A stretch of DNA of 64,000 bases from Leucoraja ocellata (taxonomy: Eukaryota), in contig JAWMAR010000023.1 in the NCBI GenBank assembly GCA_036785375.1, forward strand, positions 5,022,001 to 5,086,000, given 5' to 3'. Made by a program: the position numbers and the translations under genes. Numbering within the stretch: position 1 is the stretch's first letter; every line of letters begins with the position of its first letter. A model generated the notes under the pieces. It was not told the DNA's origin and made no database searches. It saw nothing but the letters and a program-made list of their open reading frames with translations. Below are positions 1 through 64,000 of the stretch, piece by piece.

Positions 1-349
1 TAATAAGAAAAGGTAAATCAACTACCAATTTGCCAAGGGAAGCTAATAGTTGCAATTGCTATCGCCTTTATCACTTTCATTATCTAAAAAATTTGTGTGG
101 ACAAAATCATGAAAATACTTGAATCTGTTTATTCTGGTGTAAAATCAAGATGACTTATTTATGGTTATGCAAATTTTCCTGTCTAAAAATGAAGACCTTA
201 AAGACAATATCCCAGAAAAGAAGCTCATCTTTCAAGTGATATAATATGCATGCATTACTCTGCATCTGATACAGAGATATGCTCTGTTGAATTTTTTTAA
301 ATTGTGAATTGAGATTGGTTGAATGTGAGCTAGAAGTAGTAAGAAGTCA

Positions 350-560
350 GCCATTTAAGAGATGAAAAATGTTTTTACCCAGGGTTTATGTATTTTTGGT
401 ATTCCACATTCCAGAAGATTATGGATTGTCCATAACTGAGTATATTCAGGGATGAGATTAATGGATGTTTGAAAGCCAAGAGAATCAAGGATATGGAGTT
501 AAGATGGATATGTCAAGTTGTGCTGAGTTATCAGCCATATTGTTATTGCAGCCTCAAGCA
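350..560 (+). mobile_element. Decayed CR1 LINE 3' end
   Basis: Degenerate match to the CR1 3' end seen intact elsewhere in the window (ttttacccaggg...aatcaaggatatgg...atcagccat). Confidence 0.55.
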
Positions 561-2759
561 GCTGTATAGCCTTCTGTTTCTTAGATTTTTATTATCCTTG
601 TGCAAATAATTGTGTTTGAATATTATACTATTCTTTCATCAAGATAAGTTTTGTTTTTAATGTACGTTTGTGCTCAATGGGAGTTGACCCGCAGTAAAGT
701 GCCCACAAAGTAATTATCCTTACCTATATAAATCTCTGCACCATATGGAAGAGACTTCAGTGCTTTAGACCTTTACAAGGGACAGTCGCGATGAAGGAAA
801 GTGCTGCAATTCTCTGATTAGTTTCATCTTGATGTATGGTCTCATTTAAAGCTATATAGGTTTTCTACTCAGGATAACAATGCCTGAGATTCAATCCCCA
901 CCCTATCTGAAAGAAAATATACTGAGGCCAATGTTACAGCCTCATCTGAGATCACCTGAATGTTTTGGTGATCAAATGCAGAATCATTTGTGAGGTTCAG
1001 TTGCAATTGCTACAGGCCAAGTTTATTGAAGTACTAATTCATCAGGGAAGATGTTCAGTGTAAATTCCTGATCTTGAATGGAAACAATTTTGAGTAAAAG
1101 TAATGGCATTTGCAAGAGCCCATTGATTGCTCATGCGATTATTTTTTTTTCAGAACCTAAAACTTAACGGAAAGTATTTTGTCTGTGAGCATATTGCTGA
1201 TAGAATTTAGACAAGTTTGACAACTTGACAAACTCTCCACCTTTGTTTTTGCTTTCGAACCAATTGAATGCGACAATGATCGGATGTGTACTGCATTGAA
1301 AGAGAAATTCATATCGAGGAGTTGCAATTTATTCCATAAGAGAGAAGGAAAAATCATTGCCTTGATAATTTTAAGAGCAGTTTGTGGATGCTTTAGGCCT
1401 CTGATGAATAAAGAAAAGGTGTTAAGAATAGATAAGAAATGACTCAAAAAAAAACTTGATATCATGCTACCCACTATGTATACCTGGCTTTACTCATTGA
1501 AATTTTAAGTGTGTACATCTGAAGTGAAAAGTTGGAACTAAATAAGATTTGTACATGTCTGCAGCATGTCAACAGTTCCCTGACTATTGGACATCTTCAT
1601 GAAATACATTGAAATTGTTAACGCTGCAGCCTTTTTGTAAACCAAATTTGCTCTGCCCACAAGAGCAGGACGAATCCAAAATGTCCAATGACCAATCCTT
1701 CAACCAATTCTCAGCAAATCGATGGATGGTGTTGACAGAGTTATAGTAAGTGTACTGTCCTGGATCTCCTTTTCAAGGTTTGCCATTGTGAGCAATAAGT
1801 AAGGTGATGAATATTCTCCGGTGACAATTCTCCATAGATTATCCAGCTCCCTTCAATCAATAGTGATCTTTCCCAAGGGGGTTGATGAACGTGAAGAAAG
1901 CCAATTAATTGGCCTGGTGTAGATTTCATTATAACATTGGATGGTTCACAGAGAAAATAGCAAAATTCAAAGCGATTGGGAGTAATTGCTTTTAAAATTA
2001 AAGTAACATATAATTGAATTTGATTGGAATAAAAATGAAATCGAGAAATCAATAAGGAAAGCATTGATTTTCTGGAGTCACGAGCAACACAAAAGTTGGA
2101 AGTGATTTTTGAAGGCTTTGCTGCAGAACCAGCTCAAGGCATTATTTACTCATTTTTCCAATTATGATTTTCCTACAAACATAGAGTCAGAAGTTTTTTT
2201 TTTTAATCATTGGGTACATGACAGACATGAAATTAACCTGTGACAGGTGAAACTGGAAAGGTGGATATTCCAAATTTCCTTTACTGCAGTGTCACTGAGA
2301 TTTACACTTATACAAATATAAGGGAACTGCCTGAAATCTTTTTCAAATTACCAAAAACATCAAATCAGACTTGTTGAACATTGTCCATTTTCTTGGTCAT
2401 AAAATTGCAATTGACCTGTTTAGATGTTTCAGACTCTCTAAAGTGTTTTGGACTTTACACTTAATTCTGCCCTTGGAAAGTGAGAAGCAATTTTGGTTTA
2501 TAACTTACTTTGCTGTTTGTGGTGAGTGTGTTTATATAATGGTTCCAGGGTGTTTTAATTTTACTGCACTTTGTTCAGTAACAGTGAAGTTCATTTGATC
2601 TCCTGAGGGGCATTTGAGAAGTAATAAAATCTTTACATTATCTAACCCTTCATCCACAGAAAAGTGTGAACAAATACTGCGATGTAACTGGTATTTCTTG
2701 GGTATCTGCAGTCTGCCAATTCTCACCAGTTTTTCGACTCTGTGTTTCGTGAATCTCAC

Positions 2760-2761
<2 letters not shown>

Positions 2762-2797
<36 letters not shown>
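2762..2797. repeat. Poly-G homopolymer (36 nt)
   Basis: Read directly from the sequence. Confidence 0.95.
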
Positions 2798-2798
<1 letters not shown>

Positions 2799-4360
2799 AT
2801 GTATGAACATGTGTTACCAAGTTATGATAATTTCTCTTTCCTAAACTTTTAAAATATGTACATTTGCAGGAATCATTTGTTTGAAGGCTGTTAAATTTGC
2901 TTCTTCCTTTCGTGCACGTGCTCCGTGTATTTCCCTTCTTTTAGCTCACATTGTCATTTCCAAAGTTAAAGGTGTTTTCTCTCAGATTAGTGTCACTTTT
3001 TAGTTGGGAGATTAGAGGTTCACAAGAACATGGAAACATAGAAATGTTTAGAAATGTGAAGAGAGAAATAAAGAGATACCCACAGATGCAAAGATATCTC
3101 AAACTTTTTTCAACACAACAACAGCAAGAGAACAGGAAAGAAGAACTGGAATCTTAAGGAATTTAAATAGATTAACTTTGGGAAATTTATTATTTTTAAT
3201 ATTTTCTGCATGTTAATTGAAATAGAGTGAGTAACTTCAATATAAATGAAACGGAGGTAATAGGGAAACCTAAGGGATATATGTTATTCATCTGTACTAA
3301 GACAAAGGATGAGATTTGTAAGAAGCTGATGGTCAATGTGAATGTGACCATGATGACTGCCAAGTCAATGTAAGCTGTGGAATGAAAATGGGATCTGAAT
3401 GATATGAAGCAGTGGGGGGTTGTAAAGGGAAAAGTGAATTTAGATGTTAAGTATAAATTCAGTACATTTATAGATGATACCACATAAAAGGGTAAATTAG
3501 AAAAGCTATTTTTGTTGTCCCGTTAAACCATGGCATTGTGTCATATTTATGCATTGCAATACCAGTTTATTATTATTGTATTTTCAATTTTAAATCATTT
3601 TAGTTTATAGTTTGTTTTTGTTTATTAGATTAGTTAAATAACACCCAGCACAATGTTTTAAATAATTATGAGACACCCATTATCTGAAGTTATTTTTATT
3701 TGCTTTAAATCTGAATTGTAGTGAAATGGACTTGTAGTTACACTTAATAGTATATTGAGGTGCTGGGGTGCAGTTACTACATTATGCACAAGTCAATATA
3801 CAGTTACTAAATTACACAGCAGAATCATTCATGCATCGAGATTGCCATTACCCTTCACTGTTATTTGTTGTGATTGTTAATTACAGATACATTTTTAGCT
3901 TGATAATGAAGCAAAACATCGCAAAATAAATCAAAATACACATCATATCTGATAACCTTTTCTTTTAGCAAGAAATTAATAAGCACCATATTATAGTCAA
4001 TGATATTAACAGAAAATTATAATAACCGGGACACATGTGCTGCTTTTGCCCAATTTCAATTGTCGATGTGTTCAAGTAAAAATGAGAACCCAACTGCAGG
4101 AGATGGGCGATGGACAATCGAGAAAGGGGAGAATGAACATTGCTGCTCAGTGATTCTAGGTCTAGTCTGGTCTTTGGTTTCAGATTTGGTTTTGTGTCCA
4201 GTCCTAGGCTCAACTCAGGGTTGAGTTATGGTCTTCAGTTCCCATTGGATGGTCCAGTTTTGTTCTCCTCGTAGGACTCCTGGCTAACATCTAGCCAGAG
4301 GTTTGCTGGGTCCCACAGCATCCTAGAGGCTGTTGTTTGTCCTGCATCTTCAATGCAGAC

Positions 4361-4418
4361 TCCTTCGCTGCATAGATGCTGCCACATCCGCTGTGTTTCT
4401 CCAGCATTTTTATCTACC
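4361..4418 (+). mobile_element. Penelope-like element 3' tail fragment
   Basis: tccttcgctgcatagatgctgcc...ctccagcatttttatctacc matches the tail that follows the GIY-YIG C-terminus at 60066-60341. Confidence 0.8.
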
Positions 4419-5506
4419 GAGGAAGTTTATTGGGAAATGGTATTGTGACCCCATTCACCACTTTACGAAGTAATGGCATGGCTTGGAGCAGCTTGGCAAC
4501 AATGCCACATCTTTTTAATCTACAGGAAAATTGATAGCCAAATTTGCTCTTTTGCAGGGGAAAGCAATACATCTATAGGGCGTTTGACACATTCGGCACA
4601 GATGGGGGTGGGATCTCACGTTTAATGCCTCATGACAGCCCAAGGAGAATCAAAAAATTCAGATCCTGGAAATCTGAAATAATAATGACATTGTGCCAGA
4701 AGCACCAGGCAGATGAAGCAGGACCTGTGGAAAAAAGAAACAAGAATTAATGTTTCAGAACAATGTTCCTTTATCAGGGTAGGATCAAAGGCCTGAGAAA
4801 TAAATTCTGTTTTGCTTTCTATAGATGTTACCTGATAACAATAGAACCTGAAATGAAAGTCTGACATTTTCAATAGATGCAGCGAGGTGATGTGAGACAT
4901 TAACATGTTTTCAGGCTTAAGTGTTCACATATAACTATGCCCATTATTCTTTGTTTTGATATGATCCAGATTTTCATTTCTATCATTTTTATTTTGTGTA
5001 CTTGCAAAATGGTGCCCCATTAGGTGGGGTCAGGCCGGGATTTATTTACATACTTTACAGCTCAGTAGAGTAAATTGAGCATTTAATCGCAAACTACGAA
5101 TATTTTTAGCTGAACTGAATTCTAATACTTCATGTTTCAAGATTAGTTTACTCTGTTAAAAATACATAAATTGTTATTTTTCATCCAAACTTTAAAATGT
5201 TAAAGTCGTGGACCTTCATTTCAGTGTGGAGAGACTGCGATAACATTTATAGATGAATCCTATTTGTGCCATTTATTTTCTTCACACTCCTGTCAAGTCG
5301 AGTATTGCTATACTTTGTCTTGATTCTCAAATTATTTTTTCTACTTTACCTCCAAATTCATCTGCCGTTTTCCTAAAGGTGTTTACTCTTGGTTGGGCAG
5401 GATTGTACTGATCGATTGCTAACAAACTTCAATGGCTCAGTTGTAATCATCACACAAGCCGAGGAAGTGAATGTAGGAGGCCTGTTCAACAAGATAATGA
5501 CTAGTC

Positions 5507-5746
5507 NNNNNNNNNNNNNNNNNNNNNNNNNNNNNNNNNNNNNNNNNNNNNNNNNNNNNNNNNNNNNNNNNNNNNNNNNNNNNNNNNNNNNNNNNNNNNN
5601 NNNNNNNNNNNNNNNNNNNNNNNNNNNNNNNNNNNNNNNNNNNNNNNNNNNNNNNNNNNNNNNNNNNNNNNNNNNNNNNNNNNNNNNNNNNNNNNNNNNN
5701 NNNNNNNNNNNNNNNNNNNNNNNNNNNNNNNNNNNNNNNNNNNNNN
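5507..5746. other. Assembly gap (240 N)
   Basis: Run of N. Confidence 1.
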
Positions 5747-6059
5747 TTAGTGGTTCCTTGCCTGATACCTCTGCTCTGTGTGCCATGGACGAGAGATTAT
5801 TTGAGGTAATAATTGCTCATGTCATTTGCCATAAGGTAACTAAGTATATCTGACCAACAAAACATTATTTTTATTTATTAAACTATTTAGAGGTTAGGTT
5901 GGGGAATGGGAGGAGAGGATGTCGGTGGTTGATATTTTGAATGAGTGCAGTGATGGCAGCATATTTATGTTACTAAGTTAATAATCTCATCTCTGTCTCA
6001 AATGAGCAAACTATTGTTATTAAACAGGACCTCCTAATTCTATTCACATGTGAAATTAA

Positions 6060-6780
6060 ATATTTTCCCCACATTCAACCTGACAAAACCCTCAGGATCT
6101 TTTCTTTTCAAACAAGGTCCAATTTATCCTTCTAAATACCCAACAAATATAATCTTATCCTGCCAATCTTTCCTCTTGACAACCCATCCACTCCATAAAT
6201 CTTTGAACAGTTTCAATTCATGAATATCTTTTCCTTGAATAGGGGGACTGATTCTGAACACAGTAAGCTGGATGTGGCCTCACCACTCCACAGAATCTTA
6301 ACCTCCTACATTTATTTAATTTCCCCAGCTTTAATAATTACCTGCTACATATGTCAACGAGTCTCTTATGAATGATGAGTTAGGACACCCAGAACCCTCT
6401 GAATTTTGCATCTCTGCATTCTCTCAATATTTAGATAATGCTTAATTTTATTTTTCCCCACTAAAGCTAAAAAATCATATTTTTGGCATTATACTCCATT
6501 TGCCACATTTTTGCCACTCACCTATCTGTCAGTGACCCTTTGTAACCTGTGTTGTGGCCTATTTCCTTCGCTCCATAGATGCTGCTGCACCCACTGAGTT
6601 TCTCCAGCTTTTTTGTCTACCCTTTGTAACCTTATTGTTCCTTTCACAACTTGGATTCCCGTCATCTTTCCGTCACATTCACATTTAGCATCTAGACTTT
6701 TGGTATCTTCATCCTTGTCTTTAAAATAATTTGCAGTAAGTCGAGTCCCAGCACTGATCCATTAACAAATGCTCGTTACT
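6060..6780 (-). mobile_element. Decayed CR1 LINE RT fragment, interrupted by a PLE tail
   Basis: Degenerate reverse-strand CR1 motifs, e.g. ttctgaacacagta...gatgtggcctcacca, the remnant of the LVRPHLEYCVQFW region. Confidence 0.6.
6549..6618 (+). mobile_element. 5'-truncated PLE tail with 14-bp target-site duplication
   Basis: PLE tail sequence flanked by accctttgtaacct at 6535-6548 and 6619-6632. Confidence 0.9.
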
Positions 6781-7439
6781 TGTAATATTCCCTTTCCCAT
6801 CTGCAGGATAAATGCAACATTGATAGGACAGAGGGAATAGTCCTGGGTGTTTTTAATATTGATTGCAGACATCAATAAATCTCATCCAAACATGAAAATC
6901 TCCTCCTGACTCTCATGGCCTTTCATAGGTGCATCTCACTCTATGGTTCCGAGAAAAATAGAGAGGTGCATGCTGAGGCACGAGGCCCAACTCCCTCGGG
7001 TGATTGGTTGTCACTTCTCCATGGTGAACAACATTTGGAAGAAGGAAGGGCACAGAATATTCTTCACCAAGAGTGGCAAACCAATGATATTTCTGACTGA
7101 GCTGGCTGATTGAGTCTGTGGCAGGCAGTGAAGAACCAGCATGGCTGTAAACCTGAAGATTAGAACACCTTTTCAACATCAACACCTTTTGCTGGCTTAT
7201 TCCCATACTTCTTAGCTACTTTAAAATCTGAAAATCTGTTGAACACAGTTTTAAATTCAGTGAATAGCTGGACCTCAACAGCCCAAAGAGCAGAGAATAC
7301 CAAAGATTAATTACCATTAAAATGAAAATCAGATTTGTCAAGCATGATTTTTATTTCATAAATTTATGTTGACTATATTCCACTCTTTTTTTTAAGTGTC
7401 CTGCTTCCATTTCCTTAACAAAAGATTCTGGTATTGTCC

Positions 7440-8260
7440 TCTTAGATTAGATTACATTAAGTTAATGTGTTATCGTGTACAGACTGCAATGAAATTACTT
7501 GTTCAAATGAAACACGCCACAGAATGGTGCAAAGATTGCAGGCAATCAGATGTCCTGCAAAAGAATGTAAAGTAATATAATAGAATAGTCAAATGAAGTA
7601 GTGAGTCAAGGGTGAGATAATGTGGCAGCATCATAGGGAAGGGGGTGCAAAAATGCTGATTAGTTCACGGGTCTCACTTCATTTGGGAATGAGCTGTTTT
7701 TGATCAGGTCGTCTGGGCTTTCAAGCTCCTGTGTCTTCACCCAGGAGGTAGAAGAGAGAAAAGGGAATGGCAGGCATCTTTGGCGACACTTCCAGTCTTC
7801 CTGATGAAATGGACCATGAAGATGTATTGGATGGAAGTAAGTGATGAGCCTCTGATGGACGACTGTGATCAACACTCTCTGCAGGTGTAGGCAGGCCAGA
7901 GCAGATACTAAACCAGTGAGAATCTTTTCCATAGCACATCTTCAGAAGTTTATGAGAATCTTCATCTGTATGCCAAATTTTCTCAGACACCTAAGAACAA
8001 AAATGCTTTGGTGTACTTTCTTGATCACTGCATCAGCATGAAGGGACCGTAATTTGCTGTTACGATGGATGCCTCGAAACCTGAAGTTGTTGAACATTTC
8101 TACACCAGCTCTGATGATGATGGCAGGTTGTGTGCACACTCTCACTATCTTGGGTCAACAAGCCACTTTTTGGTCTTGCTGACGTTCAGGGCTGGGTGGT
8201 TGTCATTGTACCATGGCAGTAGGTTCTTGATCTCTTTCCTGTTACCTGATTGACGGTTAT
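7440..8260 (-). mobile_element. Rex1/Babar-type LINE 3' fragment
   Basis: ORFs 7942..8145 and 7660..7990 give AVIKKVHQSIFVLRCLRKFG..KILINF...EKILTG, a decayed KKAQQRLYFLRRLRKFG..LxNFYxCxIESILT; (ttaga)n tail near 7442. Confidence 0.75.
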
Positions 8261-8352
8261 CATCAGATTAACTGATCTTTAACTGTTTTCTCTCCTTCCC
8301 TTGCATTGTTTCATTCCAATTTTAGACACCATTCTGGAATCAATGGAATTTT

Positions 8353-8440
8353 CTTCTTCTTGAGCTCTTTGCTCCTCTAGGGAGGATAGGCCCTTGACAA
8401 ACGTCCTCCACCTCATTCGATTGTTGGCAGTTCTTTCGAG
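8353..8440 (-). mobile_element. RTE-clade LINE extreme 3' end with 10-bp TSD
   Basis: Encodes LERTANNRMRWRTFVKGLSS (RTE C-terminal AxDRxxWR motif) followed by a (GAA)n tail; atggaatttt is duplicated at 8343-8352 and 8441-8450. Confidence 0.75.
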
Positions 8441-10030
8441 ATGGAATTTTGGAAGCCATATATTCATTATTTAAAAATCAGACTTTGCTTATTTACAGTT
8501 GGACCGACTAAAGCAATTACCAATTCTACTCTAGGCAGTTTATGTCATGTAGCTTGCTTTGTTTAAAGTTAAGACCACAGTTTTTGATTAAACTGGATCA
8601 CTTTTAATCTTCATGTGGAATGCTTTCATATTATGATCTCTGCTGAATGTTTGCTAATAAATAGATTGTTAATTAATCTTTTCTCATTACACAGCAGTGG
8701 ACCTAAAATAGATCTCTTTATTTCCTTTGTCACATTTCTAATTTTAACTATTGTACCTTGACGTTTGTTCCTTCAGCTGCTTAGGCTGTAAACTCTGGAA
8801 TTCCTCATTATTATTCCTTATTTTTAATCAGGTTTTGGTAACCTGTCCTAAAATCTAAGTTTCAAATGTTGTTTGATCATGTTCCCGTGAAGCACATTTG
8901 GACTTTGTATTAGATTAAAGGCACTGCATGAATGCAAAATGTTGCATGTGGTTTGAATCCATAATCAGCAGCCTCAAGCAGCCCACTTTCAACTTGGTAA
9001 GCTGACATCTGAACAGAAATATATTGAGTCCTCATGTATAGGCTTGTATGAATGCAGTATGAACATCCCCGTTCTCCTGCTCAGAAATCCTGATGCAAAT
9101 TGTGCTATATGCAGTGTCTATTATAATGCAGTTCATGTCCCGGGTAATTAATCACTGCTGTCCTTGTGTCATTCCTACGTGACTTTACATCTTAAGAATG
9201 GTTTCTAACAAAGCATCAGATTGATAAACAGCAAAATCTACAAAATGTCATTGCCAATTTTAAACATTTCTGCTAGTCATGTATTCTAATGAAGAATACT
9301 TAGCAATGTGTGCTTTACATTCTATAGAATCAAGCAATAAATTAATTAACAATAGTCTTTGAACCTCAGTATGTCTTAACTCAAATTTAATTCCTCAAAG
9401 TAGCTTTTAAAATGGCTTTCAAAATATAAAAATAAAAGTGTATGCTCAAAATTTAAACAATGGGTACTGTTGGTAATGATAGAGGTTCAAAAACATCTGT
9501 GGAGAAAGAAACAGAGTTAATGTTTTAGATAGATAATTTTAATTTCAACTTAAAATATTTGGCATGAGGTAAGTATTAAGATGGGGAAGAAATAACCAAA
9601 GGGATGACCTGTGAAAGACAAGAGTGTGCAAAATAAAAGAGGATGATAATTGAACAAGAAAAGTCTCATACAATAGTTTCAGATGAGATGTAAATGGAAG
9701 TAGAGTAGGTATGCCATGTTGCTGAACACTGATATTGAGCCTGTAATGTGCTTAAAATCAAAAGATAAGACAATGTCCCTTGAGTTCCCATTGCAGATTA
9801 TTGGAATGCTGCAGATGTCAAGGGCAAAGAGGCAAAGAGGTGAGATTGGGTGTCATGTGCAATTTGCCATCCTTCTCACATTCTGCCTTCTGTCTTTCGT
9901 ATGTTACGTTGTTCTTGTGAAGCTCAAAGCAAACTGGGAATATATCTCTTGCCCTTTCCAGGCTATTTATTTAAAAGTGAGACTGTTTCTTTGCAGATGT
10001 TGCTTGTCTTGATGTTTCCAGCATTGAGTA

Positions 10031-10224
10031 CAGGTAATTCCCAGGTTATGGCAGTGTTCTGTTCCAAGGTACTGTTCATTACCCAGTTTGCAATTCGGAA
10101 ATGAGGCCGAGATTCAAGTTCCCTCATGGCAGCAGCCAGCAAATCATCCCACCGGCCTCCGAAACACTCATTCGTATGTACGGGCTGTGCATAAGTCAGC
10201 AGATTGCAAGCTGGGGAGGACCTG
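10031..10224. mobile_element. Probable Tc1/mariner (Tigger-like) MITE
   Basis: TA-flanked imperfect terminal inverted repeats: ta|caggtaattcccag ... ctggggaggacctg|ta. Confidence 0.5.
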
Positions 10225-11274
10225 TATGTGAAATTGGCTTTTAAAATATTTATTCCATTTCATTAGGCTTAAACTAAGTGTCTCTTATTGGAAGGAATAA
10301 CATGTCCTAATTATTGTAAGTGAATTTTAAGTGACTTTAGAACAGAATATCTTTAATATATAAATAAATATGTCATTTATTCAATTGTCATTCAAATATA
10401 TTTGTTGATAATACATTTTAAAATGCTGCTGTTGTATTACGATGTTTATTGTGATTTTAGAAAGCTATTTAACAGTAACTATTTTAAGAGCTTTGTCCAT
10501 TTCCCCTTTTATTTTCAGACTGTACATTTGATGATTTGTCTGTCAAGGTTGCCAGTATTTTATCCTTTGTGCAACTTACTGCTTATATTTGAATAATTAA
10601 GTTGTTGTGGGGATGTGCTTTCTTGAAATGCAAAGAATTATGTTAAAACACAAAGCTGAAAATCTGAAATAAAACAAAGAAATGCTCGAAATATTCAGCA
10701 GATAAAGTGTTGACCACGGGGAATGAATCAGAATTAAGCATTTGGGTCAATAATATTTCTGCAAAATTAGGGAGAGTTAGAAATCATCAACGATGTTTTA
10801 AAGTTACCGACAAGGAGGGGCTGGGGGGAACAGGTGGAATGGCGAGAACCGAGGACATTCTCATGGATCTTTATTGGAATAAACTCTTGAATTTGTTTAC
10901 TCAATGATTTAGAACTGGGCATCACCAGCGATGACAACATTTGTTACTCAGGCCCTGGTGCTTGCTTGCCAAATAATTTCAGTAGCTAGTCAATCACATG
11001 TGTGGGTTTTTAAGACATGTAGGGATGGCAGATTCACTTCACGGTGGGACATGAGTAAGTGAGGTGGAATGTTATGACAAATTGGGTAATTTTGCGGTCA
11101 TCATTGCAAACGAATGCTTTTATTTAGTTAATTCCAGTTAAATTCCGTAGTTTTAATTGGAATTAAATGCTGTAGCTGCCATGAATTCAGGCAATGAACT
11201 GTTAGTTCAAGCATTTGGAATCGGAGCTGATGACATAACTGCCAAGCCCTTTTGTTCTCATTTCAGTATTATCA

Positions 11275-13460
11275 TTTACAGTCGTACAACACGGAAACAG
11301 GTGCTTTGGCCCAACTTGCCCCAGCCAACCAAGATGTTCATCTGCACTAGTCCCACCTGCCCATATCCCTCCAAACCTTTCCTATCCATGTATCTATTCA
11401 AATACCTTTTAAATGTTGTTACAGTACATGCCTCAACTTCTCTGGCAGCTTGTTCCATATACTTACCACCCTCTGTGTGGAAAAAGTAGCTCTTTAGGTT
11501 CCGATTAAATCTTTCCCCTCCTTAAACCTTAGTTCCCTGGTTCTTGATTCACCCATTCTGGGTAAAAGACTGTGTGCAGTTACCCTATCTATTTCCCCCC
11601 CATGATCATATACACCTCTATAAGATAGCCCCTCATCCTCCTGCGCTCCAAAAAAAGAAAATCCTAGCCTGCCCAACCTCTTCATATACCTCAGGCCTGA
11701 AGTCCTGGAAACACGCTCAAAAATCTTCTCTGCACTCTTTACAGCTTAACAGTATCCTTCTTGTAGCAGAGTGACTAAAACTGAACACAATACTTCGAAT
11801 GCAGCCCACCAATGTCTTGTACAACTGTCACATAATGTCCCAACTTCAATACTCAATACACTGACTGATGAACTAAAAGATTTGACCACCTTATCGACCT
11901 GTGACGTCACATGTCTTCTACATTCTCGTACAAACCACAGACAGCAATGGGCCAAGTACCGACCCGGGAGGCACACCACTAGTCACAGGCCTGCAGTCCA
12001 GAAAAAAACATTTCCATCGTCACCTTCCTCTGCTTCCTTCCCTGAAGACAATTCTCTGTCTAGTCGGCTAGCTCGCCTTGGATACCATGTGATCTAAAAA
12101 CGTTTTCAAAAAAACTCAAAACAGATTTGTAAGACACAAAAGCCCATGTACAAAACAATTCTGACTGTCCCATATCAGTCCTTGTTTATCTAAATGTGTA
12201 TATATATGTATATATTATCCCTCCGAGTACTCTCCAGTAACTTATCTACCACAGATGTTTGGCTCACTGGTCAATAGTTCCCAGGCCTTTCCTTGCAGCC
12301 CTTCTTAAATAGAGCCACATCATTAGCCACCCTCCAGTCTTCTGAGATCTCAGCCATGTCTAATGACGATTTGTCTGTCGTCGCCAAGGTGCCTGTAATT
12401 TCTTTCCTAGCTTCCCATAGTATCCTCGAATATATATGATCAGGCCAGGGAGACTTATCTACCTTCATATACCTTAGAATATTTAGCACTTCCTCAACTG
12501 TAATACAGACTGTCCTCAAGACATTTCCGTTTACTGTCTCAAGATCCTTCATGTCTTTTTTCACGATAAAAAACAGAAGAGAAATACATTGAGGACCTTC
12601 CCCATCCCCTGTGGCTTCACACAGCGACGACTGCTTTGGTTTCTGAGGGGTCCTATTTTTCTCCAGTTACCCTGTTTCCTTTAATAATCATCTCTGATTA
12701 AACATTCCCGAACAAAATGTCATAAAATCATTGGATTTTCTTTTATTATTATCTGCCACATTTTTGCCTCCTTATTTCCTTCTCAAGCATGCTCCTCAGT
12801 CCCCAAAACTCCTCTGGGATAAACTTGATCCCAGCTGCCTAAACCTGTCCCATGTTTCCTTTTACCTGACTAGAGCCTCAATATCCCTCATCGTCCAAGT
12901 TTCATTACTCCCACTTGCCTTGCCCTTCACTCTAACATGAAAAATATGCCCTGAACTCTTGTCATTACACCTTGTAAAATGCATTCCACATTCCTTTGCC
13001 TGCAACCAGCGTACTCCAGTGAACTTGAGCAAGTATCTGTCTCATATCATCAAAGTTGGCCTTCCTCCAATTCAGAATTTTAACTCGTGGGATAGTCCTG
13101 TTGTTATCCTTCATTATTTGAAGCCTAATAGAACAATGACCATTGGTACCAAAAGGCTCGTTCACCACCACCACATTAGTTTTCAGCTAATCACTTGCCC
13201 GTCCCATTTTCCTCAGAGTAGATCAAACTTTGCCCTCTCCCGTGTAGGGCCTCGTGCATATTGTCTGATGAAACATTCCTGAACAAAATGTCAAAATCCA
13301 CCCTGTCTATGTCACTGGCACTATGACAGTCCCTGTGTATATTGGGAAATGTAAAATTCCTTACTATGACACGTTATTAGTCTTACAGCGGCCTGCAATC
13401 TCATGACGTATTTGCTCTTCTAATTACCGTTGGCTATTTGAGGGATTATTGGACACTCTC
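11275..13460 (-). mobile_element. CR1 LINE ORF2 remnant (endonuclease C-terminus to 3' UTR, internally deleted)
   Basis: Fragments KILNWRKANFDDMR (12965..13174), MKVDKSPWPDHIYSRILWE..EDWRVANDVALFKKGCKERPGNY (12271..12564) and VEACTVTTFKRYLNRYM (11276..11458); multiple frameshifts. Confidence 0.92.
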
Positions 13461-16400
13461 AACAAAGTGAACATCCCCAATTTCTTCTAATCTTTTTTAC
13501 GATAAATAACATTTAGCTCAAAAATTCAGAATGTTTTAAATGCATGGATCACATTACCCTTTAAATGAGCATAAAATTGATTAAATGTAATGGGAAACAG
13601 AAATGCTTCCATAATAATAAATTATTTGCATCGATGTCCCTTTCTTGGGAGTTTAATAAAATTTCTGCGTTTATTTAATTTAAATTACCTGCAGCACCAC
13701 AGTAAATAGACACATGTTCTATAGTTTAGCTGCTTACACTTTGACGAGGATGAATCTGGAGAGGAGCTGTTCTGCACTATAGTTTAAGATATTATTTTGA
13801 TTTTTCTTTGTCTGGTTGTACTGTATACTATACTGATGCTGAGTGCTTGAGTTTGTGAAGTGCTTTGTTTGACTGGATTTCCAGTTCCTGCCTTGCTGCT
13901 CCTGATGGCATGCAATTTGTACACTTATCCTATTTATAATGGCACTGATAGAGTTTGTTGCTGCTGAATGCAGCAACAAACTAGCTGGGTTCAGATTTTC
14001 CCACATTTCCTGTTCTCCATGTAAATGCGAGAAGATATAATTTATTTTGAGTTAATTTTCTTTTTGTTACAGTATTGATATAACATAACTGATTTGATAA
14101 TTTGTGTACGCTACATTCAAAACAAGATGTCTATTCACATAGATTTTGAAAAAAGCTTGAGAAATGTTAATTGTGTTGATGTTCCAGCAATGTTAATGGA
14201 CACTGTAGAGGGCAGCAGTCACTTAATGACAAAATTAACTTGCCATAATTCTCGTCCCCCTCTTCCTTCTTTCTCAGCACCTTTCTATCAGATGCTTAAA
14301 GGAAGTTTTGATGTAATATATTAATGTCACGCTACTCTTTTCTTCGAAAAGTCGATGGTCACAATTTCACCAGCATTTACTGTCAGTATTCAATTGCCTT
14401 GAACATGCAGTGGGTGGTCAGCTTCTTCCTTGAACTGTTGCATTCTCTGTGGGACAGTAGATTCAGGGTACTATTATGTGGCAACTTTTAAATTAGGTGA
14501 TGAGAAAGGATTGATAAAACATGGGATATTTTTACAGCCATTTCTAGACAAGTGGATGGCATTCTGGCTTGTGGCAAATGTTTGTTGTATGATATCAACG
14601 TTGCCCAAACGGGTCTTGTTACTGATTGGTGCTGTATAGGTAGTTAAATTATCTGTAGAATTATGCAGAGGTAAATTTGGTGCACTCTCCAGAAAATATT
14701 AAAACCTCTTCACAACCATCCCCTGCCAGAAGAGTCGAGTGGATGATACATTTTGGTCTCCTTCTGATGTTACTGTTGACACAAAATCTAGTTTTCAGCT
14801 AATTTGATTCACTCCACATGTCCAAGAATTGGATTGGATTCAGAAAAGCCTCCATGCTAACCTAACAATAGTGCTGAAGGTGGAGCAAAGGGTGAGAATA
14901 GGTGATCACAATTGAATAGAAACTCTATTACCATACATATACCTTGACTACAATAATTGATCAGAGATTGGATACCAGAGTGAGTGGGATACCATGTTAC
15001 AGCATTAGAGTTGTTGGGCTTGAAATGGTGAAGCTCAGGTTGACAGCATTCTAACTGGGATGCGGATTAGACCATAATTTTCTTCCAACTCTCTTCAATG
15101 TCATATATAGTGGATTAATATATCAAAACCAGTGCAAATGGTGGCCTCAGGAGGAAGCCAAGGAAGATAAAAAACGTTGTCACCTTTTAAAAGGTGACAA
15201 ATTTCTCAGCTTCGTCTTTTGCACTCGTCAATGATGACAAATTATCTTGATGGAGACATCATGGAGGCCTCGGATATTGTGCAATAATATGTAACAGGAT
15301 ATTAATTCAATACTTTGCTGTGGTATTGTTTAACTTTGACAGGAGCACTTTGCCTAACAATATTGCATTATTTTTGCCTAGTGATTAAATTAAACATTTT
15401 AAACAGGTTAAAATGATCTTTAATGCATGTCTATAAGCAGTATTTACCCAAGGACTGAGATCAACAGCCCCATGGAAAGACAGCTGTTGATCTATTGTTC
15501 CCATTCGGTGATCCCATACCATAGTCCTCCAGTGATAATAGAACTCAGATTGTTGTGAATTGGATGATAGTTATTTTCCTTATGATAGCTCCTCTGTAAA
15601 AAAATAAGACTTTGTATCGCTTGCTCATTTACAGGAGCGTACTTTTTTATCAGCCTTATTAATAATGAACATATTTGCATGTTATAGTACCCAGTCAACT
15701 TTAAACAGCTTTTATGTTGCAGCATCTCCTGTGGTACTGGTGGGGTTTGACAGCTAGCTGAATTTCCAAGAGTCAGCATCAAACTTGTAAAATGTAAGAG
15801 CACTTTTAATCTTGCATCAACATAAACAGTTGACCTAATACAATTGTCGGTTTGATTTGGGCTACATTTGATCACATTGGAATTTATAAGAGCCATAACC
15901 TTTTATTAAAATGGTTTTATCCCATGGAAGTTATCTTTAAGGAGTTCAATTTTAATAACTAATCCATATGGTAGTCTTAATAGATGATAGAAAATAATAC
16001 AGTAAATCTACCATCAACAGCTTGAAAAGAATAGACAGCAATTTATATTTTTAACAACTGCAATAAATACTAAAGGAAGCAAAAATGCCTTATCTCATTA
16101 AATCTGTAATCCTAAATTCATAAGTGGGACTAGTTCTGCATTGCGCCAGCCATTACTTGTTTATGTTGCATGATATTTTCAACCATCTTGAAAGGCGCAC
16201 CACCTACTGTGCTTTTACTGGAAGGCTGGACAATGCACACTTTCTACAAATGTGCTTTTTTTTTAGAGAGAATCAATGAAAATACTTTTTATTCCTTAGG
16301 ATCAAATTTTCTTTCACATTTTAAGTTTTAAACTCTTAAACAATGTTGCCCATTAAGTGGGTTTTTGCTGTATTCCCAATGTGTCTCCCTAGGGCTTAAG

Positions 16401-16699
16401 AACAGCTGCCGCTAGCAAGGAAAATTAGTCTGTGGTCGTAGTTTTCTGATTCTAATCAGCTGAATTGGAATTTTTCTGAACAATGGCCCTTTCAAATTCC
16501 TTTTGTGTGTTTGAATATGCAAACACTTCAGCTATAATCAGTCATGGTCATTCACTCTAGTTTAAACTGCTGCAGTTGTAAAACTTCCCACTGTTTAATT
16601 GGGCTAATGCTCTTTAATTATGTAAAATATTGTCAAAATCTGCCTGTATTGGTCTTGAAACAATTCAATGCATTAATCTCCAAAGCTCAATGGGTTCAG

Positions 16700-17150
16700 G
16701 AATACCAGAAAATAACTGTCCAAGAGAATAAATTCCTTCTCGCCTCATTCTTAAATGGGTAATCCCTTTTCCTAAAACTATGCCTCCTAATTACAGTCTC
16801 CCCTATGGTGGAGAGTGGGGTGGGGATGGGGGTATCCTCTCAGCATCTGCTCTTTTGTCCCCACAAATCTATTACATTTCAATCAGTTCAACCCTCATTT
16901 TTTCCAAACTCCTGTGAGCATCAGTCCAACCTGCTCAATCTTTGTAAAATCACCTTCTGAACCATTCCTTCAATTGCCACAAATGGAGACATAACTCTGC
17001 TCTAAGGCGCCCAACACTGTATGCAACAGTCTAGATGTGGATTCATCAATATCTTTGGAATAAAGACCAATGTTCAATTTGCCTCCTGAATAGCACGCTG
17101 CGTGTTAATTCTATGTGTTCTACGGACACCAATATCTCCCGAGCAGTTTT
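16700..17150 (-). mobile_element. Highly decayed CR1 fragment
   Basis: Degenerate reverse-strand match to the CR1 3' region (aaattccttctcgcctcattcttaaatggg...cccttttt). Confidence 0.5.
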
Positions 17151-19024
17151 TGGTGCTGGTGCAGAAAGGCTATTTTATAATAGGGTAATTATTTTATCTT
17201 TTTTTTACCTTGGCAAAGGAATGGTCATTGTTGGCCCTTAAAGGATGCAAATTCATTTTCAGCCAAAAATAGAGACGTAAATACATTTGTTCAGTTTACC
17301 GTTTCTACAGAAAATGAAGCTGACTTGTATGTACGTCAGGCAGTACAGTAACCAAGACGGTAATCTTGATCATCTGACTGGTATGCATTTTTAATTTATG
17401 TATTTAAGCAAAAAGAAGGCAAATTGTAGCCATGTTTGATAATTGGAATAGTTCTATTCTCTATATCTCTTTCATCAGCTTAAGGATTTGGAAAACTATG
17501 TATGAAATAAAATCAGTACCAAGCAATTCCAGGAAGAACAAAAGCTATTGTACTGCCTGAGGTCCAGCCTGTTTAATTATGTAAAATATGTACTATGTGA
17601 CATTTAATGCTTGTGCTAACTTGAAATATTTTCTTGCTGCTCTGCATTGTGCAAAGTAAGTTAGTGGTTTTCTTATTCTTGACCTCCGAACTATACAAAC
17701 ATCCTCTTTTTTGATTCATTGCTTTGTATCCTTCTCGGGGCTCTTACTATTTAGTTATGGGATTCGGTACTCAGAATCTGAAATAGAAAACTGAATCGGG
17801 TTTGAAAATCTGTTTTGAAGCGGAGTGAGGGAATCCTTGAGGCAGGGAGTCTTTGCATCCTGAAAGACTTTCCATACTACTGCAGTGTAGCCAGAAATAA
17901 CAGCTCAGCAGAGCAATTTAACATGCGAGATCGGCCGAACATCGGATACTCCTACAAAACATTTAAAATATCTTCCTTATTCCTGATGCATTTACAGCAT
18001 TTTCTGGAAATTATTTTTGGGACCTACAGTTTGCTCTAGATCTATTGGTAAGGAGTTTGTCATTTCAAAAGTACTGGAACCTTTGTAGCATGGGTTATCA
18101 TTTGATAAGGAATGATAAATCTGTCAACTACAGCCTTTGAGAGTGATTATGTGGTGTAAACCAGGGATATTGGCAGAGATCCAAAATAAGTTTTATCTGT
18201 TTGAAAATCATTTCCGTGTCATTTTTCTCCTCTAAATGTATTGATTTGTTATTGAGGGTTCCCTTTAGAATATTGCCTGTGGTAATTGGTGGTCTATGTG
18301 CTTAGATGCTGATCATCAGCAGGTCCCTTGATTTTTATTGAGCACATCACAACCAAGCCCAAACCCAGCCTCATTCTCCGCACAGATGTACATCTAACAC
18401 TTGTCGTTAAGAATGAGGAAATTGTTTTTAGATCCTATCCTGGCTCATCCACACAAATCACCCCTCCCCTCCTATCTAACCTCTACACCACCACACTATT
18501 CTCAGATTGTTTTCCTTTTACCATCCTTCTTGGTTATCCACTGCAACTTGAGCATTATGAAAAGACCTCATCTTTTTTACCAGTTTAAGTCTGTTTTCAT
18601 ATCCTAATACCATGGCTTAATTTGAAATCAGATTTACATTGATTTTTTTTTTCTTTGTTGTTTGCTGTCTTGAATAAATCTGAGTCTTCTACTCGCATGT
18701 TTCTCCATTTTTATTTTGTAAGTCAGTCCTCTAACAATAAGGATTGAACCCTTTATACTTTCCAGTACCATTTAAAACTATTTCCCAAATAACTTGGTCA
18801 CAAGTTTTCGATGCAGTACAGCAAAGCGTTCTAATCAAGGCAATAAAAATCATGTTTTTTTTTGTTTCTGATGACCAGTTTGCTGGATAAAGTGTGATAT
18901 TGCCATTGAAAAACTTCTGGAGGGAATAAGGATCTCTGGTATCACTTATTCCCTCCAGAAGTATGGAAACTACCTCCAATTCTATCCACACTATGTGATT
19001 GATTGGTCACGCAACAAGAATAAA

Positions 19025-19150
19025 TACTGGTGACTGCAGATGCTGGGATTTTGAGCAAAACACACAAAGCTGAAAGAAGTTGTGGGCCAAGCAGCATTTG
19101 GGGAGGAAATGGACAGATAACATTTTAGTCAGAACCCTTCGTCTGATTGA
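19025..19150 (-). mobile_element. Older PLE tail with degenerate hammerhead
   Basis: actgcagatgctgg...gcagcatttggggaggaaatggacagataacatttt...aacccttc, homologous to younger tails. Confidence 0.6.
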
Positions 19151-19164
19151 TTCAATCTGATGTT

Positions 19165-19597
19165 ATAGGATAAATATTGTTAAGCTTGAAAGGGTTCAGA
19201 AAGGATTTACGAGGATGTTGCCAGGACTAGAGGGTGTGAGCTATAGGCAGAGGTTGAGTAGGCTGGGTCTCTATTCCATGGAGCGCAGGAGGATGAGGGG
19301 TGATCTTATAGAGGTGTACAAAATCATGAGAGAAATAGATTGGGTAGATGCACAGTCTCTTACCCAGAGTAGGGGAATCGAGGACCAGAGGACATAGGTT
19401 CGAGGTGAAGGGGAAAAGATTTAATAGGAATCCAAAGGGTGACTTTTTCACACAAAGGGTAGTGGGTGTATGGAACGAGCTGCCAGAGGAGGTAGATGAG
19501 GCTGGGACTATCCCATTGTTTAAGAAACAGTTAGACAGGTATACGGGTAGGACATGTTTGGAGGGATATGGACCAAGCACAAGCAAGTGGGACTAGT
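19165..19597 (+). mobile_element. CR1 LINE 3' end
   Basis: MLPGLEGVSYRQRLSRLGLYSMERRRMRGDLIEVYKIM and SRTRGHRFEVKG..FFTQRVVGVWNELP. Confidence 0.95.
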
Positions 19598-20090
19598 GTT
19601 GTCAAAGTTTGTTTCTTAAAGCAGATAGCAACAAAAACTGTTTAAGGTAAACCATGGCAATCTTTAATTGATTTGTCAGATGGGAGTGGCAAGATCTACA
19701 GTCAGCACAAATGTTGCTTAGTGCTTCTCGGGCTCCACTCACAGAACAAAGGAAAGTTAGCACAATTATACATTTTTCTTATCAGTAAAACACTCCTACC
19801 AAGTGTGAATATGGCATGGCTGAAAGATTCTGCAGCCTTTCAGAATATAGGAAAGCTGGGTCCAAATCAAGCTCATCCAATAACATGTTATTACTTGTCT
19901 CTGGACGTTAGCTATTTTTTTTTTTAACCTGGTCTTCTTTATAGCCTTGAAAAGAAGCACATGTTATTACGCAGGCTGCCATCTTAATGTCGCCATTGAA
20001 AAGCCAACCTGTCCTCCATATTGTGTTCTTGCCAGTCGTATTGTCACAGATTATTTTGTGACACAGGACAAGAGAGTAAAATATCATAAA

Positions 20091-20294
20091 CACAAAGTGC
20101 TGGAGTAATCCAGTGGGTCAGGCAGCATCTCTGGAGAAAAAGGATAGCTGATGTTTCGGGCCTGGAAAAAGAAGTGTGCCAACCTAAAATGTCACATCCT
20201 TTTTCTCCAGAGATGCTGCCTGACCTGCTGAGTTTCTCCAGCATTTTGTGTCTATCTTTGATATAAACTATCATCTGCAGTTCTTTATTCCTAC
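20091..20294. mobile_element. Inverted pair of PLE tails (imperfect palindrome)
   Basis: cacaaagtgctggag...gatgtttcggg followed by the reverse-complement arm ...ctccagcattttgtgtctatc and an extension ending catctgcagttc. Confidence 0.85.
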
Positions 20295-21639
20295 AAGCAA
20301 AATATCCTGGAGCATTGATGTTCAGGTCTTTTTCAAATGGGTTATTTAGACAGTTGCAGCGGCTGGGGAGTTGGAATAAATGTCAAAGTGTTGTGATGGA
20401 TTGGTGACCCCTTACTTTTTTCATGTATTCATTTATCAATCTTTCCTTGTTCTGTTTTATTTCGTTAAATTATTCTGCCTGCAATATTTGGAGATTTACT
20501 TAAGATGAAGAGAATAGTTTTAAGCCTAGAGTCTGTAGGTGAAAACTGATGACATAACAGGTACTGTATATGAAAAGTTGTCCATGAAAATTACATTGTA
20601 CTGTTCCAATTGAATTTTAATCTCCTGCATCTGAAACTTTCTTTCAAGCCTTCAACATATTTAAGATATTTTATTATATGTGAACGAAAAATATATTAGG
20701 AATTTGAAAGACATGACAAATGACTGCTGACTTTTAGAAACAATAATTTAAAAAAAAATCCGCTTTTCTTTCTTTGAGCTTATTCTTTATTCCCCTTCTA
20801 AATCTAACACTGTTGCAAACGTGGTTTGTTCTGAAGTTTGTGGATTATTGAGTTTCGACTCAAAAATATAGATAAATTGTGCGTTTACAACAAAGTGTAA
20901 AATCAGCTCGGGTGAATTTCTCATAATCATTAAATGAATATTTAATGTTTATATTGGTTTTAGAAAAGTACCTCTTTTGCAGCACAAATTATTTGCATTT
21001 CTTAAGGGAAGTGAGTAATGCATTTGGTTGAAGTACTGCCCAAACTTCCACATAAGTTTGAGTGGTTGAAGCAAGTTCAATTAATCAATATTGAACAGAA
21101 ATTGCAATGTCTGAGCTTAGTTAACTAATCTCTCTGGAATAAGTTTCCGGAGATGACAATTTTGCCTCCAAATGGAAGGGTTGCATGTTTGAGGCTCACA
21201 GCAGAACATCACACGATCTGGGACATCACTTAAATTCTGAGAGATTGCTGCAATGTCAGATAAAGTATTAATCTGAAGTCATGAGGAACTAACATGATTT
21301 TTTTCCATTGCCTTGTCCAGATTTCGTCTCATTGAAAATACATTGTGGTTTGTCATTAACTTATCCCTTGTCGATATTAATGTGCACAAAATTTATTAAT
21401 GTTTGTCTGTTCTTGTGTTCAAAAATTATCTGGTCATGTAATACTTCGAGGCACCTGGGGATGACAAGAGTTATTAATTGTCATACCAAGCAACTGAACC
21501 ATGATATTCTTATTTGCAACAGCATGACAGGTCTGTAAACATTGTACTCATAGATAACATCATAAGAAATAGTTCAATAAGTTTAAAAAATATATATTAG
21601 TGCAAGTAAAGTTCCTAGAGCAACCAAGACGGTTCATAG

Positions 21640-23158
21640 TATAGTTGGTGTTTGTAGTGTTCAATAGCTTGATGGTTGTTGGGGAAAAAAGCTAATGCTG
21701 AGCTCGGAGGTCACGATTTTCAGACTCCGATAACTTCTTTCCAATAGCAGGAATGAATTAAGATCATGGCCATGGGGGTGTGGGTCCTTAATGACACTGT
21801 CTGCCCTTTTAAAGCAGTGCCTCCGATAGATCCATTTGATGGTGGGGTGAGTTCCCATACATAGAAAATAGGTGCAGGAGGAGGCCATTTGGCCCTTCGA
21901 GCCCGTACCGCCATTCATTCTGATCATGGCCGATCATCCACAATCAGTAACCCGTGTCTGCCTTCTCCCCATATCCCTTGATTCAGCTAGCCAATAGATC
22001 TCAATCTAACTCTCTTTTAAATCCATCCAGTGAATTGGCCTCTACTGCCTTCTGTGGCAGAGAATTCCACAAATTCACAACTCTCTGGGTGAAAATGTTT
22101 TTTCTCATCTCAGTTTTAAATGGCCTCCCTTTTATTCTTAAACTGTGGCCCCTGGTTCTGGACTCTCCCAACATTGGGAACATTTTTTCTGCATCTAGCT
22201 TGTTCAGTCCTTTTATAATTGTATATGTTTCAATAAGATCTCCTCTCATCCTTCTAAATTCCAGTGAATACAAGCCCAGTCTTTCCAATCTTTCCTCATA
22301 TGACAGTTCTGCCCTCCTGGGGATTAACCTCATGAACCTACGCTGCACTGCCACAATAGCAAGGAAAACGTTCCTCAAATTAGGAGACCAAAACTGGTCA
22401 CAATACTCCAGATGTGGTCTCACTGGGTCCCTGTACAACTGCAGAAGGACCTATTTACTCCTATATTCAAATCCTCTTGTTATGAAGGCCAACATTCCAT
22501 TAGCCTTCTTCACTGCCTGCTGTACCTGCATGTTTACTTTCAGTGACTGGTGTACAAGGACACCCAGTCTCATTGCACTTCCCTTTTTCCTAATGATGGT
22601 CTGGGTGGTTGAAAATTTTGAACATTTTCTTTGTTCCTGGGCATTCGAGTTGCCGAATCAAGCCATGATGCAACCAACTAATATGCTCTCTATTGTATAC
22701 CAATAGAAGTTCAATGAAGTATTTCTTGACATAACGCATCTCCTCAGTCTTCGAAGGAAGTGGAGACTTTGATGGGCTTTCTTGATGATTCCATCAATGT
22801 ACTGGGCCCAGGAGAGATCTTCGGTGATATGCATGTTCAGGAACTTGTAGTTGCTGACTCTCTCCAGCACTGACCCCACGTCAATGAAGACGGGTCGTGG
22901 GCCCTTGGCTCCCTCTTCTGAAGTCAACAATCAGCTTCTTGTTCTTACTGACATTGAGAGCAAGGTAGTTCTGTCACCATTCAATCAGATGATCAATCTC
23001 CCTCCTATACTGTGACTCATCATTACCTGTAATTCGTCCAATGATGGTAATATCGTCGGCAAATTAAAACATGAGTGAGTAGAGCAAGGGATTGAGCACA
23101 CAGCCCTGAGATGCCCCTGTGCTGATGGTTATTGAGGAGGAAGTGTTGTTGCCAATTC
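21640..23158 (-). mobile_element. Rex1/Babar-type LINE fragment split by a CR1 insertion
   Basis: ORF 22658..22930 reads ERVSNYKFLNMHITEDLSW..IIKKAHQSLHFLRRLRR..LNFYWYTIESILVGCI; the 3' part resumes at 21858 (RHCFKRADSVIKDPHPHGH). Confidence 0.88.
21859..22594 (-). mobile_element. Young CR1 LINE 3' fragment
   Basis: ORF 22001..22438 reads VRPHLEYCDQFWSP..RRMRGDLIETY..FTQRVVNLWNSLP, followed by the CR1 3' UTR. Confidence 0.95.
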
Positions 23159-23794
23159 AAGTTTTCACCAGTTTGTGTTGCAAATCAAGTTACAAAATGA
23201 AAATTAGTTTTCTGCAAGTTGGCATAATTGAATGGTTTCATTTCAGCCTAAAGGATGGCTTGTCTGGGAAATCAAATTGATACAGAGAAGGAGCAAGCAA
23301 TATTATTCAGTAATTAGAGAGGCAGTGCTGATCTAAATCTTTCAATGATTCCAGCAATCACCAATTTAAAGTTTATAAACTGCCCTTCTTTGTTACTCCC
23401 GTTGTATGCGTTGTACAACGTGTTTGTAGAATTGTTCACGTTTCGCAGTCGTATCGGACAGCACTAAATCAAATGAAGCAGCAGTGAATTACAACTGAAG
23501 AGATAACAGACATACATATAGATATACAAGGTTGAGAGAGTTGCACTAGTTGGGTGACATTTTGGTGCAGCGAGACGAGCTCTAGCTGACAGCTTCATCA
23601 AGCGAGGTTTGAACCTTGCCTCTTGTTGTCTGTCAACCTTCAGGATTATTTGGCAGCAGGTGTGCACTTATAAAACTCTCCCTTCTAATGTAACATAAAG
23701 AATGAACATATTGTAAATAGAAGGCTCTATTCATTTGTAAAATGTGAACATGAAGGAGAATTTCTTGCAGTTACTTTGTCAGGGACATTGCATT

Positions 23795-24269
23795 ATAGAA
23801 ACATAGAACATAGGTGCAGGAGGAGGCCATTCGGACTTTAGAACCAGCGCCGCCATTCATTGTGATAATGGCTGATTGTCCCAAATCAATAACCCGTGCC
23901 TGCCTTCTCCCCATATCCCTTGATTTCACTAGCCCTTGGAGCTCTATCTAACTCTCTCTTAAATCCATCCAGTGACTTGGCCTCCACTGCCCTCTGCGGC
24001 AGGGAATTCCACAAATTCACAACTCTCTGGGTGAAAAAGTATTTTCTCACCTCAGTCTTAAATGGCCTTCCCTTTATTCTAAGACTGTTGCCCCTGGTTC
24101 TAGACTCGCCCAACATTGGGAACATTTTTCCTGCATCTAGCTTGTCCAGTCCTTTTATAAGTTTATATGCTTCTATAAGATCCCCCTCATCCTTCTAAAT
24201 GCCAGTGAATACAAGCCTAGTCTTTTCAGTCTTTCCCCATATGACAGTCCTGCCATCCCATGGATCAAT
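23795..24269 (-). mobile_element. Young CR1 LINE 3' end
   Basis: ORF 23886..24125 reads FFTQRVVNLWNSLPQRAVEAKSLDGFKRELD; very similar to 21859-22330; short repeat tail. Confidence 0.95.
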
Positions 24270-26699
24270 TATGAAACAGAAAATGTTCTAAATGGTAAAT
24301 TATTGATTTTTTTACATCACACTTCTTATAACATTACTTATTTTTCTTTTTAGCAACAATAAAATGACATTTGTTATTCCTATCTATTATCTGGATGATG
24401 AGGTAGATGTTTTATAATTAATTAATGTGCCTTAATATTAATTGCATTATTTGTAATACCTAATCTCTGAGTGTGAGCAATAGAGGGCATTGAGATCTCT
24501 TTATTTGAATATTTAAAAATTAGTTTTGTGTTCAAATCCTCCCCTGGTTTTATCTACCCCCATCTTTTTAATTTTCAGTCCCACAACTATCCATTCTGAT
24601 CTGGGTGTCTTGGGCCTCATTTCTGTTCTGTTTGGGCTACGACTTTCTCTTTGATGAAGCATGTGGACCATTAATAACTTCATGTTTGGCTTAGTGTTAG
24701 TTCCCATCTTCGGTCTTTATATTCTTTCCTACATTTAAAGGCACTTCCCGTATTAGAGAAACTAATTTATACGTGATGTCCCAGATTGGCAAATGGTATT
24801 TACGTACCTTGTGATAATGCTTATTACCTCTCATGGAAACGCACGCAAATCTGTGTGTAAATTCAGTTAAGAAATGCTTCAATCTGCTTTTCACAAATGG
24901 TGCACTCACTGATATATTGTAATCAGACTCATGGAATATCAATTTAAAAAACCTGTACATCTAATTGGAGTGACAATCACTTGTAAGTGAATATATATCG
25001 TCCTAAAACTGCTTTATCCTCCAGTGTATATATTGCTGCCCTTGATGAATGCAAAGCTCAACTTCACTTTTCTCAGAACAAAATAAACCAACAATATTTA
25101 TTTTGATTAGTTTCAGTGAAATGTGGAAACTGCAGCTGCATACACATACATATAATAAAATAAATTGTACTTTTCTTCTGCCAAACTCCTAGTAAAAGAA
25201 GGATGATAGGCTGCTTACAGCATTATGGTTTGTTTTTCAAAACGTTTGCAATCTTATGGGCTCTTTAGATTTTCTTATCTCTTTGGTACAAATATAAGAA
25301 CTAATATTAAAAGTAAATTGGGCATGCTGCCGCAAAAGCTAATTTAAGATGAAATGTAGTGTTGACTCTCAATTGAAGCTTTCACGCATTGTATTTCATC
25401 ACACTGCAAGTGGCGACATCTCGTGCTGAATGCTTTGGTAGGTTATTTCCCTCATATTATACATGCATGAACATTGAGACTACTATTGTTGGTATTCAGA
25501 ACAACGCTTTTAAGTCGCACTTACGTAAGAAATTCGTTAAGATCAGTAGTTTCTGTAGCAGTACGCCACTGCCATCGCAAATGGCTGCTTCCCCAGACCA
25601 CTCGTCCATCTCGTGCATGCTCCCCCACCTGGTCTCTGCATTGAATAGCAAATGTACACGTGTGCAGTAGTCTTTCCATTTCCAACTTGCGTAACATGTG
25701 ACTTGCAGGATGGCCTGCATGATGTAACACTAATGTAAGTCGGGGACTGCCTTTATGTTAGTTCTGTGATCTCACTTGGGTTACATTACAATATTGATAG
25801 TGTTTTGTCCCGTATATATATATTTTATTTAACTGTGAGGAAGTAACTTTTGATTACAAGTAAATTCAGTTAGGTTTGTATACACTGTTTATCGCTTTTA
25901 AACTATTTTTACAATGCCTGTCAGAGTATAATGCAGCTCACAATGCTTCTGGTTTTATGCTCTACGGCTATAATTGATTGTGAAGTTGAAAGTCCTCCAT
26001 GCTGCATATTAACTGTTGAGCCATTGTACCAGAGTTTGGTCAGGTTACCAAACTGGTACAATGGCCACAAATGGACCAATGCCAAGGATTTAAGTGTTAA
26101 TGACCACAGCTATAAGTTGTTGGAATCAATGATTAGACCAAGAAACTAGTAACCTTTGATGGATGATGCAATAAATTGTGCAGTAGTAAGTGAACTGAAT
26201 TTGGATTTTATATTAGTATGGCTTTCCTTCATGTTGTACTCTTAGATGATGTGCTCACATATTCATGTAAATAATGCTGTAGTTAAATATGAAAATACTT
26301 TTTTCACTGACTATTGATTTGTTTGATATCCTCTTGAAATTGCTTTTTTGTTGTGGACACCCATGTCATGAACTTTCTTTTTCTGTAGTATGTTCTCATT
26401 CTGAACAATAACGGTTATCCACTTGCTACTTAATGTCCAGAAATGGTTAAGAAAATGTGAAACCGTTCTAAATTATCAGCTGGATAGCCCATTGATTTTG
26501 TAATCGTTAACCAAATGTGTTACATTTACAGACCAGTTCCAGCACAGAGATGGGCTGCCTGGTTCACGCCAGTATTTATGCTTGACATTTCCCTTTTCCA
26601 TTCCTCCTTTTCTAACCTCATCGATGTACCCAACTATTCCTTTCTCCTTCGTACTTATCTAACTTAACAGTGTACTGATTAATGCTGTTTATCTTAATG

Positions 26700-28220
26700 C
26701 TCCATGCGTCCTTCGAAAGGGACAGCACTGATGTGCCTTCTTGGGGCCCCATGGACACTGATGGCATTGTAATCTCAGTCACCGAGGCCGATGTCAGAAT
26801 ATTCTTCATGAGGGTGAACCCTCGGAAAGCGTCTGGACCTGTTGATGTACTCGGTGGATTTCTCAAAACATGCATGGACCAACTGGTTGAAGTTTTGTCG
26901 ACACCTTCAACCCTTCATTATTGAGGTTCAAGGTTCCTACCTGCTTTAGAACGGCATCAATAATACCAGTGCCGAAGAAGAGTAAGGTGGCGTGCCACAA
27001 TAACTGGTAGCACTGATGTTCGTGGTGAAGAAGTGCTTTGAAAGGTTGGTTACAGTGCAAATCAACTCCTAACTTGGTAAGAACCTGGAATTACTACAAT
27101 TTGCCCAGCGCCATAATAAATCAACGGTGGATGCAGTCTCACTGAATCTCCACTCTGCACTGGACCATTTGGATAATAAAAACACATACGTCAGCCTGTT
27201 GTTCATCGACTGCAAAATTCAACACCATCATCCCCTCTAAACCTGTTACCTAGCTCAGTGAACTGAGTCTTTGCACATCCCCTTGCAACTAGATCCTCGA
27301 TTTCCTCATCAACAGACCACAATCTGTGAGAACTAGCAACAACACTTCCTCCTAGGTAACCGTCAGCACAGTGGTATCTCAAGGCTGTCTGCTTAGTCCC
27401 CTGCTCTCCTCACTCTCTCCCCATGACTGTGTGGCCGGACACAGTTCCAATTCCTTTTTGAAATTTACCGACAATACCACCGTTGTTGGATGAATTACGC
27501 GTAATGATGCGTCACCGTATAGGAGGAACATTGATTGTCTGATTGAATGATGACAGAACAACAAACTTGCTCTCAAGACCAAGGAGCTGAGTATTGACTT
27601 TATAAGAGAGAAGTCGAGGTTCCATGAACTTATCTCCATTGCTGGGTCTGTGGTGAGGAGAGTCAACAACCTTAAGATCCTGGGCGTGCAGATCTCTGGA
27701 CTTCTGTTCCGGATTCAGTACATTGATGCAATCACAAAGAAAGCTTGTCGCTGTATTTCCTTAGAAGATTGAGAAGCTTTGGCATGTCGACGAATGTTCT
27801 CTTGGCCTTCCACAGTGGTGTGGTAGAACGCATATTGACTGGTTAATTCATGGCCTGGTTCGTCAACTCAAACGCCCAAGAACGGAGATTATCAAAAGTG
27901 GTGGAAACTGCCCAGCCCCTAATGGGTACTGATCTCCCCACCATTAGGAGGTGCTGCCTCAAAGAATGCAGCCACCACCCTGGCCACACACTCTTTTCAC
28001 TCCTGCCGTCGGTAGAAGGTCATAGTAGTCTGAAAACTGTGACCCGTAGGTTCAGGAATAGTTTTTTCCCCAACAACCATTGGGCTCTCGAACAAACACC
28101 AATTAAACTACAAACTATGAGCTGTCTTGGGCGCACTAGGGTATTTGTAGATCCATTGAATATTTTTTTCTTTATTATGTTTTCTTTGAGTACTGTGAAT
28201 TTAATTGTTCCGTTTTCTCT
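26700..28220 (+). mobile_element. Rex1/Babar-type LINE reverse transcriptase pseudogene
   Basis: Across frameshifts: VTEADVR..RVNPRKASGP, VPTCF..IIPVPKKSK, KCFERLV, ALDHLDNKNTYVSLLFID, QGCLLSPLL, LKFTDNTTVVG and FRNSFFP. Confidence 0.92.
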
Positions 28221-31036
28221 ACATATGACAATTTGAAATTTCGTAGCTGCCATACAATGTTCGAAAGAAACTGGACTATAGTAACACCGAGGACTATGGC
28301 AACACTGAGGCGGTAGGCAAATGTGGAGTGAATCTGTCTTTAAAATGGCATTTAAACCTCCTGACACTTTCAGGATTGTGTTTTTATTTCAGATTTCCAG
28401 CATTTGTGTTTTTTTATTATTTCAAAATGAAACTTTTCTTGTACAAGAATTGGTTACTTTGAAATGTATCGCATGATAAATTATTGGACATTTCTGGACA
28501 ATGTTATCAATCTCTGCTTTGGGAATTTAGAGTAAAGCACGTTTAAAAACGCTGTTTTTATCTTTGTGATGAATCATCTTCAAAATAATAGTTTTCAAAA
28601 ATATCTCTCATGGTAATTTGTTTGAGGCGGAAGGATAAGGAGCGGGAGAGGAGAAAGTCAGTTTGGTAAGAAACATGAAATGGCAGACTGTAACAGACAT
28701 GTTGGTAAGTAGGGAACATCGTGCAATTATTAATTTCTGCACATTTACACAGGCTTGTGCTACCAATTCTGTAATTTGAGTGATTTGGCAAGCCAGCCCG
28801 TTGAAAGAAAAACTATGTTTATTACAAGATGACCCAGTGGATTATTTCATTCAGTAGGAAGGTACTACTGCCCTTGCAAATGTTTGATATCTCTTAGTAT
28901 GACTTTTTATTGAAAAATATTTTATAAAATGAGCCCTACAAGTTTCATCATCCAGCATCTGTCCTTTAGGAAAAGCATTGCATTTCACAGAATAAGATGT
29001 TGCCTGGCTCCTGAAATGATGGAGTAGAAATGACAGCATGATTTATAATACTTGTCATAATTGTAGAGCTTCTATCGTGGTTTATATGGTTCAATATTAT
29101 AGTAATATCTCTACAACTATACTTCAAGGTGATATAATATCAAAATGACACTGCTGATGTTTGACAGTTGCAGAGTTGGAAAAACAGCTGAATTTTTTAT
29201 AAAATGTATTGGAGAAACAAAAGCCTCTAATATGATGAAGCTTTATTGAGCATCGCAGCTCATACTATTTCTTTATAATCTGTTTATGTAATTGTGTTTG
29301 ATCTAGCCTGAATAAATGAAGGAGTTCCAAGAAGATCCAATTACTGAACCCTTAGAGACATGCACTAGTATATCTGAAATGCACGATAGAATGTGTTTAG
29401 GTTAGCATTTTCTATACTTCACAAGCATAGTTTACCCATTCCACACCAAATTCCATTAAAGTTTTTAATGAGGTTCATGCAATGCCATTTCAGTGGATTC
29501 AACTAAAATACAGTGTGAGCAGATAATTTGAAAGACACTTGTGCAATTTTTTTGGTTTCAATCAGACTAAGCAATTCAACTGCACGGATTTAAATGATGC
29601 TTTCAACGTAGTCAAATATCCCAAACACATTACAGCAGAGTATTAAATACAATTTGGCACCTAATCTCATGAGATGAGGGCAAATAACTAAAATCATCTT
29701 TATGAAATTTGTTGTGAAACAACCAGTTGATGTGGTACCCTTGGAGAACTGATAAGTTTGAAATGCACCTTGATGTAAGAATGTTAGCCTTGGAGTGTGT
29801 GACATTGGTTCACCTGTCTTGGATTTTTTTGGAGGCAGCTTTGATGATACATTCCCAGTAATTTGGTAGTTGTGCATGTCTCCATGACAGAGTTGGGATC
29901 ACAGTTGCTTGGTGGGATGTGAAGTTGGTATTAGATTTGAGATTTTAATGTCTGTACTTTCCTTGGGTTTTGGAGGGAAGGAATTCAAACAATTAAGACC
30001 TAAATAACCAAAAGCAAAGCTGGTAGCTGCTTGTGGTGACACGATATACCCTGTTCTTGCCTGAGACGTATTCAGTGAAGAATAATAAGTACATTGTATT
30101 AATATCCCTTCCTTTACTGACAATTAATTTTGCCACAAAAATATGGGACATTAAAGCCAGAAAATAAATTGAGATGGTGTGAAAATATTCCTGCAGTTAC
30201 TGGTTAAAATAACAAGAATAACAATTTGGCAGACAGAAGGAAATTAAGCAAGAAATAAATCATGATCAGGAGAAGTCTTTTTGATCTGAAGTTGCTTCAT
30301 TGCAATACGTTTTAGAATGCCAATCCCCAATTGTAAGTAGAATAAGAGTTGAAAAGGAGCCCTGTATACCCGTAAATGGTCCACAGACGAAATGATGTGT
30401 TGCCTCCACTTCTATTATTCATAAGATGTCAATATTTATTTAAAGGAACTGCCAGTAATGTTTCATCTCTTATGTAAAGCATACATTATGTAAGTTTGCA
30501 TATGCCTTCTTTACCTCCCTATCTCCCCTTTGTTGTCACCTTTACTGGGCTTTGACTTGAAGATCCCTCTTCAGTGCTGTTAAATGCTGACATTAATGCT
30601 GTCTTGCCATTTACTGCCTTATTTCTCCTTCTCTGCATCTCTCCATATTTCTAACCTCCCAAAGAGCAACACTTCAAACTCCATCTGCCATTTCTCCAGC
30701 CATTTCTGCAGCTGGTCTATATCCCACTGTATCTTCTGACAGCCTTCCTCACTATCTGCAATTCCTCCAATGTTGTTGTTGTTGTCAGCAAAACATCCTC
30801 ACCAACCCATCTACATTTACGTCAAGGTCATATATTTAAATTCCTGCACTCTTTGTTTCCTGAGGCTTGAATGTTTCATGTTCAGGAATTGCAAATTTCC
30901 AAAAGTACTAAACATGAAGTTACCCGAAAGGTTATGGAATTATTGAATGTTTCCAGGGAAGTGTATTGAATCTGACAAGATCAATTAAATCAAGACAAAA
31001 ATGGATGGAATTCTAGAGGGAGAAGAAATTGTGTGG

Positions 31037-31240
31037 CATAGAACAATACAGCACAGGAACAGACCCTTTGGACCGGAAAATCTGTGCTGGACATGATGCA
31101 AGACCAACTCTTATTTGATGGCAAATAATTCATATCCCTCCTTTTCCTTCAGGTGCATGTGGCTATCCAAATGTCTTTTAAATGCCACTGTCATAACTGC
31201 CTCCGCTTCTACCCCCTGCAGTGCGTTCCAGGCACTCAAT
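31037..31240 (-). mobile_element. CR1 3' UTR fragment
   Basis: catagaacaatacagcacaggaacagaccctttgg...ttttaaatgccactgtc...gcagtgcgttccaggcac. Confidence 0.7.
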
Positions 31241-31244
31241 TAAT

Positions 31245-31580
31245 TATGTTTTGAAGTGTAGCTACTGTTATATGAAGAAAATAGTACCCAATTTGCACAG
31301 AATGTTCCCATCAACAGTAATATAACATCAGGCAGTTAATGAGACTGATTGAGAGATAAGAATCGGCCAGAACATTGGGTATAATTTTACTGCTTTCTTT
31401 CACAAGAGTATCAGGGAATCTTTTAAATCCATATGTGAACGTAATGGGGTCTCAGTTTTATTGGATACTTCAAACAAAGCATCATTTTCCCACAATGCAC
31501 TAGAATGTTGGTCCATGTTTCTGTGCTCCAGTCAATGAAGAGATCAAATACCCATCGCTCTGAGGCAAGAGCATTATCCT
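31245..31580 (-). mobile_element. Deu-domain SINE (SacSINE1/AmnSINE-like), decayed
   Basis: Colinear resemblance, from memory, to the DeuSINE consensus: ttttgaagtgtag..ccaatttgcacag..gattgagagataa..ggccag..gggaatcttt..ggggtctcagttt..tgcactagaatg. Confidence 0.6.
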
Positions 31581-32535
31581 CGTGATTGGTGAAAGAAAAT
31601 GCATTTGGCTGTCACGTCTGCCTACCTTAGGCAAAATATTATTATTTTAGTCCCTTAAATTTAACGCACCAATTGTTCCATGTGATGGAACATAAACAAT
31701 AGAATTGTTTTATTCAATTGAACCAAATGTTCTTGATGACACCTCATGCTTCCAATCCAGTGTCATTTTTTGCATATCCCCAGCCTAGATCATAGTTAAA
31801 AAAAGTCCGTTTTACAAATGGTTTAAAAAAACAAATCCTTTCAGATGGAATCGCCTCTTAAGTACTAAACCAAGGTAAAGAATTACTTCTGACACACATC
31901 CATGATATCGCTTTCCTCTACCTGCGAAGAAAAGAGGATGCCAGGAGAACTCAGATGTTGTAATCGCATATGTCTCCAATAATTGAAGCAAGTTTGATTA
32001 TGATAATTGCAGAGTATGTTGTATTAAAAGTCCATCCTCAGAATCTCTTTGGCAGTCTATGACTAAAGTCCATGAAGAAAACCAATAGATATGATCTTCA
32101 CAGAAAGAAAAAAGTGGGGATCAATAACAGCAGACATTACCCAAGGCCTTTTTTTAAATCTCATGAAAGAATCCTTAAGTTTAGCTATTTACAAAAATGT
32201 ATTCAGCTTTTAACAGTTGAAGCAATGTTGCTTGGTGTCTTTTCTCAGGCCAGCTTTCCTTGCATCAAAGTGAAGTCACACTCAGTTGTGTCTTCTTTGT
32301 TCCCCATATGGACTATATACCTTATCAGGCATACAAATGTCATACTCTGTATGGAAATCTACTATGGCAGGCGATCTTCGGGAGGACTTAAAAAAATGCT
32401 CCAAGGACACTCCTGATTTTTTTTAGAAGAAGGTCAACATCAGCTATAATAGATGGGAGACCTTGGCACAAGACAGCTCAAACTGCAGTAAAGACATTCA
32501 GTCAGGCACTGTGCACATGGAAGTCTCCTCAATTT

Positions 32536-33392
32536 GAGCGGCTCGATGGCCGAGCAGTAGAGTTGCTGCCTTATAGCGCCAGAGACCTGGGTTCGATCCT
32601 GACTATGGGGCTGTCTGTACAGAGTTTGTACGTTCTCCCCGTGACTGCACACCTGGAATATTGTGTGCAGTTTTGGCCCCCTAATTTGAGGAAGGACATT
32701 CTTGCTATTGAGGGAGTCCAGCGTAGGTTTACAAGGTTAATTCCCGGGATGGCGGGACTGTCATATGCTGGGAGAATGGAGCGGCTGGGCTTGTACACTC
32801 TGGAGTTTAGAAGGATGAGAGGGTATCTTATTGAAACATTGTTAAGGATTGTTAAGGGTTTGGACACGCTAGAGGCAGGAAACATGTTCCTGATGTTGGG
32901 GGGTCCAGAACCAGGGGACACAGTTTAAGAATAAGGGGTAAGCCATTTAGAACGGAGACGAGGAAACACCTTTTCTTACAGAGAGTTGCGAGTCTGTGGA
33001 ATTCTCTGCCTCAGAGGGCGGTGGAGGTCGGTTCTCTGGATACTTTCGAGAGAGAACTAGATAAGGCTCTTAAAGATAGCGAGTCAGGGTATACGGGGAG
33101 AAGGCAGGAATGGGGTACTGATTGGGGATGATCAGCTATGATCACATTGAATGGCGGTGCTGGCTCGAAGGGCCGAATGGCCTACTCCTGCACCTATTGT
33201 CTATTGTCCATTGTCTATTGACTGCGTTGGTTTTCCCCGAATGCTCTGGTTTTCTCCCACACTCCAAAAACATATCTACGTGTAGGTTAATTGGCTTCTG
33301 GAAATTGTCTCTAGTGCGTAGGATCGTGCTCGTAGAATGCTGGTCAGTGATAACTCAGTGGGCCGAAGGGCCTGTTTCCATGCTGTATCTGT
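32536..33392 (+). mobile_element. tRNA-derived V-SINE (HE1-like), split by CR1
   Basis: B box gggttcgatcc at 32589-32599; V-domain gagtttgtacgttctccccgtgactgcg..ggttttctcccacactccaaa; CR1-derived tail gggccgaagggcctgtttccatgctgtatct. Confidence 0.88.
32649..33218 (+). mobile_element. CR1 3' fragment with 7-bp TSD
   Basis: HLEYCVQFWPPNLRKDILAIEGVQRRFTRLIPG; (ctattgt)n tail; tgactgc duplicated at 32642-32648 and 33219-33225. Confidence 0.95.
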
Positions 33393-33589
33393 AAAACAAA
33401 AAGATACACAGATGTTAAGCACATGGTAGAAGGAGCATAGACAACCCCTAAGCACACAGCCACTTGTTTTGTCAAACACCAATCTAGGCACTCATCATCT
33501 ATAGAACTTAAAACAAAAAGTCAACCTTGACTTTGAGGGACTTCCAAGAAAAATAAAGTTAAATGATGAACAAAGCAATGGAAGTCTAA

Positions 33590-34600
33590 TGTGCAGAAAT
33601 GCAAACTTGTAGAGGGTAGAATAAGAAGCAGAATGTTGTTAAATAGTGTAACTATTAAATAGTGTTGGAGAGATCTTGGTGTTCTTCCACAAGAAACACC
33701 AAGTTATGGTGCAAGTACAGTAAGTAATTAGGAAGACAAGTGGGATATGTTTGTCAATATTGCAAGGGGGTGGAATGTGAATGAGAGGAGTTTTTTCTGC
33801 AACTGTTCAGGTGTGATCGTGCCTTGAATATTGTGTTTTGGTTTAGTTTCTTTATTAAAGGAAGGGTATACGGAGGCAGTGTGGGCAAAAAAAAGATCAC
33901 TGTTTGTTCTGGATATGAAAGGTCATCATATGAGGATCAATTAGTAGAATAAACTTGCACTTTGGTTTTAGACAAATAAAAGCTGATCTTATTAAACATA
34001 AAATTCTCAATAGGGTATAGTTAAGTAAAAGGACATGCTCACTTAAATTTGAGATAAAAGGTAGACAAAAATGCTGGAGAAATTCAGCGGGTGAGGCAGC
34101 ATCTATGGAGCGAAGGAAATAGGCAACGTTTCGGGACGAAACGTTGCCTATTTCCTTCGCTCCATAGATGCTACTGCACCCGCTGAGTTTCTCCAGCACT
34201 TTTGTCTACCATCGCTTTAAGGTGTTTTTACACAGAGGGTGGTGAGTCCCGGCGTGGTGGTTAAAGCCGATATGATAGTAGTATTTAAGAGATACAGGCA
34301 TATGAATATGCAATGAATGGAAGGATATGGATTATGTACAGGCAGTTAAGCGTTGGCTTTGGCATCAAGTGCAGAACAGACACAGTGGGTCGATGGGCCT
34401 GTTCCACTATGTAGTAGAAATGGAGGCTGAGTCACGAGTGTATTAAGGGATGGAAGATTTTTAGACTTTAGGAGACTTGAAGATTATCGGGACCAGGCAG
34501 AAGAATGTAGCTGAGACCAGGGACAAATCAATCATGGTCTTCTTGAATGTTAAAGCAACCTCTTGAGTCCTGATGGTTTACTCCTGCTTCTGTTGCTCAC
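33590..34600 (+). mobile_element. Cluster of decayed CR1 fragments
   Basis: gatcttggtgttc, ccttgaatattgtg..ttttgg and ttttacacagagggtggtgag...gggcctgttcc motifs flanking the palindrome. Confidence 0.65.
34060..34210. mobile_element. PLE-tail palindrome (74-bp arms, 3-nt loop)
   Basis: ggtagacaaaa...caacgtttcg-gga-cgaaacgttg...ttttgtctacc. Confidence 0.95.
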
Positions 34601-34857
34601 ATTTAATGTGAACAGATTGGGAGTGTTCTTGCAAAACCTTCCATGCCTTCCTTGTTTTAAGTAATTGTTTACACATTTGTTGATGGAACATTGAAAGCTT
34701 GAAATCTTTGGAATACTGAATTGGCCTTGGATGGTCTGAACTTTTGTGTACTCTGAATAAGGAAATACTTATTCCCCCTACCCCCTTCCTACCCCCTGCC
34801 CCCTCATTTCTATTGCTAACCTATTCTGTTAGTCTAGCCAATTCAGTTGGAGAAACT

Positions 34858-34952
34858 GCCAGAAAATGCTGTAGTAACTCAGCGAGTCAGAAGATGACTC
34901 TGGAGAAAATAGATTGGTGACGTTTTGGGTCAGGACAACTTCTTCAGACTGA
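34858..34952 (-). mobile_element. PLE tail with degenerate hammerhead
   Basis: Reverse strand reads cagtctgaagaagttgtcctgacccaaaacgtcacc followed by the tail. Confidence 0.75.
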
Positions 34953-36684
34953 AGTGCCCAAGGCCTTGGGAGCTGAAGTTGCAGTACTGATATTCGACTG
35001 ATTAAATCTGGTCATGGTCAGATGCCTTGAATTAGGAGAGTGCAGAAATCTTGTCGCGTTTTAGAGCAGAAAGAGGTAATGCAGATAGAAAATGATAAGG
35101 ATATGGAAGGATTTGAAAATGAAAGTTTAAAAATAATAACATTGGTAAACTTGCTATCCTGTAGGTCAGAAGGTATTGAATTTAGTGCACATATCGGGCA
35201 GCAGAGTCTTGAATAACATCAGGTAATGAAGAAAGAGGCTAGTCAGAAATGTGCTGTATCAATGCTTTTTCATAATAAAGAAGCTGATGAAAAATGTGGT
35301 TGATCAAGCAATTGAAAACTGAAATGTTCTTGAAACAATGTGACATTGTCAGGTTTTCCAAAGATACGCTGTTTATTCATATCCCTGACAGAAGGGAAAT
35401 CATTTTATCTGCTCTGGTGTATACTCAACTCTGGGTCTTGCACCAACATAGATGTTCTGTAACGCTTTTTACTGCACTTCTAATAAATTATATTGCCACC
35501 TTCTCAGGGGTGGGGTTAGGATTGGGAATTCCCAGGAAAGTAAGAACAATTCTACTGTAATATGTGCCAACGAATGGCATCTCAATGATTTTATGCTTAA
35601 AACGCAGTTTTCTAAAAATCCTCGGAAGTGCTTCAAGGTGTATATTCTAACTACCTGTATAAGGTTCATGAATACTTTATTTTGATAATATTCATATCAA
35701 AGGATGTTCCAGTAAATTTTGAGTACTGCATTCAGAACATGTAGTGTTTATTACCTTGCTATAATTATTTCCAACTTCAAGAATTCATTTAATTAGCTGT
35801 GTTGCAAATACCAGTGGTTGCTTTGGCCCGTTATAGTCATTAATTGTTTCCTCTCCCCATTTGATAAAAGATTAGTCAAAATATATTTTGCCTCGTATTT
35901 AATCAGAAACATTGGAATTAAAAACAAATTGCAATATTGTTATTTGAAAAACAATTGCTTACTGTAGCTAATGGTTAAAAATGCTTCAGCCAAGCAGGCA
36001 GTTCATTATTGCTGTCGATTAATACCAACATAGTGAAATGTATTGCAGTGCACTGCAGTTTAAAACAATATTATAATTCATAGCTTGAGCATGTGCTTCC
36101 CAAACACAATGTCATTTGGCTTCATTGGGCTTTAGTGCAGGTATACATGTGATTTTTTTTTTTAGCTTTTAAAAGATAGGTCAATTGTACGGAGGGTTGC
36201 AGTTAATTAAATATTATTATTATTATTAGTATTATTCATGTTAAAATGCTGCGTGGAGTGATAGAGATGCAAGTCAGTCCATGTAATTTCCTCATGAACT
36301 GAGATTATCTCAACCATAGCAACACCAGCTGTAGCCAAATGACCCCATTCTCGACAAAAGGAGCAATCAATCCCTTTCACTTCATCCATACAATACCCTT
36401 GTTGACTTTCACAATTAGCATGTTCTTTGACTGAACAGATTAGTTGAGAATGATGTTTATCGGTTGTTTTAAGAAGAATTGAAAATATCCCCAATCCATT
36501 TTCTAAGTTAAAATGTTGTGGTGAAAGCTTCAATCTTAGCAAATGATGTTTGGCTGCTGTCCTACTTGAAAACCTATTTTCTTCCGCTTGCAGTCTTTTG
36601 CAATTTGTTTTGCAATCCACTGTCAATAACTATGATCGCAACAAGAAAGTCTTTCCCTATTTCACTCCTTTGAATTCCCGAAGG

Positions 36685-37620
36685 CATCGATGTGGATGAG
36701 AATGTAGAAGGCACGATGAACAAGTTTGCAGATGACACAAAGTGGGCGGTGCCATGGATAGTGAAGATGGTAATCTAAAATTACAGCAGGATCTCAATCA
36801 TTTGGGCTGAGGAATGGCTAATCGAATTTAATGCAGATAAGTGCGAGGTATTACATTTTGTGAAGTCAAACCAGGGCAGGGTTGTCAAACTTGTGTAGTC
36901 AAACGCACCTATGAAGTGAACGGCAGGGCCCTGGGGACTGTCGGAGAGCAGAGGGATCTAAAAGTGCAGGTACCTAATTCCTTGAAAGTGGGGTCACCGG
37001 TAGATAGGGTGGTGAAGAAGGCTTTCAGTATATTGGCTTTCATCAGTCAGGGTTTGAGTATAGAATTTGGGATGTAATGTTACAGTTGTACATGAAGTTG
37101 ATGAGGCTGCGTTTGGAGTGTTCTGTTCAATTTTGATCATCTAGGAAAGATGTTGTTAAGCTGGTAAGAGTGCAGAGAGGATTTATGAGGATGATGCCAG
37201 GACATGAGGGGCTGAGCTGTAGGGAGAGGTTGGACAGGCTAGGACTATATTCCTTGGTGTGCAGGAGGATGAGAACCAATCTTTTGTAGGTGGATACGAT
37301 CATGAGGGGAATAGATGGGGTCAATGCACAGCTTACCCAGAGTCTTGGAATCAGGAACTAGATGGCATAGGTTTAAGGTGAGAGGGGAAATATTCAATAG
37401 AAATCTGAGGGGTATCGTTTTCACACAGAGGGCAGTCGCTATATGGAAAGAGATGCCAGAGGAAGTAGTTGAGGCCAGCACTATAACAACATTTAAACAA
37501 TATTTGGAAAGGTTTAGAGGGACATGGGCCAATCGCAGGCAGGTGCGACTAATGTAGATCGGCCATCTTGTTCAGCATGGGCAAGTTCGGCCGAGGAACC
37601 TGTTTCTGTGACGATATGAC
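36685..37620 (+). mobile_element. CR1 LINE RT C-terminal half and 3' UTR
   Basis: aagtttgcagatgacacaaa (KFADDT), LQQDL, RDLKVQV..VDRVVKKAF and FTQRAVAIWKEMP. Confidence 0.92.
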
Positions 37621-38749
37621 AGAACTCTTCCAGGGAATGTGATTTGACAAGCTTGAGTACTCCTTGAGTGCTTCTTTTAAGGTAAAGATGTAAATTTAGA
37701 AGGTATTTAAAATTGTCAAACTATTCAAGTATATGTTTGGACTAAGATAGTGAAAAAATTGCAGCAGGTATTGCGTGCTAGCAATCAGGAACATGAATCC
37801 TGACATTTTAAATTTCCCTGCCCCATAGACTATGAAAGTAATTATGGTACAATTAATGCCACCCTGGCTGAGACCTACTGGTTTCAAATCAACTTGTGGA
37901 TGAATGATTTACTGGTTGCAGTCCCTGCAAACTTGGCCATTGGAGGAGACCTTAAAAGTCTAAAGGTTAACATTCATATCTGCTTTTTTTTTGTTTTGAG
38001 TCAGATTTCCATTTGAGTTAAGCAATTAAAGTGCACAGCTGCTTAATTAAACTTTTAGAAAGTTGCTGGTGATCGCTGCAGGCATTTCCCAGTGGTTCGT
38101 GATCATTATCATTTAATGCACCTGGTAATGACTTTCTCACTGCTCAAATACCTCATTCTTGTCACTTTGAAACTATATTCAAATGAGAAGAGACATTAGC
38201 ATTTGACTGTATGTGGAGGATAGCCCTATTCCTGCAGTTTTCCCAGAACACATTCCTAAATTTAAGCACATTCCATAGTCTAAGCACAGAACAATGACAT
38301 GGTAATTAATGTTAAATTGTGTTAACGGTGAAATGCATCCAACGCCATTTCTGACTGTAGATGTGTTGAATATGAAATATTTTCCTTTTAATTATTTACA
38401 TTTTTTCTTTTTTTTAATGCAGTTCCACGACCAAGATGAGTAATTTCATACATTTTATTAACAATTGTTAGTTTAAAACCTCAACAATGTAGTTCAACTA
38501 CATTGTCGAACAATGTGCATTGTTCTCAAGTCAAAAGACAATGCTCTCCACCTGCTGTTACTTTTTTACCAAATTTACTGCAGTAATTTTCCTTTCTTAT
38601 TTGTATATAATTTATGCTCCATGAGTAATATATATTTTGTTACTGAGCTCCGATAAGATTAACATTTACCAGCTTTCCAAATCGTTGGCTTTGGGAGATT
38701 TTTTAAATGAATTTATGATGAGCAAGAACTATAGTCTCCTTCTTTATAA

Positions 38750-39590
38750 TCTTCTTCGTGCGTATGGCATGCACAGCCTACAGTTGTAGATCAAGGGTAG
38801 ACATCCAGGCCCGGACAGCATCAGTTACTGGGTGGATGGCTTTGATGCCCCCAGGGAAAAGCCTCAGTGAGCAGTCATTCATGATGTGTGGGATGGTCTG
38901 GTCTGGATGTCCGAAGCCGCAAGCAGGGCTGTCTGTCATCCCACACTTATGCAGGTGATGGGCTGTTCTTGCATGGAGGGTGCAGATTTTGTTCAGCGTT
39001 CGCCATTGTTTGCGATGGAGGTCAAAACCCGGTGGTTTCACTGTGGGGTCTGTGATAATCTCTCCGTTGGTGTTGGCATCCTTCCAGGGTCTACGCCACT
39101 CAGTCTCGGAGTCAAAGTCTTCCAGGGATTTAACGTAAGACCAGAAGGGTTTGCGGGACTTCAGGTGCATGTTGGGCAGGTTGTTCAAGTCAGCATGGAA
39201 TGGAAGGTCAGGGTTATCCTTGATGGTGCACCAATATTTCAACATCCTCTCCCTTCTACGTTTGCTGGGAGGGGCAATATGAGAGAGGACAGGGAGCCAC
39301 TGCAAAGGTGTTGACTTAAGTGTTCCTGTGATGACCTGCATTGCAGAGTTAAGGACAGTGTCAGGTCGTTTGGTGTGGCAGCTATTAGCCCAAGCTGTTG
39401 AGCAGAACCCGGCTGTTGAATAGACTAGGGCTAAGCTTGTGGTACGGAGGGAGGCTGTGTGCATCTCCAGCTGTTGCCTGCAAGTTTCCTGATGATGTTA
39501 ATCCTTGCTTTCAGTTGATCAGCCACCGTGTTCACGATAGGTGAGGGTGCGATCCAGGGTGACTCCGAGGTACTTGGGGAATTCTTCATT
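38750..39590 (-). mobile_element. Vingi (Ingi-related) LINE 3' fragment
   Basis: PKYLGVTLDRTLTYREH (39530-39580), then a 228-aa ORF with LRTTSLALVYS, ITGTLKSTPLQWLP, LKSRKPFW, DPTVKPPGFDL and a C-terminal CCHC-type finger remnant; short UTR and GAA tail. Confidence 0.82.
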
Positions 39591-40103
39591 CTTCGCCGAC
39601 TTATCACAAAAGGACACTCGGAGCACAAACAAATAGAGCTATAGTGATTAAAATACAATAAAGCATTGAGCAAAAAAAAAAACACTTTATCAAATTAGGA
39701 TTTATAATAAACAGCATGCTGTGTAAATTGTATGCTCGCCGACTTGCAAATAACGTTGAAAATCACTAGAAAAATATCCAGTAAAATTGTTGTGTTTTCT
39801 GCCAGTTTTAATTTTCAAACATTCTATTAATAAAATAGTTTTTTTTTCTTCTTAAAACACCTATGTCATGGTAATTTAATATACACTCCGTGACTGATAT
39901 TGTGTTATAAAGTGGAATTTGAAAAGAAAAAATGTACTTAGGAATTACCTTAAATAACGGAAGGAACAAGTGCTTTATTAACAATTAAAATGTACAAATA
40001 TTTTTGAGAGTTATAGAGCAGTGCATCATGGTAACAGGCCTTTACGCCCACGTTGTCTATGCCGACCAAACTTGGCATATTGGATAATGCCCATTTGCTT
40101 GCA

Positions 40104-40210
40104 TCTTCAGACTGATGTGAGGGTGGGGGGGAGAAGAAGAAAGGAAGAGGTGGAGCCAGTGGGCTGAGGGAGAGCTGAGAAGGGGAGGAGAAAGTAGGGA
40201 CTACCTGAAA
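40104..40210 (-). mobile_element. PLE 3' UTR fragment joined to a CR1 3' end (40010-40103)
   Basis: cttcagactgatgtgaggg plus a purine tract, as at 62023-62120. Confidence 0.7.
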
Positions 40211-41372
40211 TATTTCTACAATGCTAAAATGCTGTATGGACTACACTTGCTTCCATCTTTTATTCTGTTAAAAGGTTGGGTGGGTGGAAAATTGAAAGAT
40301 GGGAAATGAACCAAATTTGATCAGCAGGCAAGTGACAGAACAGAAAATTTAAGCTCTTGTGAGAATCTGGCCTTTTACCATCGACCAAAATTTAATGGAA
40401 ATTGTGGACTTTATTGGAGAAAATAATAAAAGTGTCCATCATGTGCTTTGCAATGGAATATTAATATCTGACGAATAAACAGCATTTTAAATTGTTTTAA
40501 ATTCTCTCCTTGACCAGAAAGGTTAGACCTCAATATTTTTTATTATAGAATCCTTGTGTAATGAAACTGCCAACCAGTAAAAACGATTTATATAAAAAGG
40601 AAGCATAAGGGGAAAGTCATACATCAGTGGTATTTTGATGCATGGAGGAATCACAAAATGATAATAAATTTAATAAAATAGCTTCCAAAGTTGTGGCTGA
40701 GGGACTGGAAAAATCACTATCTTTGGCTGGAAATCTGATGAACAAAGAAATTGGATTGACTGTGATGCCTTTCCATAGTTTTTGAATGGTCACTGCCTCT
40801 TGCAGACCAGGGCGGGGTTGTACACTGTTACCAGAGTAGTAACGGTTTCAAATCATACCTCAGCAATAGCTGATGCTTTCAGAAGATGAGATTAGTGACA
40901 AGTCACTGTTTACAAAAAATATGCACAACTGCGATTAACGCATTTCATCTGGTTGAGTTTTGGACAAATCTGCAGTAATATGGCCAAAGTTGATTAAGAG
41001 AAGCACCATTAAAAGAGACTATTTAGTCATGTTCATGTTGGGACTTTGATGTGTTCAAATTATCTACTCAATTACTTACAATTTTTTACGTGAAAATGCT
41101 TGCAGCCAATTCAATTGACTTGAAGATAAAACCACATTTTGAAATTGTAAGCAGAGCTATAGAAATTAAAATTATTTCTTTACATGAATGTACTGAACTT
41201 TCACTTCAGCGTTTGGGATGACTGTGGGGTGGCATTGTAGGAAATTGATGAATTAGATTTTGTCCTTTACTTAAAATGAATGTCTCTTTCAGAACGCAGA
41301 CTGTTAGTTAAACTGCAGAGTCATTGAAATTGACAAGCAATTGATTCGATGAACACTTGTGTGATGATTAAG

Positions 41373-41960
41373 GAGACAAAGTGCTGGAGTAACTCAGCAG
41401 GTCGGGCAGCATCTCCGAAGGGCATGGATAGGTAATGATTCGGTCAAGACCCGCCGCTGGATTGCTCCATGCACCCAACTGCCGCAAGCCAGCGCGCCAG
41501 ATGATGCGCAATATTTTTTATATTTCTATTATCTATTTATTTATTTCATTTAATGATCTTGCCGGTATATGAGAGTCAATGGTTGTTTGTGTTTTTGTTC
41601 TTTTAAATCTTTTATCCCGTGTCTTCTATGTATAGCACTGAAGGAGATGCAATGACATTTTGTTGTACAGTTGTTGTGCAATGACAATAAACGTATTTGA
41701 TTGATGATGAAGCACCAACTCGCCTCTTGGAGGCCCAGACCGCTGAAGCTGCCGCCGACACGTACCACCACCCAGCCGCTTCCAGACCAGTCCTATCGAG
41801 CTTCACCGCCAGGCTGAGCTGCCAGCATCCCCCCTACCCCCACTGCCTTCCCGCTGAAGACCTCCACCTTTTATCCATCACCTCCAGAGATGCTGCCTGA
41901 CCAGCTGTGGTACTCTAGCCCGTTGTATTAACCAGCATCTGCAGTCCTTTGTTTCTCCTA
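41373..41960. mobile_element. Inverted PLE tails enclosing a Rex1-like 3' UTR and a GC-rich fragment
   Basis: Minus-strand tail at 41373-41451 and plus-strand tail at 41860-41960; the interior has the aatgacaataaa tail typical of Rex1-type 3' ends. Confidence 0.6.
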
Positions 41961-42039
41961 CTTGTGCAATGATCCTCTATTACTTGGTAATTGTTACTCG
42001 GTAACAGCGGGCAATTGGCAAAAACGGACACCGTTCTCT

Positions 42040-42300
42040 CCCCCCCCCCATTGTAATGAGGGTTTACTGTACTGCTTCGTGTTACAAACAGCTAACAATG
42101 CCCTATTCCCTTTATCATCGTAACTTTTTTGCATATCTTTTATTCTTTGTTCTTTATCTCTCCAATTCATCATCTTCATCTCTCGTTTCCATTATCCCTA
42201 ACCAGTCCGAAGAAGGGTCTCGACCTGAAACGTCACCCATTCCTTCTCTCCAGAGATGCTGCCTGTCCCGCTGAGTTACTCCAGCATTTTGTGTCTATCT
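42040..42300 (+). mobile_element. PLE 3' UTR, hammerhead variant and tail
   Basis: ccgaagaagggtctcgacctgaaacgtc at 42207-42234, followed by the tail. Confidence 0.85.
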
Positions 42301-42420
42301 TTAGTGTTAGGTTTGCTTTGTTTCTAGCCTCTACAGTAACATTATGTTATTTGACCCTGCTAACACTGATCCCTTTGTCCTATCACCCAATCTGGCCTCA
42401 CACCAATCATCAGGTATTTT

Positions 42421-42605
42421 GAAGAACGGACTGCAGATGTTGGTTTGAATCGAAGGTAGACACAAAATGCTGGAGTAACTCAGCGGGACAGGCAGCATCT
42501 CTGGAGAGAAGGAATGGGTGACATTTCGGGTCCGAAACGTCACCCATTCCTTCTCTCCAGAGTTGCTGCCTGTCCCGCTGAGTTACTCCAGCATTTTGTG
42601 TCTAC
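42421..42605. mobile_element. PLE-tail palindrome (core 42456-42605) with one-sided extension
   Basis: gtagacacaaaa...tttcgg-gt-ccgaaa...ttttgtgtctac. Confidence 0.95.
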
Positions 42606-43104
42606 ATCAGATATGTTGAGGTCAACTAAACTGGGAAAGTGAAAGGTCTGAAGTTAGTATCCTTCTGGTCTATATGTTTCACTATGTCGTCATGCTGGTG
42701 GCGTATGAACCACTCAGCCGTTAAGTGGTTCTGGAATTGTATACCTATCATTGCACATAATATTTGCATTCATGAGCAAGTTGCATTAATAGCCATACTT
42801 CAGTCTTGTATTATTGATGTAATTTTCAGCCATAATATTAAGTACTTGTCATCAATTCCAGCGCTGTTCTATTGAAGATACAGCGGTAGAAATATATATT
42901 ACTCAAACCCGTGCATTTTCTACAATCTTACAAATGAAAATTGAGTGATTAATTTCAGTGTTAAAGAAGCTGTATTGCCTTGCAACTGTTAACATTTTGC
43001 ATGTATCCTCTTGTGAAAACTGTAGCAAGTACATTGAAATTGCATACCACAAACTTTTAAATTGCACAGCTGTAACTGAGGTGCCCAGTAAACTTGATAA
43101 ACAG

Positions 43105-43700
43105 TAGACATAATGAACTGCAGGTGCTGGTTTACAAAAGAGACAGTGCTGGAGTAACTCAGCAGCATCCCTGGAGAACGTGGATAGGTGATGTTTCAGA
43201 TCAAGGTCATTCTTCAGACTAAATATGGTCGGGGGGGGGGGGGGGTGGGGGGAGAATGCTGGAAGAGGTGGGAACTGGATAAAGCCTGGCAAGTAATAGG
43301 TGGAAGGTAGACAAAAATGCTGGAGGAATTCAGACTGAAGAAGGGTTTCAGCCCGAAACGTTGCCTATTTCCTTCGCTCCATAGATGCTGCCGCACCCGA
43401 TGAGTTTCTCCAGCATTTTTGTCTACCTTCGATTTTCCAACATCTGCAGTTCCTTCTTGAACAAGTAAGGAGGGTTTTGATTGGCAGATGGATAGGAGAG
43501 GCACAGTTTGTTAAATCCTTCCTCTGGCATAACAGTTTGTGCCTCTTATTTCCTTTTCTGACATTTATTTTTACATCTTTGACCTTTGTCCAAACATCTC
43601 CTATCCATGTTCTGCAGAAATGCTGCCTGACCCGCTGACGTACTACAGCACTTTGTGTTCTTTTGTGTATTCACAGCATCTGCAGTTCTTTGTTTCTGCA
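43105..43700. mobile_element. Nested PLE ends: older inverted pair with a younger hammerhead-bearing insertion (about 43305-43462)
   Basis: Older minus tail from 43105 and older plus tail at about 43590-43700; the inner copy has ctgaagaagggtttcagcccgaaacgtt at 43335-43362. Confidence 0.8.
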
Positions 43701-44099
43701 AGACACACAGTATCTGGATAAGACACACAGTTGCATAAGAACCGATCAAGTGCAACATTAGTCCACGAAACAGAGTCTAATTGAAATTCTTTTCTTGGAG
43801 AATAAACTTCAACTAATGTTTTCCATTTACTAGATGATGTGCAGGACCCATTTAAAACAAAATCTGTATGATTTTGATTGCATGGAAATATGGATGATTG
43901 CAGTGTGCTTGGTAATGAATGAATGATACTGGGTAATGTGCTGTATACCCACCCACACCAACCCACCTGCTCGCAGAAAAGTATGGTGAATGTGACGGGG
44001 CACCAAAGAGGAGGGGAAAATAAGAGAACGAGGTAATTTATGAGGAAAGGAATTCATTGCTGGAGTGCTAGTATGGATGTTGTGGGCTGAAGGGACTGG

Positions 44100-45155
44100 T
44101 TTCCAGAGAGTTAGTATGGACATTGTGGGACAAATGGATTCTTGGGCTGGCGGCTCTGTCGCTCAAGCCTGTTGTGCTGGCAGCTCACTCACTCACGGCT
44201 GGTGGGCTGGCAGTTGACTCACGGCTATTCCTTGAAATTCCATTTCAAGCAGGGTGCAAGGCCACCAAATTCAAGTGCGGTTTCTTACCACTTCAAGCAG
44301 GGTGCAAGGCCACCAAATTCAAGTGCAGTTTCATACTATTTCAACCAGGGTGCAAGGCCACTAAAGACATTGAGTCTTGATCTCTCCCTCCTCCATCTTC
44401 CAGAGTCCGACCCATGCCGACACTTCTGGGTTTTACAGTTCCTCCTCCCCCCTCCTACCAGAAGGGGCATGGCCTTCATGGCGTGATTGACAGAAGGGAG
44501 AATCTCAACATTTTTTAAACACTAATAACTCTTTTATTTTTCATCGATGGGAAAATTCCTCTGCACCTGATGAGTGGAGGGAGACTCTCAGTTGATGGTC
44601 AAAAATCACAGCCGTACGTGGTAGCGTTGTTTCTAAAATCAATATAAAGCGCAAACAGGAAGTGGTCAAGATTAGACTTTTAATTATTTAGAAGGCAAGG
44701 CAACTTTAATTAGGCAAGGCAACTTTAATTAGGCAACACATCTTTAGCATTTCCAAACCAAAGGCAACACAGCTTTAGCATTTCCAAACTATATTTTCAA
44801 ACCACATTAAGGGCACCAACAGGTCAGTAAAACCACTCACAGTTTAGTAGACATGTGTTCAGTGTTACTCACACTCAGTCTGAGAGACGTGACCCTCTCG
44901 CTTCCCCCCATCTTGCAGAGACTAACTGAGGCACTCAACACTACTGGGTTTTATAGTCCCTCCGGAAGGGATGTGGCCTTCAGGAGAGAGAATCTCAACA
45001 TTTTTTAAACTCTAATAGCTTTTTTATTTTTTATCAATGGAAAAAATCCTCTTGTCCTGCGCAACAGAGGGGGAATCTGAGTAAGATGGCCAAAAATGAC
45101 AGCCCTAAGTGGCAGTTTTTTTTTTAATCAATATACAGAACAGGAAGTGGTCAAC
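44100..45155. repeat. Composite non-coding element with internal tandem repeats and a long diverged direct repeat
   Basis: 48-bp unit x2.5 (44244-44365), 19-bp x2 (44693-44730), 31-bp x2 (44731-44789); 44376-44670 is similar to 44889-45154. Confidence 0.8.
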
Positions 45156-46981
45156 TAAACTAAATTCAAGGTTAGTAGCTTCAACAGTAGTGCCATGCTA
45201 TTTACTGCAATACAATCTGCGAGCAGCCTATATATTTTATGTGTCATGGGAATAGTGCTTGAATCCAGAATCTATTTACACGATGCATAAGATAGTGTAT
45301 TTCGCAAAGATCATAGGGAAAGACTGACTTACTGTGAGATTGATGTATTCGATAATGGTCTTTTTGTGAGTTAATGGATGATGTTGATAATTTTGTCCGC
45401 GGAATTTGGGACAGGGATATTTGTGGGTTATTATACAAGTTGTTATTATGAGATTTTTGTGTTTTAATTCATAGCATTTTAGATTTACATTTAAATAACC
45501 TTTCCAACTTGTCTTTTAAAAAGATACCTTTGAAAGAAAATGTCATCCTTTCAATTGAGCAACAGTACTTAAAATATTTCACTATAGTAATCAGTGGATG
45601 GGTTGAAGTATTTGCACAGATAAAAGAGAGAGTGGCGAATTAGTGGGGGTATAAACTGCTTTTATTTTTAGAAAATCTGTTTTTTGCAGAATTGAATGAC
45701 ATGTCAGCGTTGTCTGTGCAATTAATTAAGTGATATAGATCACTGAAAGAAAATATTTTGACAGCAAATTACTTAAACATTCAAATAAAGTTCTGTCAAT
45801 TATCTTTCCACTTTATTGATTTAATTTTTTTTTTAAAAGTGACCCTACCACCCCCTCATGGTGGAAACCATGCTGTGTCTTGGATCTTGTCTGAATTGCC
45901 CTGCGTTTATGTGAGTTGTACATTTTGTGGTATTTTCATTCCAAGCCTTTTAAGGCACCAATTTGATTCAATAAAAGGAGCATCTGAGTGACAATGTACA
46001 TTTATAATTGGTTTGCTCTCCTTGGCACTCTTTTTTTTCTTGTTTGTTTTTATTTTTTATTTTTTGGATTCGTTTTCAAGATCAAAATTTAGTGTCTGAG
46101 TCTAGCAAATGTATTTAATGATATATATGGAATATTACGCAATCAAAGGAACTTGGCATTGCATGTGGTGCACTTTGTTCCACAATTCCTGTGCTTGTTC
46201 TCCGAAGGATCTATCTTCTGAGTCCAATTCCATAACTGAAAGCTATTTACATTTTCTGTTTACAAAACAAGTATAAATTTCTCCTTGTGTTGGAATAACT
46301 GTTACATATTCAAAATCCTCTTAACTGTCCCTATTGGAGATAATTTTAAACTCACGCCCTTGGGTAACCAAACCCCATGTCAGATGAATTTTAAATTATC
46401 AAAAGCTCTCAATCAAATTCCCTTTTTATTTGGATATAAAAAGATGTGGTGGATGTTGGTCTCTGCTACTTCTGTAGAAAGCTCGAGTTTGTCATCCCCA
46501 ACAATTTCTGTCACTCTCTTCTGCATCAAGTCCTACTGAGCGGAGAGACGATTGAAGAAATAACACCTCCAACCAAATCAACCAGTGGCACAAGGGCTCC
46601 TTCACCATCATTTGAAAGTATTCCTATTCTTGGGTGCTGTGCTTCAGCTTATTTTTGCAATATTAATTGACATATTGCTCATCCATGTACTCCATTGGTT
46701 TTTGTTATACTTTCCCATTGAACAGGAAGGCATGATTGTGTAAATTCAGATCAATGATGCATTGACAGCTGCTACACACAGTTTAAATCTGTAGACCTTT
46801 GACAAAATAATCTGAATAGTGGCCAAATCAGTCCAGGATCTCAGTAAAGATATCTGATAGGGTGTGACACCTCCCTAACTAATTGGATTCCAACTGGATT
46901 TGACTAGTGCGGGTTAGATGAGGGTACTATTCATGGCACCCTTAAGACTGCTTACCAGTGGTAAGGGTTGGATTATTGCAG

Positions 46982-47061
46982 CTAGAACAAAAATGCTGGA
47001 GAAACTGGACGAGGTGGGAACTGGATAAAGCCTGGCAAGTAATAGGTGGAAGGTAGACCCA
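46982..47061 (-). mobile_element. 80-bp chimeric insertion with 11-bp TSD
   Basis: gattattgcag at 46971-46981 and 47062-47072; the insert is about 20 nt of PLE tail plus an exact copy of 43265-43312. Confidence 0.85.
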
Positions 47062-47369
47062 GATTATTGCAGTGCCTTCATGTTCAGATGGCGCCTAATA
47101 ATCCAGGAATAGCAGACCATGAAGGCTTTCAGTTTAATCTGGAGCAATTGTGTTCTCCCTGGCACCACTACTAGGCAAGTATTTCTTCCAACAAAACTGA
47201 ATTTATTTGGGTTCCCCGGTCCCTTTAAAAATGATTCCTCGGGTACGGAATACCTGAAGAAATTGATGTTGGAGTTTGGGAAGAATCGTGTTTTGTGATG
47301 GTTCTACAGCAAGTCGGTGAGTCCATAGCTGGAAATTTGTGCAGAGTTATGATTCCCTGATCTAAAACA

Positions 47370-47845
47370 ATATAGATTAATCAGGATAATTCCAGAGAGA
47401 GCGATGTCCTAATGAGGGAGGCTAGTCATTAGGGCTTGTATTCCTTCAAGTTTAGAAGAATGTGGGACGACCTTATTCAAACATAAGATGTTAAGTGAGT
47501 TGACAGGGTAGATATGGATATGTTTCCACTCCTATTGTTTGTGTCTCACTATGATGTAACTACAAAATAAGAAGTGGATTATTTAAAACTAAGGTGTATC
47601 ATAGTGTCTTTGCCTTGGGTAATAAATCACTGGAATTCTCTGCCTCTAACCTAGGTGGAGGCCAGACAGTCATCTATATTCAAGGCGGAGATAGATGAAT
47701 TTTTGAAAGATTGAGGAACTGAAAATTAGAGGAACTGGCAGAGAAGACAATTTGTGGTCAGTGTAGATCAGCTGTGATCATATTAAATGGCATGGCAAGC
47801 TTGAGAGGCAGCGTGGCCTACTCTCCCGATTTTCTTGTGTTCTAA
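47370..47845 (+). mobile_element. Decayed CR1 3' end
   Basis: gggcttgtattccttcaagtttagaagaatg..gaccttattcaaaca..ctggaattctctgcc..gtggcctactc. Confidence 0.75.
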
Positions 47846-48944
47846 GCAAGCGACTGGATCCTAACTCCTGAAGAAATTCGCTGGTAATAGTCTTTCAGCC
47901 ATAAGAAAATTTGTAGCTTCCTTTCACTGAACAAGTTTGGGATTTAATTTGCTATCCACCCTTGGATTTTCTTGGTGCTTCTACCTTTTTGACTTGCTTG
48001 TATGTGTGACCTTGTCATAAGCTTCACTAAACTACATCAAGCACATATCAACCCTCCTTGTTACCTCCACAAAGAATTTGATTAAGCTAGACAGATGTAG
48101 CCTTCCCTTAACATGTACTTAATGATTGTCCATGATTAATCAGTGTCTTTGTAATGAAGTTTACACAGTCCCTTCCAATGGATTCCAATAATGTGTTCCA
48201 CCATTGAAGTTGCCTGTAATTCTGTATCTTATTGATTCCTCCCTTTTTCAACAAAGGTACAAGATTTGCAATTCTCCGGTCCTCTTGCACTACTCCTGGG
48301 TCTTAATAGGATTGGAAAATTGGAGTCAAAGCTTTCTCCTTTACATTTTAACAGCCTGTGATATATTTCATCTGACTCCTATGGTTTATCCATTTTCAGA
48401 ATAATAAACTCCTTCATACTTCCTTGTTTAAACTACATTGAACACATCAGATAATCAGACTCGTTTGCCTTAAGTACAATTTTGGGCATCATCGCCCTCT
48501 TGTAAAGACATTGACAATATGTTCTCTGAGAGCCTTGCCCATGTTCTTTGCCTCCACTCACGGGTCATCTTTCTCAGTTAATTCTTATTTCTTTTCACTC
48601 TTTATGTACATTTTTTTAAATCCTGCTCACCAATATTATTTCATATTCCCATCTTTACTTTCGTACCCTACCTTTTTAATTTTACTCCCACATTATTCCA
48701 ACTTTCTGATGCATTAAATTCCCATTGCCTGACAATAGCTCTGCATCTTGTCATCCAAGCTGTCTAAATTTGACAGTCCCATCTATCTCTTTGGAGAAAG
48801 ATGGTCACCCTGAATATCTTGAATCTTGTCCTTTAGAGTCCCCCATTGCTTTGGAGTCATTTATCTTCAATCAGCTATTTCTAGTCCACTTTTGCTAAAT
48901 AGTTTCCTTATCTAGCGATTTGATCCAGGTCCTCCTTGTTCATG

Positions 48945-49044
48945 GTTAGAGTCTGAAGAAGGGTCTCGACCCGAAACGTCATCCATTCCTTCTCTCCAGA
49001 GATGTTGCCTGTCTCGCTGAGTTACTCCAGCATTTTGTCGTCTC
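48945..49044 (+). mobile_element. 100-bp PLE 3' end with 15-bp TSD
   Basis: tcctccttgttcatg at 48930-48944 and 49045-49059. Confidence 0.92.
48953..48980 (+). ncRNA. Minimal type I hammerhead ribozyme motif (PLE-associated)
   Basis: CTGAAGA-A-GGGTC(TC)GACCC-GAAA-CGTC: conserved core boxes, stem II, palindromic ACGT stem III and GUC cleavage triplet. Activity not shown. Confidence 0.75.
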
Positions 49045-51559
49045 TCCTCCTTGTTCATGCTGTTTAGGTCCTTCATAGTGTTATACTTCCTAATTAAATC
49101 TCCAGTGATCCAAAGAAACAACCTCAATCTCTCCAATCTTTCCTCTCATCTAAAATGTTTCCATTTCAGCAACACCCACTGTTTAATCTAGAACTGTGTG
49201 AAATACTTGCCGAGCTCCTCTTGTATATACAGTTCAACCATATTCACCTTGCTTTTTAGTTGATGTCTCAATTGATAAAGAAAAGCATCCGATTTACCTT
49301 TCTAATCATCATATTAACATGTCTAGCTGCCGTGAGGATATCTGGACACACACTAGGGTCATTCTGATCCTCCAAGGGTCTTGGTTTACTTCAATATATT
49401 GTGAATTACTTTGCCTTGCTGCGATATATGTCACATTTAGAAAAGTGCAAAGGGTGCCATACAAATGTTTACGGTCTTGTAAGAGACATTTCCTTTCATA
49501 AATATATAGATAATCCCCACCAACCATCCAAATATCAAAGCTGGAAAATCAGCGTTTAGATATAGATTTAATTTATTTCTTGGAAGAGGGCATTTTTTAT
49601 GACGTGAAATTTGTGTTCTTCCAGCTGATATTTATTCCTCCAGCAGATGAGAAGCAACGGGAGTCATTTAATTTTCATGCCACCCAATTTATTTCTTAGT
49701 CTTGTTGCTAGAACTGTCAAAAGCCCACTTTATTTTAAGACAATTTGCTTATCGGGAGAGAGGGAGAAAGAGTGTTGTCGTGAAACAAATTAACTCCCGT
49801 TCAACAAAATGGCTCAGTTCTGCAAAACACACCTAACAAATGCAAAATTGCGTTTTATTAACTCTTCTTCAGTGTGTTTTACAATGGGTGTCATAACGAG
49901 TCACTGCGAAACAGATTATCTGAAATTATAGGTTCTATTTAATAGGATCACTGTTTTATATGCCTGCTAAGATAAGTGGTTACGATTGAGGATTTCCCAG
50001 CTCAATGTTTTCTACGATCTCTTATTATCTGAGCAAAGTGCCCTTTTATTTACTCTGTTGTAATTGGCCAATGTGACATCAAATGGAAAAAAGCACAACT
50101 AACATCATTGGGGAAGTCCGTTGGTATTGAAGTCACTGAGGATATTTACTGACATAAAAGCCCACTGTTGACCTGAAACAGGCTGTGGATTGTGTGATCA
50201 ACTTACCTTTGTTGCCTCGCACAACAATAATGTGATAGATGCGTATTCACTTATTATATATTGCATATTCCCTTATCATAGTTATATTGTGAGGGAATGT
50301 TGGAAGAGTTCCAAAGAGCATAAGTGGACAAGTGGGGTTACTGAGGAAGTAGGGGGTGAATAACAAGACAGATTTAGGGAGCAGGATCAGACAACAAAAT
50401 GTTTAAGTGAAGAAAACTGAAATTTGGTAGCTAATTATCAAGAGAGTTTGGCAATGAGATAATGTACAGAAAGTAATGAGAGAGATTACAGCCACAACGT
50501 ATTGGAGTAATTGGAGTTTGTGATGTCTGAAGTAAACACCAGCAAACTATTAATGAGGTTTTGCCACACGGATCAAAGCTTTAGTAAATGGGGTAATGTT
50601 ATGAAGGAACAAAAATGATGTTTTAGTAAACAATAAATATGGTTTATCATATGACTGTGTATTCAATTTCAGCATTTTAAACACAGGTTTTCTCAAATGT
50701 TGCTAATATTATTGAATAGGATATGTTTGTGATATATCCAAACTAATTATTTATTTTGAGATTAATGTTCTTTTTGTGTGTTGATCTCCATTTTAATATT
50801 GTGCCAAATGCTGTCAAGAGTAAAACTGTATTAGAACAAGAAAAAAAAGCAAGACTTAGTATGCTAACAATTCCGGTGTGAAATCAAAGTTTTCATTTTA
50901 TTCCTGGAAGGGCACCCTTATCTAAGAATACCTGTACAAATTGCAGGAAATGTGATGCATGCATGAAAATCACTTGTTGATAGAACATGTTTTCTACAAA
51001 CATATTATTAAGGACGAGTGCTTATTGTGGTGCCAAAAGAAAGGATTCTGCATAGAGTATGAACAAAACAAGGGAAGATGTTGAGAAATACGAGTGTTTA
51101 TGTAAATTAATTTTGCATTTAGAGAAGACTGCAATTTAATAAATGCCCTTTATGGTTTTTAAATTGAATAAGGTACAGTATACTTGATAAATAATGAGAC
51201 CAATTAGAATTTTAGCTCTAATTAAAAAATGTAAAAATGTTTGACTTTTAGATTCAACATTATTTAAAGAGACGCAGGTATACATTTTGGATAAAAAATA
51301 CATATTTTTATATGTGTTGTGATCTCCAACTTTCATGTTTGTAGAGGGATAAAAAAGGAATCAATTGGGTCCCTAAAAGGGGATTTGAATGGGCACGAGG
51401 AAGAATAATTTGCCTTTGGGGAAAAATTGGGTAATAAGAATGGAATATTGCTCTGCAGGGAGCCACCATAGACTCAATTGCCTAAATGACACTCAAATTA
51501 GCACTTTGCCAAAAACAGAAGAGGAAACAAACAAACAAATGGACTAAAGAAATATCTAA

Positions 51560-52320
51560 GATAGACACATAATGCTGGAGTAACTCAGCGGGAAAGGCAA
51601 CATCTCTGGAGAGAAGGAATGGGTGATGTTTCGGGTCGAGACACTTCTTCAGACTGATGCCGGGGAGTGGGTGATACAGAGATAAAACGTAGTCGGAGAC
51701 AGTAAGACTGGTGAGAGAACTGGGGAGGGGATGGAGAGAGAGGGAAAGCAAGGGCTACTTGAAGTTAGAGAAGTCAATGTTCATACTGCTGGGGTATGAG
51801 CTGCCCAAGCGAAATTTGTGGTGCTGTTTCACCAATTTGCGCTGGCCCTCTCTCTGACAATGGAGGCGACCCAGGACAGAAAGGTCAACGTGGGAATGGG
51901 AGGGGGAGTTAAAATATTGAGCAACCGGGAGATCAGGTAGGTTTTGGCAGACTGGGTAGAAGTCTTCAGCGAAACGATCGCTGAGCCTGCGCTTGGTCTC
52001 GCCGATATATAGGAGTCCACACCTGGAACAGCGGATACAGTAGATGAGGTTGGAGGAGGTGCAAGTGAACCTCGGCTTCACCTGAAAAGACTGTTGGGGC
52101 CCTTGGACGTAGTGGGGGGGGGGGGGAGGTAAAGGGACATGTGTTGCATCTCCTGTGTTTGCAGGGGATGGTATCTGGGGAGGGGGTGGTTTGGGTGGGA
52201 AGGGACGAATTTACCAGGATGTTGCGGAGGGAATGGTCTATACGGAAAGGGGTAGAGATGGGAAGATGTGGCTTGTGGGGGGGGGGGGGGGGGGGGATCC
52301 TGTTGGAGGTGGCGAATAAA
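51560..52320 (-). mobile_element. Neptune-type Penelope-like element 3' fragment (Zn-finger linker, GIY-YIG endonuclease, UTR, hammerhead, tail)
   Basis: PCKHRRCNTC, then FTCTSSNLIYCIRCSRCGLLYIGETKRRLSDRFAE..PVAQYFN..FRLGS..MNIDFS; hammerhead variant at 51625-51652. Confidence 0.93.
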
Positions 52321-53527
52321 AAAAAATCTAGATGGTCACCTTCACTGTAACCCATCTGTATTGTGTTGCTCTACATCTTGAATATGTCGAGAACTGAATT
52401 TGAGTTGTTTTAGTCCTAAGAAACAATTTTTTTAAAAGGTCTACTTAACAATGTTCTCGTTACACTTCCAAATGAATATCTGTGAGAGTTTACTATTATC
52501 ATTGACTTTTAGTCGTAAATTCTAAAATATTCCTCTTTCTACTATTTTTAAGACTTTCAGATTTTGTTTCTTAAGGTTTATAGTTTTGAGTTTCTGGTTG
52601 TGTGCAACCTTTGGAGATGATCCCTTTCATGATAAGATCTTGGTTTCAACACCGTGTACATATTCAATTTGCGCATCTAAACTGGAGCAACAAAGGGGGC
52701 ACAACAATCATGATCGACTTTTCCAAATCGGGAACAAAATATAATTTCTGGTTACCTTGTTGGCTTGGACATGAAGATGGGATTTTGAGAGGCTGTGCAA
52801 ATATTGAAAATCTTACTTGTACCGGTTTAACAGGCCTGTAAACACAATACACATAGATAATATAAACAAAACATTGATAATATAAACAAAAAATCGATTT
52901 ATTAATAATCCCAATACCACTGGCCTTCATTAAGGAGTTGGAAAAAAGGGTGATGCCTGAGAAATTGGATCTCAGCAAGAAGAGTGTTATAATGGCAATG
53001 GATTAAAGTCCATCCGGCTCGATGTAAAGCATCCTTATGACCCCATCCCTTTGTATCTCACTCTATGAATGCAAGAAGGTAATCTCAATTGTGAAAAGTT
53101 TGTTTTCAATGAATAACAAATAGCTAGTGGGACAAGATTCTAAACCCTATGCATATTCTCAAACAAGTCTGGCTCAGAAAATATTAAAATGTATTCAGTG
53201 CTGTGATCCTGAGCTGGAAAAAATGATTCTTTTTGCATAAAGCTATAAAATGGAATGCACTTTTGTTGTTTTAATCACCCTACAAGGAATTGCCCACAGA
53301 ACAATAGCATTATTGTTACATAAGCAAACACAGCAAACAATTCATCCACATCAAGGTGTCATAAACATAGAATGGTTGCTTGGTTGAGAAAGAAATATCG
53401 CTGTACAGAAAGTGCTTTTATATCTTTTTGCACAGACAAATAAACATGGCAATTGTTCACAGTTTATTAAAAATACAGTATCCTTAAGTATTTACTTTTT
53501 GGCCAAGAACATGACGTACTCTCATGG

Positions 53528-53690
53528 TAATAAAAACAGAAAATGCTGAAACTGCTCAGCATGTCAGTCCACATCAACGGAGGTTCACATCAGTCCACAC
53601 TAGTCCTCTTCCCACAAATGTGGCCTGACCTCCTGAGTATTTCCAGCATTTTCTGTTTTATTTCAGTCTTTCAGCATCTGCAGTTTTTTT
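53528..53690. mobile_element. Older PLE-tail inverted repeat
   Basis: aataaaaacagaaaatgctg ... cagcattttctgttttatt with a decayed centre. Confidence 0.7.
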
Positions 53691-54481
53691 TTTTAATGAT
53701 TTCCAATGACTTTCATTTTCCCTTTTTTTCCATTTGTCAGAAAGGACCAAAGATTTCCAAGCAATATGCGATGTGTCTATTGAATGGTGAGACAGACAAA
53801 GGAATTTCTTACTATTTATAGTGTGACAAATCCTATGAAATGTTTTTGCCATTTTTTCCGCGACCTCTCTTTCTGAGTCTGCAGCAACTATCAGTGGTTA
53901 AAATAAATAATACAAACATCTTCCACTGTTTAGAATTGGACGGAAACAGGTTATCCCAGGCCCTGCGGAACTATCTAAAAATAAGTGGAGGATTTTAATT
54001 AAATATTGTATACTCTTTGTTAAAAAGTAATGCGCTTGGATGGTTGTCACTAATTGCTCTTATGTTGTTGGTCAATAATTGGTAGATCAAAACTGGAATG
54101 TGTTTGCAGTGTCGGTTTAGTGTAGTGCTCGGGCGAGAGTTTAAACAACAATAATCGATATTTCTCTTTACTGTCTTTATTGATGATAATTTAAATATTG
54201 AAGATTAAATATTGACTACATTCAGTCATTTTGTCCCCCTCAATATTTCCCCCCCTCCCATTTCTTGTTTCCTATCATCCTCCTTCCCTTTCTTCAAAGC
54301 ACCAGTGCAATCTAGCTGGCTGTCAGCCTCCCTCAGCTGAATATTGATTTGAACTTGAAAATCTTCATTGACCTGCAGTCAGTTGATACCACACATCCAA
54401 ATTGGTCATGGGGCAGGGACTGTAATCAGAACTGAATTACCCCAATCATACTCTATCTCCAGTTTGCGATATGTATAAAAT

Positions 54482-54583
54482 GTATAGTTGAAGAAGGGTC
54501 TCGACCCGAAATGTCACCCATTCCTTCTCTCCAGAGATGCTGCCTGTCCCACTGAGTTAATCCAGCATTTTGTGTCTACCGTC
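54482..54583 (+). mobile_element. 102-bp PLE 3' end with 12-bp TSD
   Basis: tgaagaagggtctcgacccgaaatgtc plus tail; tatgtataaaat at 54470-54481 and 54584-54595. Confidence 0.9.
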
Positions 54584-54643
54584 TATGTATAAAATTGGTA
54601 CACTATCAATATCTTTTATTACAGAGTTGTGCAATTATGAAAT

Positions 54644-54868
54644 GGTGGTGAATCAGTAGAATTTTTTGCCGCAGAAAGCTCTGGAGTCCTCGTCCATGGA
54701 TATTTTTAAGGCAGAGATAGATAAATTCTTGATTAGCACGGGTGTCAGGCGTAATGGGGAGAAGGCAAAAGAGTGGATTTAGGTGGGAGAGATAGATCAG
54801 CCATGATCGAATGGCAGAGTGGACCTGATGGGCCGAATGGCCTAATTCTACTCCAATTACTTATGACC
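54644..54868 (+). mobile_element. CR1 3' end with 9-bp TSD
   Basis: gtggtgaatc..gggccgaatggcctaattct; ttatgaaat at 54635-54643 and 54869-54877. Confidence 0.85.
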
Positions 54869-55759
54869 TTATGAAATTGTTTCAGAGTGAGAGTATTGAG
54901 CATGTTATTTTGAAGAAGGAAAGAAGGGGAGGGAATCCACATTTACTAAAGATTGAGGACACGGACTTTCCAAGAAAAGGATTTGTAGTATGTTGGTTCA
55001 GGCTGATGAATTAATGGGAAATTTGGAAGCTTAAGGTAGATGGATCAAAGTCTGCTCCTACTGTAACCAAAACATTGTTATAGAAGTGTGGATGAGTAGT
55101 TATGACAACGTTGATGACATGCATACAGTTAGAAGTAAAGTGATTGGACACCTTGGTCTTTTTTCAACTCCTGCGCTCAGCAGTCAGGACTGTTTTTTGA
55201 AATGGCGAGTGGAAATCTAATATATTATTGCAGTTAAAATCATCTGCATAAATCCTCCTAGCCAGCTGGTTAATGATTTTTATTTTTAACAGGCTCGGCT
55301 GAGAATAATTTGGAGGGTTTTATTAGCAGGCTGCTACACATAACTGAAAAACCAATTAGTGAACTTACAAATAAACTGGGTTCCCCTGGAGGATGCTGGA
55401 ATTTAAGACTGACTTTAGCTTCTGGATATGTATCTGAACCACTGAAGATTGCTACTTAGGCTGGCCTGTGCACCACTACCATGCTTAGTTATTGCTAATT
55501 GTCAAAGACTGCAAACAGTTATTTGCATAACTTCCAATCCCCACTTTTATTCCTTTTGTAATATAAACAGAGCAGTTAGAAATAAAGAGCGTTTTAAGTT
55601 GCAGAGAACAAAGGGGATTTCAGGAGAGGGTGAATGACACAAGCAGAGGTGATGCTGGATGAGTTTGGGTGCTGAAGCCTTATTCATCTCAGTTAATCTG
55701 TTTGCAAATAGAAAGAGTCAAATAAGAGCAGAACATCTAAATTTGTGATGTATAAAACA

Positions 55760-56900
55760 CTGCAGCTGATGGAAACGTAAAGTGAAAGAGGATGTTGGAA
55801 AATACTTAGCAGATCAGGTCAGAGTGAGAAAAACACAGTAAATGATACAGAGTAAATGAAACGTAAAAGGCCAAAGATTGGAGCGTAAATAGGATGGAGA
55901 AATAAATGGACAAGCTTGGAGATCACAAGACTGAATGGAGGCAGATCGGTTTCCCAGTCTGCATTTGGCTTCTCCATGTTACAGGAAAACCCTCAGTACT
56001 GAGCACACTCCTTGAAACTGGAAGTGTAGGAGAATCTGGATCCCTTGATAGTGGGAATGGAGAAGATGAAAGGGCAATTGTTGCATCTCTCGTGGTTGCA
56101 TGGGAAGGTACAGTTAGAACATAGACAAAAGTGCTGGAGAAACTCAGCGGGTGCAGCAGCATCTATGGAGTGAAGGAAATAGGCAACGTTTCGGGCCAAA
56201 ACCCTTCTTCAGACAAGGTACAGTTAGAAGTGGATTGAGGGTGAGGGGGAGAGTGAACCAGGAAGTTGTCAAGGGACTGTGCATTTTGCATTTTGCAAGG
56301 GGAGGAAAGAGGAGTCTGATGGTGGCAGCTCTTGAAGTTGGTGTAAACTACAGAATGTGATCTGCTAAGTGCAAAGGCTGGTAGATGAGCGGGTGAGAGC
56401 AAAAGTATATGAAATAGAACAGCCACGGTTGAGAGCCTGTCACTGAGGGGAGATGGGAAACGGCAGTGACGGAAAATGGAAAGCATCTTGTAAATGCTGA
56501 AGTTGAAGGGTTCATAACCTGAAAAAAGAAGAGGAACTGGGAGAATCAAATGTAGTTGTTACGGCAGGATTGTGTGAGGTATCCGTGGTCAAGTTAACTG
56601 TGGAGTCTGTGGCTTGGAATGGATGTTGGTCGCTATCCCTATCTCCTGTGATGGTGATCCAGCACTCAAGGCAGGAGTAAATAGAAGTCCGAGATGTACT
56701 GTTTGAAATTAAGAGCAGGATGGAAGTTAGCAGCAAAAATAAAATTCAGTTTGTATTTCAGGTTTCCAGCTTTCGTGTTATTTTTACATTGCATGATTTC
56801 ATGTGGGCAGCCAGGATCAAATATCGATTTCAGAAGAGGGGTTTCACAGGTCAAGGGCTAATTGCAGCAGGTTTTGTTGATGTAATTTAGTCCCCATTTC
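55760..56900 (-). mobile_element. Old Neptune-type PLE remnant
   Basis: SLDNFLVHS..CTFPCNHERCNNCPF linker and finger, homologous to 51966..52355; decayed RT region upstream. Confidence 0.7.
56120..56214 (-). mobile_element. 95-bp PLE 3' end with 15-bp TSD
   Basis: Hammerhead ctgaagaagggttttggcccgaaacgtt (56212-56185); aaggtacagttagaa at 56105-56119 and 56215-56229. Confidence 0.92.
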
Positions 56901-56949
56901 GAATGTTTCCATTTTCGCTTTTGACATTACTATTTGTCACATGTGGTTC

Positions 56950-57050
56950 ATCTGTAGCTCAGTTGGTAACAGTCATTGGCGAATCAAACAATGTGGCTTC
57001 AAGTTCCATTTAAGAGAAATTTAAGCTGACACTCCAATACAGTGCAGAGG
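56950..57050 (+). mobile_element. Decayed tRNA-derived SINE head (DeuSINE-like)
   Basis: A-box-like gtagctcagttgg (56954), B-box-like ggcttcaagttcc (56995), then gctgacactcc. Confidence 0.5.
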
Positions 57051-57550
57051 TTTACTCGTGATAAATGTAGAATAGAGAGATATTTCTAGCCAACCTGATT
57101 ATCCTTCGTAGGTGTTGCAAGAAAGTGAATATTAACCTATTATTTTGTTTCTCTATATGCTTCCCAGAGCTTTAAAACCAGATGCCTCTGCATCCAACCC
57201 AATTGATTTAACACAGCAGTAGTTGAACTTGTTAACCACTGGCTTGTTAACTACTATTCTTCTATAACTTGACATAAATTAAACCAATGGCTAAAATAAC
57301 ACAAGTAAAACAACATTTTGCATTGAAATAACGTGATCCTGAGGATTAGCTGTTGGACTGTCAAGAACAGTCCATAAAAAGGCCTTCATGTTCTGTTATC
57401 TCGTGGCCACATCTGAAGCAAAGTAGTGAGAACTGAGAGCCTCAGAACAGCTATTCCAGAACATCGATACAGGTTTTGCTGTTGGTAAATGCTCCATTGT
57501 CCCTTCTTTACATTGGGATTGCAAAAGAAGTTGAAGGCAAAAGTTTGTTG

Positions 57551-57682
57551 AGGGAAAGAACTGCAGATGCTGGTTTAAATCGAAGGTAGACACAAAAATT
57601 CTCGTGTAACTCCACTGGGTCTGGCAGCATCTCTGCAGAGAAGGAATGGGTGACGTTTTGGGTCGAGACCCTTCTTCAGACA
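57551..57682 (-). mobile_element. PLE 3' end with mutated hammerhead and tail extension
   Basis: Reverse strand reads gtctgaagaagggtctcgacccaaaacgtcacc...ttcgatttaaaccagcatctgcagttc. Confidence 0.88.
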
Positions 57683-60059
57683 CTTGTATTTGTTTATCCA
57701 TTCAAGTAACTGGTGAATTGCTAAGGTGTATTGTTGAACCTGTATGATTGGCTTTGTGCGGATGTATGTGATGGGTATTTTATTTAGTTAGCATTACTGT
57801 TTGAGCTTTAACAAAAACAAATTAACGATCAAATCATTGTTGGAGAGGTATACAATGAACTTTTCAGAGATTTAAAAAAAAAATCACCCGTCCATTGCTT
57901 CAGATTTGAAAGCTTCTACTGAATCTATTGCCATCAACCATGATGATACGTAATCACACTGCTTTCAAAGTAATACGTTGAGGAAACATGAAAATATGTC
58001 ACATTGACATGGTTTCTTTCCCGACCATTGTTAAAATACTCACTCTTGCTGAGGTTCAATCCTTGAGACCATCTGCCCTTTGGTATGTTGTTGAAATGGC
58101 AATTGTTAATGTGAGCACAGGGAAAATCATTTTTTTTAAGATAGTCTCAAAGTATAATCTTGAAAAATTTTCAATTTTTTTTTTTTTTTTTTTAAATTTG
58201 CTGCCTCTCACATGGCGATCTATGTCACTTGGACCTTTTCTTTAACCTCCTTTAACTCGGTTGTTGTTTTCCAGATTTCTGGTCTTTACGCCTCCGATCC
58301 CGGCGTTTTGCATGTTTTGAATATGTGTTGTTCCACTATTGATAGTTATTGCTTCAGATGCATTGGGGCTAAGGTCTGAAATTCTCTCCATAAACTCAGA
58401 CCCTTTTCCCCTCCTTTTCAAAATGAACTACTGTGATTGAGCTTTTCCCTTGATTGACATGGTCAAACTTTGGTTTTCAAAGTTCCCACAAAGCACCTCG
58501 AGATGTTTTTACTAAGTTTACTAAAGGTGCTCTTTCAAGCAACTTCTTGGCTTTAGGTGATGCCATATTAGATTTTTAAATTGTGAAATAAACATTGAGT
58601 AGACAGGAATTTTCCAATGACTTGATTTTACCTTGTCACAACTGAAGTACAAATAATCGAGAGATTTGACCTTAGGTTATTCTTGCTTCTGCTCTTACTG
58701 TTGTCCAGCTCTTCCTGAGAGCTATCGAGCTGTGTTATCTGCTGATTTACAGTCTGCTAAATTGTGTACTCAGAAGGTTGGCACCTATCCCCATTTCAGT
58801 TTTTGTTAAAACGAGTATATCTATATACTTGTTCACATTGAGGAACCGATCATTATTTGTATAAACTACTTGTGTCAAGCAGCTCCTAGCTGTGCACTGT
58901 GGGAATCTTTGTTTATGCAGTTTACTAATCATTCCATGCAAGTTTCAAGAGTTTCAAATAAAAAAAATTGTTAACTGGTAACATTTCCTTTTAGCTATTT
59001 AAATATTTTAATGTGTAAATACTTTTAGAACATTGCAGAGCAGATTCAGGATTTTTAGTGGGTTGCATTGGGTACCAAGACCATGGGGGGGGGGGGGGGG
59101 GGAGGGGGGAAGGGGAGGTGTTTGCATTTTTTGTTTTCTTGAGTTTGCGTTTAGTTAATTGACTTGCGTATCGAGGTGCAGTGAAAAGCTTTTGCTGCAT
59201 GCTGACCAGTCAATGGAAAGACAATGCATAATTACAAACGAGCCATCCACAGTGTACAGATACATGATGAAGGGAATAGCGTGAATGACTGGGAAGTTCT
59301 TGACACTTGCTCACTTGTACAAAGCCTTGGTTTATATTTTTGGGTTCCAGTGCTTGCTTGTTTTGTATATTGAACATATCTGTTCAAGAAGTCCACATTT
59401 AAACTAGTTGCATGTATGTACTTCAGCCCAGCAAGATATGTTTGGATAGCAATCAATGCAATGGAATTAGTTTAAACTTTTGCAGAGAAAAAATCAATTG
59501 AATTGTTGAATATATATATTTGATCCAGATGAATGTTTGCAGTTGGTGGTGTTTTACACACATCTGAGAATCAGTTTATATGATAATGATTAAGTAACAA
59601 AACAACTTGCAACTTTTACAAAAAATGTAACATTTGCTACAAAAATGAATATACTGTTTTTGATTTTATTATGTTTTCATTAAAAGAAATAACAATGTAG
59701 TCAGTGATAATGATCAGATGAGTTTTTCAAGTATTAATAGATTTCAGAAGATCAAATCACAGCTACATTTATTTTTACACATGCCTGTTGTTTGTAATTT
59801 CCAATTGGTAATTTAAAAAGCCTTTAAACCTGTGTGTTAAAGTGCTCCGTGTCTAATAAAGCATGAAATAGACTTCCACTGTAGGTACCTTCTAGTTAAA
59901 AATTGATTCTTAATTGCTATAGGGATTGTGGGAAATAGTACACAACTAAAAATTTAAGTTTGAAACAATGCAATTATTTTTCAGTTGGAGTATCCATGAT
60001 TCATTGATTAAGGCATTTCCATCATTTGTTAATTGTTATCAGAAAACACCCTCTATTTA

Positions 60060-60341
60060 TCTTTGCAGCACCGGAAATTGGAGGAACAGCACCTCATATT
60101 CCGTTTGGGGAGTCTGCATCCTGGGGGCATGAACATCGAATTCTCCCAATTTTGTTAGTCCTTGCTGTCTCCTCCCCTTCCTCAGTCCCCCTGCTGTCTC
60201 CTCCCATCCTTTCTTGTCCCCGCCCACCCCCGCCCCCTAAAGCCATCAGTCTGAAGAAGGGTTTCGGCCCGAAACGTTGCCTATTTCCTTCGCTCCATAG
60301 ATGCTGCTGCACCCGCTGAGTTTCTCCAGCTTTTTTGTGTA
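60060..60341 (+). mobile_element. 5'-truncated PLE (GIY-YIG C-terminus, UTR, hammerhead, tail) with 12-bp TSD
   Basis: 60066-60158 encodes QHRKLEEQHLIFRLGSLHPGGMNIEFSQFC*; hammerhead at 60251-60278; accctctattta at 60048-60059 and 60342-60353. Confidence 0.93.
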
Positions 60342-60609
60342 ACCCTCTATTTACTGATGGATGCAGAATTGATTGATGGTGCCTTTGAGACCATTATTTT
60401 TTAAAAGTGTGATAAATAAATTTAATTTACATAGCCAGGAGGGTGCCTTTGTGAATCCCTCAGAAGTTGAAGCCTTTTAATGCAACGTCATCCTCATAAA
60501 TTTCACATGACTTTAGGTTCTCCTTTCAGATTGTCAATGGAGTTTAAGAAACAATGATGAAAAAGTGTAATAACGAGGAAACAATGATATCCAAATGGCT
60601 ACCCGGTTA

Positions 60610-60800
60610 AAACACTTTTTGTGGTGGAGGAATTCAGGAGGAGAGGCAGCATCTGTGGAGGGAATGGACAGACAACATTTGCCGTCAGCGCTCTTCCTCT
60701 GACTGCTCCATTCCTTTTACAAATGCTGTCGGACCCGTTGAGCCCCTCCAGTTCTTCGTTTTGCTCAGGTTTCCAGCATCCGCAATTCCTTGTTTCTCCC
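60610..60800. mobile_element. Older PLE-tail inverted pair
   Basis: ggcagcatctgtggagggaatgga ... tccattccttttacaaatgctg ... ccagcatccgca. Confidence 0.65.
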
Positions 60801-60977
60801 TTTAATGCAGATGATCTTGTTATGTAGGTGCAACTGAATCTTGAGTGCTTTAGTTTTTTTTTTTGGCTCGTTGTTCATGTTGGGTTCGGTATAATTTAAC
60901 AGATTGTTTCAAGGGATCTCGATGGATCATAGGATTTCCAGGAGGTTGGTGTGAAAGATTGAATGCTTTAATTTATA

Positions 60978-61159
60978 AGAAAGGACTGCAGATGCTGGAA
61001 AAATCGAAGGTAGACAAAAATGCTGGTGAAACTCAGCGGGTGAGGCAGCATCTATGGAGCGAAGGAATAGGTGACGTTTCGGGACGAAACGTCACCTATT
61101 CCTTCGCTCCATAGATGCTGCCTCACCCGCTGAGTTTCTCCAGCATTTTTGTCTACCTT
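60978..61159. mobile_element. PLE-tail palindrome (core 61007-61159; 75-bp arms, 1 mismatch, GGA loop)
   Basis: Direct comparison of the two arms. Confidence 0.96.
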
Positions 61160-61299
61160 ATGGTTTTTTTATAGTGCTTTCTATATTCCAGGCACTCTAT
61201 ACTTTCTTTTCCAGCATAACCACAGCTGGAATGTAGGATACCTGTATCTTGCACACAGCAAGCGCCAACTAATAGCCTTTTACGTGGGTAGATGAATCC

Positions 61300-61680
61300 A
61301 ACTCGATCGCTCCCCTGTAAAAAATTATTGTCCACCACAAACAAAATCTAACGTTTTCAAAATTTACCATCAGCAGGTGATGACAAACTGGCAGCGTTCA
61401 CAAGTTTTGTACGTCAAAGAAGCCTCGTCATTTTGCTGCAGAGTATTTCAGCGGTGGTTTGCAACAAAGCTGTCCATAAGCAAGCACATAACCAGACATG
61501 CCTCAACCAGGAGAATCACTGGTAACAATAAAACCAATCTGCTTTAACTTTTCAAGAAAACCCTATTCCAACATGTAATCACAGAATGTTGATCGTATAC
61601 TTCAGGAAGCCTATTTTTTTTAATATGGCTGATGTCATCCGAGGAGCATCTCCGGTTATGGCAATTGGCCTCAATTTTTT
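61300..61680 (-). pseudogene. Possible ancient non-LTR RT fossil (R2/NeSL-like)
   Basis: Ordered motifs across frameshifts: RPIAI (61671-61657), QIGF (61541-61530), FFDV (61421-61410) and VCHHLL (61388-61371). Confidence 0.4.
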
Positions 61681-61938
61681 TTTAAACTTGGAGAAGAATA
61701 TACTGGTGTAATCTGGTATTATATCTGCCAAGAATGAACATTTTTAAGAATGGACAAAATTGGCAGAGGAAAAAAAAAAATCTAATATTGTACTGGCATT
61801 ACTACTTGTAAACCATGAAAATAATCCAGTGGCTGGTGAGCTAAATGTTCTTTGTTGTTCCATAGTTTAATTGTAACATACTGCTCAGATAATAATAGCT
61901 GTTACTTTTTTGAATTAACAGAGCTCCAAAAATAAACG

Positions 61939-62125
61939 AAGGCAGACAAAAATGCTGGAGAAACTCAGCGGGTGAGGCAGCACCTATGGAGCGAACAGGC
62001 GACGTTTCGGGTCGAGACCCTTCTTCAGACTGATGTGAGGGTAGGGGAGGGGCAGGATGAAGAAAGGCAGAGGGAGAGACAGTGTGGGAGAGCTGGGAAG
62101 GGCAGGGGAAAGAGGGAGAATAACT
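61939..62125 (-). mobile_element. PLE 3' end with intact hammerhead motif (62028-62001)
   Basis: Reverse strand reads catcagtCTGAAGAagggtctcgacccGAAAcgtcgcc plus tail. Confidence 0.9.
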
Positions 62126-63274
62126 GAGGAGCTGAGGAGCCAAATTAACATATTTAGTTCTTATTTTCGCTCTTATACTGGTTAAATTCACATGATCTAA
62201 TGAGTATACTTGCATTACTCTTCCCTATTCCTAAAAGAGAACTTTATCCAAGTGACATGAGTTCCAATGACCTATCTTGACTATAAAATGACCCCCAAGT
62301 TTTCTTTACTTGGTCTTTGTGGGTCTAGCACCTCATAGGCTTTGCAATTAGAGAGTTCCTGCAACATTCAGTGCTCCTAATTGAGCCGTTTTTCATAGGG
62401 GCTAACCCCGTGGTAATCTGCACCAGTAATAATTTGATCTTTGATATCTTTCCACAAAGATGTTCTCAAATTTTAACATTTTCAAATCCTTTTGTGGGCT
62501 TGCATCTCCTATATTCCTCACAGTTGGCCTTTCTAACCTCAAATCTCCTTCATTTCTGGCCTGTTGTGGTAATCCTTGATTTTAATTGTGCCAACACTGG
62601 CAGTTGTATCTTCAGGTGTCCAATTTTAAATTCCAGAGTTACCTCTATTGTTCTCTGTACCTCTTTATTGCATCAACGCATAACTTGCAGGTGATGGTTA
62701 CAGTGGTAATTTAAAGCAGAGACATGCACCCAAATGGGGAACTTCTGTTGCAATGTTATTGCAAATGATTTGAATATATTGCATGATCCCATTATGATAG
62801 ACACCCACTGCCTGTTCATCATAATTTAATCTAATTGAGAAACTCCCTGGGATGTTCCACACACTTTGATAGATTTGCTGATGGGGCTGCTCTAACACAA
62901 TATGTAATCTGGACAAGATAGGTAATCCTTTTGAATATCCATTGAAGATGGGGATCCCAGTGGAAGGTTGTCCATTGAGGATTCCTCAACATTTCCTTTG
63001 GGGACTTGGGAAATGTATCCCCAGGCACTTATGCAACAGAATTCCAGGAAGTCTGGTTCTCTGCCATCTATAATTTCTATGGCCTGAGGTATATACCTGT
63101 ACAAAATTTGCGAGGTTGCAGTACCTCTTCTGTATCTGAAGGATCTGCATCCTAATTTTTGGATGCTTTCAGTTCTTCATCTGTGATCTTTAGGGAACCG
63201 GGGTATAGATGGCGTGGGTTTGTTGTGCCTTTTGATAATCTTCTCTTGGATTTGTTCAAGATAGCCATTCAGAT

Positions 63275-63368
63275 CTATTTGTGTGTTATGTATGGCTGCA
63301 GAAACGGCATTTCGTTTGGACCTCCAGGGGTCCAAATGACAAATAAATTGATTCTGATTCTGATTCTG
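63275..63368 (+). mobile_element. Short LINE 3' end (Rex1/L2-like) with (gattct)n tail
   Basis: Hairpin tttggacc-tccagg-ggtccaaa, aatgacaaataaa and microsatellite tail; attcagat at 63267-63274 and 63369-63376. Confidence 0.6.
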
Positions 63369-64000
63369 ATTCAGATGTCCATCCAACATGTCATCGGGGC
63401 CCATTTGCACTGACTGCCTGGTCTGGATCTAAGGTTATGTTCATACCTGGGGATCTCTGGAGAGAGAATGCAATTTACACTTGCATGCTTAAAGCCATCC
63501 ACAACTTGTGAATGTTGAGAGAATTGGAATGCATCTGAAATGATGCACATTGTACTCCAGGAATCTTTTGTTTGTTATGAAATCAAAATTTAAATTAAAA
63601 ATAATCTCCATTGTGGGAACAAAATAATATGTTCCTTTACTGATTTGGTTTTGGGACAACACCAAAAACTCTATAATCAGATCCGAAGTGGATGATAGAG
63701 TGGTGAATTTGATTAAAATCTCAGTTGTGAGAACCTTTGAAAGAATCACAGGATCATGGGTATGATGAATAGGGTTGTCATGAGCCTACTACAGAATTGT
63801 CTGGAGAACCTACAACTCCTGGTACTTTGCAATCCATGTGCAGGCAGATTGCACCTGGATTATGGACCTGGAAATTTGACTTTAAATCCCACCGCAACAA
63901 CAGAGGAATTTATGTTTATTAATAAATCTGAAATTAAAAATGCTGATATCAATAAAAGTGATTGTGAAACTGCTGGTTCCTCATAAAACTGCCTGCTCAG

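Follow-up and report, generated by a model that had tools for sequence, protein, structure and literature searches.

Minimal hammerhead ribozymes (min-HHRs) are known from the terminal repeats of metazoan Penelope-like elements (PLEs), and those of the fish elements Xena, Poseidon and Neptune, which are mostly dispersed single motifs, were described in 2014 (Cervera and De la Pena 2014, PMC4209133). Other described systems close to the locus presented here are the Anolis Poseidon element PAc (Frangieh et al. 2024, PMC11167929), the endonuclease-bearing (EN+) PLEs of the Neptune and Nematis clades, for which a CX2-5CxxC linker serves as a marker (Craig et al. 2021, PMC8557442), and the non-LTR retrozymes, which have been reported in the one chondrichthyan sampled (Li et al., bioRxiv 10.64898/2026.07.22.740005). 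The PLE hammerheads in the literature either show weak cleavage or depend on the protein of the element for it (PMC4209133, PMC11167929). All comparisons below refer to the portions of the cited papers drawn on here; in that portion of PMC4209133, cartilaginous fishes are not named among the hosts of min-HHRs. In the part of the literature on Penelope hammerheads in sharks and Penelope repeats in skate genomes that was covered, we found no study of the family described below.

We analysed a window of 64,000 nucleotides from Leucoraja ocellata (contig JAWMAR010000023.1), for which an earlier reading of the letters alone (the original prediction) had proposed a dispersed family of min-HHR motifs on Penelope-like 3' ends. 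The motif is present at all 10 places that it named (Table 1): the core boxes are intact at 43335(+), 48953(+), 56212(-), 60251(+) and 62028(-), they are changed as claimed at 42207 (U4, C11.1), 51652(-) (stem II, palindrome), 54488 (C3, palindrome) and 57679(-) (G12), and the copy near 34948(-) is decayed. The 15-bp duplication on either side of the focal segment means that the predicted coordinates delimit exactly one 100-base insertion. The same insertion is found, identical, in a nearby inverted duplicate of the region, so the duplicate gives no empty site.

Table 1. Features of the focal insertion and other copies of the family in the window (PLE, Penelope-like element; TSD, target-site duplication)
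Feature	Position	Strand	Remarks
Left TSD, 15 bp	48930..48944	+	sequence
Focal insertion, a solo PLE end made up of 5 additional bases, the hammerhead and 64 bases from the element's 5' leader	48945..49044	+	spans uncut cleavage site; matches unit junction of full-length element
Stem I 5' strand, 2 nt	48951..48952	+	
Core box C3-A9 and extra A ahead of stem II	48953..48960	+	
Stem II, 4 bp, CUCG tetraloop, G10.1-C11.1 pair	48961..48972	+	
G12-A15.1 box, then ACGU palindrome at 48976-48979 (stem III, predicted to form between molecules) and C17; cleavage predicted after 48980	48973..48980	+	geometry from PMC4209133
Stem I 3' strand; pairs in the focal copy are U-A and a G-U wobble	48981..48982	+	
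Right TSD, 15 bp	49045..49059	+	sequence
Head-to-head pair of ends (hairpin), junction within hammerhead	20079..20297	.	
Head-to-head pair of ends (hairpin), first box lost	34048..34230	.	
Older decayed end	34860..34952	-	
Subfamily A end, U4 and C11.1 changed	42203..42302	+	
Head-to-head pair of ends (hairpin), first box lost	42416..42614	.	
Subfamily B end with GUU and without stem I, core at 43335	43300..43461	+	left boundary approximate; short inverted piece on 5' side pairs with own tail
PLE 3' end, frameshifted and 5'-truncated: remains of linker and GIY-YIG, stop, 3' UTR, hammerhead with mutations	51543..52350	-	hammerhead at 51652, 105 nt past stop
Solo end of subfamily A with changes in C3 and palindrome	54489..54593	+	12-bp TSD
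Solo subfamily B end, intact core, GUU	56118..56215	-	15-bp TSD
Subfamily A end with 30-40-bp tail, G12 changed	57554..57684	-	
Subfamily B end and 3' UTR, intact core at 60251, GUU	60069..60353	+	
Head-to-head pair of ends (hairpin), first box lost	60971..61175	.	
PLE end and 3' UTR, intact core at 62028, GUC	61931..62117	-	

The focal motif is a minimal type I hammerhead, consisting of CUGAAGA and an extra A, a 4-bp stem II, GAAA, the ACGU palindrome, GUC and a 2-bp stem I. It shares with the min-HHRs of metazoan PLEs (PMC4209133) the type I topology, both boxes (CUGANGA and GAAA around stem II, invariant in five subfamily consensuses), the extra base that separates 9 from 10.1, the G10.1-C11.1 pair, a palindromic 15.2-16.2 (ACGU) followed by an NUH triplet (GUC or GUU), the position inside the terminal repeats (pLTRs) of a PLE and the occurrence mostly as dispersed single copies. 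The original prediction rightly called this resemblance established, and for that reason the finding is not new. The schistosome motifs differ in having a stem I of 4-5 bp, which is typical of min-HHRs; stem I here has 2 bp, as in D. virilis, and stem II has 4 bp (PMC4209133). In this family stem I is kept by one-sided changes only, and its pair probability is about zero. About two base pairs had been predicted for it, and the focal copy has them, but the copy at 43335 has none. We found no longer stem I (at most 2 bp in 47 of 48 strict-descriptor matches). The folding model does not allow a stem II of 5 bp closed by a loop of 2 nt, and 4 bp plus a CUCG or UUCG tetraloop is the better reading; hence, of the stem II variants said to keep pairing through G-U, pairing is indeed kept but only one of the two changes alters a pair. 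The focal copy and the copy at 62028 carry the proposed GUC cut site, but three of the five intact copies carry GUU. GUU cleaves more slowly than GUC.

The family is very abundant. A loose core pattern matches 19 times in the window against 6.06 expected, and none of 100 shuffles reached 19 matches. A strict descriptor (both boxes, stem II of at least 3 bp, a palindromic stem III half and NUH) gave 48 matches in an 864-kb sample as compared with 3, 0, 0, 2 and 1 in five Markov controls, and all but two of the 48 visibly belong to the PLE-end family. By profile search, 27 family pieces were found in the window, 98 in 264 kb and 357 in 864 kb; extrapolated from the 864-kb sample, which was taken from the largest contigs, the genome would hold on the order of a million. 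One degenerate core pattern alone is matched exactly at 75,419 places in the genome of 3.44 Gb (reversed control: 0), in agreement with the very large genomic numbers that had been predicted. The copy number (at least 75,419 exact cores) is higher than the ∼4,000 of coelacanth and 9,000 of Xenopus (PMC4209133). An Rfam scan of the window returned no hammerhead family among eight matches at E up to 5; its best matches were plant miRNA models on hairpins, which score below gathering and which we rejected.

The link to a PLE is visible in the window itself, where one copy of the motif lies 105 nt beyond a GIY-YIG remnant (51543-52350, minus strand). A genome search with a reverse transcriptase (RT) piece led to long open frames, and the parent was traced to C8:5603001-5623000, where head-to-tail units carry three identical hammerheads spaced 3,946 bp; each is 119 nt past a stop, and the first two are 164 nt ahead of the ATG of a 1,221-aa ORF. 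As there is a hammerhead at each junction of tandem units, the 'tail' following the motif is the next unit's 5' leader, and the motif lies in a pseudo-LTR. Pfam matches of the 1,221-aa protein are to RVT_1 (E 1.6e-6) and to GIY-YIG (E 0.013), each of them below its curated cut-off; the protein is a single ORF with an RT containing a YIDD motif and then a C-terminal GIY-YIG, and a C-x4-C-x2-C linker is found at residue 1100 of the open frame, between RT and EN. A PDB search with the RT-EN fragment returned nothing meaningful. Together, the remnant in the window, the tandem parent and the RT and GIY-YIG domains uphold the predicted placement of the motif on PLE ends, and we are highly confident in the identification of both element and motif.

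On its linker motif, the parent is classified as an endonuclease-bearing PLE with a Neptune/Nematis-type linker; Poseidon, our first guess for the clade, was ruled out by the same motif. It resembles the Neptune/Nematis EN+ PLEs (PMC8557442) in having RT followed by a C-terminal GIY-YIG, the CX2-5CxxC linker, partial tandems (here with a 3,946-bp period, forming pLTRs), adjacent inverted 5'-truncated copies and an optional 30-40-bp tail. Tandem units, two internal ends that set the 30-40-bp tail, mainly uncut RNA as insertion template and no RNA ends found at the cut site are features shared with PAc (PMC11167929); however, the ORF here starts 164 nt after C3, whereas that of PAc starts inside stem II, and the C-x4-C-x2-C linker of the protein is absent from Penelope/Poseidon. 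The full-length copies L119-L128 are near-identical to one another, with open frames of up to ∼1,250 codons, and all have GUU and a U-G pair beside the cut; judging from such young copies, the family looks recently active.

The dispersed copies bear marks of insertion. Target-site duplications of at least 10 bp were found in 18 out of 206 solo copies (mean 2.25 and maximum 5 in 20 shuffles), and all 18 of these copies start before the cut. Their 3' ends fall mostly into two ranges, at 92-99 (eight copies) and 128-138 bases (seven copies) after the A of AGT, and the terminal units of full-length elements stop at the same two points. The cut site is spanned by 278 out of the 338 copies that reach well into the leader, and eight begin within 1 nt of it, so the insertion templates were mostly uncut. 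Head-to-head pairs number 70 among the 357 profile matches in 864 kb; the 58 resolved junctions have spacers of 6-88 nt, and the full core is kept on one arm in 18 of them. Such pairs correspond to the arrangement already known from PLEs in which an inverted 5'-truncated copy adjoins another. Sequence common to different lineages begins sharply at (C)AGT, 3-4 nt ahead of C3, and a transcription start there, which is hypothetical, would account for the 2-bp stem I. The two preferred end points probably correspond to the internal reverse-transcription start sites of the anole element. Reverse transcription would stop early, often near the 5' edge of the motif, and the products would be either solo stubs of 100-140 bp flanked by target-site duplications or head-to-head pairs. 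The dispersed copies would then be short stubs left by insertion, with uncut RNA of the element as their likely template, and now decaying.

A few other features of the region were recorded. Hairpins 34080-34189 and 61027-61138 are near-perfect head-to-head stubs (these are hairpins that score below gathering thresholds on plant miRNA models) and, if transcribed, are possible double-stranded RNA substrates. Positions 42262-61219 have an inverted segmental duplicate ∼0.3 Mb away (G000:C23:4740001-4760000), which differs by 264 substitutions per 18,788 aligned bases and one 1,071-bp indel and reaches at least both edges of the compared segment; the duplicate copy of hairpin 42416-42614 is missing 43 apex bases. 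Repeat fragments at 21859-22450, 23801-24259, 32637-33204, 11290-11872, 19151-19599 and 37039-37610 resemble each other, and we take their translations to resemble C-termini of LINE reverse transcriptases.

Selection appears to act differently on masters and copies. 203 copies were clustered on tail columns alone, and the five clusters with at least six copies (197-200 copies) gave the subfamily consensuses, smaller clusters being excluded. Variable columns among the five consensuses number 0 out of 13 in the core, 4 out of 12 in stem II and its loop and 16 out of 55 in the tail (core versus tail, p 0.029). The original prediction had itself proposed this comparison as a test, and the core came out as the more conserved part; as it is invariant across the five consensuses, the master elements likely keep it. 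Stem changes between consensuses preserve pairing, but all are one-sided and no two-sided compensatory change was seen among them; with a stem I of only 2 bp, this makes the structural proof of a ribozyme thin. A small older group (four out of 203 copies in the 864-kb sample) has CTGATGC as first box, with A9 replaced.

In the copies, G12 is changed in 32 out of 102 cases in subfamily A versus 73 out of 303 at other CpG G sites (p 0.15), and in 3 out of 37 versus 20 out of 145 in subfamily B. Genome-wide counts in one fixed 28-nt context are 18,562 for the intact sequence, 5,269 for G12A, 4,328 for C11.1T, 2,700 for loop G to A and 2,598 for loop C to T. The catalytic G12 is thus unprotected in the dispersed copies, being lost by CpG decay more often than the free loop G (5,269 versus 2,700). 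At the C11.1-G12 CpG of subfamily A the inactivating G to A is more frequent than C to T, while the loop CpG is symmetric; this asymmetry may be due to sequence context or weak host selection. Some counts run counter to purely neutral decay: non-CpG core letters differ in 49 out of 1,017 cases versus 376 out of 4,217 for non-polymorphic tail letters in subfamily A, and in 5 out of 366 versus 60 out of 1,614 in subfamily B; the essential A6 is changed half as often as the free N7 genome-wide (657 versus 1,202); and within clusters core A differs less than tail A (5.8% versus 9.9%), but core G, T and CpG are not lower. The lower core divergence among copies probably reflects sub-lineage variation in the masters together with an ascertainment bias of the alignment; constraint at the level of the copies is formally possible too. 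We infer that the core is maintained by selection in master elements only, where cleavage, if any, would likely need the element's own protein.

An unlikely alternative is that even the masters have lost the ribozyme, the motif being retained as an internal promoter/initiator or as a protein-binding site. A stem I of just 2 bp would fit this, as would the sharp start of cross-lineage conservation at (C)AGT so close to C3 and the core mutants of the anole element that insert unimpaired in vitro (PMC11167929); but all catalytic positions are invariant in the five consensuses, including the hypermutable CpG at C11.1-G12, and the stem changes preserve pairing. The GUU and the U-G pair adjoining the cut in the youngest near-identical full-length copies point the same way, yet GUU is an allowed NUH site counted among the active ones (PMC3138052). 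Mostly uncut insertion templates are a further point for a function other than cleavage, except that the anole element inserts uncut RNA too and nevertheless has a working, protein-assisted ribozyme (PMC11167929). The short copies could also be a separate non-autonomous family (SINE- or retrozyme-like) amplified as its own unit, in line with the many solo copies that begin near AGT amid unrelated flanks and with a 21-nt junction length common to six of the 58 resolved hairpins. We regard this as improbable: 5' ends and hairpin junctions are otherwise scattered (6-88 nt), the solo copies follow the subfamilies of the full-length element, and their 3' ends coincide with its ends. The non-LTR retrozymes do have a type I hammerhead related to those of PLE pLTRs, but they form arrays of short non-coding units in tandem, every unit having a hammerhead (bioRxiv 10.64898/2026.07.22.740005), whereas the copies in the window are dispersed solo stubs and head-to-head pairs, with no such arrays among them.

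The original prediction went further and suggested that two same-strand copies within a transcribed intron could dimerise via ACGU and cut the host pre-mRNA unaided. Material for this exists: family sequence is found on both strands in three RNA runs of matching or related species (17,080 of 12.9 M, 28,460 of 8.7 M and 32,268 of 14.9 M records, i.e. 0.13-0.33%), all 13 core and palindrome letters are intact in 24 out of 102 (A) and 23 out of 37 (B) full-span copies, and dimers and trimers of a schistosome min-HHR cleave weakly in vitro (PMC4209133). Folding argues against it, however. The enforced active dimer, with copies tethered by 30 nt, lies 18.2-24.7 kcal/mol above the free ensemble in five out of five pairs (secondary structure only, ignoring tertiary contacts and proteins), and in ten single-strand folds the pair probability is ∼0 for stem I and, in nine of the ten, below 0.2 for stem II. 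In the 864-kb sample a distance of 1.2-59 kb separates intact neighbours on the same strand, G12 is lost at least as fast as other CpG sites, and the anole PLE hammerhead is uncleaved without protein (PMC11167929). The RNA ends predicted at the cut site did not appear: in the three runs there is no pile-up of molecule starts or ends at any place, which is a weak test because the libraries are fragmented. The intron setting is hypothetical as well: no host exon was identified in the frames of the window, and no Pfam match was found in 136 plus-strand and 150 out of 151 minus-strand non-repeat frames (286 out of 287 frames of at least 48 aa); the unique flanks have a depth of 0.5-4 in one of the three RNA runs, in one orientation throughout, too thin to call an intron. 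Unaided cutting of host RNA by dispersed copies is hence very improbable, and these copies are likely inactive. We give just as little credence to a protein-assisted version, in which intact sense stubs in introns would become cut sites wherever the PLE protein is expressed, leading to genome-wide cleavage of pre-mRNA and to host selection that removes intact cores (G12A 5,269 > C11.1T 4,328). As a separate observation, runs X11 and X15 contain hundreds of reads with a ∼66-base tandem repeat (joint 49032 to 48993), which corresponds to the leader from GAAAC without the first core box.

The motif is thus very probably the minimal type I hammerhead of the terminal repeat of a PLE with a Neptune/Nematis-type linker, and its dispersed copies are decaying stubs, likely made from uncut RNA and likely inactive. 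The finding is real but ordinary, and enlarges a known class by one family of very high copy number; it would gain importance only through proof that host RNA is cut by dispersed copies. As it stands, the family provides a natural dataset on the purpose of PLE hammerheads, one that separates constraint on master elements from the decay of copies and shows that the templates are mostly uncut.
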